64,000 nt of DNA from Setoptus koraiensis. Lineage: Eukaryota; Animalia; Arthropoda. Below the pieces are notes generated by a model that searched no databases, was not told where the DNA came from, and was given only the letters and a program-made list of their open reading frames with translations. The stretch's first letter is position 1; every line of letters begins with the position of its first letter. The position numbers and the translations under genes were made by a program. The stretch covers positions 18,724,001 through 18,788,000 of the forward strand of contig CM106585.1 in NCBI GenBank assembly GCA_048013815.1. The letters run 5' to 3'. Shown one piece after another: positions 1 through 64,000 of the stretch.

Positions 1-2660
1 GACCTGAAATAAACAACCATCGGCGACCTGGCACAATGCTGAAAGCTGGCCAGCCCATTGGAACGCGATTGAGCACCCAACTAAGGTTTCGCCTCTCCTC
101 GGCTTGTCACCAGGGAGAAAGCGAGAGCAAGTGAGGCCCGTGTTGTGTTCTCGTCGTCGTTGTTGTAGTTGTTGTTGTTTATACCGTGTCTAGTTGTCAC
201 CTAAAGCTCATGATTGATCACCAGCCGAAATAGTGGAGCTCGCTGTGTGTGTGTGTGTCGCGCAGGTCGGCCTGTTCCACATTTTTGCCATTACTATTGC
301 TTTCAGACACGTGAAGCCTCAAGTTTGAGGCTCGAATCAGCGCTTCTCTCGTGGGGCTCCTCTGTTCTCATCGAACTCCACACACACACACAATCATAGA
401 ATTTGATATTCGAACCAGAACACACATCCCAGCATGAGTGTGTGTGTGTGTGCTGTCAGCAAAAGAATGACGAACGAGTAGAGCGGTAGAGTAGTAGTTG
501 GCTAATATCGGCCCAGATACATTTTGCAGGCGTTACGTTTTATTATTTAGCCACACTAGTATTTTATTTTCTGCCCGATTATCATTTCTGGCCATCGGTT
601 TGACCAAACTTGCGTAACCAGGCTGACCAATGGATTCGCGTGAATCACTCACACACACTGATCATTCGCATATTTTTTATATCTAGTGTCACCCCAGAGG
701 CCTCCGTCGCGCCACGCAAAGTGCACTAACCGGCCGCACCCATTCCCTCGCCAATGTGCACCGGCCACAAGCGGGCGTGACCTCACAAGTCAGAGCGAGA
801 GAGTGTCAGAGCGAGCTGCAGGCCGGTGACACAGCCAGCTAGCTTGCCAGACCGGAGCAGCTGTTGTTTGTTTGTCAATTCATTGCGCAATCCGTGATCT
901 ATGTTTATTCGTGTCTTTGGCACAGTGTCTCGCCATTGGCCCATCGATCGTCAGTATATTAACAAGCAGCAGCAGCAACAAATATAAATATATCAGATAT
1001 TTATGTATCAGATGTGTGTATGTGATGTATGCGCGCCATTTGCATGGTCACTGTCTGGGCGTCTTGGTGTGCAATTGCATCGGCGCTGCTGTTTGGCCGA
1101 TTATTGATCGCCTAAGTGGGGTTCACACTTGAACACAAACGCAACGCACCTAACAGCGCAGCCAACTTGACTTGCATGAGCTGTTACATCAATTGATTGT
1201 GATAAGCCGATTTGTTTTTTGCTCTGCCTCTCTCTCTCTCTCGCTTTGTCGTGTGTGAGTCTCACCATTTGGAGCGCGCAATTTCTTTTAGAGGCGCTTT
1301 GTCTTACATAAAGGATATATTGTTACTCCGACGAGACCACTATTGCATAAGCGCACAAACAAGAGCAGCGTCAGCACAGAGTTGCTGTTGTTCTCGCTGT
1401 TGCTGCTGTCGTTGTTGTTTGTCGGTTGTCGGTCGTTGGTTGTTGGAGATGCGTCCACACTCGCGGCTCAGAATAGCTGACAGCGTTCGATTTAGCTCTG
1501 CCATTCGATGCGACCCGATCCATTTGATACATTCAAATTGTTTGTCGTTGTTTTTATCCAAATTGTTTTTATCTAGTTGCTTTATAGACTGAAGTGCAAG
1601 TGTATAACTTGTACACAGTATAAGTGAGCGAGCGGACAGAATAAAATAGAAAATAAAGAGAGAAAGTGGCGCGCCACATCGCAGCCAGTAACGGATGAGC
1701 CGTGACCAGTGGATGGTCGCGCCAGTTTGGGCCTCCACGCTCGACACGGATATTGGCGACGCAACTGGCTAGATACGAAACGAAAGAGGGCCACTGCATG
1801 CAAGAGATAGATAGGCCGCAGGATCGAGGCGGCGGGGGATATAATTGATTTATTGAATGCGCGCACCGTCCACTGTTTGTGCCAGCAGCCAAGTTTGTCT
1901 TGCCGGCACAGCGACATGCCTAAAGTGTGCAACCCGCAACAGCGACGCTCAAGTTGTTGCAGTTGTTGGCTCGCCAAACTGTGCCGGCAACTAGAGTGTG
2001 TGGGCGCCTCATGAGACTGGCTGCATTTTAAAAAAAATCAAGCCAATGTCACCACTAGTCGCTGCTCATATTTCATCTCGTGTCGCAGTTTGTGCAGTTT
2101 GTCGCGACTCGTCGCGACATGGAGCGCGTGACAGTGTAAAAAGCGACCCACGAGCGCTTGGCATGGGCGGCAGCGGGGGTAATGATTATTTATTATTGCA
2201 ATTATGGCTGCTTATCATCATGATAATATCATGGCATCAATAATGTGCGATTCGTATAAAAAAATAAACACCCACTAGAGAGAGAGGAGCGCAAAAAATT
2301 GGCTAGCTCGCCAATCAACGCAAGCGCGCTCCATTCGGCGCAATTGCGCCTTGATTATTGCCCAGTGACAGCTTAAGATGGGCAACGATAAAAGCGTGCC
2401 ACAAAAACAACCCTCCAGCCTCCAGCTAGCGCCAGGTCACACAATTGAACATGCAATGTCTGTCGTAACTTGATAATTGGCGCTGACGAGCACGTGATCA
2501 CTAATTAGACACGAGCACTTGTCATGATTATGTTGTCTCATGGAAATGCATCCACTTGGCGCGCGCAATTGGCTCGACACGTCCGCCGGCCCGATTTCGA
2601 TCGGCACTGTCGCAATTTATCTATGCCAGTCGATTGTCTCGGCCCGTGTTGTGCGGCGCT

Positions 2661-2720
2661 GGTGGCTTGTTCAAACGTCGGTGGCTCGTTCAAACGTTGG
2701 TGGCTTGTTCAAACGTTGGC
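2661..2720. repeat. 19-bp tandem repeat x3
   Basis: ggtggct(t/c)gttcaaacgt(c/t) at 2661, 2680 and 2699. Confidence 0.9.
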
Positions 2721-3850
2721 CCACAGCCTACAAGTGCGCCCGTAATTGAACGACTGGCTCGTTGTGGGCCAAATTGTTTTCATCCCAACCGGTCGCCACT
2801 GCACCGGCTACCTCTGGCGCCGCAAAACGACTCGCCAGTTCGCGTGGGCCCGCCATATCAGCAGCAGCAGCAACAACAGCGACAGCAACAACAACAACGG
2901 CGACAACAACGGCGACAACAACATTCTCGCGCTGCATAATGCAAACGTTGGGTTACACATTGAATAATAACTCGCTCGTGTGTTTCAAATGGCTCTGCCC
3001 TAGTTGACAGTGACACTTTTTGCAAACGCGCTCGCTTGGCGCGCCTATAAATAAATAACCACTTGCCAGCAAACTTTATTTCCAGCGAGCCTCTTTGCGC
3101 TGGCAGCCTCTTGCGATCTGTCCGCCTGTCTGTCTCGCTTCTCTTGGCTTTATACTCGCTTATGCGGCTTATGTGTTGCGCCCGTGCGCGCCGTGTGACA
3201 TTGCACGAGCCTCGTCGCGCCAAATGTAACGTCGTCGTCGTCGTCGTCGTCGTCGCTGTAAAGAATTGCCAAAACCCATCGGACTCAAACTCGACTCGCA
3301 CAATCACAGTGTGCAAGACAATCAATGTTTGCGCCGGGCACGCGCTGCCGGCAACATCATTGGGTGTTTGCGAATTAATTTATGGCCCACGCCGCTCGGC
3401 TTAGTTTGTTTGTGCGTGCCACACTCACCCGGCGCCGGCGCTGCCCGCCTGGCCAAGCGGGCTTGCAACGCAATGTTGTTATGCAAATTAGTTTGCGCTA
3501 GCTGCGACTATGCGCCGGGTTGCCACGTTGCGTCAACGCGCTCCAGCCCGGCAACAAACGGCGCCCAATGAGTCATGGCCCATGATGGATCATCATCATG
3601 GGCGCTTATATAACAATCAGGGCGCTTGCACATTATATAACAAACTGAAAACTGTTTGCTCGGCGCCGTCTTGCCGCAAGCCCTTGCGTCAAATAGATAC
3701 TCTCTCTCTCGCTAGTGAGCGCCGGCGCTCACTAGCGAGCTAATCATCGGCTGGCGACGGGCTAAAAACTAAAAAAAGAGTTACACTTGGCACGCCCGTG
3801 CAAACTGTTTTGTCGCGCCACCCTTACACACTGATCATTTGCTGCGCCCA

Positions 3851-3912
3851 TTGTATAATGTGCGACTTGTATAATGTGCGACTTGTGTAATGTGCGACTT
3901 GTGTAATGTGCG
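3851..3912. repeat. 16-bp tandem repeat x~4
   Basis: ttgt(a/g)taatgtgcgac at 3851, 3867, 3883 and 3899. Confidence 0.9.
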
Positions 3913-6900
3913 GTGACTTGCCGTAACTCGGCGGCGCACCCCCAATAATAATATTGAATATTTTCAATCGCTGTCGCAATTGGCTGCCGCTTTGGCTGCC
4001 GCTTTGGCTGCCGCTTTGGCTGCGCCCGCCCGCCCGCCCGGCCCGCGTGCCAAATGCTAAACGCCAAGATAAAGCGCGCGACAGCCCGCGACGCGCCAGT
4101 GGGGGGCGCCCCGTCCGACACGCACGCGGCCCCACGGCCCAACAGTGCGCCGGGCCCCAAAAAGTGACATGTCCGCTCATTGCGTAATCCCTGGCGCTCG
4201 TAATCACTATTTGATGTTCTGGCAAAAGTTGGCCACGTTCCTGTGCCGAGTCGTGCGCGTACACGTTTGCGGCCCGGCCCCGGCCGAAATTCTTGACTTG
4301 GGCCCGCTCGTGAGGCCCGCTTGTCTGGGCTCGCTCGTGTGCGCTGTTGTCGCGGCCCGCACTCGTGTCGCCGCAAGCGGCCCCCGTTGGCCAGGGTTGG
4401 CCAGGGTTGGTCTGACGATCCAAGTCCGGCTCGTGCTTCCGTTCGTCGGTGGCAATTAAAACTGGCGGCCATTTTGCTGTCATTCATCTTGACCGTTGCG
4501 CTGCAACTCGCTGACCAAAGTCTAGCCAGCGCGGCCGGGGCACGTAGCCGGCGCGTGTGTCGCCCGCGCTTATGTCACCAACTGCAATCGACGTGCCGCA
4601 TTTGGCCGGCCATCGGGCCACTGTTGCGCCGACCGCACCGCCCAGCGGCCATCGTCGGGCCGGCCATGGGTCATCTTTGGCGGCAGCGTTATTTTCGTCT
4701 GCGCGTCTCTGTGTGTTGGCCGTTTCGTGTGCCAGCAACTGTGTGTGTGTGTGTGCATAATTGTTGTCCATTTGGCGGCCATAATGAACTCAGCGCCGTC
4801 TCTGGCTCCTGTGTGTGTAGAGGTTTCGTTTCTCCGGCCGGCCAACTATGATTGATTGTTGTTTCTGGCTGGCTGGCTGGCTGGCCGGCGGTTGCCGCAG
4901 CTTGGCGGCTGTGGTGGTTGCCCGCAGTAGCAAATGAAAATGAGCAAAATGATGCAACTACCAACTTTTGGCCCGGCACCATTAACGGTGTTTTGGTGGC
5001 GGTGGTGCGATACACAAACGGCATTTGCATGTCGCTGTTGTGTGTGTGTGTGCCAAAGTCAAACTGTGCCTAATGGTTGTTTAGCTCGCCGATTGGCGCT
5101 TCTCTCCTGCGGCGCCACACAGCTACGCCAAGCGGCTGCCCGATGGTAGCCAGCGCTCAGTTTGATGCCATCATTATGATGTCATAATTTTTGACTCGGC
5201 CGCTGATTGCTAATTAATATTAATTGCAATTTGTGCTGCGCGCGAATTGACGCAGCCGCCGCTGCCGCCGGTCGCTGGCCGGCCCGCCGGCTCGATCGGT
5301 CAGTGTCTAGGCGATTCAATTTAATCCAATTTCCAATTGGCTCTCCGGTGCGCAGCTCGAGACGGCGAGCCGGCGAGCTTTGCATAAGCAGCGAGCCTGC
5401 ATGACAAGCGAGCCCGCTGCAGCGCGGTGTGCGCGGCGCGGTGCGCCGCGCCGGCACAAGATGCTGCTTTTGTGCGCGCACTAAAAATATCTTGCAATCG
5501 TAATCGCACACACACACAATTGTTGTGTGTTACATAACGACTGGCCATATAAAATAAAATTAGAAGCAGCGCAATTGAATTAGTAGCGCCGCGGCCAACA
5601 GCGAAACAAACAACCCATTCTCTTAATAGGTCCAATCGAATGGCCGTGTGTTACAAATGATAATAATAGAAGCAGAGCAGTGTGTGCGCTGGATAAATAA
5701 GTTGGATAAGTAAAAAATAAATGGACGCCATGATTTATTGAGTGTGTGATTGCCAGAGATGAACAACAAAACATTCATGCGCCGCTAATGCTCGTCAAAG
5801 GCTTTAAAATAGGCCTAATTCCGCTGGCTGCTGCGGCCGGCGCTCCGGCCAGAGCCAACGAAAGTTGCGGCCAGCGCCGAGCGAACGCCCAGCAAACGCC
5901 GAGCAAACGCCGAGAGAACGCCGAGAACAAGAGCGAGCGAACGCCGACAACAAGAGCGAGAAGACGAGGGCCAATCGCCTTATATCGCTCGCTCTGGCTC
6001 ACATATAAACCACCAACCAGATCAGGCTGCACAAGTACAAGTTAACCCAGTTGCCCCTTGTCGCCCTGCTAGCCCCAGCGTTGACTCGGCTGCCGGCGCT
6101 GTCGCTGTTGTTGCTGTCGCTGTTGTTGTTGCTGTTGTTGCTGTTGTTGTTGGTGGTGGCGGTGGCGGCGATGCTGTCGTTGTGTAATGTGTGGCTGCTA
6201 GTTGCAAATAATGTTACGTAATATTGCGTAAGTGGTACACACACACACACTGCATAGCAAATAATCAATTTATTATCATTGTGTGTGCTTCTCTAGCGGC
6301 CACTTGGCTTATCCGCGAATCCAGTTGAAGCGCCACGATGATGATTAATGTTTGTGTATCTCGTTCTCACTACTTTTTCGCTCTTGTTAGCCGTATCATT
6401 CCCGTTCAGTGTGTTACATCTCATGCCACTACTGCTGCAACCTGTAACAGTGGCTCGCTGCTGCTGCAACCTGTTCGCCGCTTTAAAACTTTTCAAACTT
6501 TATCTCGCCCGTCAGTCGGCTGCGGTCGGCCGGCCGCAGCCGGTCAGCGCCGCCACTGGCGCTTCTTCTCGCCTCTTCTCGGCTCGTCTTGGCTCGTCTT
6601 GCCTCTTCTTGCCCCTTGTTGGCTCGTCGTCTTGCACATGCACGCCAAACGCAACGCCAGCGATAATGGACAATGGATTGTTTTTATTAGCCCCGCGTCT
6701 GTCTACTGTTGTTTGTTTGTTTTGCCTGACGTGATTGCGTCATAACGTCCTCTTTAAACGTTACGCCATTGCTGGGGCCACTATATTAGCGCAGTGTGTG
6801 TGTGTGTAAAAAGAAGACCAACAAGAAGTGAATTATGAGCCATGTTTTTCTCCATCCGTTTATCTATTGTTTGCAAATTGTTAACACCATCGTCATTGTT

Positions 6901-9900
6901 ATACACACACACACACTGTCTCGGAATGGCACAACATTTCTCGTTGGCAATCACAACAATATCCAATAACTAATAGCGGCACCAGCACAAGTGTCCAATT
7001 GGTCTCGCCAAATTTGGCCTGCCTGCCTCTTATCTCATAACTAGATTTGTTGCCTCTGCCTCTGCCGTTGTTGCTGTTGCCGTTGTTGTTGTTGTTGTTG
7101 TTGTTGCCGTCTGCTGTTGTTGCCGATGTTGTTGTTGCTGTTGTTGCCGTTGGTTGCGTCATCGGGTTGCGCTATTGGCCCTGGCCTACACATGGCGAGA
7201 TGGCGAGATGGCGCAACAACAAAACAACAACTATTGCCAATCAATCACCTGTAATCAATGTTGATGGCGAACTGGCGCTAAACACTCATCGTTGTTGTTC
7301 ATCATGGGCCGTGTATCGGCACTGGCCAACACTGGCCAAGACTGGCCGGCTGCGTCACTCACTGTTTGTGGCCAGTCCGTGTGCCATGTCCGTGTCCGTG
7401 TCCGTATCCATGCACAGTCGGCGCTGTCAATAGGACAGACCGAGTGTGTCGGTCACACCGCGCCCGCCGAAATTGTTTGCGGTACCTCTGGCGCTATTCA
7501 TAATATTGCTGCGCCCGTTGCGGCCGGCCCGGCAGCTCGGCCGGCAACCAATGCGGCGACCAATGGCCACCGCAGCGAAACGCGACAGCCCAGCCACGAT
7601 GAGCCCAGCTCGAACAGAGAAAATGTGAAAATTTGAAAATGCGATTCGTTGCCCGCTACAAATACCACCTTTTAATGATGATGGATGGATCTATCGCTTT
7701 TTGTTCACAAATCTAATAATTCCGGCCCATTGATTGCCAAGATGATGTCTCATTTAAGCCGCGCACCGTCCATCGTCCTAATGACCTGTCCAATTCAGCG
7801 GCTCTTGTCTTGTTTGGCCAGCTCGCAGCTTGGCCTAGCCGGCGCCGCCAAACACTCGGCAACCCCGACAATTGTTGTTGAACAGCAGTGTGTCTACTTG
7901 AATTACCTGTCGCAAATATGACGCAAACGACCAGCCACACGGATTTGTGGTGTCTGGCACGTGTTACGTGCACAAAGGGGCTGCTGCTGCGCACACCAAG
8001 CCGAAATAAGCCGCCTGCTGCTGGATAATAGCTGACTGGGCCTCTTGACAGTGTCCTTTGAATTCTTTCTCCTTTACCTGGCGCAACATTTCACTTTCTG
8101 CTCGCCACTTCTGGCCAACATTTATCTTACCGCCAGCGGCCCCTTGTAGGCGCCAAATATTGGCTTTGGGCCGGGCACTTGCCAGCGCGCGCCAGTCCAA
8201 CGATCTTGGCCGAGCCAGCGCGACCTGTCTGCTGTCGATTCGACAGCAATTCTGCTGTCGAATCGCCAGCACGCGCTCTGCCGATTATTGGCTATATCCG
8301 AATAAATTGAAAAAGTAAGTCTCTCTCTCTCCCTCTGGCCGTGCTGGCTGACCGGCCGCCTCAAAGATTACAGCGGCCCCGTAATGTCTGGCCGGCCCAT
8401 TATCTCGCCTGATGATCTCATTATCGTTTGGGGCCTGGCGCCACTTTGGTGCAACGCTGGTCCACCAGCTCACAATCACACAGTGTCTGTGCGAGCTGCG
8501 CGCTCGCCACTGATCTTTGGCGATCCAGCCAGCCAGTCGGCTGGTCAACGAGAAAGAAAAAACTTATCTCGCCCTTGTGTGGCTCCTTCGGGCCCCACTG
8601 GCTGCAGGTTGGCCGTGGCTCGCTCTACGGAGGCTCGCCTCTGTGCGGGGCCCGTACGTCTGTTTGGCTGCTGCCATTGTAACGGCAAGATAAGAGACGG
8701 CCTCAAATCTAGATTAAAGTATTAGCGAGCGAGCGCTGTTTGGCTCACCATCAATTATTATATACGTTCTCTGTGTGTTGTGTGTTGCCATGTTTGATAT
8801 GACTGCACTTGTCCCGTAATTGTTTCCCCCCGCTGTCTGTGGGCTGCTGATCGTGCGAGCTGCACCTTCCGCCTCCCATCTCCCCTCGCGCTTTATAGGC
8901 AGCTAAGGCTATCCCAGCTCCCCCGATCTCTCGTGTGGTGGGCATTGTGTCCAGTGGCTCGTTCGGGCCAACTGATCCCTCCCTGGCAGCAGCAGCAGCA
9001 GCGGCAGGTCAACTGGCGCCGTGGTGCCGAGAGTCAAGTTCGCCGGCCAGCGATTCTATTGAGTGACTCGATTTGAGAGTCGAGAATAGAATCGCGAGTC
9101 ACTCGCCGCGCAAGAGCGGCGAAAAAGAATTTCGAGCGCCCGCGAGAGGCGTGTGGCTCTGATTCCGCTTCTCTCTGGGGTCGCTCAATCGAGCGACCGA
9201 TCGACGCAACGACCGATCGACGAAGCTTGCACCGCACGCCGGACAATGGACAATGCGCAGCGAGCACGGGACAAAATGGAGACGGACGGATCAATTCATG
9301 ATGATGATGTCTATCGACGCCAATCAAATATAACAGCGCTCCCATCTGTTGTTTGCGAGGCGAAATTGTTGTTGTTGTTGTTGCGCAATTGTCGCTGTTG
9401 TCGTGTGTGTGTGTGTGTGTTGGCGAGCATCAATTGTCGGCCGCGAACAAGTTTGAGCGGCCGAGTTGCGACGCGCGCGATCATGAAACGTATGATTAGC
9501 GAACAGTCGACAGCATGTAATCATGATGTCGGTTACCTGCGCTTGGCCACTGGCGCACAGGCTCTGTTGTGTTGTCTAAACTGGAAACTCAATTTTAGTT
9601 GCAAGCTGCGAAAAATGAGAAATTGCCGTCTGCAGCAATTGCGTTCGTTTGGAAGCCAAGGCTTCGATTTTTGTGGCGCGACTCTCTGAGTGCGACTCGG
9701 TCAAACTCGGGCTTGCAACTTGTTGTGCAAGGGCGCGCTGACTCATCGCTGTCGGCTGACTCACCGGCGGCTGGCCGCGCCGAGCGCAATCAGCGATCGG
9801 CAATCGTGGACGCAGTTTGCCATTTGAGATTTACAGCGAATTTAGCTGGCGAGCGCCGAGATTTACAGCGAATTGAGCTGGCGAGCCGAGCGAGTGTTCG

Positions 9901-12802
9901 CTTCTGTGCGCGATTCTTCTGTTCGCAGAGAAGCTGCCAAGACTCGCTGAGACTGTTTAATTGGCGCACTTCATTATGTCTTTGTGCGTCTCACACACAT
10001 CGGCGGCAGCATCGCCACGGAGCGACGCGGAGGCCGACGGGACGCTGACGGAGACGGGACGCTGACGGAGACGGGCAGCCAAACGCGGCGGACAGGCAGC
10101 CCGACGCGGACAAACAACAGACCGAGCGGCTGTCAGCTGACGGGCGTGATTTGCGCGTGGATGCACTTGACAGCAGCCAGTCAATCTCTCTTATTAACCG
10201 TCTGACTGGATGCTGCTGTTGTTTGTTGCTGTTGTTTGTTGCTGTTGTTTGTTGCCGTTGTTTTGTTGCAGCAGCCGGCCGGCAGCGCGAGTGGCGGCGC
10301 TGGCTTCGCTCCCATCGGCGTTGGCCGTCGAGATTTGCACAATTTGCGTTTGCTGCGAAACAACTCCGACGCAACAGCGCTTTGCGACCGGCCACTGGCG
10401 CTGGCACGGCCAAAACAAACAATATGAAATGGATCAGATGCTAATGATAATGATGCGGCAGCGTCACAATGTTGCCCATTGTTGTCGTATCGTGGCCGTT
10501 GTTGTCGCTAGCAGGCCCTCGAATTTCGAAGCCGCTGTCACGCTTCGAGGGGCGTGTGTGGTCCGACAAGTGCGCTCACTTCCTCGTTGGCTGATTAATT
10601 TGCAGCCAGAGGCGGCCGGCGACGAGCGCGCCACAAGCAGCGCCAGCCAACCAGCAACGAGCGACGAGCAGCGCCAAGGTCACCGGCGGCCGACATAGGT
10701 GCACACACGCTGGACGGCGCAAGAGGAAGTTTGCATATGATTAATTGTGACTCTCTGCCAGTTTGTTCCTCTGTTTCCTCTCGCTGGTCGAATCGCCCGC
10801 TCGCTCGCTGTGTGTGACACCGGGCACCTGTCGAACGCGCGTACTGTTCGCTGTCACACACACTCGGCCGCGTTGGCGCAATCATTGTGCCACAATTGTG
10901 CAGCATGCCGTCGCCGTTGCCGACTGACGGTGCACGGCGCGCAAACAATTGCGAGCATGAGACGGTCACATGCTCGCACAGTCGGTGCACTGGTCACCAG
11001 CGGATGGCGAACAAAGCTTCGAAAGCGGCGCAACGCGAGGCTTCTTTTCTCACAACTTGCGAGTCACAACTTGCGAGTCACAACTTGTCAGCGTTGTGAG
11101 TCACAAGTGTGCGCTTGTGGCCGCCGAACGCTCTTTCTAGCCGCACTGGCCAGCGAGAGTCTCGTTGCGCGACACACAGAGCGAGCGCTTCTGGCGGAAA
11201 GTTTCTGCGGCCGGCCGCCAAAGTAAACAAGCGGCCGGCCGGACAAAACGAGCGCCGGCTCGCCAAATTGAAATCGTTCGCCAGTGACATTGCGAGTGAC
11301 ATTTGTGATATGTGTGTGTGTGTGTTGCGACAAACGCAAACACTCTCACATGCTCGACACTTGTTAGCTCATCCGCTGTTGACTGAACAGTGTTGAGTCT
11401 CAACAGTTGAGAATCGTTCCCGGAGAATGCGCCATGATGGCAGCGCAATGTGGCCACATTGCGCGTCAATCAATCGGTGTGTCGTGTTGGCCGGCAGCGG
11501 CGCGACATGCGATTGGCGTGTTTTGTAAGCCAAGTTAAGAGCCAATAACAAGTGCCAAACGAACGCTGTCGAAGCAAACGAAGCAAATTGCGAATTCGCG
11601 AGCCGGCCATTGCATCGCGAGCATTGACGAGCGTTGCATCGCGACACCATTGCGACGGGCGACTGTGCAGCGCCCCGTTGGCCGCATTAACGCGGCAGCG
11701 CCTTGTTGGCCGCATTGCGCCCACTGACAGTGAGACTGGTGAGTCGGTGCCGCTGACGCGCTCGTCGTGCCACAACGACGCAATAAACGACGGCCAATCA
11801 CATTCAATCACACGCAATAATGTGTGTATAAATAGCGATAAGCGGGCCCCGCCGCCCGGACCGGCGGCAACAACATCCAGTCGGCCAGCCAACAACGACA
11901 ACCAACGACAGCCAGCAGCAACAGCGACAGCCAACAACAGCAACAGCGACCGCCGCACAGCGATGCGCTGCGCAGCGCAATTAGGAGCGCCGGGCAGCCG
12001 AGTTAATAGGCAATTAATTAGTGTCATTATGGGTCAGACGATAAGTAATTAGTTTACATTTAGTGTCATTCGATCGTCGTCGTCGCTGGCCGCCGGCGCG
12101 GCCAGCGCGCGGCCCCGCGACGCGTCAGCTGTCATGTGGTGCGTCCATCTAGGCGCCGCGTGAGCGCAGCGTCTGACACTGGCTCGCTCCGGCGATTCGG
12201 TGCCCATTCTGGCCGCTCGCAGTCCGATCGAACGCCCGTCGCAAGCCGTCGAACGCCGCCGAGCGCCCGTCGGACGCTCGCAGAACGCGCATCGCTCGCC
12301 AAGCGTTCGGCGACGTTCGGCGGCGTTCGGCGGGCACCGGGCATGTTGCACAACCGTTGTTTGTTCGGCACAACAATGGCCGGCTGTGCGTCGCAACCGC
12401 TCGGGCTTGCGCGACAACCGGCCGCTCGCCGGCGCAACGGGGGCCGCTCCGTGCGGCGTCGCTAATCCCGCCAGTGGCGCTCCTTGCAGCGCTCACTGGC
12501 CGCTCAGCGAGAAAGTGACTCGTTCTCGCACACACTCGCTTGCCCGGCCGCCAGTCTGCCGGCCGCCATTCTGTTGGGCCACTCTGACCGTCACAGTCTG
12601 ACCGTCACAGTCTGCCGGGCGATTCCGTCGAGCGACTCTGCCGGGCGATTAGCATCTCGCAGGAATTCAATTTCCCACAGAGCGCCCGATCGGGCGCACT
12701 GGCCACAATTCGCAGCGCCGGCTACCGGCCTGACTAATGCCGTTCGTGCCGCGCTCAGCGTCACCTCTTTGCCCATGCCCACGGTGCCCATGCGAGCGCC
12801 GT

Positions 12803-12880
12803 CGTTGCCGCCGTTGCCGCCGTTGCCGCCGTTGCCGCCGTTGCCGCCGTTGCCGCCGTTGCCGCCGTTGCCGCCGTTGC
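12803..12880. repeat. 9-bp tandem repeat x~8.7
   Basis: (cgttgccgc)n; source of the PPL/CRR/QRR pseudo-ORFs. Confidence 0.95.
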
Positions 12881-15440
12881 GTCACCGCTGACTCACTGCC
12901 GGCTCGAGAGTCTCGAGCCGCTCGCACCCGGCTCGACGCAACCGGCCGCCCGAGACAACAAGTGCGGCTCAGCGCGACCGGCTCAGCGGTGAGTCACCTG
13001 TCGAGCGAGACGCGCAGACGGCGCGACAGCGCCGCTAATCCCTGTTGTGGTCAGCCGCGGTTCGCTGGCTGACTGGCCAGCGACAAGCCAGTGGCCGGCG
13101 AGCAGCCAGTGGCCGGCGAGCAGCGCGGCTTCTGTCGGCGCTGGCGAGCCCGTGATCCCGTCACTGAGCGCCGGCTCGACCCCTGGCCGCCCCCTTGAGC
13201 GCTCTGCGAACTGTGCGAAAGCGATACCGCGACGCAGCCCGCTCGCCCGGTCGGCGACGAGCGGGACACAGGCAGCGAATTAAAAGAATTAATGCCACTC
13301 ATCTGGCCACTTGGGCAGCCTGCAATCAGCCACTAATCGCATTAGTCGCGCCCCTAAGGAAAACGAGACCGGCCGGCAGCGGCAGCACCTATGGCTGTGC
13401 GCGCTAAATTGAGCGCCGTATCAATTTCGTTGTCTTCTCTCACCTTGTTAATCTGCGTCCATTGCTGTGTGTGTCTCGCCGAGCGAGCAAGCGAGCGAGC
13501 GCCCGTCCGTTCGGTCGTTCGGTCGGATCGTCGAACGCATTCGAAGGCATTCGAAGGCAGTCGAACGCACTCGAACGATTCGACAAAAGTGGCAGCGTTC
13601 GCAGCGTCCAGCTCGCAATTTCACTTTTGCATAGCGCGGCCAGTCGCTTGGTGCGGCCGCTTTTGTTTCGTTGATAACGCTCATTAGCTTGGTCCGTTTC
13701 GGCCGGCCACTCGCTCTGGCCCGGTCCGTTTGCGCTGCGTGTGTCCGCCAATGGTGCCCATTATCAGTTGCATCACTGCTTCTGTTGGCGTCGCTGTTGT
13801 TGCTGTTGGCGTCGCTGTTGCCGCTGCCAGGCCGGTTGTGTGTCGGGCCGATCTCGAGACCCGATCGGCCGGGCCGGGCCGGGCTCGCACACGGCGCGCA
13901 TGCATCATTATCGGACAGGCCAACACAACAAGTGTCATGACGATTACCGACATTTCTAATTGTGATTAACGACCAATTGTGTGTGTGTTCTCGATACTTG
14001 TTGCCTAATCTAATATCATCATCATGTCATTCCTGTTGGCCGGCTCCACTGACTGGCTGGCTCACTCACTCCCTCAATCACTGATTGAGCGCAAGCTGAG
14101 GCGGCCAACATTCACCGCTGGGTGTAGCGCTCTGGCGGCCAGGTTAAGAAACTGGCGCCGGGCAACGAAACTGGCGGCCAACTGGAGGCCAGATTACGAC
14201 AGACTGTGAGTGACAGCGCGAGATTATCATGCCGTAGATAATCAGACGCCCGCTAGGCGAGCACACGGGCACAGTGTGTGTGCGCTTGACACTGGCCGCT
14301 GCTCACGGCCGGCCCGGCCGATATCGGCAACATCGCGCACTGGGCGCCCAAGCCCGAGCTAATCAAATCATGACGGTCTTATCACTTTGCGAGCATCTAA
14401 ACATGACGCTAAACTGTGCCCTGTGTTTCCTTGCTTCCAATGATAGCGCCACTATCATTGTTTACGCTCAATGTATTACGGCTGCCAACAACAGCGCCGG
14501 CCAACAACGACAGCGCCGGCCAACAATCAGTCGGTCAGCCGGTCAGCGGATAGCGCGACACCGGTGGCCAGTTTATTGGCGTGCGAGAGACAAACAAAGT
14601 AATTACTGGCCGGCCGTGCGCTTCCTGTTTCGAGTGTCGCTGTTGGTGTTGGTGTCGTTGTTTGTCACCTTGTCTCTATTGGTGTCAGCGCTTGATTAAT
14701 GTCAAGCTACCTGTGCGAGTGTATCCTTTCACTTGTGTTCACTTTTGCCACTTGCAACTTTCACTTTGCACATGAGACTCATAGACTCGCCCAAACTCGC
14801 AACGGACTTCCGAAGAGCCCTCGACACGGCTCGGCACACACGCCGGACAACAATGGACGGATTTATCTGTTACCTCTTTCTGTGTGTCTATCGCTTGTGT
14901 GGAGCCTTTGTCATTTTTGTCGCCGGTTGTTTTGTTGTTGAGCCGTCATAAACTTGTGAGCTTGTGTGACTCTGGCATTTAACTGGCTTGCATTGAATGG
15001 ACGCAGTCGATCCAGCCAAGGGGAGAGACACCGAGCCAGCCAAGGAGAGACACCGAGCCAGAGAAAGAGAGAGGGAGAGAGAGAAACAATGAGCCGCCAT
15101 TAGCGTCTCGGCGTAATCAGCTAATAGCGCTGCTGGCTGGCGATGGCGTGCCGGCCCGACTCTGGCTCACAGTGTTTGGCTGGCCACGACAGGTAGCAGC
15201 AGACGACAGGTAGCAGCAAACGACGGCAGAGAGAGAGAGTGCAACAAGTGTCCCTCTGTCGAGCACAATGACTAATAAAATATTAATAATAACAATAACA
15301 TTTCATCCTCTGCCCACTTGTTTCGCGCCGCCCGGTATCGCTGCCGCAACAACCGTTTAATCTTAAACTGTTGCCACTTGGTACGCATGCAACAACAACC
15401 GCCCTCCACAACAATGCCTGCGACTCTTGGCCTGACCGAC

Positions 15441-15458
15441 GACGACAACAACGACACC

Positions 15459-15492
<34 letters not shown>

Positions 15493-15524
15493 TCAATAAC
15501 AACAACGACGACGACGACGACGAC
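15441..15524. repeat. (AAC)n/(GAC)n trinucleotide tract
   Basis: Direct reading; lies inside the AG-free zone before the 15559 exon. Confidence 0.9.
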
Positions 15525-15558
15525 ATCATTTGAATAATCATTTGAATGGGCTGAGCAG

Positions 15559-15732
15559 CGCCTCGAATGGACTCCCACGGAAGAGGACGTAGCCACTTGC
15601 GGTATCAAGGGCCAGTCTAAGGACGCCTGTCAGAATTACATAAGAGTGATGCACAAGATAAAGGACAAGAATCAGCTGCACGTTTGCGGCACAAATGCCT
15701 TCAAGCCGCGCTGTCGCATCTACGAGATACAC
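15559..15732 (+). CDS. Sema1a: Semaphorin-1a, first recovered coding exon (internal, Sema domain)
   Basis: Translates RLEWTPTEEDVATCGIKGQSKDACQNYIRVMHKIKDKNQLHVCGTNAFKPRCRIYEIH, which has the Sema-domain CQNYIR and CGTNAFxPxC motifs. Donor CAC|GTAAGT at 15733. An in-frame TAA at 15535-15537 forces an acceptor at the tandem GAG/CAG (15553-15558), so the start is 15556 or 15559. Confidence 0.9.
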
Positions 15733-18700
15733 GTAAGTAGCCCGGCGATTATTATCGCTCTCTCTCTCTATTACCGCTGGCTGGCTGGCTGGCTGTTTGC
15801 CGCTTCTCTACTCTCTATTCTCGCTATTGGCTATTCTCTGTTGGCCAGTTGACTCTGTTGGCCAGTTGATCGCTTGGTTGGCCAGGCCATCAGCTGGCCA
15901 CTTGTTGGCCAACTGATCGCTGTAATGTAGCGTAATGATGCTGTTTGTGTTGATTGGTGGGCACCAATTTGTGGCGCCGTCATGTTAGCGCTGATGCAAT
16001 TGTAATTGCAGCGAAAAGTCGTGCTGGCGCGATCTGCGCACACCAGTCCGACTAGCCCGACTAACAGACCCTGAGTGACCAGTGAGTGTGTGTTTGCTTG
16101 CGATAGCGAGCCCAGTTTGCGACTGTGAGCTGAAAAAGAAGAGAGTGTCCGAGAAAAAAGAACAAACACAGAGTTGGACCGTTATTGTTGCAGCGGCAAC
16201 AACAACAGCAACGGCAACAGCAGCAACAACAACAACGGCGGCGACCGCAGCGGCGGCCTGTCCCACTTCCTTGTGTTTTGTTGGCCGTGTTGCTCGGATG
16301 AATTTGTTGGCGCAGTCGCTTGAACGAGATGAATATAATACGCATGATTTAGTGCAACCGCTCGGCCGCCACTAGAGCCAGCAGAGGCAGCCAGGCAAAA
16401 AGTGAGTCGCGCTTGACCGATAAGCAAACATGGATAATTCACGACTTTAATCGCTCAATCAAGCGGCCCAATGAGACTCACCTGTCATCATGGGCTCGTT
16501 TGGGCGCTCTCATCGGGCATCCTTTGTTTCTCGGCTCGCTCGGATCACTCGGCTCACTCGGCGCCGTTCGAGCGCCGTCTGCCCAAACGCTCGCCACTGA
16601 CCGGCGGCCAATCTCCACTGGCCGCACTGTCCGGACTGGCCAGTTCGAAGGACTGGCCGAGAGGATGTGGCTCCGTGGAGCGAGTTGTTCATCATGGCGG
16701 CACAGCGAGCGAACGGAGCGGCCATAACGGAATTGGAGTAACGTCAGCGGCATGACACGACATTGTTGAACAATGGGCACACAGTCGGTCGCACATTTGA
16801 ATATTAAACGTACGCTGCTGCGCCGTTGCATTGGCGCTGCCGCGATCAAGATATCAACTCACCTGTTGCTCGGGTTCGGCCGGCCGTTGCGGCCGTTTCA
16901 AACGGCGCCCAATTGCCATGAGCGGTGCACAATGAGCCAGACGGGATCATATCGCCGATCTGATCCGATCTGGCCCGGTCTGGCCCGGTCTGGCAGCGAC
17001 CGAGCCACTCGCGGACCGAGCCACTCGCGGACCGAGCGACTCGCAGACTGAGCCACTCGCAGACCGAGCGCGACCCCCAGACGTCGGCTAAGGCTCGGCT
17101 TGGCTCGACAACAACGAAGGCAACAACGAAGAGGCAACAACGAGCGAGTGGCAGCATCGAAATGAAATTGTTCGCTTGTGCAACATTATTGCCATTATTA
17201 TTGCATAATGTTTAATGCATAATGCATGGAAACGACTTGCGCCGGCCGACCGTCCGTCCGTGCTTCGGCTTTTTCGGGCCGGCGCGCAACAGCGGCTAAA
17301 AAAAGAATAAACAGCCCGATTACAATCAGTGTCTGGTCTGGTCGTGGCGCACCGTTCGCCATCGTTACACTTATCTTATCTCGCTCGGCCAACAGCACGA
17401 TGCTAATCATGACGACGCTCATGATGATGATGATCTATTATCTAAAGTCACCCATTGCCTTGATTCGCCTCTCTATTAGTGTCCTCGTTTATTGTCAGTT
17501 CGGTCAGTTCGGTCAGTTTGGGTATTAGCATTAGCGTTTGTTGTTTGTGTTGTGCTGCTGCTGTCGCTGTCGCTGTTGTTGCTGTCGCTGCGTTTGCGGT
17601 GAGCCAGTGGTGCCAGGAATTACATTGGACCATAATTGCATAATGGCACCGCACTTGTTATTTTTATCGCTTACAACACACAATGAATGATTAATTATTA
17701 TTAGTCGACCAGCAAACAATAATCCTTGCACAGTCTCGCTGGGCCCGCCAGCCGGCAACGTTCACGCCAGCCGGCAACCAAGGCAACGTTTACGGCCGGC
17801 GCGGCACCCAAGGCTCCCGACTGTTGAGATGACCAGTCCACATGAACTGACCATCTCAACAGTGACAGGTGCCCGACAGACGAACACTGCGCTTATGATT
17901 GAGCCGCTAATGAGCTAATGAGATTGCAATCAATTGAGTGTTGCGTAATCCATTGGCGCACATATCAGACACACAAGATTGTGTTTGTGTTAGTGTGACC
18001 CAAAACTATCATTGTGGCAGCCCCACAATCAATCAATGGGCTCAATTGTCAACAGTTGACAGCACCGCTTATGAGTTATCCACTTATGCGCTGACTTGTC
18101 CATTGTAACAAACAATAGCTATTACATTGCCGGCGCAGCTCGAAATTGAAAACTGGCCTCCTCGACATTGTCACCAGCGAGTTACGCCGGCTTGTTTCGC
18201 TGTTGTTTCGCTGTTGTTTCGCTGTTGTTTCGCTGTTGTGTCGCTGTTGTGTCGCTGTTGTGTCGCGGTCCCTCGTTTCGCGGGCCGAGTTGAAACTTGC
18301 GGCCGCTACTGGCAGTCGGCGGGCCATCCGAGCGGCCAGTGTCCGAGTGTCCGAGCGGCGAGTGCCCGAGCGGCCAGTATCGAGTCGCCACGTCGTTTGT
18401 ATGTGGGGCACGTTGCTTGCGCGACGCGCCAGGCCGCCGATGAGACGCGAGATGCGAGCTCGCGCCTTGGCCTACAACCAAAACTAATTCAAGTGGAACA
18501 GCGCCCCTCGGCCGAGTTGGTTGCACACACACACGCACACGCAAGAAGAGGCCGAGCAGAAGTGGGCCCCAACGAGCGATTGGCCCGCGTCTCTATTGGC
18601 CATTATTGTAATCAATTGTTTACTTGTCTTTGGCCCCTCTTGAGACACAACTCTTGTCCGCTTTGGGGCCTGGCCCGGCGTGACTTGCCTCTGCAGCCCG

Positions 18701-19596
18701 CAAGTCGGCGAGTCGGCGAGTCGCGCTCAAAGCTGCCACTGCGAGCTCGAGCCGCGTCGGGTTGCCGCGTCGGGTTGCTGGGGCCAGATAGCGGGGGGGG
18801 GGCACATTGTTGTTTGCAGTGAGTAGCACAGACAGAGTGACACATTGGACACAGTGTGCAAGCAGATGAAGCGTAAACTGGGCAGCGGCCTGTTTTGTTG
18901 CGTCACTCATTGTCGTTGACCAGTGGCCAGTGGCCAGTGGCCAGTTGCCAGTGGCTGCTTGCCACAACCGCATCAATTTACCAATGGAGTAGATAACCAG
19001 CAGCACACACTACATTACATAATACATGAGAGAGTCCGCGCCAGAGTGCATACAAGGGACAGTACATATGAGATATATATGAGAGAGTACATATGAGCGA
19101 GCGCATATGAGCGAGCGAGTCTCGCTAAATGAGACACTCATTGAGTGGAGTGTATTTACTGGCCCGGAGCATCTCTGCGTGCTCGTTGTGGTTGTCGTCA
19201 TTGTCGGCGTCATTGTCGGCGTCATTGTCGTCGTCATTGTGTCGCCTCCATCGATGGTGGCCCCTCGCGTATCTCGCATCGATCGGCGCTGGCCGGCCCG
19301 CTGCCGCTGCTCGGCGCCCCGAGCGGCCCGCCGGGCCGCCTGCCTGCCTGCCTGTCCATCATGGTGCCGGCTGTCGCTCGGACGGCCGCCGGCCCCAACT
19401 GGCTACGAACGCGTCACTCGGTTAGCCAGCCAGCCAGCCAATTCAACGTCGATAAAATCTAATCTCGTCTCATCTCGCTCTTCTCTCATCGGCCCCACGA
19501 ACGCGCAAACACACCGCGGATGCCACTACGAACCGATGCCACTACGAAACGACAAACCAACGCCGATACAAACTGCGCCCGTGCGCGCCCCAACAG

Positions 19597-19684
19597 GAGG
19601 ACGGATTCAGCCAGGTCAGAGAAACGCCGGCAGAAATAACCTGTCCCTACACGGACAACAGAACTGTGACCTCCACCTATGCAG
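19597..19684 (+). CDS. Sema1a: Semaphorin-1a exon
   Basis: CAACAG|GAG acceptor and GCAG|GTAAGT donor. Encodes EDGFSQVRETPAEITCPYTDNRTVTSTYA (Sema CPY motif). Phase 0 in, phase 1 out, matching both neighbours. Confidence 0.9.
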
Positions 19685-20949
19685 GTAAGTCTCGCCTCGA
19701 ACCTTATGCATGCCGCCCTCCGTGTTATTAGGCAAATATCACAGCAATGTCTCAGCACACGGGCCTCACAGTGCATGCTCGGCCTCAGTATATATCCAGT
19801 GAATATCCAGTGAATATCCAGCGAATATCTAGCGAATATCCAGCGCCTCGTATAAGCGAATTGTAAATATCCAGCTGTGTTGGCACTGCCGAGACATTAC
19901 AATGCACTTGTGCCTCCTTCAACCGGTCGCCTCAATCGGCCGCTTCGAGGCAGTTGGCCGGCGCGTGTCGCGCTCGCTATAAGTGCATATCGCAAATACA
20001 AAACTATATAATGGGGCCCATCAATCATTCTTTTTGTTGCTATTGGCTTATTGTTTGCCTAGCGCTGTCGTCGTTGCTCATAGGTAAATAGGCTCTCGTT
20101 GTTGGCCTAACAAGTGCCCAACAACAATTGTTGGCGAGTGTGTGTGTGTTTCTTTGTGTCCGCCATTGGTGTGTGTGTGTGTCTCGAACTTGTATACAAG
20201 CGCCGTATAAGCGCCGTATAAGCGCCGCATAAGCGCCGTTACGTAATGTTGCTAGTTGAGCGTGCACGAGCCACTTGTGCGGCCGCAGGTAGCTATAGGT
20301 AGCTGCTCGTGCATACGTAAACTGTGTGGTGCGCCTATGTAATTTACAACAACAGCCACGAGCGCGTAACCACAAACAACAAATATATTTTATAAATATA
20401 TGAAATAAATATAAATAAGATTGTAGCCGTTGCGCGGGCCCCGCCAGCACAAAATGGCGTGTCTGTTAGTTTGTGTTGCCGCTGTTGCTGTTGTTGTTGT
20501 TGCTGTTGTTCAATTTCAGTTCAATTTCACTAACCAGCAAACAAGCGAAACGGCCGATTGTGACGCCCCCGCGCCCGCGCTCACTTCAATCGGCTCGATC
20601 GGCTCAATTGGTTCAATTGGTGGCCAATTGGCTCGAGCTTCGAGTGGCCTCAATAATTCAGCTGTGGCGGCGGCAGCGGCAATCTATTGTGGGCAGTACA
20701 TATAATATATATATATATATTATATAGTATTGGCCCACTGAATGCGGCCCATACGCTTACATAATGTTTCGCTCAAGCAATATTACATAATAACGTAATG
20801 CTTGTGCGTAATGGCAATAATCGATATGCGTCTGCTGGCGGGGCCCCAAAGCGCGCTTGGCGTTTGTTTAGATCCGCTAATAAAACAGACCGTTTGTTGT
20901 TGTTTGCGCAATCGTTTATTCCGAGGTGAAACGCAGCGTCGTCGCGCCT

Positions 20950-20992
<43 letters not shown>

Positions 20993-21402
20993 TTGGCGCG
21001 GTTCAAGTCGTCACTGCAACCACAGCTCCACAACAGCGAGTCATCGACCGATTGTGGCACGGACTCGACTGCGGGCGCTCACAAGTGGCTCGGCTAGTTG
21101 GTGCCCCAACAGCATCGACAGCATCGACATCACCGACAACAACAACCAAGGCAAACAGAGCGATCTGATTGGCTGCCACTGCACCGGCCGCTCGAGTGCG
21201 TCGCCCGGTGCCATATGAGTGTGAGCCGCCACTTGCCAACAGCGAAAGTATTGACTCAGATTGGCCGGCCAGCGAGCCAATGGCAGCGATTGTTTGCGGT
21301 CAAGCAAATGAATTGTTACGTAATGCGCGCAAACTTGTTGTTGTGCGTTGAATTTGCGCGCTCGCAGCGGCACCTGGTGCCAGCATGTCGTTGTCGTTGT
21401 CG

Positions 21403-21433
<31 letters not shown>

Positions 21434-24400
21434 CGTTGTATATGTATTTGTGTGTATATATACCTCTGGCCATTACATGCCTCTAGCAACGCCGCCGCTG
21501 CCGCCGACGCCGCCGGAGCAATCAAATCATCTGGCACGGGCTGGCATGACGCGCACGTCAGACGCTGGCGAAACTGGCCCAAGTGTGTGTGTGCTGTTCA
21601 AATGAGTATTTAGCCATTGGGTAACAGTGACCAGTGGGCCCAGCTAAACGCGCGCACGCATCTTGTGTGCAAGTTACGTAACAACAATTGACCGTTAGCT
21701 TATTGTTCCCATAAGAATATACTATATACTGTATATATATATACTGGTGCACATGTGCGTATGTGGCGCGCACACGAGCAGCGGTAGCCAATAGAGATGG
21801 AAATTAACTAGAGGCAACTCTGGTCATGTGTTACATAAGACTGGAGTACGTGCCACCGCCAGCGCTCCTCTTACGTAAACGTGCCGAGGGGTATTTTCTA
21901 GTTTCAAGTTTCTGCCGCTCGTTGCCGCTCGCTGTGACCGCTCTCAGCTACGAGCGGCCGGTCACAGCTACGAGCGGCCGGTCGCAGCGACCGGTCACAG
22001 CAACGAGCGGCGGCAGAGGCCGCCGACGACGGGCCAAGCGCACCCTGGTGTCCACTTGTGCGTCTGACTTGTCGTGTCCATTGTACGTGACCATTAGCCG
22101 TAGTTTGAATGCTGCTGACCTAGGCTATTATTTTTATTTATCTGCTCGCTGTTTTGTTCTCGGCCCCCGGTTCTCGGCCCTCGGTTCTGGCGTCTCGGTT
22201 CGGCTGTCAGTTGTCAGTCTGTCTCTTGAGTTTGTTTCCTCGCGCGCCAGTATGTGTTGTGTCTGACAGGACACGAGCGAGCCTCGTTGTGTTGTGTTGT
22301 GTTGTGTCGTGTCCCAATCGGCGGGGGCCCCTTGAATGATGATATCGATCTATCGCTGCTTGAGCTGCCTACAAAAATGGCACGCTCGCTCGCTTTTGAT
22401 TTACTATACAAACATGAGCCGCTCGAGCCGCCACTCACTAGTCACGCTAGTGATACCAGTGATAAGGATAAAAGGAGCTCAATCATCACTTTATGTGCCA
22501 TTTGACCGGCGAACGCCCTCGCTCGCCGGTCACTCGATAAAACTCGGCTCGGATAAAACTGCCGGCGCGCCAACACCGAATCGCTACATCTCTCGTGTGC
22601 ACACGAGACTGGCGCCAACGGACAGCCAGTAACTTGTTAGCCGAGCCACCATGGGCGCCCATCCGATTTGATCACGGCCTCACGCCGGCATCGCATCGGG
22701 CCAGTCTGTTCGGCCGCCGACCAAGAGAACAACGACACCACCGGCAATTGTTGTAATGAGCCCATCCAATTAGAACCAATTAACCTGACTGACAGTTACT
22801 GACAGTGAACTGGCTGATCGCTCGGGCCGGGCGCCGACTTAATTAGCTCGGACTTCACTAATTAGTTGGTGGCACAAGCACGCACACGCGCATAATTCAC
22901 TCAATCGTCAAGTTACACACACTGTCCTGTCATCTATTGCGCAAGCGAACTGCTGTCGTGCACGGCGCCCCAGACGCGAGTTGTCGCTGCCTCAATTGTC
23001 GCTGCCTTGGTTGACTGATACGCGATGACTCACGGCCTCTGGCACCGTCGTCCATTGTTTGTGCCGTCTTGCGTCGCTGATTGTTGCGTCATATTCATTC
23101 AATCATGTCACGACAACGACAACATTATCATTTGCGCACCAGAGTCTTGTTGCAGCGATCAGCGCGTGCCGCCGTCGTCGTTGTTGTCGTTGTTGTCGTC
23201 GTCGTTGTCGTTGTTCTAATCCCATAATGATGATCTCATCAACATGAAACGGCACAGTGAGGCTCTTCGGACGAGCGAGCTTCCTGTTGGCCCGTTTTGT
23301 GCGCTGTGCCGATGCGATGATCCGCCGATGCATAGTGGCCATTTATTATGCTGTATGTTTGTGTTTGTGTCGGCGATCTGTCCATCGGAGCTCAACGGAT
23401 TGCTGCGGCCTGTCAGCGCGCGCGGATCAAATGTGTCAATAGACAATGTACAATGTCATTGTTATGTTAATATTGATGGCGAGTTGCGCAACGAGCGGCC
23501 CGCATCAATCACGCACCTTGATTAGTTGCGGGCCGCTGTCGGCTAGCCGGCCCGCCGGCCCGCAACCGGCCGGCCAGCGCCAGCCAACAGTGAGCGGGCA
23601 AACAATGACGCTGATTATCGCTGGCATGTGTGTATGGTTGCGTCATGTCTCGGCTGCACAATGCAGTTCCTTGTGGACTGTGCATTGTGGAGGTCACACA
23701 CACAAATGGCATGTGGCATATGGCCCCGGTGACATATGCCCGGTTGCGCAACGTTGCAAAGGCCGGTCCATGGCGCACTAGCGACAACAGCGGCCGCAGC
23801 GACAACAGCAACAGCGACAATAGCGACAGCAACGACAGCAACGACAGCGACAACAGCGACAGCAACGACAGCGACAACGACAAGACCCGCTGCACATAAT
23901 TAGCCGCGTCCCGGCGCACATATGTTACATAATACTCGCTGAGCGGCGGCGCGAGCTGGCCGCGCGACGGAACAAGCGCAGCGTTGCAAGTGGACTGAGC
24001 TGGGCTGGCGTTGTTTCTGGGCCAATCGCTGGTTAGCTGGTGCCATCTCCGCGCCGGGCGCCCCATTATACGAATGATGTATTAACATTGTAACATTGCC
24101 AGCAGCAAGTGCCAGTCATGCTCCATTGAATCAAGTGACCGCCGGGCTCGGTGCCGGTTTCGGCGCGAGCCCGCAAACGGTCTAAGCACATTGTGTGCGC
24201 TTGTAATGTATTGCCATGTGACACACGCGACTTGATAAAGCTCAATTGGGGCCGCTATCAACTCGTCGCCAGATTTGCACAATGCGCGCCCACCGACATG
24301 CCCGGCGCTGGACATATCAAGCACGTTGGACATATGAACCGCGCTGGACATATAAAGTCGGACATATGAACCTCGTATGGGGCCTCGCATGCAGTTTTGC

Positions 24401-27364
24401 TCGCCGTTAAATTGCCACATTGGCCGAGATTTCGGGTCGCGCCGCTGTCCAGTTGCGCGACAAATGCGCGACAGTTGCGCGACATTCGCGCGACATTTGT
24501 GGCGCGCCAAAAATCATCTCGCTGCCCGGCTGACAAGCCAACGTCCGCGGCTAACGTCCACGGGCCAGCGTCCACGGGCAGCGTCCACGGGCAGCGCGAG
24601 CTCGACACACAAATAATGTGCGAGCCATAAAATTGCAAAAAGACAAAATAAAAAATGTTGCCATCGCTGTTGTTTTGACTGCTGCGAAACGGTTGTTGTG
24701 TGTGCGCCCAATTTCTCATCAATCGCACAGGCTCGGCACTGTTGAGGGCCCCAACTTGAGGCCCTCGAGTGGCGCAGCAATGCGACAGCAATCGCCGATG
24801 CAGTGCGCTCGCGATGAGCGACATTGTTCGCGGACGCGCACAGATGATATCTCGCTATATAAATGGCCAAATCAAGCGATATGGCCATTTATATATTTAT
24901 ACATTTGTGCGCACCGCGGCCCCAAATGATTGGACCTTATCTGATGCCGCCGTCATTGGTGCCCGCTGGACCCGGCCGGGCGGGCGACCGTTTCCGCGGC
25001 GGCCCGCGACAGCGACGCCAATTGCGACAACAGCACCAGCGACAGCCACGCCAACAACGACAGCGACGGCGACACAAAATGACTATCAATTAATGACTGT
25101 CATAGATACGCTGCCGCCAGCGCGTCACACATTAAGATTTAAATGGGCACACACACACGACTAATTTGACGGGCGCCGGGAAATCGCGAAATTGCGATTT
25201 GGCCGCGTTGACCGCGCTGACCGCGCTGACCGAGCTGACCGAGCTGACATTTTGAAAATGTTTCCGACGCTCACATTGGGGCCGATCGGCGCGCTCGCAG
25301 CCATCGCTGTCGGGCCCAAATCGCCCTTTTGAGACGCACACACACCGTCTACATTTACACGAGAGATAATATCGTGCTCTCGGCAGTTTATTTTACTCTT
25401 TCGGCCAGCGGGCCCCAACATCCAATTAGGCGCACAATATACATGACCGTTGTTGTCTGGCGCGGCCGGGGCGCAATTTGGCTCGCCGTTGCGCACTCTG
25501 TCCAGAGCTCGTTTGCACGTACGCGGCGGCCCGGCGCGCGCCGGGCCGGCCTAGCTCGGCACGTGAATAATGATATCCGCACGCAAATACCGCGCGCGAC
25601 CCGTGCTCGTGTCTGGTGCGGATCTGGTGTCGGGTCCGTCCGCGTGTGCAGCGCGCATCGACCGCGTGTGTGTGGTGGCCCGCGTTGTCCGACATCGTTC
25701 ACTGTCTCGTCATAGTGGCGACCGTTGCGCGGCGCTCGATTGTTGTGACGTTACGTTGATTGGCGCGCAGCCCGAAATTGATTGCGCCCGAGCGGCGCGA
25801 GGGCGCCCATTTTTCACTGGCGCACTTTGCATCTCGCTCGAGGCAACTTATTATCACTTTCGATTGTGCGCTCTCTCACATCTGATAGCGCGCGTCTAAG
25901 CGCCCCCGTGTGTGGAATGATCAACACAGTGGCCGGCCGACGGGCGCGGATAAAAGGGCGCGGATAAAAGATTGCGCCCAGATAAATTGGGCATCGGCGA
26001 GCGTGTGGCCAGCGGTGCCCGCCGCTGGGCGCCCGGCGTTATTATTATTATTATTCATTATCGTTTGCGCCGTCAAGCATGCAAATGATAGGGGCCAATG
26101 TTGCCGGTTGTTGTTGTTGTTGCTGTAACGAGAGACGATGATTGATTCCCCGCCGGCCCGTCGGCTCGATGGCCCCCGATCGCCGGTCCGCCTCTATCAA
26201 TAGCCACTTCGGCTGTCGACTATTGGACGCGCGGGCCATTACTCATACCGGACTGCACTTGCGAGTGCCAGTGAGTGTGTGTGTGTGTGTCGCGGGCCCC
26301 GCTCGGTCGGTCCAAATCAGTTCACGTGGGCGCCAACAGCGAGCAAGATTGATGTTGGGCAAACTGTGTGTTATTGTTTGCCATTGTTGTTGGCAGTGTT
26401 GCTAATGATTATAATCGAGTCATTCGAATAAGATAAATCGTCATGAAATTATCATAAGCAACACGCTTGCGTTGCATGATTGAGCGGGCTCCTATCGCCG
26501 ACTTGCATCACCCAATCAGCCGGCCAAACAAACCGTCGGGCCGGCCGTACGAACCGTCGAGCCGGCTGAACGAACCGTCGGGCCAATCATCCGCGTCAGA
26601 TCAGACAATCGAGCGTCCATCTTCAATCGGACGAGCACCCTCGCCGGACTCGCTGGCCGGCACTTCAACCGGTCGACTGGCGGCCGAGGGGCGCAATCGT
26701 AACCAAACTGAGGCCGATGACATCATGCCCGAAAACGTTGTCACACAACAACGCAAAAGTGTGTCAGTGTGCGAGTGGGCGCAAACAAGTGCCCGGCGCA
26801 AACAAAATTATTATTAATGATCGATGGCTGCATCGCTCACTTCCGGTTTCATCGAGCCCACACCTATCGTGCCTAAGAACCGATCGTGACGACACGCTGG
26901 TCAAAAATAAACAGTAGAGTTGCAATTGTGCGATATGCATCATCGTGTGTATGAAACGCAGCTCGAAACTTTGTTTGCCCTGAGCCTTGCGCGGCAAGTG
27001 GGGCCCCAGACTGTTGTTTGCACTGGAAGCTGAGCCCCGTTTAAACGGTTTTGGGGGCCGGCTTAAGCCGTTGCGAGCCGCACAAACGATTCAACGCGAC
27101 GCACCGCACCGCATGATGTGACATCATTTGGTGTGGTGACAATGACAAAAACAGGCGACACAAGGGCCGCGAGGTCGCGCCGACAAGAGCAATTTTATAT
27201 TATTTGGCTGCTTTATCCGCGTGTGTGTGTGTGTCGTGCTCGCAATAATTCCCATTGCTTCCGCAAATGGCCGCCAGAGCGCCGTGCTGCATGAGGGGCA
27301 ATTTGATCGTGTCACACACAGACGCTTATTATTGTTATGCAATCTCCAGATATTTACACTTGCA

Positions 27365-27476
27365 AGTTATAACGTCGTCGTCGTATAAATATCGCTCACA
27401 TATCGTCGTCGTATATATACCGCTTATGTATCGTCGTCGTATTTATATCGCTCATGTATGGTCGTCGTATATATAC
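27365..27476. repeat. ~28-bp degenerate tandem repeat x~4
   Basis: tcgtcgtcgtatatat(a)..cgct.atgta variants, followed by an 11-bp inverted repeat (27480-27490 / 27503-27513). Confidence 0.75.
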
Positions 27477-28622
27477 GTTTCGTCGAAATATATATATATA
27501 TTTATTTCGACGAGGCGCGATATGTGCGCGAGCGATATGAAACGGCCGCTTGCACGCGCGAATTAGTGCCATGCGGTCCGTGCCGGGCTTACGCGCGATA
27601 TCCCATGTTGGCTGGCATTATGTGCGGCCATCACACGTGATATTGTACGTGCCATTATATCATACGCTTATATTATGTGCAATGTTGGCAAGACGCGACG
27701 CGACGCCAAATCTCGCTTTCAAGAATTTACTCTCTCTCTCTCTCTCTCTCTCTGTTCGTCTGTGCACGGCAGAGTCTGTGGCGAGGGCTCTCGTCGTTTT
27801 GCGGCTCTGTGGCACAAAACGATGAACGACCAAAGTGCACATAGCGGCCTCGTATAGCGCGTGTTTGTGTCTGTTGCGCAACAGCACGTATTACGCGGTT
27901 GCTCGTGCACAGATAGAGAGTTTGCTCGTTTAGTTATACCGTGCTGCACCAATCTGTGCCTGTCGTATTCCGACAGTGTGTGCCTCGTATTCCAACAGTG
28001 TGTGTGTGCGTCGTATTCCGACAGTGTGTGTGCCGGGGGAGGAAACAAACAAACTGACAGACAAAAAGAGTGTTGTTGTTGCACTGTGTTTTTCAAGAAA
28101 CTAATCGATTGCGTAATAGCATCCTGCCCCCAACCACGCCATTCATTACTGCCAGCTCCGCCGTCAGCCGTTGTCTATTTGCGGGCCCGACTCGGCTCAC
28201 TGTGCCCGCGTTGACGGCCCCCGAACGACTCGCCGAAGAACGATTCGCACAGAACGACTAGCGGAGAACGACTCGCAGAGGACGGCTCGCCGAGAACAAT
28301 TCGCAAAGAACGACGCGCAGCGAACGACGCGCAGCGAACGACTGCCAGAGAGCGAGTCGCAACGAACGATTCGCAGAGTGCCGCCGACTCGCGCAGCGGG
28401 CCAAAGAATTTAACCTGAGCGCCGAGCAGAAGAGTTTAAAAGGTAATAAGACGATGTGATGGTCGGAGCGGGCTCAGTCGCGACACGACACACACACACA
28501 CACGCTGATAATATACATTTTATTAAGCTATTATTCTCCAATTCTTTTTTCCAGCCTCTCCCCGTTCGCGCTCCCGTCTGATCCGCGGCCCGTTCGCTCT
28601 CCGACTGATCCGACTGATCCGC

Positions 28623-28702
28623 GGGCCCGTTCCATTCGGGGCCCGTTCCATTCGGGGCCCGTTCCATTCGGGGCCCGTTCCATTCGGGGCCCGTTCCATT
28701 CG
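28623..28702. repeat. 16-bp perfect tandem repeat x5
   Basis: (gggcccgttccattcg)5, no spacers. Confidence 0.95.
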
Positions 28703-31700
28703 GGAATCGGGTTCGAATTGGAGAGGCGAGGGGCTCTTTTTTGCGTTGGTTGCGTTCTCGCTGGCAGGGTCATTACTGGGTCGTCTTTTGTTTCTTTCTT
28801 TATTATTTCCATTTTACCAATGTGTTTGCGCCGGCAGTGCGTGTGTCGCTCACTCATTCGATTTGGCGCCAGCTTCTGTCGGGGCCCCTAACTTCTATTT
28901 ATGTCTTGCCAGTGAACTGCTTTTGCAGGCGCCTGATTTAGATTGATTGTTTGGCGCTGTTGTCGCTTGTTACGGCGCCTCGTTGTGCGCGCTGTTTCCG
29001 TTGGGCGGGGGCCCCGCAATTCGGCGGCATCAGCTCGGCGCCGGCAATTGCACAAACTAAGCCCAACAAGCCCGACAAGCCCAACAAGCCCAAACGAAGC
29101 CACTGTGAGGCTGCTGGCGCGTAGCCGGCGAGCCAACGGCGACCACTGTGCCGGTGCGTTGATAATTTGGTTGTTGATAACATCAGAAAGATAAATTCTG
29201 TCTTATTTATCAAATAATTCAATTGCCACCTAGCGCCGCCCAAACACAACAGCAGCACCAACAACAGCAGCACCAACAACAGCACCAACAACAGCATCAA
29301 CAACAGCGCCAGTCAACTAGATACCAGCGCCGGCGCTGGCGAACCGTGACAGCCAACAGCATGTGACACTTGATTGACATGTCTCTTTTTTGTCGTCGCC
29401 ATGGACCTGACAATTGTGAGTCAAGTGCGTTTGCCCTTGTTTGTGCGTTTGCCAGACTTGACTGGCGAGGCCAAGTTTTAATGGCGAAACAAAACAACGA
29501 CGACGAAATATAATAATATAAGAATATAATAATGCCGCTAGAGCGCGCGGAAGTCGATGATATATAATATAGGTTGATTTGTTTGAAAATTTTGAGTGCT
29601 CTCGACAGTCAACTGGCCGGCAAAACGAGCCGAGCTGTCATGCGATTGCCGGTTGTTGGCTGCCGGTTGTTGGCTGCCGGTTGTTGGCTGTTGGCTGTTG
29701 GTTGTTGGCTAGCACGCACACATTGTGTACGTTCGTTAAATAATAACTAGTGGGCGAAAATTGTAAAAGGTGACTCAGGCATAAGTCACCGTTTTGTCCG
29801 CCAGGCGCTCACTTTTGCGTCAAGTGGGGCGCCCATGTCGCACACACACACACACACGCACAGGTGAGCTCTTGTTGGGCATCAGCGAGCGCCTTAAAAA
29901 CGTCACCGGGCCACACACAAACCAATCATAGCTGACCGCTCGTCGGGGCCCCACTGGTGACCCCTCGAGCATGCACACACGCCATTGGAGTGTGTGAGCC
30001 AAGTGAGCGAGCCGAGCAGCGACAAGTGCACATTGCGTAACTTGTCCCTTTGTTTTTGTTTGCTCATTTGTTGTGCGATTTGGGGGCGCTGGCGTACGGT
30101 TTTTTGTTGTTGTCCGTTTGAGTGTGTGTCCGACTGCGTGAGAGCCAGAGAGCCAGAGAACGAGAGAGCGACACTGCTACACTGCGAGGGGCCGAGTAAA
30201 TCGGGCGAAAGTAAGTGCATTAGCGTCGGGGCTTAATAAACATTGGCTTACGTAACTTTTGCTCTTGTCTTGATTATTTTGACCGGGCGGCCCTCATCAG
30301 TTTGCGATGCCCCATGTAACGCGCCGCGCGCGCACATAGCGCGTGCATGTGAGCTTGTCTTAATTTAAACGGCACAGATTAGATTAGATGACCAGTGGAC
30401 CAATGGCTCGTTGGCTGTGGCCCGGACATTGGGGCCCGCCAGCGAGCCGGCACTCACTAGCCGTGAAGCGCTAAACTGGCCCCACGCAGCCGTCTAAAAT
30501 TGGCTCCGAAATCAATAACAGGGCCAAGATTTTAACCCAATGAGCATCGGGCCGCACCATTGATTAAGTGAGCGCAACTGAGCGCCCCCACAAGCGACAC
30601 CCGAAACAATGCCGGCCCCAAGTCCGACTGGCCGCTCCCTCATCGGTCTCCCATCGGTGGCCGCTCTCCCGTTGGCGGCCGCCATCCAATTGGCGGCTTT
30701 GTTGCGACGGCCGGGCTGTTGCGCATTCGGCCGCACTCGGCGCCGTTGGCCGGTTTGTTTGGCTGGCCGGCGTGTATGTTGGCCGGCGGCTCGAGTATTG
30801 CCACTCTCGGAATATTATTATCACTATTATCATTATTGGTGTTGCAGTGAATTAAATTTAGTTGTTTGCCGCCACGGCGAGCCAAGTGCAAATCCAATCA
30901 GCATTAGTATCACGTTTAATTACGCACTATTTCTATCGCATTTCCACTGGACGCCCGTGCAACTTGCCGCCAACTCGCCGCCAACTTGCCGCCTACTCGC
31001 TGCAAACTTGCGCGCTGGGGTCCGCGCGGCTCAAAATTATCCGCACAACAAGATTAGCCGCTCGCGCATTATTGGCGCGTTATTGGCGCCCCGAGACGAT
31101 GATGGATGGGCCGGCGCGACTGTGTGCGCGAGACTATGTTTGATTTGTTGTTGTTGCTGTTGCCGTTTGGCCCCGCGCGAGCCCGCTGTTAACCTTGCAA
31201 ATATCGACGTGCGAGCACGTTGTCGGCTTGGCCCGTTGCCGGTTGCGGCCGCCATTGGCCAAGATTTGTGTGTTTGTGTGCCGGTGCAATCAAGCCCGAT
31301 GATGGATGACCGACAAGGGCCGCTGTCCGCCGCCCGCTATCCGCCGCCCGCTATCCGCTGTACGCTGTGGGCTGTCCGCGGGGAGTCGCTCATCTGGCGC
31401 TCATTATGGGTGTCGTTGGCCGACCGGTGATCGGTCAATTGGCGCGATGGCCGCTGTAAAGTTGCGCGTCGCCGTCGCTGTGGGCCACTCAAACAAAAAC
31501 GAAACTATCCCCGGTTACGTTGACGGTCAGTCGTTTGGCCGGTTGGCCGGTCAGTCGTTGGGTCGACTCGCGCCGAGATTAAATTTACCTGCGCCGCCAA
31601 CTGTCAAGTAGACCAATTGAAATCGGGCCTCGGTGACACAGTCGGCGCTGCTTAGCCGAGCAGCAATCTGAATCAAATTGATGATGATTTTGTCTCAAAT

Positions 31701-34700
31701 TGATTCTCAATGAGCAGCCAAACACTGCGCCGATCATCATCGCATGATGAGAATTGTCAAAAATGCCCGCCAACCAGCCCGATGATGGATGGCCGGCCTG
31801 CCGGCCCGCGCCAGTGGCGCCACCTCTCCTTGGGCCACTCTCATACTATGAGCCTCACATGACGAGCCTCACATCATGAGGCTCATGGTAAGAGCCTCAT
31901 ATTGTGAGGTGGGCCGTCGTGAGTCATACCGTTGGACACGCACAATCGGATATTCATATCACATAATAATATCTGACACTGTATACTGATTGTGTATATG
32001 TGGGCACCATTACGCCGTCAGCTGATGGCCGGAGCTCATGTGATGGTGCCCATGTGATGGTGCCCATGTACGGGCCTCGTATGGGCCTCGTATGGGTCTC
32101 GCATGGGGCGACGGTGTTGCGGATTCATGCGTGGATTGTGCCGTTTCGACACACAACCATAGTAGCCTACGACGACGCCGAGAAGTGACATCGGTCGGCG
32201 GGCATTTTGGTGGCAAACAACTTTTCTGCAAACTGCCCGACGCGCGATGATGTATGAATAATGATTCAATGCGATTTGCAGTTTTGGACGACGACGCCGT
32301 TGTTTGTCGCAATACGTCCGTATGCGACACACAATGTATGCGAGTCGGGCCGGCCTTATATTATGCCCCCGCCGTGTGTATGGGTACACGGCGCGGGCAT
32401 AATATGAGTATTATATTATATAATATAAGTAGTATTTGATGCAGCGGTCATTAATCAAACTATATCAATATCTGCGTCTGTCCGTCCGACTGTCTCATCG
32501 GCTGACTGTCTCGTTGGCTGGCTGTCTCATTGGCTGGCTGTCTCATCGGCTGGCTGTTTGGTGCGCCCGCCGGGACTGTCACACAGGGGAACTGCGACGG
32601 TGACAGTTTACAGTTCTGGCCAGTTTCACTATTGGCACTCGCGGCGCCATAATGATGCCAAATTAAACAGTCAGTCGATGATGTCACTCTCGCGCGTTTG
32701 CCAATATCGCCGATTCTCGTCGAGAGACAAGTTCTCGCGATGTGTGCGACTGTCGTAATACGACAGTCGTATTGCGTTGAACGCCGCGTCGCGCAGAGCT
32801 GATATTGATGATGCCGCGGCGGCGTCGATGCTAATGACGCGCGCCGCATCATCATTACAGGTTTGTCATGTTTGCCATTCTGTGCGACTTACACACTGCG
32901 ACATATACACTGACTTGTGAGTGGCCTCAGCCGGCAAAAAGAATCGTTCGTTGGCTAGCTCGCGCCACTGTCCGCGCGCGCCACACGCAGCTCACAAGTG
33001 GCCCCTCTTTTTACTTGATCGTATTATCATCGCTTTATCCAGTCGCCCATGGCAGTCGCTGATTACGGTCGCTGTTGGCAGTCACTTAGCGTGTGGCAGG
33101 CGCCCCCTGGCGATCACGCCCAGCAATAAACACGTGGTGGCGGCGGCGGCGGCGGCGGCACGTGTTGTTAATAGCAGCGGGCCGCATCAGTCGCCACAGT
33201 TGGTACTATTTGTAGTGTCGCCCCAGTGGAAATTGTCACCGTGTGTTTGCCGGCCCGCCGACATAACGGCGACGCCGCGCCACGTTGTGCCGTTATGCCG
33301 CGCCGTTATGTCGTGTGTGTGTGTGTACATAGTCATCATTATTGCCTTCATTATTATTGTTGTTATAACTACTATTATTGTTATTGTTATTACTATATTA
33401 TATAACGTCAGCGAGTGAGTCAGCCGCGCCAGCTCCTGTCGGGCGCTCGTCGAGCCCCGGCTGTCCGTCTGTCTCTGCAAACAGAGGCACAACAACAACA
33501 ACAGCAACGACAACAACAGCAGCAACAACGACCGATATTTTTTACGCACTTGCACCATTACGCAACTACCGCACTATTGCGCAATAAGCGACACACATTA
33601 TAATAGGCTAGTGTAGCAATATAACAGTAGCAACAACTATATACTAACACTACTGTATATAGTGACTGTTGCCGCTGGCCACCTGGTGGCCGTCGGTGCG
33701 TCGGTGCCGTGCGGTGGCGAGCGTCGCGACAACCAGCGAGTCGCCAAAGCCGCTTGTTGCTCGCCCGGCTCGGCCGCCAGGGGGCCGACCTGGGCAAAAT
33801 GAGGCTGCCAGTCCATGGGCGCGTAATGAGACACACAAGTTATGTAACTTTATTAATGCAAATGCGCCAAACGCGCCAAACGCGCCAAATCGCTAGTGAC
33901 GCGCAAAAGCGCGCTCCAAAGTCAATATAGCAGCGGCGGTTAGTTGTGCGGCATCGCCGCACCGAGTCCGACGCTGCCAATATCAGGCTAAATCGGTGAT
34001 ACAACTTACGTGAGAAGTCCACTGTGCGCAAGCCATGGGGCCCAGTGGGCGCAAGTCAAGTGAAAGTGATAAATGGATTCAATGTTGAGCAGCGTTCAAC
34101 TCGAATGCAAACTCTCGCCGCCATACATGCATATATATTTATATTGTGCCCCATTTATTGTTGTGCATACACACACACAATAGGTGTAATGTAGATGTAA
34201 ACGCAGCCCAGTTGTTGTTTAGTTTTGAATACGTTTATAAGTTGCCCGTTGGCTCATTCCGGCGACCGCCGCAACCAGCCGACCGCCGCAACGAGACCCG
34301 CACCGGGCCGCTGCAAAACATATCGACTCGTGCGCGTAGTGCCAACAAAGACGCAACCATAATCTTTGCCCCGTTCAAATGGGCACCAGCCGGGCAACGC
34401 AGGTGAGTTTCGGGCGCCGGCCCGACACTCACCTGTGCCCGACGCGCTCGCGTTGCGTGTTTGCGCGCGCTGTGAAGTATTCTAGGCGGGCCCCAATCGC
34501 GTGCGCAAATTTGACTGTGCCTCGACTGTGTGCCTTGGCGGCCAAGCCTCGGCTGCCAAGGCTTGCACAAACTTGTCAGTGGTGTGCACAGTGCGCTGTT
34601 GGCAGGCCCAACAGCACACTGTGCACACTGCTCGGCACACAAACTGGCCTGTGTGCCGAGCAGAGATAATTAACGCCACTCTATTATGTAATGTACCGTT

Positions 34701-37700
34701 GGCCTCTTTGTTGTTGGCTCTTACAGTGCTCGCTTGCCGCTTGTTATCATTGTTGTACGCGGCCCGGCTGGCAGGCTGGATATTGTGGATATTGTGCATG
34801 TTGTGGACGTTGTGGCAACAAAACAACGCGCCCCACCGACAACAATGCAGCGCACAAAAATAACAATCTTGACAAGGGGCCCTCTAATGAGCTTGGCCAG
34901 TGGGGCCCGCGCAGCGGTCGGTTTGTTTGTCGTTGTAGCTTGGCGGCTGGCGGGCGGCTCGGGCGGCTTGGCGATTATTATCGGCAGACAAATGACGAGT
35001 ATTATTATTCATTGTCGTTGTTGTTTATGGCGGCGGGCCGGCGCTAGTATCGGCACATAATGTGTCTACGGTGAGGCCTTTATGATGGTCGTGCCCCCCC
35101 CCCCCGCCGCAAGCCCGCGAGCGCCCACTGACAAATGACGAAATGATGGTCGTCAACTTAATTTCAAGGTGATAATGAGCGCTTTGTTTTGTTGCCCCCC
35201 CCCACACCCATTCTGCCCGTTGTTTTGTTGGCCGGCCGCTGGCGGCCCGAAATCAAGTCTAATTTATGTATGTGCGGCGCTGTCTTCGCACAAACAACAA
35301 TGAGATTGTTGTTTATCACAGCCACTCTTTATCACTCGCTCGCGCCCTGATCGACTGGCCTTTTTGGGGCCTTTCGGGGGGCCTTTTGGGCCCTTTGGAG
35401 GCGCCGTCAACTGGGCTCACAATGCGCGCGCGATAAACAGCCAAACAAAGATAAACGCCAGCTCTCTTTATCCAATCTTAATTACATGGCATGATTGTAG
35501 TGGCGGCGGCAGTTGTTGTTGTCGCTGTTGTTGCTGTTGCGGCACACAAAACCGGCCCACGTTTGCGCCCCGTTTGTGTGTATGCCGCGCCTCGATAACG
35601 AGCCCCAACGAAGCAACTTGCGCCCGTCGTGTGCGTCCGCCAGGGCGCACAGCGGCCCGCTCGCCACCCGCAGCCCGCCACTTTCATGCCTATGTGTGTG
35701 TGTGTGTGTGCGAGCGCCAATATAAATATCCGAAGAATTCCTCGTGGCTCCACGTTTTTCCATGCAGCGAGACGTGAGTGTGTGTAGACGTAGATCGAGG
35801 CCAATCGGCTCATTACGTCACGTAGGCCGGCGCGGCGCCATTCGCGCACGGACCAGATTGAGCGCCGCCAAGCCCGGCGCCCGTGCCCACGTCGCTAGGT
35901 GGGCACGGCCGCCCATAGTGCGGCCCGTAGTGCCGCTCTGGTGCGGCTACAACGCGGCTACAACGCGGCTATGGTGCGTACAAAGAGCGCCCATCTATCC
36001 GCAATCAGGGCATTGTGCCATTCTCTGGCGCGCACAAAGGCCGGCGCCAGGGAGAGTGCATAAATTGTTGGGAGGGTGAGCCAAAGGGAGAGTGAGTTAA
36101 TAATAGCACAATGGCCGCTGCCACAGCAACAAAATGAAACATTCATCTTGTCGCCATTCATTTCGGTGCGGCGCCCGTTGCTGGCGGCTCGCCCGCAACC
36201 GCCGGGCACATTGCTCACGCACCAGTATCAACACGCCGCCGCCGCCGCATTACATTGGACTATCAATGGGAGCCGCCCGGTAGTGCTGGCGTTCGGTGGT
36301 GCATTGAGCCAGGAAACGAGGAGAAAATATAGATATTTAATTGATTGCCAGAAGCCCACATTGGAATGACATTTACGAGCAATATAACGGGCACGCTCGT
36401 TCCTTTTGGCCTCTCCCCTCGCCGGCGTGTGTGTTTGTTGTTGTTGTTAATGGCACGCGTGTGATTGGTTTGGGGCCCCATTTTCTTTTTATGATTGCCT
36501 ATTGCGTCGATGCGCGTCTAGCCAGCTGAATGAGTTGTTGTCGTTGTTGGCGCCGTCGGAACAGCAACAACTCGTGTTGTGTAGCGCCACAAGGGGAGCG
36601 AGCGGCGCCAGAAAGGGAGCGAGCGGCGCGAGCAGGCAGAGGGAGACCGCTAAGCGACGATTGTTAATTGTGAATGTATCTGTGCCACTGTTACATAACT
36701 GGCCTAATACATTACATGCAATACAATTGGCTTTTTTGTGACTCTAATTTGGGCGATTGCGATGATTTAAGTCAGTGATTGGCCGTCGCTGTGGCAACTG
36801 TGGGGCCGCGCGCGCAAAACTGCACGACATTGCAGTTAATTCGTGCGTTGTCCATTACGTAATGGCGCCCAGAAGAAGCCAACGACGTCGTTGTTTGTCG
36901 TTGGCACGAACAGCGTCGCTCGTCTGTCTGTTCCGTTTGAGCAGTAAGACAACGACAGCAACAACGACAGCAACAACGACAGCAACAACAGCAACAACAA
37001 CAACGGCAACATCGCCGGACATTAGCTGGCATCAGCGGCCCAGTTGCCAAATTGGCCGAGCCGAGCAAGCGCGACCGTTGGGCCGGCCGACGTTCGGCAA
37101 ACATTGGCCGGCCCGGCGCGATTCGGGCGACCGTTCGGACGCGATTCGGGCGCCCGCTCGGGCGCCCGTTCGGACGCTGGGCCGAGACGCGCCGATTTTG
37201 CAGCCGTAACACTGATAAAAGTTTCAATTCGCTGGCGATCGGCTCCGCCGGCAGCGCAACTTGTTTGCTTCGTCTCGTTTGTGTGCGGGCCCCGCACCTA
37301 AAATTGGCCCGTTGATCATTTGCAGTTTTACGCTTGAGCGCGCCTGATTTGCCGTATTAAATTGGACACACAAGCCAAGCGGTCGGTGGCCAGTCGATGG
37401 CCGCCGCCAATAACCATTGGCACCGTTTATTTATGCCGCTTATTCAACGGTGCGGCCGGCGCGCCGCTTGGCCGCTGTTGCGCCCGCTTGACGGGGCCCC
37501 CTGGGTATTTTATTTGCACTTGCATCGCGCGCCCATCATACCTGCCGGCCGGTCGTGAGCAGTCACAAAGCCGGCCCGGCGTGAGCAGTCACAATGCCGG
37601 CCCGGCGTGAGCAGTCACAAAGCCGGCCGGTCGGATATGAGCAGTCATAATGCCAGCTAATTGGCTTATCTCGGCTCCAGCATCTTGCCCGCCGAGTCGG

Positions 37701-38684
37701 CGGGCCGTTTTCTTGGCCGCCCGCGAGCCAACAGGCTGATCCGGCCCGCTGTCGCAAGAGCCGCCGAGCGCCGCAAGAGCCCGCCGACCGTCGCAAGAGC
37801 CGCCGGCCGTCGCGACGGCCGGCCGGCAATTGTCGGGCACGGGCAATTATGACGATTATAACGGTTGTTGGCTTGCATGGTGCGCCCGATCGTCGGCTCG
37901 GCGTGCGATCCGCAGTTAAACACAGTGAGCTCGTTTGTCTCAGTGTGGCGTGCTGTTTGTTGTCAGCCAATTGCATCATCAATCATTGAGATTATCCCGT
38001 GCGTTCTTTGCTTTCCATTAGCGCTTGTCGTTGTCGCTGATTTTGGCTTTCGGCCGTCGTTTTGGCTCTCGGCCGTCGTTTTGCCTTTCAGCCATCAGTC
38101 GTCAGCCATCGGCCATCGGCTGCCGGCCGCCGGCCCGAGCTCAAGGCCGCCGACAAGCGGACAAGCCGACAAGCCGACGAGCCGAAATGGGCAGTGCAAC
38201 TTTCACTTGCAGCGAGCGAGCGAGCGGGCGGGCCGGCCCGCCAGTCGACTGTTGCTCTGGCCGCTCGACCATATAGCACCGCCACATGGCCGGCGTGGTA
38301 GCGGCCCATTGGGCCCATTGAGTCGCTACAATGCGCGCTGACTGCAATAATTTGCCGGCGCCTCGCGAGCGCAATTATCGCCCGGTTTGTGTGCGCCCGA
38401 AAGCTTGTATCGGTGCCACCAAAACAATTGTGCCCGTGAGCCGGTCGCCACGTTCGTGTTGCGCAACAACAGATAATTCAAATGATGTCAGGCACGAACA
38501 GAACGGCGTTTGGCCGGCCCGCCGAGGGCCTCCGATCGACGGCTCACAATCGACGGCTCACAATCGACGGCTCACAATCGAGGGCCGGATAATACGCAAA
38601 CTGCATCAGGTACATGAAGGGCCGGCCGGGTGGCGCCATCTTGCGGCCGCCGGGCCAGGCCGAACAACGCAGCCGGGCCGGGCC

Positions 38685-38769
38685 GGGCCGAATAATGTCG
38701 ACGGGCCGGATAATGTAGACGGGCCGAATAATGTAGACGGGCCGGATCATGTAGACGGGCCGGATAATG
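38685..38769. repeat. 18-bp tandem repeat x~4.7
   Basis: gggccg(a/g)at(a/c)atgt(a/c)gac at 38685, 38703, 38721, 38739 and 38757. Confidence 0.9.
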
Positions 38770-41700
38770 GATGAGGCGAGTTTCACGTGACACGCTTAAT
38801 TGGCAAACGGTTGAGCCGTAAATGTAAATGAGGTGCCAAGCGTGAAGCTGGCACGGCGACGCGCCGGAGTTCCCATGGGCGCCCCCACCGGGCGCAACTG
38901 TCAGAGGGGCCCTGCGAGAGCCGCTCTGACAGTTTGGTATCGTGGTGGCGCTGGCAGCGTCAGCTGGCATATAACTCACTTAAGCGTATGCATACAAACA
39001 ACGTTGTTTGTGTATTGTTAATCACGAAAGATCATTGTATAAATGCAATAATAATAACAACAATAATAATAATGATAATGTAAATCGTGTGTTGTTGTTG
39101 TTGTTGTGTCGGCCGTGATTGACGGGCGCTCGTTCAATTGCGTTCGATTTGATTTGGCGCCGCTGACACTGATTTTATTTGATCGCTTAATCATACACAA
39201 ACATCTCGTCTTGTCGTGGCATTGAGTGGCGGCCATTGTGTCCGACGGCCAGATCAGATCGGATAAACACACTGTTCATTTCGGGCCCAGTTTGACGGGC
39301 AGCGGCAGCAATATGTCAGTTTGCAGCGACAACAATTACATCCATCTCGCCGGCTCACCTTCGATCGGTCGGCCGCCAAGTGAGTGCTTTTTTGCTCGGC
39401 TGTCGCTCGGTTGTTGCTCGGTTGTTGCCTGGTTGTTGCTCGGCTGTTGCTTGGTTGTTGCTTGGTTGTCGCTCGGTTGTTGCTCGGTTGTTGCCCGGTT
39501 GTTGCGACCGCTTTGCCAGCGACAGCTCACGACTGGCGCTAATGTGCTGCCGCTCCAATCGGTCATTTGAATATCCGAACAATGTCCACACAAATTGCAA
39601 TATGCGAGCATTGCCGGCATGCCAATGTTTGAGCCAGATATCGGCATATTGGACTGCAATAATTGCAGTGCGGCGTGCATATAAAACAGATCGCCATTCA
39701 TACCGACACACTGCACAGTGGTGCTGCTCGTCAACTGTCTTGTGGCAGCAGCGCCGCGACAACCAAGTTTGCCCGTCATGAAATTATGTTTTTGCCCAAT
39801 CTCATTGTTGTTGTTGTTGGCCTGTTGTTGGCCGCTGCGACGGCCGGCCCGACGCTGCCCGATAATCCGTCGCTGCATGCGCAAGGCGACGCTCGCCGCC
39901 GCTTCGATCGAACGCAAGCCTCGAACGAGCGAACGCAAGCCTCGAACGAGCCAAGAAGCACCTTCCAAGTTGCAAGTTCGCGCACACCCGAGAAGCTGCA
40001 AGTTGGCACAGAACCCGAGATTCTCTGTCGGGCTGAGAGTTGCTATGACAACGACAGCAACGACGATCGAAATGCGCACAATCTCCGTGTGATATCACAG
40101 CGTGATCACCGACTGACAGTCGAGCATGTTGTAATTTTGGACAAAAAGTTGAATTGCTAAAAGAAGCGCCGGCTCCCATTGCGACACCAACTTGGCACTC
40201 CGACAGAGTGTGCGATATGGGTCGCCGTTGGCCACGCTGACCAGCAACAGCGGCGGCAACAACAACAGCAACAACAACAGCAGCGGCAACAACAGCAGCG
40301 GCAACAACAGCAGCGGCAACAACAGGGGCGCAGGAAACGTGTGACAGTTGATCCATCACGAGATAGCAGCGAGCCGACATCGTGGGATTAATCTAATTTA
40401 TGGGCCATTTTCGAGCAATAATTGTCACCAGCGGCCAGGTAAACTCTTGTACTTTGTTTGTTTGTTTGTTTGTTGGTGTGCATTGTTGTTGTTCCATCGG
40501 CTGTCGCTCTTCATCAATTGTTGCGGTTTCATCATCGACAAGCGATTAACAGCAACATCAACAACAACAACAACAATGGTTAAAAGCGCCGCCTTATAAC
40601 GCGCGAGCCCGAATCACAGCGAACGGATTTATTATTTACACTTATTTACACCTCGCGCCGTGCCGTTCGAGTTGGCGGCGCCTCGTCGCCAGCTCGAACT
40701 TGCACTGACGGGCGACTTTGTTTGGTCGCATCGACTTTGTTTGGGGGGCCCGCGTGCGCACTCGCCGCTGAGGCGAGAAATAATATCCACTTTGGGGCCG
40801 GATTATCGGCAAACGCCTCCCTCTCTCTCTGCCTTCTTCTTCGCTGCCGCTGCTGCTGCTGGTTCGTGGTCGGCCCAGTGAGGCCCAGTGAGGCCCAGTG
40901 AAGCCCCGCGATGTGCGAGTTCACCCGTCGCCCCATATAGTGAGCCCATATGCTAACTAACGCTGCTGCCCATTGGCGTGTATGACGGCGACTTATATAA
41001 TTGCATTTAAATATCGCACACCTGAGTTGACACGCCACTCCGCTTCTCTTCTGCTCCATATGCCAAGTATTATTGTGTGGATATATAATATTAGATTTAA
41101 TATTAGATTTTTCGTCTCACTGCGATATCTTTGGCTAAATAAGCCGCACGATATGATGTGCGATGCATTACACATCTAATTCTCACTGATTCTCTTCAAG
41201 TCTCTGCAATTTTGTGAGATGCTGGCGTTGCTGAGACGCCTTTAAATCCCTCTATTTGTTGTATTTGTTGTATTTGTCTATCTCACATGTGTGTCAGTGT
41301 ATTGTGCGCCATTTTTTGTTTTGCCCAGCGCGCCAAGTTATGTCATCGCTCAGCCGGGTCCGGCTAACTGGTTGCCTGAGCCGAGGCCACTTGTCAGATG
41401 GTGAGCGCACGCGGGGCCCCAGTTCATCGAAGCGAAACTGGCTGCAACAATAACACTTTTTCTAGCCAACTCTGCTAAGCGATACCCTGGTAAACGATAC
41501 TCTGGTAAACGATGTTTCCTCTTCTAACGGCGAGGCCATACTAATGCCCCCCTGTCCGCCATACAAACCAAATATTTCAATTTGTGTAGCTCGATTGTGC
41601 CCATTGTATGATTGGGCTCGCTTGTTTGTTGGCATTTCCGCTCCGGATCGGCGCTCTCAATTGACCGCTCGAGTGAGCCAACGATGCATTTGCTGCGTCA

Positions 41701-42210
41701 GTCCGTCCGTACGTTTGTTTAGTTTATCCTTTGTAAATTGGCAAGCCGTGTGTGTCTCTTTGTGAGCACTGGCCAGCCATCTCGAGCCTAATTGACCGGT
41801 TGTGTGTGCATGAGAAGTGTAGCGGAAAAATATCCACTTTACGGAAGTATCTATTTAGTGTTTGTGAGCAATCAATTTAGAGCAAAAATAGCAAAAATAA
41901 CAAAAATCCATCTGCCTGCCTAATGACTTGTGAGCCTAGTCAATGGCGCCAATAAATGGCCCCGTGATAGGTCGACGCAGATCAAATATTGGCTCTCGGC
42001 GCTCTCGCCAACCACCGCGCCATCCACCGCGCCATCATACCATAACAACTCGCCATGTTATACAAATACTTACAATATTTTCCCTTCGTCTCCAATATCT
42101 GCCAATCATTATTTATCATGCAATGCCGCTCGCATTCACTGTTTGCCCATTACACTGTTTGTCCGATACACTGTTTGTTTGTGTAATTTACTGTTTGGGT
42201 ACCAATTTAG

Positions 42211-42324
42211 GTAACGAAGTTTACGTCGCAACGGCGGCCAAATTCCTTGGCCAGGACCCATTGATACACAAGACGGGAACGCCGACTCTCCGAACGGAAC
42301 CTTTCAACACAAAACAGCTCAATT
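42211..42324 (+). CDS. Sema1a: Semaphorin-1a exon
   Basis: TTTAG| acceptor, |GTAAGT donor, 114 nt, phase 1-1. Encodes GNEVYVATAAKFLGQDPLIHKTGTPTLRTEPFNTKQLN (DPLI...LRTE motif). Confidence 0.93.
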
Positions 42325-42427
42325 GTAAGTAGCTCATATATTGAATTCTCGTTGTTTATCCCTGCCACTGCTCATGCCAACACTAACATACAAACATCTC
42401 ATTATTGCACCCGTCCGACACAAACAC

Positions 42428-42482
42428 AAAAATCGTACAAAATCGTACAAAATCGTACAAAATCGTACAAAATGCACAAAAT
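42428..42482. repeat. 10-bp tandem repeat between branch point and acceptor
   Basis: (aaaatcgtac)4 plus a degenerate copy, directly upstream of the 42487 acceptor. Confidence 0.9.
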
Positions 42483-42486
42483 GCAG

Positions 42487-42720
42487 CTCCGAATTTCGTC
42501 AATTCCTTCCAGTATGGCGAGCACGTTTATTTTCTATTTAGAGAGAGCGCCATTGAGTACGAGAATTGCGGCAAGACCGTCTATTCTCGCATTGGTCGAG
42601 TTTGCATAAACGACGCCGGCGGCATAGACAGCAACAGCGAGTTTAGGTGGACATCCTTCGTGAAGGCTCGCCTCAACTGCTCGTTGCCCGGCGAGTTTCC
42701 CTTTTATTTCAACGAAATTC
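42487..42720 (+). CDS. Sema1a: Semaphorin-1a exon
   Basis: TGCAG| acceptor, |GTAAGT donor, 234 nt. Encodes [39 protein letters not shown]...[24 protein letters not shown], the hallmark Sema core. Confidence 0.97.
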
Positions 42721-42831
42721 GTAAGTACAATCCCAGGCAACACACACACACAATAAGTGGATAAATGCAAATTGCTCATCATGCGATACAAATAAAACTT
42801 TATCTCTCTCCCTATCTCAACCCCAATGCAG

Positions 42832-43012
42832 AGTCCTCAACTTCGGTCCATACCGGATATTACAACGGCCAGCAAGCGGACATATTGTACGCCGTGTTCA
42901 CCACTCCGTCGAACTCTATCGGCGGCTCGGCGGTTTGCGCCTACCGGATGTCGGACGTGTTGGCTGCGTTCAACGGGCCCTTTAAATGGCAGGAGAACGC
43001 CACATCCAACTG
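42832..43012 (+). CDS. Sema1a: Semaphorin-1a exon
   Basis: TGCAG| acceptor, TG|GTGAGT donor, 181 nt. Encodes ...LYAVFTTPSNSIGGSAVCAYRMSDVLAAFNGPFKWQENATSNW. Confidence 0.95.
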
Positions 43013-43127
43013 GTGAGTGAAAATGTCAATTATGCGCTCACATAATTAATTAGCATAATCAATTATATCAATTATATAAGATTTAAATAAGATTCAGAGA
43101 GCTAACAACGTAATCTAATGTCCACAG

Positions 43128-45420
43128 GCTGCCCGTTCCCGAGGAGGCCATTCCGCGACCCCGGCCCGGCACTTGTTTGCCGCCGGGCGAGCACGCCTCG
43201 TTGGGCGTCTACTCGTTTATTACCAGAAATCCGTTGATGGATCAGGCTGTGTCGGCCTTTTGGAGCCAGCCCCTGGTGTCGATGCCCAGTCTAAATTGGC
43301 GCTTCACACAAGTGGCCGTAGACACACAAATTGACGTTAACAGCCGCCAACCTGTTGACGTTGTGTTTGTGGCCACTTCCGATGGGCGAATACTCAAATT
43401 GTTCAATCCGTTCACAACGCTGTATCCGCCCCCCAATTCGGCCGACAATTTATCCGGCGAAGGCGACAATTTGGTCCAATTGGACAACGTTATGTCGGCG
43501 CCGCGCATCAACAACAACCAGCAGCAGCAGCAGCACCCGTACCACCATCAGACTACTCAGCCGCCACCGCCAATATCTGCCTACTCATACGCGGACTCCA
43601 CCAACGAGCCCATAGTTGGCAACGGCGCCCCCTCAATGATGACGGGCACTCAATTGAATAGAAACAATCGCTTGAATGGGGCCAATGGGGCCGCCGCTAC
43701 CAGAGAGCAGCGCGGCGCAACGGCGGGCATCAACGCCAACTTGTATCTGGCCGCTGCAAGGAAATCGTCCTCAAATTTGGGCCAAATGATGTCACCAGAG
43801 CTCATAAGTGATACAATTATTGTAGAGGAATTGCAAGTGTTTGATACGCGCACGCCAATTATTAATTTACACATTTACCACACACATCACGAGGCCAAAT
43901 TGATAGTGGTCAGTCAGCGTCAAATTAAATCCATACCGTTGTTCCGGTGCGAGCGAGCCAAGACATGCCACGATTGTCAGCAATTGCGCGACCCATATTG
44001 CGCCTGGGACATTCAAACGCAACAGTGCCAATATAATTACAATTTAAATAGCATAAATTACCAGGGCAACAGCAACAACAACAACATTGGCGGATACCCG
44101 TACGCCAATCCATTCAGACAGCAGAGGCCGTCGGGCGTCAACGGTAGCAGCTCCGTCATGATTGCTTGGAATGGCCAGTGTCCGGCCGACGGCAACACTG
44201 CCGATCAGCTCGCTGTTGCTTCGTCGATGGCAGTGGGGCCCATAGTGAACAGTATTAATCATCCCACCATGTCTGTGATACCGCGTTATGACTTAAAATT
44301 GTCGCCACTGACTGGCAGCAGCAGCAGCAATCAATATGCTGCCGCCACTGGCGGCCAGCAGCAAGACCCGCACGAAGTGACCCCGTCGAGCTATGTGACC
44401 ACCAGCAGCCAATTGGTGGTAATCAATAATTTATTCAACAGTATGCAGGGTCTCGTTTATCGCGACTCGTCGCTGTTGTTGTTGCCCACATTGGCTCAGG
44501 CGACGGCCTCTACGCCGGTCGGTCACGACCAATGTTTGACATTGTGCAACAATTATCAGCATCTCTACAACGGCCGACAACTGCTCAACTCTGCCACTAC
44601 TCAACTACAAAATCCCCTTTGCAACACAATAGCCGCCGACGGATGCGAACCCCACAGCGGCGGCCTGAAGCAATCGGGCGCCGCCAGCGGCGGCCAGACT
44701 CTCGGATCGGGCGCCAACTCTGTCATGATCAGTTCGCCAAATGCCTATTCTACCAACGAAAGTCTGGCGTTTGCCATCATTACATCGGCATTTTGTGCCC
44801 TAGTTATTGGACTCATATTTGGCTTTTTGTTTGGCAAGAACCGGAAGAGCGGCCACGATTCCTCTGTTTGTTCTTCCACATTTGACGATGCCAATTTGTA
44901 CATATCGACGGCCAGCAGTGCAGCCACTCATCATCATCATCATCATCTCAGCAATTATCAGCAGCAGCACAACAATTTGCACGGCGGAACATCGTTGATA
45001 CAAACACGCCAACACCATCACAGCAACATATACTCTGGCCAGCCAGTTGTCCAGCAAACAACCACGGGTCCCATGAGCGGTCAGCAGTCGTCGTTGACTC
45101 CGCACGAGATGCAACATTTACTCCAACAACAACAACAACAGCAACAACAAATAAACGGCAATCAAACTCTAATCAATCTGATGACTGCCAGCTCGACCGC
45201 AACCACAAATTCGCCAACGGGCCTACAAACAAACAATCACCTGTACAACAATGCCTTTACTTCGGCGTTACAGCAGCAGCAACAGCAACAACAACAACAA
45301 CAGAAACAACCACCGCAACTACCACAACTACCACAACAACTGCAATTGCAACAGCAACAACAGCATCTCATTAACAGCAACAGACCCGTTGCACGGGGCG
45401 CCATGAAGGCAGATCTCTGA
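43128..45420 (+). CDS. Sema1a: Semaphorin-1a terminal exon: end of Sema domain, PSI domain, stalk, TM helix, His/Gln-rich cytoplasmic tail
   Basis: CCACAG| acceptor. WLPVPEEAIPRPRPGTC, PSI CxxCxxLRDPYCAWD, and TM YSTNESLAFAIITSAFCALVIGLIFGFLFG (44764-44835), similar to the class-1 semaphorin juxtamembrane/TM segment. Stop TGA at 45418-45420; AATAAA at 45448-45453. Confidence 0.93.
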
Positions 45421-45660
45421 TTGACGTTGCCATTGATTATATATGCAAATAAATGATGTGGCCAGCAAAACGAAATTTATGATCTAATTAATTTTCGATA
45501 ATTAATGCGATCGCTTAAAATTACACATGTACCTAAGTGACCAACTAGTGAGATAAAAGAACATGCAAATTATATGTATACATGACAATTATACATGTAC
45601 ATGAAGTGTGTCTGTGTTTGCACCACCTAAGAATAATGCAGCCCATACATACAACTTTGA

Positions 45661-45672
45661 TTTATTAATAAA
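45661..45672. terminator. Palindromic two-way polyadenylation signal candidate (TTTATTAATAAA)
   Basis: Perfect 12-bp palindrome giving AATAAA on both strands, between the convergent stops at 45420 (+) and 45785 (-). Confidence 0.45.
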
Positions 45673-45784
45673 GAGTTGATTATTAACATTACTCATCGCA
45701 TTAGTCTGACCATATTGATCCTGCTCAATATCATACGACTCGACTATATTGATTTTCACTTTTTTTTTTGCTACCATTCCGTTA

Positions 45785-47617
45785 CTAGCTCTGTTCCTTC
45801 TTCGATTCGCTCTTCTTGTTGGATCCCGTGGTCGATTCGCCAGTCCGGCCGGATCCGTTGGTTGATTCGCTCTTCTGGTTAGATTCAGTGGTCGACTCGC
45901 CTTTCTTGTTGGATCCCGAAGTCGATTCGCCCTCCTGGTTGGCTCTCGTGCTCGACTCTCCTATCTGATCGGATCCCGTAGTAGATTCACTCTTCTTGTT
46001 GGACCCCGTGCTTGATCCGCTAGTCCGGCCGGATCCAGTGGTCTGATCGCTCTTCTGGTTAAATCCAGTGGTCAATTCGCCTTCCTGGTTGGCTCTCGTG
46101 CTCGACTCTCCTATCTGATCGGATCCCGTAGTAGATTCGCTCTTCTGGTTGGACCCCCTGCTCGATTCGCCAGTACGGTCTGGTCCAGCGGCCTGATCGC
46201 TCTTCTGGTTAGATCCAGTGGTCGATTCGCCTTTCTGGTTGGCTCTCGTGTTTGACTCTCCTGTCCGATTGGATCCTGTAGTAGATTCACTCTTCTTGTT
46301 AGATTCTGTGCTCGATTCGCCAGTACGGTCGGGTCTATTGGTTGATTCGCTCTTCTGGTTAGATCCGATGGTCGATTCGCCTTTCTGGTTGGATCCTGTA
46401 GTAGATTCACTCTTCTTGTTGGATCCTGTGCTCGATTCGCCAGTACGGTCGGGTCCATTGGTTGATTCACTCTTCTTGTTAGATTCAGTGGTCGATTTGC
46501 CTTTCTGGTTGGCTCTCGTGCTCGACTCTCCTGTCCGATCGGATCCTGTAGTAGATTCACTCTTCTGGTTGGACCCCGTGCTCGATTCGCTAGTCTGGCC
46601 GGATCCAGTGGTCTGCTCGTCCTTCTGGTCGACTTTAGAGGTCGATCCGCTTTTCTGATCTGATCCCGCGGTTGATTCGCCTTTCTGGTTAGATCCTGTG
46701 GTCGACTCGCCAGATTCTTTGACACTGCTGACATTGTTCTGGCCTGTTGTTGTCGCATTTTTGTCACCGTTTGCCTTTGAGACGCTTGTCTTATTGTTGC
46801 TGCTATTGTCAGTCGGATCGGACAACTCGTCGACCTGTCTTTCATGGTCATCATTTCTATTGTCCGATTGAGAAGAGCGATTGTTTTCGCTTGAAGAATT
46901 TTGATTTTTCGTCTCATTATCACCATTATCACCTGTGACACTTTTGGGGCCTCCATTGGTATTGCCCTCTTGCTTGCTGGAAGTTTGTCGAGCATTTTGG
47001 TCTCTGTCGTTCGAACGAGAATTCTCGAGGTTTTTCTTGTTAGAATCATCCGTTCTTTCACTGTTGCCACTTAAATTGTCGTCATCATCATTGTAACTCT
47101 TACTTGAATCATTTTTTTCGATCTTATCATCGGCACGGTTCTTGTTAGAATTTTCATCTGCTTCTTGCGAATCACTTTGTTGCCTATCGCTCCCATTTGA
47201 ATCTCTTGATCCTTGCTCGTTGTCACGCTTGTTGAAGTTGTCACTATTGACCTTACTTAGGTCTTGTCTATCAGAGCTCTCTTCCGAAATGTTATTTCTG
47301 TCAGATCGGTGACCGTTGTCGTTGAGGTTTTTGCCTTTAGTATTGTTGCCATTGTTACTAGAATCATCGTTATTTCCTATAGAACCAATTTGGATGTTGA
47401 TGTTTTTATCTCTTTTGACTCGTTTGAGAGGACCTAAGTTGCTGTGTCCAGTATGTGAAACAAGTTCAGAATTTTTGCTCTCCTCGGAATCCCTCCCGAG
47501 TGACAGCGATGATAATTTTTGATCGTAAGCAGGCGAAGCAGCGGCTCCGTGGTGGCCGACATAGGTAATGAAAACGAGCGCCATTACAACGTAGATCTTA
47601 TTAACATGAATGTCCAT
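45785..47617 (-). CDS. Secreted Ser/Thr/Gly/Asn-rich decapeptide-repeat protein (~610 aa), no recognised family
   Basis: Single open frame from ATG 47617. Signal-peptide-like MDIHVNKIYVVMALVFITYVGHHGAAA, furin-like KRVKR, N/D/S-rich spacer, then ~30 copies of an ES(T/S)TGS(N/D)(Q/R/K)(K/T)(G/S) unit. Confidence 0.8.
   Translation of the reverse strand: MDIHVNKIYVVMALVFITYVGHHGAAASPAYDQKLSSLSLGRDSEESKNSELVSHTGHSNLGPLKRVKRDKNINIQIGSIGNNDDSSNNGNNTKGKNLNDNGHRSDRNNISEESSDRQDLSKVNSDNFNKRDNEQGSRDSNGSDRQQSDSQEADENSNKNRADDKIEKNDSSKSYNDDDDNLSGNSERTDDSNKKNLENSRSNDRDQNARQTSSKQEGNTNGGPKSVTGDNGDNETKNQNSSSENNRSSQSDNRNDDHERQVDELSDPTDNSSNNKTSVSKANGDKNATTTGQNNVSSVKESGESTTGSNQKGESTAGSDQKSGSTSKVDQKDEQTTGSGQTSESSTGSNQKSESTTGSDRTGESSTRANQKGKSTTESNKKSESTNGPDRTGESSTGSNKKSESTTGSNQKGESTIGSNQKSESTNRPDRTGESSTESNKKSESTTGSNRTGESNTRANQKGESTTGSNQKSDQAAGPDRTGESSRGSNQKSESTTGSDQIGESSTRANQEGELTTGFNQKSDQTTGSGRTSGSSTGSNKKSESTTGSDQIGESSTRANQEGESTSGSNKKGESTTESNQKSESTNGSGRTGESTTGSNKKSESKKEQS
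45799..46708 (-). repeat. Coding 30-bp tandem array (~30 units)
   Basis: On the + strand, variants such as ctggttggatcctgtagtagattcactctt recur with 30-nt periodicity. This also explains the alternative-frame ORFs 46111-47070 and 46218-46658. Confidence 0.92.
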
Positions 47618-48084
47618 TGTGGATTGATTTAATTTTTTCTTCCGTGCACAAAAATACAAGAATCCCGTAGCCCGGTTGATGCAAAAATATCTATGTGGAT
47701 CTACAAGTGTAGTCGGACAGACAAGGAACGATCAATTTAAATTCTGTTTTTTCCAACTCCTCGCGTCAAGAATGCACACCGAGAAAGCTCTGATGAGTAA
47801 ATTATACACGCGGTTAAAATCAAACAGAGTGCCTCGGAAAGCGCCCCATCAATATTATTCGTGAATTTGTTTGCAATCTGAATTATTATCCACATCATGT
47901 GTTTGCGATCTATAATCGATAATGCATCATCACCCAGCTATAAATAGAAAAACCAGTCGATGAGTGGAGCTTTTTCTGCGTCAAAAGGGACCCGTGACGT
48001 CAACGGTAATGATAAAATGCAAGTTTGTAAAGATAGTTAATTGCTGAAATTGAACAAATTTGACGTATTGTAGGTTTTTATTTT

Positions 48085-49878
48085 TCAGGCAACCATTTCT
48101 TGGAGTTGCACAAAGATAAAAATCAACGATATCTGTTGAGTCAAGACGGAGAAAATTAGTTGCCGCCTGTACTTGGTTCCGGGACCATAGGAAAAGTTTG
48201 CCTGATCCAAGAGGATGCTTATGTGATCGTACTGCACCCAAAGATTCATAGTTTCTGTTATGTAATCGATTTTAGTTTGATTGTGCACCGTGATTGCAAA
48301 AAGTTTGCTGTCTATGCTGCCCCTAATGTGACGTCCACTGCTGTCTAAGTAGTCTTCATGGGTCGTCAGCATCATGTCACAGCATTCTCTTGAGGTGGAC
48401 AAATTCATGTTGAAAAACAAATCCCTCAAGCGTTCCAATTCGCAAGGTAACTGGCCCATGGAGTTAAAATGATACACTACAAGTATGAGAAAAGCCGATG
48501 AAAATAGCACCGCCAATATGGTCTCAGTATAGTAGCGGGCGCTCCATCCTATGGCCCCAATGAGAATGTAAAATGCCACTTGGAGACCCTCCAGCAACAC
48601 TGTCATGTATGTGCCAAAACTAAACAGTGCATTTATCTCGTCGATGGCGTCTTTTATGTCGACCAACATTGTTGTTATTTTCTTGAATCGAAACTGTGAA
48701 AATTTAACGCCACTCAACGAGCCCAGCAGATTATGTTGCTCTATTGACTTGCTGTGACCATCTCTGATTGCCCGGTCTATACTCAAATCTGGCCAATCTA
48801 ACGCAACTCTGCTGGCCAGATCCAACTGTGACTCTGTCATTCTGTTGAGAACATTCTCATCTGTCCACTGATGAATGTGCTTGGCAAAATTCAAGCTTAT
48901 GTAAGAGGCCAACTCAAAGGGCACAAACGTGAGTGAGACCAATATCAGTACGAACATCGCAGACAATATTGACAATATTATTTTTAGCCACATGTCCTCA
49001 TTGAAGTAATGATACACAACGGCAACGGTGGTCACCGGACCCCACAGCAGTAGTCCTATGTGATGATTAGAGAACAGTTTTGCGGCCAGACGAGCTTGCC
49101 AGTCGGCGTCTACATCGACCAGGCCATATCTGGTGATTACTGCGTGTAATTTGTCTCTAAAATGCACTAGTGACAACAGTGTACTCATGTGTTCAAACAG
49201 ATACAATATTGGACTCAACCGGAAACAAATCGATGTTAGAGGATGAGCGGTTATGTAGACAAATCTATCCGTTGTCAGCAATTCTTCGAAGGCGTAATAG
49301 CACACACAGCAAACCGTTATAGCAAACACCGCCGATATTGCGTATATCATTGAGATAGTACTAGGGGACATAAACTTCCCGTTAGCTCTGGTCAGCACCA
49401 TCCAAACAATCCAAGAGAAAGTCAGTGTGTGCATTTTGCCCAATAGAACGGCGCCAGGCGACATGGTCTTGGCCACTGTTTGACAATTTTCTTGGATTTT
49501 GTTTCTCTTGCTTGCCGTTGCGAACCGATCAAACGACAGTCCTGATAGAAACAACAAATCATTTAGGCCCTGCCTTGCGTCGTTCCAGTACTTTCCAAAT
49601 GAGTATCTCATGTAGAGGCTTCTGTTCTGTTGTTGCGACGGGTCCAATTGCCAGCCAATATTGCCAGCTTGACCAGCCTTAAGTTCATCCTTGCCACATT
49701 CATAATCCAATGAATGCTTTCCAGCAATCGCAAATCCCTTGGTATACGCAACATCATCAACACTGGTGATTGTCATCGCTGGCCTGCACGAATTCTGATG
49801 ATACTCGTCAGAGTGATTGCATATCTTTCTATTGCCGAATATTGGTCGCAAAATTTTGGTTAGTTCTAATTTTGGCAT
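48085..49878 (-). CDS. Gustatory receptor family (7TM chemoreceptor), intronless, ~597 aa
   Basis: Multiple hydrophobic helices. The C-terminus FSYGPGTKYRRQLIFSVLTQQISLIFIFVQLQ matches the Gr TM7 pattern (F..R.L..S......Y/I..I..Q). First ATG at 49878; the ORF-track start at 49923 is GTG. Confidence 0.7.
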   Translation of the reverse strand: MPKLELTKILRPIFGNRKICNHSDEYHQNSCRPAMTITSVDDVAYTKGFAIAGKHSLDYECGKDELKAGQAGNIGWQLDPSQQQNRSLYMRYSFGKYWNDARQGLNDLLFLSGLSFDRFATASKRNKIQENCQTVAKTMSPGAVLLGKMHTLTFSWIVWMVLTRANGKFMSPSTISMIYAISAVFAITVCCVCYYAFEELLTTDRFVYITAHPLTSICFRLSPILYLFEHMSTLLSLVHFRDKLHAVITRYGLVDVDADWQARLAAKLFSNHHIGLLLWGPVTTVAVVYHYFNEDMWLKIILSILSAMFVLILVSLTFVPFELASYISLNFAKHIHQWTDENVLNRMTESQLDLASRVALDWPDLSIDRAIRDGHSKSIEQHNLLGSLSGVKFSQFRFKKITTMLVDIKDAIDEINALFSFGTYMTVLLEGLQVAFYILIGAIGWSARYYTETILAVLFSSAFLILVVYHFNSMGQLPCELERLRDLFFNMNLSTSRECCDMMLTTHEDYLDSSGRHIRGSIDSKLFAITVHNQTKIDYITETMNLWVQYDHISILLDQANFSYGPGTKYRRQLIFSVLTQQISLIFIFVQLQEMVA

Positions 49879-50587
49879 GCTGCTAGATTGTTTGTGCCTG
49901 CTGATCACTTTCACTGTTCGCACTAAATCACGACAATATTACAAAGTGTCGCATTGGCCACATTCTAGATCCGGTCTCGACGATGTTTTAAGGGTCTAAT
50001 GCCAGCAAACTGGGAGCAATAGTTTGCTTGAATGAGAGCCTCATGTGCAAACAGAGAATAAGTGCATTTCCCTCAACTTTTGCGTCCCTTCATTAGATAG
50101 TCGTCGTCGATGAGAAGTGTTTGCAATCTCAAAGCTCGCTTTTCTGTGGGCCCCATACTCGATCAAGTACTTCGAAACTACCACCGCTATCATTGTCGGA
50201 GCTGTCACGCAGATTCAAGTTATAATAATGTATTATACGATTTATTATACCGATTAAAGGAGACAAGAGACTTAACGAGAAAGAGAATCGAATAGCGTGA
50301 CTAAACGTGATCTTTTCCCAGACAGAAGATCAGACATTTCGCTCGAAAGCACTCAATAAAAGAGGACCTTAATATCTAGGTACATGGTAGTGATTGGAGG
50401 GGCACCCCTCTCCGATTCGGGAAGAAGAAGCGAATCGGGGAGTAAGATATTCGCCGCTCCCCGACCAATCTTTGAGAACATCTGGAAATGTTTTCAAAAA
50501 AAAAAAAAATGTTTCAAAATTCGCGCCTATATATATTGACTTTGCTCAATGATTGGTACACCCGTCTGGAAAATTGCCGACTAACAC

Positions 50588-50644
50588 ATGGCCCAGCTCC
50601 TCATCTCTAAACGTGATAAACAAAAAGGGCAAGCTATTGCTCAG
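50588..50644 (+). CDS. THOC1: THOC1 putative exon 1, derived from RpS7 exon 1
   Basis: ATG...GCTCAG|GTACAT encodes MAQLLISKRDKQKGQAIAQ. An 88-nt intron (50645-50732) ending CCACAG splices in frame to the THOC1 ORF. 39 of the first 48 nt match RpS7 exon 1. Confidence 0.65.
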
Positions 50645-50732
50645 GTACATAGACCATAAGGATCATCCGACAACTTACACACATTCGATAGATATTTAAC
50701 AAATTACCGTCCTCATTCTTATCCAACCACAG

Positions 50733-52100
50733 CCGTCAACTGACATGGAACAGAACACTGTGACAAAATCCGAAAAAACTATTGCTCAGGTACATAGATT
50801 ATGTGACACATTGGACACTCAAACTATCACCGAATGCAAAGAAACATTTGCACAATTGGAGGAAGAACTGCAAGAGCATAAGGAATCGTCTCCCAGGACC
50901 TATCTAATAAGGGCTTGTTGCGATCTACTTCGAAGAGTCAATAGCCAAGTTGACCCAGAATTTGCCGGTAGAATACTTATCTTTTTAGCAAGGTTATTAC
51001 CCATCTTTGATCCATCAGGTTATAATGATACAGAGTTCAATTTTTTAGAAATACACAAGTACACTGCTGTGGAAACTCAAGATGACAGTGATAAAAAACA
51101 ACTCTCAATAACAGACTTCACTCAAGATGATCTTCACGATGATATCGAAGAGGGCGAAACTATAGACGGCGAAGAAGAGCAGCCTCTGGTTAAGTCGTTC
51201 ATTGAATCAGATGAAAAGTTATCCGAGAGATTCTGGAAACTCCAAGAGTACCTCAGAAATCCCATGGTTTTATTCGAAAAATCGACATGGTTCCTATTTC
51301 GATCACATATAGATGCTTTATTATCAATGTTTGAAGCAAACCCAACAAGTGTTGGTGTTTGGTGTCTGACATCCAACTACCTTATCGAACCAAGATCGCT
51401 TGCGAGACTACTTCGTGATGGAAATCTTAGAAGATGTTTTCTAGTTCAGGTATTGATCATATTCAAATGGTTAGCTACCCCAAATCAATCCAAATTCAAA
51501 CGTGAGAATCAAAAGCTCGACAAAAGTGGGCTAATTTGGATCGACTCCACCTCAAAAAGAATCCACAGAGTTCTATCAAATACTCCTAAAGATGATGGTG
51601 GAGAAGCTTTTGACAAGTATATCAACCATGTCCTTCTACACGAGGAGCAATGGGTCTCTTGGATGAGCAAGACATTAAAAGAGAGAAGTGAAGATTATCC
51701 CAAGCCGATGGATGATGAGCCAGTCAGAATGCGATCTACATACAAAATGAAACGCAACATAGGTGAAGAACTGCGCAGTGCCGAACAAATCAATATGCAC
51801 CTGGTTGGAAGCAAAGAATTGAACAAGCTTTGGAACTACATACCGGATAACTGGGAGGCTTGTAAGTCGAGTGAAAGGATTAATGTACCAAGTTTAAAAG
51901 ACTTCTTCGAGAAGGCATCCCAATCATCACCTGAGCAGAGAAAAGAAATATTTAAAGACCCCAGCTTTAACTTTAGAGCCCTACGTTTGCTCAGTAGACA
52001 GAGCAATGACTTTATAACGCCGTCCTCGGCAGTTATTGTAGAAATCGATACATATCTGAGTAATGTGACAGACGTTATGTGTAAGAAAGGATTTAATTAA
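50733..52100 (+). CDS. THOC1: THO complex subunit 1 (Hpr1), main exon; native N-terminal ~90 aa and C-terminal death domain not seen
   Basis: YLIRACCDLLRRVNSQVDPEFAGRILIFLARLLPIFDPSGYN and GSKELNKLWNYIPDNWEAC...PSLKDFFE...FRALRLLSR match remembered THOC1 motifs (LLRMCNDLLRR...FCGRIQLFLARLFP; LTRLWN...RALRLLAR). Confidence 0.9.
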   Translation, partial: PSTDMEQNTVTKSEKTIAQVHRLCDTLDTQTITECKETFAQLEEELQEHKESSPRTYLIRACCDLLRRVNSQVDPEFAGRILIFLARLLPIFDPSGYNDTEFNFLEIHKYTAVETQDDSDKKQLSITDFTQDDLHDDIEEGETIDGEEEQPLVKSFIESDEKLSERFWKLQEYLRNPMVLFEKSTWFLFRSHIDALLSMFEANPTSVGVWCLTSNYLIEPRSLARLLRDGNLRRCFLVQVLIIFKWLATPNQSKFKRENQKLDKSGLIWIDSTSKRIHRVLSNTPKDDGGEAFDKYINHVLLHEEQWVSWMSKTLKERSEDYPKPMDDEPVRMRSTYKMKRNIGEELRSAEQINMHLVGSKELNKLWNYIPDNWEACKSSERINVPSLKDFFEKASQSSPEQRKEIFKDPSFNFRALRLLSRQSNDFITPSSAVIVEIDTYLSNVTDVMCKKGFN

Positions 52101-52121
52101 TTAAAGCCCCATTCAGTACAT

Positions 52122-52350
52122 TCAAAATAAAGGCTCTGGGAACTCAAATGTGACTTCCTTTCCTGTAAGCTTCTTATACACAGACACGAAAGTTGGTATT
52201 TTGTGTTCCACGAATGTCTGATTTCCTTTGTCTAGATGCACTTTAGTTAATTTAGATCCGTCCATTTTAATACGAAATCTCTTTCCTACTATCTCAGCTG
52301 GGTATACCAGGTCCTCGAGGATTGCATCGTGTACTGAGGTCAGAGTTCGG
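52122..52350 (-). CDS. RpS7: 40S ribosomal protein S7 (eS7) exon 3
   Basis: TATAG| acceptor. (S)[41 protein letters not shown]...[18 protein letters not shown]. Confidence 0.97.
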
Positions 52351-52613
52351 CTATAAGTTTATTCAACATAGAAATTGGTTGAGAATAGAAAAGATGATGA
52401 GATTAGATTTAGTCAGTTGATGAGGCCATGACGTATTAACAAGTTGATAAAGGGGGTCCACAGAAAGATTTTTTTTGATAGAGCACACTGTCCGTGCGTT
52501 ATATAGCCTTGTCTTGGGCTGCCCTCGGTAAGAAATTGCACCGAAAGTTGAGGTCCACTCATTGAGTAATGCACTGTGGAAGCTACAGTAGGTGAATATG
52601 TGCAGTAACTAAC

Positions 52614-52888
52614 CTTCTGGGTCTCTTCTGTTTGTTTGTACTATTCTTTCTTGATTGTTTTGGCAAAATAGTTCTTCTTGCGATGACAACGACGTGTTTG
52701 CCGGAGAATTTCTTCTCTAACTCGCGCACAATTCTTGCCTGAATTTTCTGAAAGCCTTTTAGTTGTGGGTATGGCACCCAGATGATGATAGCTTTCTTTC
52801 CCTTAGCCTCGACCTCTTTAGCTCCACATATTTGCAACTCACGGAGTTGAGGCTTTAGGTCGGTACTCTGTTCCAGGTCGGTTAATGC
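52614..52888 (-). CDS. RpS7: 40S ribosomal protein S7 exon 2
   Basis: CTCAG| acceptor, AG|GTTAGT donor. [26 protein letters not shown]...[20 protein letters not shown]...QKRPR. Confidence 0.97.
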
Positions 52889-52972
52889 CTGAGGGTGGAT
52901 GGATAAGGAAAATTGTTAGAAATTTATCGATAGTCAGGTGTGAGAGTTACAGGACCATGGTGATATACATAC

Positions 52973-53050
52973 CTGAGCAACAGTCTTTTCAAATTTTGCT
53001 ACAGCTTGCCCTTTGGGCTTAACAATTTTAGAGATGAGAGGCAGGGCCAT
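52973..53050 (-). CDS. RpS7: 40S ribosomal protein S7 exon 1
   Basis: MALPLISKIVKPKGQAVAKFEKTVAQ|GTATGT. The three exons total 582 nt, or 193 aa plus stop. Confidence 0.95.
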
Positions 53051-53603
53051 GTTCGATGGTACACCAATTGATATTACTAATAATGATGGGGCTCCTTTAG
53101 ACGTTTGTGGTAAATGTGAAAAAATCTAATAAAGAGTCTCGATCTAGTATTTCAGAATCAGTGTGCAGGACAGTGGCAAAGAATACTTCTTCCGCTGATG
53201 CACATGCCATTCGCTGTGCACGCCTGGCCGCCGGCTACTGCTGTGTAAAAGCTCACTCACACACATGCAAATGCCCAGTGCGCAGGCTCAGAGCATCTTT
53301 GCGCGAACTTTAAAACAACTTATTTTTTTCTTTAGTAGTAACGTCCGATCCCAGCACAGCCATTGGCGGTGGCAGCACTGATGGCAACCCAGTTTTGTTC
53401 GTCATTTGAGCGCCTTTTTTTCTGTGCGATTTGATTTTAGCGCACTTTGTTCTCGTAAACCTATCCAACGGTTATTCTGGTCACTGTTGACACAACAGAC
53501 ATTCGCGGTGAATGCCTATGCCGAGTGGTCTAATATATTGTTTGTAATCACTCAAACTCATTATTTTACCCGACTATTATTATTATCAATTATTATTACT
53601 ACC
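53051..53603. promoter_or_regulatory. Head-to-head RpS7 / CENP-C intergenic region (probable shared promoter)
   Basis: 553 bp between divergent start codons; no specific motif demonstrated. Confidence 0.4.
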
Positions 53604-55280
53604 ATGGAGAACGAACCCAATTGGTTGGTCCAGATGAAGGCGCTCAAAGAGAGAAACAAACGCCGTCCTTTTAGGCAGTCCAACACTTGGACCAAATTTA
53701 CCGAAGCTGTGGTGCAACAGATGCATCTTGATATGCCAAAACTATTAGAGGATTCAAATGAAAATCATGGCAGTGCTATATTTGACCACACTCCCATGAT
53801 CGCAGAGGAAATTCAACATGAATCGGACCTATCTGGAGTTTCCGATCAAGCGGACGACCATGAAAGCATCATAGATCATGCTCCCATCATTGATGAAGAA
53901 AGCGAACACGAGTCAAGCCAATCTGATTCTATAATCGAAAAGATGCCAATTGTACAGTCCCAGATTGAAAATACTCATGATAACAATGGAAGCTTCATCA
54001 TGGACCATTCTCCTATCATTGCCGAGGAAAGCAACCACGAATCAGACATATCTGGTGTTCCCGATCAAGTGGACGATCATGAAAGCATCATAGATCATAC
54101 TCCCGTCATTGCAGAGGAAAGCATCCACGAGTCCAACACATCTCACTCAATGAGCGATGGAGAAGCGGATGAAGATGAGCCGTCGACCGCTCATCTTCAG
54201 GTGGAAAAATCCATTCGTAATGCCAGCAAGCGCAGCTTCACCTCAGACCATACTTCAGTCATCGCCGAGGACAGCAACCGCGAGTCCAACATATCTCACC
54301 CAATTAGCGATGACAGTGACGATGAGCCGTCGACCGCTCATCTTCAAGTGGAGAAATCCATTCGTGATGCCAGTAAGCGCAGCTTCACCACCGACCATAC
54401 TTCAGTCATCGCTGAGGACAGCAACCACGAGTCCAACATATCTCATTCAATGAGCGATGACGGTGAGGACGAGCTGTCGACCGCTCATATTCAGGTGGAA
54501 AAATCCATTCGTAATGCCAGTAAGCGCAGCTTCACCACCGACCATACTCCAGTCATCGCCGAGGGCAGCAACCGCAAGTCCAACAGATCTCACTCAATGA
54601 GCGATGACAGTGACCATGAGCCGTTGACCGCTCATCTTCAGGTGGAAAAATCCATTCGTAATGCCAGTAAGCGCAGCCCCGAACCCGTGATTGAAAATCC
54701 CCCGGAAGAACCCGCTGAGTGTGATGTTCCTGGTACGGTGCCAGGCATCAGACGATCCACTCGTCAGCGAAGGCCGCCTGGAGAATTTTGGCGAGGCGAG
54801 AGGCCGAAGTATGATAGCACGTTGACTTACGTTGGCAATCAGCCTGCTCGTCCAATTTACGACTATTCAAGAAAACAAAAACGTCCGTCTAACCTGCCAC
54901 CCAGAGGTCCCAGTGAAAAGAAATATAAAGTTCCTGCGGGATGCGTCGTGCCTCCAGATTATGAGTACCAAAAATCCAGAACAGGAGAGTTTGATTTGGT
55001 CACGTTAAATCTCAATGGAATGATTTATGGAAAGATGATTTTAGACCCGGGAAAGCGAAAGCAAGAAACAAAAATCGCCATCAACCTATTATACAATTTT
55101 TTCGTACTACGTGGTCGTGTGATGTTCAAGAACAAGACCCCCAAAACTACCAAATATTATATCGATGACAGCCCCCGAAAATCCGCCCTCCAACTCAAAG
55201 GTGGGACCTCGTATTCCATAACGAATGTCGGCGAAGAGCCAGCTCACATTTTGTACTGGACCATTGCAGAAGATCTATGA
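53604..55280 (+). CDS. CENP-C: Centromere protein C (CENP-C/Mif2), intronless, ~558 aa
   Basis: CENP-C motif RRSTRQRRPPGEFWRGERPKY (54750-54812). C-terminal cupin (YGKMILDPG...FFVLRGRV...YSITNVGEEPAHILY). N-terminal LKERNKRRPF resembles the Mis12-binding motif. ATG at 53604; the ORF-track start is TTG. Confidence 0.88.
   Translation: MENEPNWLVQMKALKERNKRRPFRQSNTWTKFTEAVVQQMHLDMPKLLEDSNENHGSAIFDHTPMIAEEIQHESDLSGVSDQADDHESIIDHAPIIDEESEHESSQSDSIIEKMPIVQSQIENTHDNNGSFIMDHSPIIAEESNHESDISGVPDQVDDHESIIDHTPVIAEESIHESNTSHSMSDGEADEDEPSTAHLQVEKSIRNASKRSFTSDHTSVIAEDSNRESNISHPISDDSDDEPSTAHLQVEKSIRDASKRSFTTDHTSVIAEDSNHESNISHSMSDDGEDELSTAHIQVEKSIRNASKRSFTTDHTPVIAEGSNRKSNRSHSMSDDSDHEPLTAHLQVEKSIRNASKRSPEPVIENPPEEPAECDVPGTVPGIRRSTRQRRPPGEFWRGERPKYDSTLTYVGNQPARPIYDYSRKQKRPSNLPPRGPSEKKYKVPAGCVVPPDYEYQKSRTGEFDLVTLNLNGMIYGKMILDPGKRKQETKIAINLLYNFFVLRGRVMFKNKTPKTTKYYIDDSPRKSALQLKGGTSYSITNVGEEPAHILYWTIAEDL
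53688..54170 (+). repeat. Coding DH(T/S/A)PxIxEESxHES repeat block shared with 61110-61820
   Basis: 30-aa and 43-aa unit variants. Positions 53984-54081 are identical to the reverse complement of 61382-61479. Confidence 0.92.
54174..54678 (+). repeat. Coding 147-bp (49-aa) tandem repeat, ~3.4 copies, in CENP-C
   Basis: Units start at 54174, 54321, 54468 and 54615 (DEPSTAHLQVEKSIRNASKRSFT.DHT.VIAE.SN.ESN.SH..SDD). Confidence 0.95.
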
Positions 55281-55936
55281 TAATAAATTGCTTTAGAATT
55301 GAAAAAACTCTCCCTCTCTCTCTTCTGGGAAACAAAAAATTTCGGCCAAATTATGGGTGTCTGAGTGTGTGTGTGTGTTCACAACAGTGTTGTTGTTGAA
55401 TGGTCAGAGACCTGTTTGTGCGTGTGCACATGAAATTTAAACAAGTGCTGTTGTTGCTGGCAGTAGATGCGTTACACAGTTCAACTTTTTTGCTAGCAAG
55501 TTGCAACTGATAACAAATAGCAGTCGACAATAACAGTGCTCTGACATACTAATACCGTTACAAGTCTAGACTCTTGTTTACGTACTGACACAGTGGATAA
55601 ACAAGAGTTTTAGCAAGATCGGCGGTTGTTAGTGCGACAACAAAAAGAATGCAGGAGTTGACAATGAAAATGTAGAGTGAGAGAGACAGAGCAAGAAGAT
55701 CAAGTAGACGCGTTTAGAGCAACTCACTGTACGAAGAAGGAGTCTAACCTGGAAGTCATCAGTCGTGACGTTTTATTTCGATAGCTACACCTTTTGCAAT
55801 AATAATTGAAGAAAAAGAGGAGTTTCTCTCTTACAATAATGTCAATCAAATAGGCAATACAATCAATTTACTACGACGCTTGTCACCAATAATCAATAAA
55901 TCATATACTCTTGATCATATGTGATATCAAACTGCC

Positions 55937-57169
55937 ATGCCATCCACCAAAATTGACAAACCGAAAATGCCTGGATGTGCCCCCACCATAAACCAGGCCA
56001 CTGACGTTGCTCCCGTGGATACTGCCTCTACCTCACAAAATCTGATCCCATCAATACCACGTCAGTCGGATACCAAGACCGAACTCTCAAGCTCTTCTAT
56101 TCCGTCAAATACACACAACAATACCACCACCAAAATAACAGCAACAGCCATTCCCTCAATAGACTTGCACGGTATAGAGACAAAAAAAGAGCCAGCTACC
56201 AGGGGTCCCACAATAAGTATCATTGATATTGGTAATATAAACAACAATAGCAACTCCGCCACCAACAACACAGATCAGGTTGATTCTATGGACGCATCTA
56301 ACAACCACACCCCGGACCATTTGTACGTTGGAGCCTCTAGACAAATCCAAAACAATCAAAATCACCAGGCTGCATCGTCACATCTCGTGAATAGCGGCCA
56401 AATGAATAGCCGCCAGAGGCCTAGAATGAATTTGTCGGACCATTTAGGACAATCGCTTAGGACCATGTATTCAACAGTATCCATAGACGTACCACCTTCG
56501 TACCATGATATTCCGGGAACTGTGCCCTCTTATCATGGCAGAACCTCTGGTCCGCCTCCGTCATATGATGATGTTATCAATCCAAATGCACCACCACCTA
56601 CGTATCAGTCTCTATTCGGTCAAGTGATGGAGGCAAGAAAGACTTCAAATGGCCTGCTAGATTTACTGAGGAGACTTTTAATCATACTGATCAGTACATT
56701 AGGCTGCACAATAATAATAGGATTCTTAATACTGATACCATTCAGTATGATCATAGTGGGTGCGGTCTATTTAGATGATTGTCATATTGAGAACATACCA
56801 GCATTCTTACTAATAGGAGGCTCAGTTTGGGCAATCAAAAATATTATCAGCTGCTATTCGCAATGCAAACGAGAACCAGATTATGACTTTGATGCAGAGA
56901 ACCGTTCCAGGAGTGGCAGATATGGATCCGCATTGAATTGTTTTCTATTTGGTTGGTTTATTGTTGGTTGTGTAATTGTTTATAGGAATTACGAACCAAA
57001 CTATGATGATCCAACTAGTTTGAGATATTGCAACAAGAATCTCTATTCGTACGCATTCTGGTTAGTAACGTCGACCATAGTCATATTTAGTCTATTTGTT
57101 AGTTGTATTTGTTGTCTTATGATATCATCAGTTATAGCGAGCCATCAGGATGGAGACGATCCATCGTAA
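55937..57169 (+). CDS. TMEM272: TMEM272-like multi-pass membrane protein with N-terminal PY motifs, intronless
   Basis: C-terminal half IPFSMIIVGAVYLDDC...IPAFLLIGG...FLFGWFIVGCVIVYRNYEPNY...YCNKNLYSYAFW fits the TMEM272 family. Low-complexity N-terminus with PPSY, PPPSY and PPPTY motifs (56489-56605). Confidence 0.72.
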   Translation: MPSTKIDKPKMPGCAPTINQATDVAPVDTASTSQNLIPSIPRQSDTKTELSSSSIPSNTHNNTTTKITATAIPSIDLHGIETKKEPATRGPTISIIDIGNINNNSNSATNNTDQVDSMDASNNHTPDHLYVGASRQIQNNQNHQAASSHLVNSGQMNSRQRPRMNLSDHLGQSLRTMYSTVSIDVPPSYHDIPGTVPSYHGRTSGPPPSYDDVINPNAPPPTYQSLFGQVMEARKTSNGLLDLLRRLLIILISTLGCTIIIGFLILIPFSMIIVGAVYLDDCHIENIPAFLLIGGSVWAIKNIISCYSQCKREPDYDFDAENRSRSGRYGSALNCFLFGWFIVGCVIVYRNYEPNYDDPTSLRYCNKNLYSYAFWLVTSTIVIFSLFVSCICCLMISSVIASHQDGDDPS

Positions 57170-57479
57170 TTATGATTATAGAAAAACAAAAATGTTAATA
57201 ATGTTAGATGTTAGAAGCCAATCGCCTTTACATAAGTTATATTTTGACAGTAGTTACAGTAGTTATTACCTTTCTTGCTTTAGAACCACTACAATACTAT
57301 TATATGCAAACTCCTAGTCCTACTTTGACATAAAGCAACTCAAATCAATTCTCTTATATATATTTTATCTGTATTAAAACTCAACGAAACCTCAGACCTG
57401 TTTCACTTCCACCATTTGTTTACATTCTTATCCATTGCTGAGCTACAATTTCTCAAGCGCTTATACTGCTAATTAGCAG

Positions 57480-57638
57480 TTACGAGCAACTGTGACATTG
57501 ACAATCCACCGGTTCCTCTACCACAATGTTCATGCTACTTAGTGGACCCGACGAAATTCTTTGGCCGTTCTTTCCCGTGCAATCTTTCAGTGTTGCAATC
57601 GTCTTTCGCATTGTAGATTCCCTACAACAATAGCACAT
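57480..57638 (-). CDS. Pburs: Bursicon beta (partner of bursicon) exon 2
   Basis: AAAAG| acceptor. MCYCCRESTMRKTIATLKDCTGKNGQRISSGPLSSMNIVVEEPVDCQCHSCS* supplies 7 of the 11 bursicon cysteines. Confidence 0.9.
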   Translation of the reverse strand: MCYCCRESTMRKTIATLKDCTGKNGQRISSGPLSSMNIVVEEPVDCQCHSCS

Positions 57639-57773
57639 CTTTTTGATAATTTTCGTTGGATAACAAGTGATTAGTTAAAAAATGATGAGTTAGAGATCAA
57701 AAATAAAAATATCGGTAACAGTTCAAGTTCTACAATATTATAGGACGAAAGAAATTTTGTGTCATGGACTCAC

Positions 57774-58676
57774 CTTGTGAAATCCCGACAGTGTTCTGAT
57801 TGTAGGTCGAGATATTGACAAGCACGATCCCTCGCATTTGGATAAGCGCAAATTCGCCCAACAAGTTCGTACAATCTCTCCCGAAATCGCATCGCGATCG
57901 TCTTTCTCCAACAAGACGTTCGTTTGAACAGTTTCGCATCTATTGCTTGTGGTAGTCGTAGGATTGTCGTTCACGATCTCAGACTTGATAGTGTTGGCAG
58001 GTCCACTCATTTCTTGGTTATAGTATCGATTTAATTGATGCTTGTAGCTCGTTGCAAAGTCATCATCTCCTTTGCCATCGTTGTAAATAGTGCCAGCAAC
58101 TAGTTGGCTGCCAATATGCAATGGCAGCTTGTATAAGCCGTTGCTCACCGCACCCAAATGGTAAGCCAATGGTTTATTTGCGAAAACGACCGCCTCAGAG
58201 CCCTTGTGCAATAGTGTCATATCCGGTGTTTGCCCTGTTTGTTGTTGCTGTGAATGTATTGTTCTCGTGGACATCTTTCGTAACTGTCTTTTCTCCTTTA
58301 TTGGAGACACATTTTTAAAATCTCCACCGACCTCAATAATGTAATCCTGTTCTTTTGGCTGCAACTCCATGTCAAGATAATACCCACTGTTTCTCAACAT
58401 CGGAGCCGAGTTACTCCTATCAGACGCTATTGAATTGGCGCTCATGTTGGCTAGTTGAGGAGTTAACCCCCAAAACAACTCATTGAAGTTTTCTCTCTGT
58501 TGAAATTGCACATTATCGTCCTCTGGTAGCCATGTATGATATCTTGCTCCTTGAAGAACATTAAAACTTGCAGAAGTTTGACTCACTATACAAATTATAA
58601 GATAGAGAGCCAGTTTAGGTCTGACACACTTTTCATAATATTTAACCCTAGCTCCGTGATTGCAGTCTGATGCCAT
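57774..58676 (-). CDS. Pburs: Bursicon beta exon 1, with signal peptide and long N-terminal extension
   Basis: Ends CETVQTNVLLEKDDRDAISGEIVRTCWANLRLSKCEGSCLSISRPTIRTLSGFHK|GTGAGT, which matches Pburs CETLxSEIHLIKEE...RTC...KCEGxC.S...P....GF.K. 135-nt intron. ATG at 58676. Confidence 0.85.
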
Positions 58677-59642
58677 ATTTGAGAATTTCTTCTCCAAGTT
58701 TTAAACAAAGCTTTTTATCCTAACACTAGGTTTTGATTGTGTGAAATCAGTCGATTTTTGAGGATAAAGTTGCGACCGTGACTATGTGCGAATGTGAGAA
58801 GGCAACGAACAAATTTATGCTTGCACGATTCGTCTGATTTGAATTTAAAATTATTTCCGTTCATGCTGACATGGATATTGCATTATATTAGATGAAGCAA
58901 AATTAAGTAAAATTCATTATTCCGGTAAGCAGGTGAACACGTCTGAAAGCCATTCTCAAGTGGCTTGCTATTAGCTTTTAAATTAATTTTGTTTAGTGAG
59001 TTAGTGACCTTTTGAGTTGACATCATGACTGCGATCTAGATATCCCGCTGTTATGTTATATGCACGTACATCGTTCTACAAAGAGGTTTATTCAATATTT
59101 TCATTCAATATTCATTCTGGCACTCACAAGCACCTATATTGCGACTAGACCATATTGAGTATATTGGTAATTCACGGAACAATTTTCGGTTCATTTTGCC
59201 GATGGCAGTGGGAGGGAATTCGCCTCTTTGGTTCGCTAACACGTTGGACAACAAAATCAGAAATGGAGCACTTGCTGATGCCAGTAAGAAGATTGTTGTT
59301 CAACAAAACAAAAGCCCTGGCTACATGACCCTCTGAGCACTCGAATAACTGCCACCTCTTTCATCTAGTCCTGTTCGATCTTCGCAGATTGAATAATATT
59401 AAAAATTTCCAGCCAACGTGAGGGCGTTTATGAGATCAACACTTTCTAACATTGGAGTGTGTTTTAGTGGTGAAACTACGTGGTAGAAGTTACTGACGAT
59501 TACTCGGATCGATGAGAGTAGCACAAGCCAGTAGGCACTGACCTATTAAGTTAAAGGGTCGTAGGGACCCAAATGTATATTAAGTATGTGAAAAAAAAAC
59601 TTCAATGAATGAGGATATCACCAATTTGAATTTTTTTATTAA

Positions 59643-62117
59643 TCATAAAGTATTATTGTGAATGTAACCCTGTTGCTGGTCATAATAGGGGACGTTTTGC
59701 TGTTGGTAATGATATTCTGGAATAGGGGGTGCATTCATCGGTAAAGGTGGAGGTAGGTCGGCATATGATGAATCGCTCAAAACTTCATCCAGCATTCCAT
59801 TAAAACCACCACTGATCGAACCTGAGTCTACAAACATAGATTCATCCAGATAACCGAGCCTCTTTTTCAGTGATGCTATCTCGTTTCTAACATGCTCCTC
59901 TTTCTGACGAGTATTCTGTGCGTGATTCAGGTTCGCGTCTACCTGTGTCTGGCATAGATTTATCCTCTCTGGCCAATTATCTCGCTCCAATTGGGATCTT
60001 AGATAGTCTCTCTCGCTATTTAAACTACTATTCGCTTCCTCTGCCTGCCTGAGAAGATCCTCGATTTGCGAGACTCTCATATCGAAATTCTCTTTTCTAC
60101 CCTTTAGAGAGTTCAGTCTTTCTGTCCTGATTTTATCTTTTATGCTCAATTGCTCCTTTTCCACCTCGGATATTTGGGTCAACTCAATGATTTTTTCATC
60201 GAGTTTTTCATACTTAACATCTAATTCGCATTTCAAATGTTTCAATTGTCTCAATTTGGACATAGATTGTTCCGTCTTTGTATCACATTTTGATAGTTGT
60301 ACTTTCAACTGCTCTAGACTAGAGTCGAGACTCACTTTTTTGCGTCTATAGTTAGTGAGCAAGTTTCCTACATCTGTCGGACATTCCTTCAAAATATCAG
60401 CCATAGTCTCACGCATAGTTTTGAGGGTGTCAATTTTGATATTAAGGTCTTTAACTTCTTTGAGGTCTTCCCTTGAGTAACTATTCGTTGTAGCCAACTC
60501 TGTCACACTCGACCTTATTTTCTTGAATTCATTGGAAAGCAAAGCAATTCTATGAGATCGTTCATCCTTCTCTTTAGATAGGTCTTGCACCTTAGTTGAC
60601 AATTCCTGCACCTCATCTGGATCAACAAATACTAAGTTCTCATGTTTAGAATCCAGACATCTTATTGAATTTAATTTAATAGAGATTTCGTTGTCAACCT
60701 CACACAGTTGAGCCGATAGCAAGCTCTTTTCTTGAGTATGAGATTCAAGATCTTCCTTCAATCGTCTCAACTGATCGTTTTGTTCAATGTTGTCTTTCTT
60801 AATCACATCTTGATGAGCTTTGAGAGCTGCCAAATGGGCAATATTTCGAGTTTTTTCATCAATCTCATGTTTGAGAGTTTCCAATAGAGCAGGGTTTCGA
60901 GTTTTGTCACCATGTTTCATATTATTATTTTGCTCCAGCATTTGTCTTAGCTCAGTTAATTTTCTATTTTTCACCTGAAAATCCTTCTCGGATAGTGAGG
61001 AATGCTTCGAACGACTGAAATAGAGTCTTATTAAATCTGATACAAAAAGAATCACGAGGGCCATACCTAAGGATTGGATTTTAGGTGTGAAGTCTTGGCT
61101 GGAATTCTCGGATATGTTTGGCTCGTGGTTGTTCTCCTCAGCAATAATATAAGCATGGTCTATGTCAGCGCTTGCAGAATTATCATCGCGAATAGCATTT
61201 TCAACATGGGTCCTGTCGATTACAGGATCAGATGTGCTTGATTCGTGGCTGCTTTCCTCGGAAATGACGGGAGTATGATCTATGATGCTTTCATGATCGT
61301 CCACTTGATCGGGAACACCAGATGTGTCTGATTCGTGGTTGCTTTCCTCGGAAATCACGGGAGTATGATCTATGATGCTTCCATGATCGTCCACTTGATC
61401 GGGAACACCAGATATGTCTGATTCGTGGTTGCTTTCCTCGGCAATGATAGGAGAATGGTCCATGATGAAGCTTCCATTGGCTTCATGAATAGTGTTTTCA
61501 ATCTGGCGATGTACAATTGGTATCTCTTCAGTCGTGGAACCAGACATGCTTGACTCCTGGTGGCCTTCTTCATCAACGATGGGAGCATCGTCCATGATGA
61601 AGCTTCCATTGTTATCATGAGCATTTTCAATCTGGGGCTCTACAATCGGCGTCTTTTCGATTATAGAATCAGATTGGCTTGACTCGTGTTTGCTTTCTTC
61701 TGTAATCATTGGAGCATGCTTCTTGAAAGCGCCTCCATGATTATCATTAGAAGCCTCTGATAGTTTTGGCGTATCGATATTCATCGGTTGCTCAACATGG
61801 TCGGTAGATTTGGCCCGATCAAAGAGTCCTTTATCAAGATCCCAATCGCTATCATCGTTAGAATCGAGCTCGTCGTCTTCGTATGACATATCTGGTGGAG
61901 GATTATAAATCGGATGATAGTTGAGTGAAACATTTTCGCTGGCCTCTATTGCAATGTCATACACGGGCACAGTTGGCGTTTTCGTTTGAGTTCCGAGTTG
62001 ACTATTCAAGGGACGCGTTATATATTCGGCTCGTAGAGATTCTGCCTCATTTTGGAACCAGAGTGTGACTGAATATAATATTATAAATAAGGTAACAGAT
62101 GTATGACTAGGCCCCAT
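59643..62117 (-). CDS. TANGO1/cTAGE5 (MIA2/3)-like type I membrane protein, ~824 aa (tentative)
   Basis: Signal-peptide-like N-terminus, acidic luminal region, TM LGMALVILFVSDLIRLYF, ~400-aa coiled coil and a PPP-containing tail. The segment LRSQLER...I...DANLNHA...RNEIASLKKRL resembles the remembered cTAGE5 CC2 end. No SH3 domain seen. Confidence 0.55.
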   Translation of the reverse strand: MGPSHTSVTLFIILYSVTLWFQNEAESLRAEYITRPLNSQLGTQTKTPTVPVYDIAIEASENVSLNYHPIYNPPPDMSYEDDELDSNDDSDWDLDKGLFDRAKSTDHVEQPMNIDTPKLSEASNDNHGGAFKKHAPMITEESKHESSQSDSIIEKTPIVEPQIENAHDNNGSFIMDDAPIVDEEGHQESSMSGSTTEEIPIVHRQIENTIHEANGSFIMDHSPIIAEESNHESDISGVPDQVDDHGSIIDHTPVISEESNHESDTSGVPDQVDDHESIIDHTPVISEESSHESSTSDPVIDRTHVENAIRDDNSASADIDHAYIIAEENNHEPNISENSSQDFTPKIQSLGMALVILFVSDLIRLYFSRSKHSSLSEKDFQVKNRKLTELRQMLEQNNNMKHGDKTRNPALLETLKHEIDEKTRNIAHLAALKAHQDVIKKDNIEQNDQLRRLKEDLESHTQEKSLLSAQLCEVDNEISIKLNSIRCLDSKHENLVFVDPDEVQELSTKVQDLSKEKDERSHRIALLSNEFKKIRSSVTELATTNSYSREDLKEVKDLNIKIDTLKTMRETMADILKECPTDVGNLLTNYRRKKVSLDSSLEQLKVQLSKCDTKTEQSMSKLRQLKHLKCELDVKYEKLDEKIIELTQISEVEKEQLSIKDKIRTERLNSLKGRKENFDMRVSQIEDLLRQAEEANSSLNSERDYLRSQLERDNWPERINLCQTQVDANLNHAQNTRQKEEHVRNEIASLKKRLGYLDESMFVDSGSISGGFNGMLDEVLSDSSYADLPPPLPMNAPPIPEYHYQQQNVPYYDQQQGYIHNNTL
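61110..61820 (-). repeat. Coding repeat block homologous to the CENP-C repeat block
   Basis: IDTPKLSEASNDNHG...ESSQSDSIIEK.PIV..QIEN.HDNNGSFIMDHSPIIAEESNHESDISGVPDQVDDH aligns with 53688-54450 in inverted orientation. Confidence 0.92.
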
Positions 62118-63174
62118 GATGAGTGTGGAATGGACGGCAGGTATATAATAATATATGATAAATAATGATATTTTCCACAAACGTTCGTCCAAATGCAAAA
62201 TTAAGCCAGGGAAAAAAATAAATAATAATAAGAAACAAATTTTGGCCTACAAGATATTTCAAGATGAAAGCCTGAAATTGTGTCTGTATTTTTGCAACGA
62301 TATTTAGGCGCTCAATGCGAAAAGAATCCGTCAGTGGCGCTAGTAGCGTAACTGACAAGTGAGCAGCATATTGCTTTGTTTGTGATGACGCAACGCAGTC
62401 TCTACTCTGATAAACTTCTAATTTACTATCTCTTACATAGTAATCGATAGAAATCAACAATTGAGACACATTTCTGTTGTTGCTTTTTTTGTACTGGGTG
62501 TTCCGTTAGAATTATGCACTACGATAGAGATTCACTGAGCCGACAGTATCGCACCATTAATACAGCAAAATTTTCCTAAATTCAATTGAATGCTGGTCTA
62601 TTCAGCGATCGATCTGAGAGCCTCATTTTCTCTGACTAAACTCACAAGTTGTCGGATGTGTAAGTCTGTCCACTAGATAGGTTATTTGTCGGTCTAACGA
62701 CTGCGACAGTTTGCCGACACGACAGATGACTTTTCACTTTTGAGATGCTAATTATTTGGCTGACATTAATTATCGTTCACTATGAGAGTGTCAATCTTTT
62801 TTTCGTCACCATCTTGTTGCCGAGAAAAGTTCACTCAATTTTTGGGCATGTTCTGGAAATGGTTGTTACTTCGCTCGCAGATGCACATGTCTTTTTGAAT
62901 ATCCGTCGACATAAATTCGTTATCTGTCAACCGGAGTCGAAAATTTCACTTTTCCTCATGAATACTAGCTTATCTTTTTTTCGTTTTTAGCAAGTGGGTA
63001 CACCGCGTCATTCCTCGCAAGTCTTCGCCAATAGTCTTGTGGTAGTCATTCCATTTTTTTCTCTCTCGCTCTTTCGAGCTTCAACCGAATAGAATCTAGC
63101 TCACCCCATTCAGACGCTTGGCGATCTGATCAACATCGAACGACAACAATAATATCTCTTCAGTAATCTGCAAA

Positions 63175-64000
63175 ATGGAAGTCACAATATTGACCCTCTC
63201 CATGATGATCATAATGTCCACTACTGGACAACTGCTTCCAGTTGACGCTCAACTGAGAAATTTATTTGCTCTGGTGGGAAATCCTTTGGGTCTCCCACTT
63301 GACACGCAAAACGAGCCAAGCAACGATGTTATACTGCAAGATTTGGATGATTTCTTCCATCTGAATCAACTCAACGATCACATGATCAAAGATATAAGAT
63401 TAAAATTTTCTGATCAATCAACTTATCTGGAAGATACTAATTCGGCTGCCACGAATTACATGATAAAAACACTGCACGCCAAGTATAAAATGTCCATTAG
63501 AGGTCTTAGCACTGCCTTCATTAGTTTCTACGATTCGCCCGGAGAAAAAGAGCTCTCCAGCAGTCCAAGAGTGAATCAGACCTTGTGCGGTCAACAATTG
63601 GAATACATGCTATCGTTGGCTGTCCATGGCGACACTCATATATCTATGGGATCTAATTTGAATGTAATGCGCATATTGGATACATTTGGACGACCTGAAG
63701 TGAGTACATTCGAATCGCAATTACTCTGGCTGGGTAACTATCCGCAATGCATGTCGTCACGACTATTGATTCCCATTCAAGATAATAGACATGACAAGCA
63801 ATCAGCAGAAGCGTACGAGAAAGTTGCCATGCATTATTGTTTAGGTCACATCCGGTATCCAGAATGGCCGAATAGCAGCTTCTATTTAAAAAATTTGGCT
63901 ATCAAAACTGGACTGTGTCTACCAGATACGTGTGACTCGTTTAGTTTAGATTATCACAGAGATAAGATAGTTAAGTTAACCCTGACAAATTTCGGCCCGC
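63175..64000 (+). CDS. NRF-6 / acyltransferase-family protein, N-terminal NRF domain (partial, runs off the window)
   Basis: Open frame from ATG 63175 to the window end (absent from the ORF track because there is no stop). Hydrophobic leader, then C...MRILDTFGRPE...LWLGNYPQC...YC...GLCLPDTC, the NRF-domain pattern (D..G.P...WLG.Y..C...YC...G.C.P..C). Confidence 0.75.
   Translation, partial: MEVTILTLSMMIIMSTTGQLLPVDAQLRNLFALVGNPLGLPLDTQNEPSNDVILQDLDDFFHLNQLNDHMIKDIRLKFSDQSTYLEDTNSAATNYMIKTLHAKYKMSIRGLSTAFISFYDSPGEKELSSSPRVNQTLCGQQLEYMLSLAVHGDTHISMGSNLNVMRILDTFGRPEVSTFESQLLWLGNYPQCMSSRLLIPIQDNRHDKQSAEAYEKVAMHYCLGHIRYPEWPNSSFYLKNLAIKTGLCLPDTCDSFSLDYHRDKIVKLTLTNFGP

What the first reader, a model, noticed from the sequence alone, without database searches (positions are those of the whole stretch)
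50588..53050. THOC1 has a 5' end copied from its neighbour RpS7 (chimeric gene)
Seen in sequence: + strand 50588-50798 is a diverged inverted copy of the RpS7 5' end (- strand, 53050-52862). (a) ATG GCC CAG CTC CTC ATC TCT AAA CGT GAT AAA CAA AAA GGG CAA GCT vs RpS7 ATG GCC CTG CCT CTC ATC TCT AAA ATT GTT AAG CCC AAA GGG CAA GCT, 39/48 identical. (b) Both end GCT CAG|GTA. (c) The introns align (tcgatagatatttaacaa / tcgataaatttctaacaa; cttatccaaccac / cttatccatccac). (d) The exon-2 starts align: PSTDMEQNT vs ALTDLEQST. (e) A second partial copy (TVTKSEKTIAQ vs AVAKFEKTVAQ, 26/33 nt) carries the 21 nt missing from the first copy. The 88-nt intron keeps its splice signals and the frame, and THOC1 homology starts only afterwards (LCDTLD, about human residue 95). 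Inference: an essential mRNA-export factor replaced its native N-terminus, and perhaps its promoter and translational control, with those of a ribosomal protein gene. A staggered-break inversion or a non-reciprocal templated copy could do this. The inversion model predicts that the orphaned native THOC1 5' end lies upstream of RpS7; a 37-aa - strand ORF at 53097-53210 is a weak candidate.
Basis: partly seen in the sequence, partly recalled or inferred. Interest (0 to 1): 0.9.

Follow-up and report, generated by a model that had tools for sequence, protein, structure and literature searches.

The report
THOC1 leader copied from neighbouring RpS7

Summary
Window 50546-50800 (+) is a diverged inverted copy of the RpS7 5' end (- strand, 53074-52862): exon 1 lacking 21 nt, intron 1, 27 nt of exon 2, and a second piece of exon 1. 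The alignment scores z = 16.7 against shuffles, and a DNA contig spans both arms.

- RNA contigs from two runs splice both RpS7 introns but run colinear through the copied 88-nt "intron" (50629-50884, 50668-50968). The copied donor has lost its +5 G.
- The working ORF therefore most likely starts at ATG 50745. That codon is the conserved RpS7 Leu codon CTG changed to ATG.
- Only about 15-17 N-terminal residues are RpS7-derived. The exon-1 ATG (50588) would head a 23-codon uORF if it is transcribed at all.
- The missing ~95-residue N-terminus and the death domain are also missing in the closest relatives (35-40% identity). They were not lost in this event.
- No orphan THOC1 5' end was found.

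Origin by a staggered-break micro-inversion or by a templated copy cannot be told apart with these tools. Earlier, unchecked notes of this scan report many similar inverted copies of a neighbour's 5' end elsewhere in this genome. This is a new member of a known kind, of moderate interest.

The parts
50453..50526 (+). Possible outer block of the left arm: weak similarity to DNA upstream of RpS7 (53376-53301), ending in TGTTTCAAAATTCGCGC
   Evidence: Local alignment z = 4.7, with 1 of 400 shuffles reaching the score. The 17-mer occurs only at these two places in the window, even allowing 3 mismatches. The other seven TTCGCGC sites in the window have unrelated contexts. A blastn match of 54 nt overlaps this block (50498-50551 against the DNA upstream of RpS7, E = 0.013). 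Suggestive only.
50546..50587 (+). Start of the clear homology: CTCAATGATTGGTACACC, matching ATCAATTGGTGTACC at 53074-53060, followed by about 25 nt without a counterpart, up to ACATG
   Evidence: Alignment.
50588..50644 (+). Copy of RpS7 exon 1 (57 nt, with an in-frame 21-nt gap). In the unspliced RNA its ATG would head a 23-codon uORF that ends at 50657-50659
   Evidence: 39/48 identity. uORF translation. RNA coverage is documented only from 50629.
50645..50732 (+). Copy of RpS7 intron 1 (88 nt; donor GTACAT, acceptor CCACAG). It is retained in the RNA contigs
   Evidence: Intron-only alignment z = 7.1. X10 contig 50629-50884 and X12 contig 50668-50968 are colinear, and no joint is reported here. 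The donor has lost its +5 G.
50733..50759 (+). Copy of the first 27 nt of RpS7 exon 2. It holds ATG 50745, which is the RpS7 Leu codon CTG changed to ATG
   Evidence: 19/27 identity. The Leu is conserved in solved eS7 proteins.
50758..50799 (+). Second partial copy: the last 33 nt of RpS7 exon 1 plus 9 nt of the intron start. It is read in the RpS7 frame as TVTKSEKTIAQVH and fused to the THOC1 body
   Evidence: 33/42 identity, z = 10.4. A 20-nt stretch is identical to 50634-50653.
50745..52100 (+). THOC1 ORF (451 aa, short form without a death domain). THOC1 homology begins at about residue 15-17 (VHRLCDTLDTQTITEC)
   Evidence: Pfam efThoc1, E = 5e-52. Alignment A1. All 150 listed library hits align from query residue 11 or later. 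Patchy RNA coverage in X10 and X12.
52122..53050 (-). RpS7 (eS7) coding region: exon 1 53050-52973, intron 52972-52889, exon 2 52888-52614, intron 52613-52351, exon 3 52350-52122. It encodes 193 aa
   Evidence: Both introns appear as spliced joints in RNA runs X1, X10 and X12. The CDS translates without a break. Pfam Ribosomal_S7e, E = 3e-34. Solved eS7 structures, E = 2e-33.
52862..53074 (-). Right arm, the parental copy: the last ~24 nt of the RpS7 5'UTR, exon 1, intron 1 and the first 27 nt of exon 2
53051..53166 (-). RpS7 5'UTR as far as the RNA contigs reach (at least 116 nt)
   Evidence: Contig ends at 53163 (X10), 53166 (X12) and 53134 (X1).
53301..53376 (-). Possible outer block of the right arm, the counterpart of 50453-50526

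Best explanation
An old inverted partial duplicate of the RpS7 5' end is fused to the start of the convergent neighbour gene THOC1. The clear homology covers about 210-255 nt. It may have been about 515 nt if the weak upstream block belongs to it. The arms are about 20-30% diverged.

Shown:
- The copy comprises RpS7 exon 1 (minus 21 nt), intron 1, 27 nt of exon 2, and a second fragment of the exon-1 end with the intron start.
- It is transcribed as part of the THOC1 mRNA.
- In the assembled RNA of two runs the copied intron is not removed.

Inferred:
- THOC1 is translated from ATG 50745. This start codon was created inside the exon-2-derived piece by CTG to ATG.
- The protein therefore carries only a 15-17 residue RpS7-derived tag (MEQNTVTKSEKTIAQ, then VH from the intron-start bases) in front of a normal, lineage-typical short THOC1.
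- The exon-1 copy and the intron copy now serve as leader or promoter DNA. If the transcription start lies upstream of 50588, the former RpS7 ATG, which sits in a strong context, heads a 23-codon uORF.
- A likely history: at birth the copy was splice-competent, and the in-frame fusion from the RpS7 ATG kept THOC1 translatable. The new ATG then made splicing dispensable, and the donor decayed from GTATGT to GTACAT.

Origin: either a ~2.5-kb micro-inversion with staggered breaks at the RpS7 5' end, or a templated replicative copy. The two are not resolved here.
For: - Homology and its direction.
- RNA: X10 record 3 (50629-50884) and X12 record 8 (50668-50968) are colinear with the genome, with no mismatches and no joint. 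Their depth (2.1 and 8.9) is similar to the contigs of the THOC1 body (3.0-3.3 and 7.2). The same runs splice both RpS7 introns and show zero depth in RpS7 intron 2 (52462-52582), at 49800-50525 and beyond 53188, so this is not genomic DNA or abundant pre-mRNA.
- The same sequence CAGGTACATAGA lies inside the CDS at 50783-50794 and is also read through in both contigs.
- The donor has lost the +5 G that both confirmed local donors keep.
- In the unspliced RNA there is an in-frame stop at 50697, and the ATG at 50745 is the first in frame. The next Met is about 170 codons downstream.
- THOC1 homology starts at about residue 15-17.
- Relatives have short, variable N-termini. P0002 starts MSNW, with an in-frame stop upstream.
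- None of 163 THOC1 homologues has an RpS7-like N-terminus.
Against: - Logan contigs drop rare variants, and short dead-end branches may be clipped, so a spliced isoform cannot be excluded.
- Depth over the THOC1 5' end is low (2-9).
- No raw reads, strand information or 5'-end data were available. The transcription start is known only to lie at or upstream of 50629.
- The exon-1 copy is still an open frame, its 21-nt gap is a multiple of three, and GT..AG and a branch-point-like TTAAC survive. These features are what selection on a spliced form would leave. By chance alone, a 19-codon open frame has a probability of roughly 0.4.
- Translation from 50745 is inferred, not observed.
Confidence: 0.7

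Rival explanations
1. One reading: the copied exon 1 is spliced in frame to 50733, and THOC1 is made with a 36-residue RpS7-derived N-terminus starting at ATG 50588.
For: The spliced model is in frame and open. GT..AG, a polypyrimidine-rich acceptor and TTAAC are kept. The 21-nt gap keeps the frame. The X10 contig reaches 16 nt upstream of the donor, so part of exon 1 is transcribed.
Against: No joint at 50644/50733 appears in any of the four runs, whereas both RpS7 joints are found in all three RNA runs. The intron sequence is present at body-like depth in two runs. The donor is weakened to GTACAT, and the identical sequence inside the CDS is not spliced either. The exon-1 copy differs from RpS7 mostly by non-synonymous changes, 5 of 6 changed codons (read).
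Confidence: 0.15
2. The copy is mainly promoter DNA. THOC1 transcription starts between 50589 and 50629, so the former RpS7 ATG is never in the mRNA and there is no uORF. The RpS7-derived DNA acts as a captured core promoter plus a short leader.
For: RNA contigs begin at 50629 and 50668, and none reaches 50588. The distance from the shared upstream block to the first RNA is similar on both sides: 50526 to 50629 is 103 nt, and 53301 to 53166 is 135 nt.
Against: Contig ends at depth 2-9 say little about the true 5' end. A TATATATA at 50529-50537 would predict a start near 50560, upstream of the ATG (read). The upstream homology is weak (z = 4.7).
Confidence: 0.35
3. The inverted repeat is an assembly artefact or a chance similarity.
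For: None found.
Against: z = 16.7 against shuffles. One DNA contig spans 50497-53400. Both arms are transcribed in different RNAs. The arms are 20-30% diverged, unlike a mis-join.
Confidence: 0.02

Closest known systems
Inverted duplications at inversion breakpoints made by staggered breaks (Ranz et al. 2007, PLoS Biol, PMC1885836)
   Same: Two inverted copies of a unique genic sequence flank a short segment. The arm length (about 210-515 nt) falls within the reported range (46 bp to 1.9 kb, median 321 bp). One copy stays in the intact parent gene and the other decays.
   Different: No outgroup is available to show that the 2.3-kb segment between the arms is actually inverted. The decayed copy was not left as junk but became the working 5' end of another gene. 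The left arm has an internal rearrangement: a 21-nt gap, a second fragment and a perfect 20-mer repeat.
Chimeric genes formed by partial gene duplication or 5'-end capture, such as the Drosophila chimeric genes of the jingwei type (from my own knowledge, not checked here)
   Same: A recipient gene takes its leader, start codon and N-terminal codons from a duplicated fragment of another gene.
   Different: The donor is the immediate convergent neighbour and the copy is inverted. The contribution to the protein is tiny (about 15 residues, not a domain). The start codon in use arose by a point change within the captured piece, not from the donor's ATG.
Other inverted copies of a neighbour's 5' end noted by this scan in the same genome (POLG/OPA3, MTERF3/MRPL13, IleRS/MRPL14, NOP2 and SLC30A9 with eIF3b/MRPL22)
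   Same: The same genome, the same geometry (a flipped partial copy of a neighbour's front end fused at or near the recipient's start), and an essential housekeeping recipient.
   Different: Those are AI notes that I did not re-test. In this case the captured intron is retained, and the donor's own ATG is probably not the start.

Membership tests
Chimeric gene by partial duplication (5'-end capture) | A segment homologous to the 5' end of an intact parent gene, beyond chance | tested here: met
   z = 16.7. Separate blocks score z = 7.1 and 10.4. The RpS7 CDS is intact and spliced.
Chimeric gene by partial duplication (5'-end capture) | Direction of copying shown by conservation of the parent | tested here: met
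   RpS7 exon 2 matches solved eS7 proteins from its first residue, with Leu where THOC1 has Met. THOC1 homologues do not match the first ~15 residues.
Chimeric gene by partial duplication (5'-end capture) | The captured piece is part of the recipient's transcript | tested here: met
   RNA contigs 50629-50884 and 50668-50968 run from the copy into the THOC1 body. Contigs carry no strand information.
Chimeric gene by partial duplication (5'-end capture) | The captured piece contributes coding sequence to the recipient protein | tested here: inconclusive
   The only plausible ATG (50745) and the next 15-17 codons lie in the captured piece. Translation itself was not observed.
   No joint at 50644/50733 in four runs, and the intron is retained in two RNA runs. 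The data are contigs only, so a minor isoform is not excluded.
Staggered-break inversion with flanking inverted duplication | Inverted copies of unique sequence at both ends of a segment, in the known size range | tested here: met
   Arms at 50546-50800 and 53074-52862. Size range from PMC1885836.
Staggered-break inversion with flanking inverted duplication | The segment between the arms is inverted relative to an outgroup, and the recipient's old 5' end lies beyond the far arm | not testable with these tools
   No relative closer than 40% protein identity was found. In P0001's contig THOC1 is followed by a Prp31-like gene, not RpS7. No orphan THOC1 N-terminus was found in the window, but the native N-terminus may have been only a few codons long.
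THOC1 (efThoc1, PF11957) | A match to the family profile above the curated cut-off | tested here: met
   177.6 bits against a cut-off of 27.
THOC1 (efThoc1, PF11957) | The C-terminal death domain of the insect and vertebrate proteins | tested here: not met
   No PF00531 hit, and the ORF ends about 30 residues after the efThoc1 region. P0001, P0002 and P0014-P0016 end in the same way.
uORF-regulated mRNA leader | The upstream ATG is present in the mature mRNA | tested here: inconclusive
   The uORF 50588-50659 exists in the DNA. RNA is documented only from 50629.

The most novel reading that the evidence does not exclude
This locus is one instance of a recurrent process across this very compact mite genome. 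In that process, small rearrangements (staggered-break micro-inversions or template switches) duplicate a gene's promoter and 5' module in mirror orientation and give the neighbouring essential gene a new front end. Here THOC1 would run from a copy of the ribosomal-protein promoter and leader, and the former RpS7 start would now act as a regulatory uORF.
Probability: 0.3. Interest if true: 0.6.

Novelty: new member of a known kind. Interest (0 to 1): 0.35.

Why it matters
The locus shows, step by step, how a rearrangement that cuts an essential gene at its start can be survived. A captured neighbour's 5' module keeps the gene translatable. A point change then makes a new start codon, and the captured intron and original ATG decay into leader sequence.

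As a single case it is a tidy example of a known way of making chimeric genes, and it has little consequence for the THOC1 protein itself. Its wider value depends on the other cases noted in this genome. If they hold up, they would document how gene starts are replaced in an extremely streamlined animal genome.

Tried and rejected
1. Orphan native THOC1 5' end. tblastn of the N-termini of five THOC1 homologues against the whole window gave nothing better than E = 0.15. The 37-aa ORF at 53097-53210 has no THOC1 similarity (E > 1), and 53097-53166 of it lies inside the RpS7 5'UTR. Rejected.

2. Closer relatives to date the event. The word-based search and the exhaustive representative search found nothing above 40% identity. 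The window's own THOC1 is not on record in the contig collection. DNA for P0001's contig could not be fetched. Synteny and age therefore could not be tested.

3. The upstream block as a general promoter module. The other seven TTCGCGC sites in the window have unrelated contexts, so the similarity is specific to the two arms. It remains statistically weak.

4. Homology beyond 50800 into the THOC1 body: none (z = -0.8).

5. Genomic DNA or pre-mRNA as the source of the unspliced contigs. Rejected, because RpS7 intron 2 and the intergenic DNA have zero depth in the same runs.

6. RNA runs X1-X6 hold only RpS7 and say nothing about THOC1.

7. A literature search for this phenomenon in eriophyoid genomes found only the Aculops lycopersici genome paper, where the search term 'inversion' does not occur at all and 'chimeric' occurs once.
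Full report
**What is there**

The region holds two convergent genes.
- On the + strand, an ORF of 451 codons (50745-52100) matches the THOC1 family profile efThoc1 (E = 5e-52).
- On the - strand lies a three-exon RpS7 (eS7) gene: exon 1 53050-52973, exon 2 52888-52614, exon 3 52350-52122. It encodes 193 aa. It matches Pfam Ribosomal_S7e (3e-34) and solved eS7 chains (2e-33).
- The two stop codons are 21 nt apart.

- A local alignment of 50480-50830 (+) against the reverse complement of 52820-53160 scores 67.7. Five hundred dinucleotide-preserving shuffles give 16.8 ± 3.1, so z = 16.7.
- The pieces are the top inverted repeats reported by the repeat finder (I1, I2, I3, I6).
- Each piece is significant on its own. 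ATG..GCT is 39/48 identical. The intron scores z = 7.1. The exon-2 start is 19/27 identical. The second fragment is 33/42 identical, z = 10.4.
- Homology stops at about 50800; beyond that z = -0.8.
- No other RpS7 fragment exists in the window.
- Clear homology starts about 40 nt upstream of the copied ATG, where CTCAATGATTGGTACACC matches ATCAATTGGTGTACC.
- A weaker block further out, 50453-50526 against 53376-53301, ends in a 15/17 match of TGTTTYAAARTTCGCGC. It scores z = 4.7 and occurs only at these two places in the window.
- If that block is homologous, the duplicated unit was about 515 nt. About 225 nt of it, including the region where RpS7 RNA begins, would then be missing from the THOC1 side.
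- A single DNA contig of run X9 spans 50497-53400, so the arrangement is not a mis-join. That run may be the assembly's own sample.

**Direction of copying**

RpS7 exon 2 aligns from its first residue with mammalian eS7: [18 protein letters not shown] against ALLELEMNSDLKAQLREL. RpS7 is therefore the parent. The THOC1 start codon ATG at 50745 sits at the conserved Leu codon (CTG in RpS7), so it is a derived change in the copy.

**RNA evidence**

The look-up of sequencing runs returned runs of uncertain kind. X10 and X12 proved to be RNA, because their contigs join 52350 to 52614 and 52888 to 52973. These are the two RpS7 introns, with GT..AG ends on the - strand.

In those runs depth is zero in RpS7 intron 2 (bin 52462-52582), upstream of 50526 and beyond 53188. 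Genomic DNA and pre-mRNA are therefore negligible.

In the same runs the THOC1 5' end is covered by contigs that are colinear with the genome:
- X10 record 3 covers 50629-50884, at depth 2.1.
- X12 record 8 covers 50668-50968, at depth 8.9.

Both run through the proposed 88-nt intron (50645-50732), at depths like those of the THOC1 body contigs (3.0-3.3 and 7.2). No joint at 50644/50733 was reported in any run.

The copied donor is CAG|GTACAT, whereas both confirmed local donors keep a G at +5 (GTATGT, GTTAGT). The identical 12-mer inside the CDS (50783-50794) is also read through.

The main THOC1 mRNA therefore most likely keeps the copied intron.

Caveats. These are assembler contigs at low depth. 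They drop minor variants, carry no strand information, and do not define the transcription start, which lies at or upstream of 50629.

**Consequence for the protein**

- In the unspliced RNA the frame of the main ORF is closed by TAA at 50697, and the first in-frame ATG is at 50745. The next Met is about 170 codons later. 50745 is therefore the likely start.
- The first 15 residues, MEQNTVTKSEKTIAQ, come from the exon-2 start and the second exon-1 fragment, read in RpS7's own frame. The next two, VH, come from the copied intron start.
- THOC1 homology begins right there. VHRLCDTLDTQTITEC aligns with SNWTDDCFSSLTIEEC (P0002), LKWAEDQFSTLTIEEC (P0001) and VMLLSDMFDALTLNLC (Nasonia).
- All 150 listed hits of the exhaustive search align from query residue 11-26 onward.
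- If it is transcribed, ATG 50588 (context ACACATGG) heads a 23-codon uORF that ends at 50657-50659.

**What the event did not do**

The nearest homologues are 35-40% identical and come from Logan assemblies (P0001, P0002, P0014-P0016). They are short forms of 406-551 aa. They start only 3-40 residues before the LT(I/L)EEC motif and have no death domain. P0002's start is confirmed by an in-frame stop upstream.

The absence of the ~95-residue N-terminus of the human and insect proteins is therefore lineage-wide and was not caused by the RpS7 copy. The native sequence displaced here may have been little more than the start codon. None of 163 THOC1 homologues has an RpS7-like N-terminus.

**Origin**

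The geometry, with inverted copies of unique genic DNA flanking a 2.3-kb segment, fits the staggered-break inversion model. In that model arms range from 46 bp to 1.9 kb, with a median of 321 bp (PMC1885836).

The model predicts that THOC1's former 5' end lies beyond the RpS7-side arm. Nothing recognisable is there, but the native N-terminus may have been too short to find.

A templated or replicative copy gives the same end state. The internal complexity of the left arm hints at template switching or at later local events:
- a 21-nt gap flanked by CTGT and CTGT;
- a second fragment joined after 27 nt of exon 2;
- a perfect 20-nt direct repeat, CTATTGCTCAGGTACATAGA, at 50634 and 50779. It differs from RpS7 at 4 of 20 positions.

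I could not separate the two models, because no close relative is available.

The exon-derived parts are 18-30% diverged. The intron aligns only with several gaps and looks more diverged. This is as expected if the left copy drifts roughly neutrally while RpS7's exons are constrained (my inference). A plausible history, which is inference, is given in the best explanation above.

**Context**

- The compact gene spacing, the few and short introns, the two large sequence pieces and the ~34-Mb extent implied by the scan's index fit an eriophyoid mite. The comparison is with Aculops lycopersici: 32.5 Mb and 84% intronless genes (PMC7738191). The species is not identified.
- Earlier notes of this scan report many similar inverted copies of a neighbour's 5' end in the same genome. 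I did not re-test them. They make a recurrent process plausible, but they are not independent evidence for this locus.

**Verdict**

This is a real, old chimeric 5' end of a known evolutionary kind. The proposed spliced fusion protein and the "replaced N-terminus" are not supported. Capture of the RpS7 promoter is weakly suggested.

Noticed in passing
window 52098-52131: The THOC1 stop (52098-52100) and the RpS7 stop (52122-52124, - strand) are 21 nt apart. An AATAAA for THOC1 (52126-52131) lies antisense within the last RpS7 codons. The X10 RpS7 contig runs on to 51953, inside the THOC1 CDS, so the 3' ends of the two transcripts overlap or abut.
   Followed up: partly
window 50634-50653 and 50779-50798: A perfect 20-nt direct repeat, CTATTGCTCAGGTACATAGA. 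Both copies of the RpS7 exon-1/intron junction in the THOC1 leader are identical to each other, yet each differs from RpS7 at 4 of 20 positions. This implies a later local duplication, a conversion, or constraint.
   Followed up: partly
window 50420-50526: DNA contigs of run X9 break here. 50420-50451 is shared with a different 26-kb contig, so it is a short dispersed repeat. Depth doubles in this bin, and the A-run near 50496 is length-polymorphic (1 nt left out in part of the reads).
   Followed up: no
window 53051-53190 (- strand): The RpS7 5'UTR is at least 116 nt long (RNA contigs reach 53163-53166) and has no upstream ATG. A TCT-initiator-like TTCTTTGCC lies at 53184-53176, 10-20 nt beyond the contig ends, and is a candidate transcription start.
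   Followed up: no
window 53689-54677 and 61111-61816: The CENP-C-like ORF (53406-55280; weak Pfam CENP-C_C hit) holds 147-nt tandem coding repeats. It shares a block of about 500-700 nt, in inverted orientation and at 74-89% identity, with a gene about 7 kb downstream. This is a second inverted-copy pair right next to the RpS7/THOC1 pair.
   Followed up: no
window 52269, 52805, 52847, 53070: The RpS7 contigs of RNA run X1 (organism A) differ from the window at four transitions, while X10 and X12 (organism B) are identical to it. These are probably strain or host-race differences rather than editing.
   Followed up: no
window 48085-49923 (- strand): A 612-codon ORF, divergent from THOC1, has no Pfam match. 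It shows no RNA coverage over its first ~120 nt (49800-49923) in the runs that were laid.
   Followed up: no

Follow-up and report, generated by a model that had tools for sequence, protein, structure and literature searches.

Two convergent genes and their repeat arrays

The window analyzed here, a 64-kb stretch of Setoptus koraiensis DNA, includes two long, intact, convergent ORFs that lie 4 kb apart on opposite strands. Gene A (cen) is predicted to encode the kinetochore protein CENP-C, and gene B (tan) is predicted to encode an orphan membrane protein. Each ORF contains, in frame, an array of acidic repeat units, and the two arrays are positioned 7 kb apart in inverted orientation (Table 1). 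The array of cen has a period of 147 nt (3.9 copies with 88% matches, as determined by TRF), a net charge of -49, and 26 His residues, whereas that of tan has periods of 90 nt and 129 nt (TRF) and a net charge of -45.

Judged by its sequence, gene A is a true CENP-C because its CENP-C motif and its cupin both match solved CENP-C chains. PDB chain 7by0_K aligns with the protein in two stretches (E=3.5e-5) that occur in the correct order (motif, then cupin). The CENP-C motif, R-R-S-x-R-x(4)-P-x(2)-[YF]-W, binds the centromeric nucleosome and can be read in cen as RRSTRQRRPPGEFW. The segment that holds it (residues 375-404) aligns with the corresponding peptides of chains 7by0_K, 7bxt_K (E=0.0016), 4x23_V, and 7xhn_C. 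The presence of the cupin dimerization domain is weakly indicated, and at the level of sequence only: Pfam model PF11699 (CENP-C_C) matches residues 470-551 with E=0.006 and 17.3 bits, which is under the curated cut-off of 29, and the single-sequence AF2 model of the C-terminus (pLDDT 43) is too poor for a fold test. The best Atlas matches of the protein are all CENP-C_C, with scores of 0.88-0.90. An earlier note on this DNA had identified the gene as CENP-C, and the Pfam, Atlas, and PDB chain matches uphold that assignment. In CENP-C/Mif2 proteins the N-terminus binds the Mis12 complex and serves kinetochore localization; residues 1-28 of cen are basic (KERNKRRPFRQ) and were not matched by any of the family models.

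None of three large protein searches gave a homologue of tan; neither the whole protein nor its residues 345-824 had a hit among 5.8 billion proteins, and the protein matches no PDB chain and no Pfam family. A Pfam search of residues 1-99 at E<=10 likewise revealed no remnant of an SH3 domain. In addition to the features listed in Table 1, tan has a heptad-rich region (residues ~447-740) and a short proline tail (...LPPPLPMNAPPIPEY...) with a single PPP. Atlas look-alikes of residues 340-824 are generic coiled coils only, among which a fragment of TGO1 ranks 72nd (score 0.71), and the repeat block has no look-alike over 0.69. The earlier note had described this protein as TANGO1-like. This label is not supported, as there is no homologue in these protein, PDB, and Pfam searches and no lumenal SH3 domain; the resemblance is confined to a generic architecture in which a transmembrane segment is combined with coiled coil and a short proline tail. 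The same note had placed the tan array in the ER lumen. Its location on the exoplasmic side of the membrane is plausible given the N-terminal hydrophobic stretch and the positive-inside rule, whereas assignment to the ER compartment is not supported.

In THOC1, the gene next door, the 5' end includes the 5' end of RpS7 as an inverted copy. As a synteny route to relatives, THOC1 gave no lead: its best match is 37% identical and resides on a contig that is not syntenic.

Table 1. Features of the two genes and of the shared block (coordinates within the window)
Feature	Position	Strand	Basis or remark
Gene A (cen), predicted CENP-C, 558 aa	53604..55280	+	Single ORF; ATG 53604, context ACCATGG
cen repeat array, aa 29-358	53688..54677	+	Unit map; 59% of protein
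cen units 1-4	F 53688-53783, S 53784-53873, L 53874-54002, S 54003-54092	+	Unit map
cen units 5-8	X 54093-54245, X 54246-54392, X 54393-54539, X 54540-54677	+	Unit map
Predicted CENP-C motif, aa 375-404 (...GIRRSTRQRRPPGEFWRGER...)	54726..54815	+	Alignment to CENP-C motif peptides, PDB chains
Putative CENP-C C-terminal cupin, aa 467-552	55002..55259	+	Second stretch vs 7by0_K; 7x85_A alone E=0.34
Gene B (tan), orphan, 824 aa	59643..62117	-	ORF; ATG context ATCATGG
tan N-terminal hydrophobic stretch, aa 8-21	62055-62096	-	Hydropathy
tan repeat array, aa 101-340	61098..61817	-	Unit map
tan units 1-4	F 61817-61722, L 61721-61593, L 61592-61461, S 61460-61371	-	Unit map
tan units 5-7	S 61370-61281, X' 61280-61161, terminal head 61160-61110 (+ 4 aa)	-	Unit map
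Predicted transmembrane segment, tan aa 347-368	61014..61079	-	Kyte-Doolittle 19-aa window peak 1.81; basic residues on C-terminal side
Putative most recent conversion tract, cen side	53984..54106	+	98 nt exact, 1 mismatch, 24 exact; L tail, S unit, next head
Putative most recent conversion tract, tan side	61357..61479	-	Exact-tract comparison

The shared block and its mosaic divergence

Approximately 0.7 kb of sequence is homologous, colinear, and in frame between cen (53689 to ~54450) and tan (61816 to 61111). Inverted-repeat arms of 147-180 nt with 72-93% identity span 53689-54143 versus 61816-61230, and these arms, along with the in-frame ORFs, confirm the shared inverted coding block that the earlier note had reported. 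The limits of homology are sharp and common to both genes (53689/61816 and about 54443-54590/61111), and comparisons of the flanks and upstream regions of both blocks using blastn and repeat comparisons detected no significant homology past these limits, so that the flanks offer no hint as to the donor. A degenerate unit pattern has 11 matches in the 64-kb window versus 0.01 expected, and all reside in the two genes. Unit counts and orders differ as had been claimed, with F-S-L-S-X-X-X-X in cen versus F-L-L-S-S-X'-head in tan.

The 98 nt at 53984-54081 are the exact reverse complement of 61382-61479 and are followed by one mismatch and then 24 identical nt (54083-54106 and 61380-61357), precisely as first described. 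Other exact tracts are found in shifted registers and comprise 61 nt (54050-54110/61323-61263), 39 nt (53905-53943/61690-61652), and 32 nt (53974-54005/61621-61590). The tracts of 98+24, 61, 39, and 32 nt thus represent four different repeat registers.

Divergence is not uniform along the block. The S units of the two genes (c3S/t3S) are 99% identical in nucleotide sequence, whereas S units within a gene are 81% (c1S/c3S) or 91% (t3S/t4S) identical. Similarly, the cross-gene L pair (c2L/t1L) is 90% identical versus 74% for the two L units of tan (t1L/t2L). In both the S and L comparisons, paralogous units are therefore nearer between loci than within them. The cross-gene F pair is 77% identical by the aligned-codon matrix and 74% identical when the same 32 codons are compared ungapped. 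Even within c2L the affinities are mosaic: its head is closer to t2L, and its middle equals t1L. Nei-Gojobori dS values, which rest on just 10-30 synonymous sites per segment, rise from 0 in the c3S/t3S core (0 changes at 18 synonymous sites) through 0.12 in L and 0.35 in F, which is the first flank, to 0.8-1.2 between old head pairs. The identical tract is thus longer than the background divergence would permit, synonymous sites included, and a run of this length was reached in 0 of 200,000 shuffles of the mismatch positions in the 417-nt colinear alignment.

From the mosaic divergence, the closer cross-gene units, and the shuffle result, we infer that an old partial duplication was probably followed by unit turnover and by gene conversion that repeatedly moved short tracts from one inverted array to the other. 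The earlier note had arrived at a similar series of events (older transfer, independent unit gain and loss, recent conversion), which fits the mosaic dS, the excess of cross-gene over within-gene identity, and the shifted-register tracts. A single recent duplication without conversion, after which a strongly constrained core was retained while the flanks diverged fast under relaxed or positive selection, is improbable. Protein-level evolution of the flanks is indeed fast (dN/dS of ~0.9 in the F and L linkers), but the core is also identical at synonymous sites, whereas dS elsewhere is 0.35 to >0.8. Moreover, a single duplication does not account for cross-gene units that are closer than within-gene units, and exact tracts on several shifted registers need more than one exchange.

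Read support and alternative explanations

In DNA runs X1 and X2, one ~6.6-kb contig spans positions ~54648 to 61279 and confirms the interval between the blocks. Copy-specific unitigs in these runs (e.g., 61450-61619) are at 1x depth, and 2x depth is observed on identical pieces only (165/78 and 162/78 in X1; 205/110 and 250/110 in X2). The unitig of the identical core (61384-61473) is at 2x depth in both runs. Because doubled depth is confined to identical pieces, the block is a two-copy repeat rather than a dispersed element or a collapsed assembly. The copy-specific unitigs and both flank contigs recur across short-read runs of different samples and studies, although these short unitigs do not link outer to inner flanks across the identical core, and the order of 61280-61660 is unbridged by the listed contigs.

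In two additional runs, X7 and X8, coverage is limited to genic parts and is RNA-like in this respect, a pattern that low-coverage DNA of a diverged strain could mimic if the 95% filter were passed in coding regions only. Contigs from these runs link unique coding sequence of tan to the block across 61110 with no joints, and X7 contains a share of 0.71 of the sequence words in cen 53604-54720. The earlier note had proposed RNA coverage as a check on splicing, and RNA-like coverage is present in both blocks without splice joints, as judged by contigs for tan and by word share alone for cen. No RNA-like contigs were found on tan 61428-62117, which leaves the start codon of tan and the 5' half of its block without transcript support. 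One X7 contig carries an A>C difference at 61262 that matches the cen state, and a second difference (61249) does not. With one of two differences fitting cen, this contig was judged too thin to define strain-specific tract limits.

The occurrence of the repeat in two functionally unrelated genes could also be explained if the unit were part of a dispersed mobile or multicopy coding element inserted in many genes. This is very unlikely given that identical pieces have just twice the depth of single-copy flanks in two DNA data sets, that the window has no further copies, and that both limits of the insert are in frame with no homology beyond them. Furthermore, a search of 1.84 billion representative proteins for relatives of the block gave no real match, and the one hit (E=6e-5, with the tan block as query) was a spurious low-complexity match.

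There is likewise very little chance that an inversion between the arrays made, or still remakes, these genes by swapping the 5' ends of the CENP-C and membrane-protein genes. A single inversion does not create homology, even though in-frame inverted arrays located 7 kb apart with at most 123 nt of near-identity are a possible substrate and the inverted isomer would keep the frame. The present arrangement is also the functionally sensible one, and no joint or loose end of the other isomer was observed among the contigs of four runs, which drop rare variants. Least credible is an assembly artefact (a mis-join, collapsed repeat, or misoriented segment), since despite the breaks of short-read graphs inside the block and the unbridged interval noted above, the same unitigs and flank contigs recur with consistent 1x/2x depths, both ORFs remain open through arrays of different unit composition, and the hydrophobic N-terminus sits with the transmembrane protein and the basic N-terminus with CENP-C.

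Proposed history and comparison with known systems

Under the duplication and conversion model, an array of ~0.6 kb that already consisted of acidic, His-rich units would have passed from one gene, through a single inverted copying event, to the coding 5' third of the gene close by. Both copies begin at the same truncated first unit and have a common order of F, L/S units, X unit, and head. Independent gain and loss may then account for the four X units of cen, for the additional S unit in each gene, and for the additional L unit of tan. Short-tract, non-reciprocal conversion between the inverted arrays would have rewritten the L/S part more than once. The most recent putative tract measures at least 123 nt and has no synonymous difference. 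This order of events, with duplication first and conversion later, is read from one genome.

The 17-aa unit head (DHxPxIAEESxHES) appears from codon comparisons to be under purifying selection in both genes (dN/dS of 0.14-0.2), with linkers that drift almost neutrally. Given these constrained heads and near-neutral linkers, the block in both proteins most likely acts as a disordered acidic spacer with a repeated short motif. Its sharing with an unrelated membrane protein also argues for a general role, as an acidic spacer or a carrier of the motif, and against a kinetochore-specific domain. The poorly conserved, long middle of a kinetochore scaffold thus can be almost entirely a young repeat array, and one that, under this model, is in active exchange with the gene for a membrane protein of unrelated function. 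The locus offers a clean, small natural case for measuring the length and direction of conversion tracts between inverted coding repeats, and for testing whether the head motif serves in the nucleus as well as on the exoplasmic face of a membrane.

It is conceivable, though doubtful, that the block belongs to a set of local inverted partial copies between neighbors, of which the RpS7 copy in THOC1 would be another, and that a lineage-specific template-switch or fold-back process repeatedly grafts coding pieces. If so, the evolution of the CENP-C linker would be tied to a secretory-pathway membrane protein by ongoing conversion. If the neighboring inverted copies reflect one process, this would represent a genome-wide mode of gene remodeling in a very compact genome.

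Like other members of the CENP-C family, cen keeps the conserved motif and, putatively, the C-terminal cupin, and its middle is poorly conserved and probably disordered. The linkers of CENP-C proteins reportedly evolve rapidly, with internal exon duplication in some lineages. cen differs in that residues 29-358, nearly its whole middle, consist of a lineage-specific acidic repeat shared with another gene, and in that it has no recognizable central domain or CCAN-binding regions. Our literature search for CENP-C and gene conversion found nothing on sharing of this kind.

TANGO1 and cTAGE5 (MIA3/MIA2) are ER-exit-site proteins, and TANGO1 proper has a lumenal SH3-like cargo-binding domain. tan has the same predicted order of parts (exoplasmic N-terminus, one transmembrane segment, cytosolic coiled coils, and a proline-containing tail). 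However, it has no sequence similarity to these proteins, no lumenal SH3 domain, and just one PPP, and its resemblance appears to be architectural only, reflecting a generic layout.

Overall, this case is genuine yet modest, one instance of an evolutionary process that is already known. Interlocus (ectopic) gene conversion occurs between nearby duplicated segments in Drosophila duplicated blocks (PMC2588116), and its rate and tract length have been reviewed (PMC3924818). As in such systems, the putative conversion tracts of cen and tan are short, non-reciprocal, and far smaller than the duplicated block, their history shifts along the block, and some segments are closer than the age of the duplication predicts. 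In this instance, however, the block is an internal coding repeat array of two otherwise unrelated genes, in inverted orientation and with tandem-unit turnover within each array. The locus also resembles chimeras made by partial gene duplication or exon shuffling, in that a coding piece would have been grafted in frame into a neighbor and both genes are intact. In contrast to those chimeras, the grafted sequence consists of low-complexity repeats and is neither a folded domain nor a promoter-bearing 5' end, and conversion appears to keep it from drifting apart from its source.

Identity of the two genes

The assignment of the first gene as CENP-C was confirmed at the sequence level. Among PDB sequences, residues 365-558 matched only CENP-C chains by phmmer, and the best match (7by0_K, E=3.5e-5) covers two stretches in the right order (see table). 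The Pfam family CENP-C_C matched the same C-terminal stretch with an E value of 0.006, which is below the family cut-off, and language-model look-alikes were all CENP-C_C clusters (scores 0.88-0.90). An AF2 single-sequence model of the C-terminus has a pLDDT of 43, and the assignment is thus one of sequence and not of fold.

The second gene (tan) encodes an orphan protein. A word-indexed protein library contained no match to the whole protein or to residues 345-824, even at E<=1. Likewise, no relatives were found among PDB sequences and no Pfam families were found, specifically no SH3 domain in residues 1-99. Atlas look-alikes are coiled coils of a generic kind; a TGO1 fragment comes no higher than rank 72. 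Given this lack of relatives, the term “TANGO1-like” used in the earlier note describes the architecture of tan only and is not a tested family membership. This architecture includes a 14-residue hydrophobic stretch at the N-terminus and one predicted transmembrane segment flanked C-terminally by basic residues (both by hydropathy), heptad-rich stretches at residues ~447-740, and LPPPLP in the tail. By the positive-inside rule, the acidic block would lie on the exoplasmic side; beyond such topology rules, the proposed ER-lumenal location is not supported.

Features of the CENP-C and tan genes and their surroundings (nucleotide positions in the window unless marked aa)
Feature	Position	Strand	Remarks
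Semaphorin-like ORF	43177-45420	+	Sema and PSI domains
Long ORF	45785-47659	-	no Pfam family found
Long ORF	48085-49923	-	no Pfam family found
THOC1 ORF	50745-52100	+	convergent with RpS7
THOC1 5' region / RpS7 5' end	50586-50800 / 52867-53052		inverted copy, ~80% identical
CAG|GTACAT tandem duplicate	50631-50672 / 50776-50817		145 nt apart
CENP-C ORF	53604-55280	+	ATG to stop, intact, 558 aa
CENP-C array	aa 29-358		F-S-L-S-X-X-X-X, 59% of protein
CENP-C motif	aa 375-404 of CENP-C		GIRRSTRQRRPPGEFWRGER, first 7by0_K stretch
Cupin	aa 467-552 of CENP-C		second 7by0_K stretch
Alternative-frame ORF	54157-54453	+	98 aa
ORF	55937-57169	+	410 aa, no Pfam family found
ORF	57762-58697	-	311 aa, no Pfam family found
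tan ORF	62117-59643	-	ATG to stop, intact, 824 aa
tan array	aa 101-340		F-L-L-S-S-X'-head
tan transmembrane segment	aa 347-368		predicted
Alternative-frame ORF	61370-61630	-	86 aa
Core, CENP-C / tan	53984-54081 / 61382-61479		98 nt, exact reverse complement
Inverted arms	53689-54143 / 61816-61230		gapless, 147-180 nt, 72-93% identity
AT-rich 5' sequence	53560-53606 / 62120-62225		ATTATTATT-type, directly 5' of both starts

The shared inverted block and its setting

The two genes are convergent, with two unrelated ORFs between them. Sequence comparison bore out exactly the reported 98-nt identity (the core), followed by one mismatch and 24 further identical bases. Other exact tracts of 61, 39, and 32 nt each lie in a different repeat register. 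Sensitive blastn ends the homology at 53689/61816 and ~54443-54590/61111, and found none between the two genes outside those limits. Across the 64 kb, a degenerate head pattern occurs at 11 sites where 0.01 would be expected, none of them outside these genes. Start contexts are good (ACCATGG for CENP-C, ATCATGG for tan), and the AT-rich upstream sequences share no more than a low-complexity similarity, which lacks significance (E=0.28).

Both arrays combine a common 17-aa head (DHxPxIAEESxHES..) with three kinds of linker behind it, producing units of type S (30 aa), L (43/44 aa), and X (46-51 aa; X' in tan, 40 aa). The F unit is a truncated, L-like unit with an identical starting point in both genes, and unit order is colinear, which argues for what would be a single transfer of an already existing array. 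With net charges of -49 (CENP-C) and -45 (tan), the blocks are strongly acidic, and they are abundant in Ser, His, and Ile. The X linker, found only in CENP-C, carries a basic KRSF element; the single X' of tan is without it, and this part is untouched by conversion. This difference would be compatible with some specialisation of the arrays. The alternative-frame ORFs inside the arrays arise because the repeats contain no stops and are not genes in their own right.

Window genes, which also include a semaphorin and RpS7, are almost without introns. The best library match to THOC1 is 37% identical, and the following matches are insects. A second inverted partial copy, between THOC1 and RpS7, adjoins the CENP-C/tan pair; its arms (55, 42, and 34 nt) include a copied exon-intron junction, CAG|GTACAT. 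Between CENP-C and tan, the plus-strand ORF has an N-terminal half rich in Ser/Thr/Asn, two PPxY-type motifs (PPPSY, PPPTY), several C-terminal hydrophobic segments, and a 3' end covered by RNA-like contigs. The minus-strand ORF has a cystine-knot-like stretch (C..CEGSC..) at its end; it may be a hormone- or growth-factor-like gene that continues through an intron.

Copy number and RNA-like coverage

Logan contigs from two DNA-like runs (X1 and X2; different samples and studies) were compared with 56700-62600. A contig of ~6.6 kb starts within the last CENP-C X unit (~54648) and ends within the tan array (61279), and thus confirms the entire interval between the blocks. Another of ~4.9 kb runs outwards from 61661. 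Inside the block, the graph is broken into unitigs. Copy-specific unitigs have 1x depth (e.g., 61450-61619, without differences), whereas those coinciding with exact tracts have 2x depth: 165 vs 78 (X1) and 205 vs 110 (X2) at 61263-61323, and 162 (X1) and 250 (X2) at 61384-61473. One unitig of 101 nt shows five differences and represents the CENP-C copy; those five are exactly the mismatches between the two genes. Therefore, the identical core is present twice per genome, and the 2x depth rules out both a collapsed repeat and a high-copy dispersed element. How outer and inner flanks are joined is not proved by such short unitigs; in the window arrangement, however, CENP-C has a basic N-terminus and the membrane protein a hydrophobic one.

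Depth is low in X7 and X8, two further runs of unrecorded library type; an adapter loose end is present, and their coverage looks like RNA. Within 56700-62600, only genic parts are covered, with no contigs on intergenic DNA or the 57762-58697 ORF. No joint interrupts the contigs that lead from unique tan coding sequence, the transmembrane region among it, across 61110 to 61411. X7 contains 0.71 of sampled words of CENP-C 53604-54720 vs 0.34 of the whole 8.9 kb. This jointless, genic-only coverage speaks against splicing of the blocks out of the mRNAs, although none of these contigs lies on tan 61428-62117. Low-coverage DNA from a diverged sample could mimic this pattern, and X7 contigs do differ from the window by ~1-1.5%. 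One X7 contig (tan 61200-61321) carries the CENP-C-type base at 61262, immediately beyond the exact tract of 61 nt, and lacks it at 61249; the single site at 61262 may point to strain differences in tract limits.

Mosaic divergence and probable gene conversion

Nucleotide identity between the arrays varies unit by unit (labels give gene, c for CENP-C or t for tan, then unit position and type). Across genes it is 77% for F/F (74% ungapped), 90% for c2L/t1L, 99% for c3S/t3S, and ~62% for X/X'. Within CENP-C, c1S/c3S are 81% identical; within tan, t3S/t4S reach 91% and t1L/t2L 74%. Nei-Gojobori dS is 0 for c3S/t3S (0 of 18 synonymous sites), 0.12 for L, 0.35 for F, and 0.8-1.2 for old head pairs. 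Unit c2L is itself a mosaic, with a head nearer t2L, a middle equal to t1L over 39 nt, and a shared tail. When the 58 mismatches of the 417-nt colinear alignment were shuffled, an identical run as long as that observed arose in 0 of 200,000 trials.

A single recent duplication would leave neither old flanks nor exact tracts in shifted registers, and it fails as an explanation. Constraint cannot account for the mosaic because synonymous sites are homogenised as well. In heads, dN/dS is 0.14-0.2, against ~0.9 for the linkers of F and L, which shows constraint on the head motif of both genes and drift in the linkers.

The dS mosaic, the shuffle test, and the shifted-register tracts agree with the earlier proposal and lend good support to an old transfer followed by recent conversion. 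Repeated short-tract interlocus gene conversion would have turned an old pair of arrays into a mosaic. This process is known from duplicated blocks in Drosophila (PMC2588116), which display the same kind of pattern. The sharing between CENP-C and tan is thus a new, tidy example of processes already known (partial duplication, tandem-unit turnover, and interlocus conversion) in an unusual gene pair.
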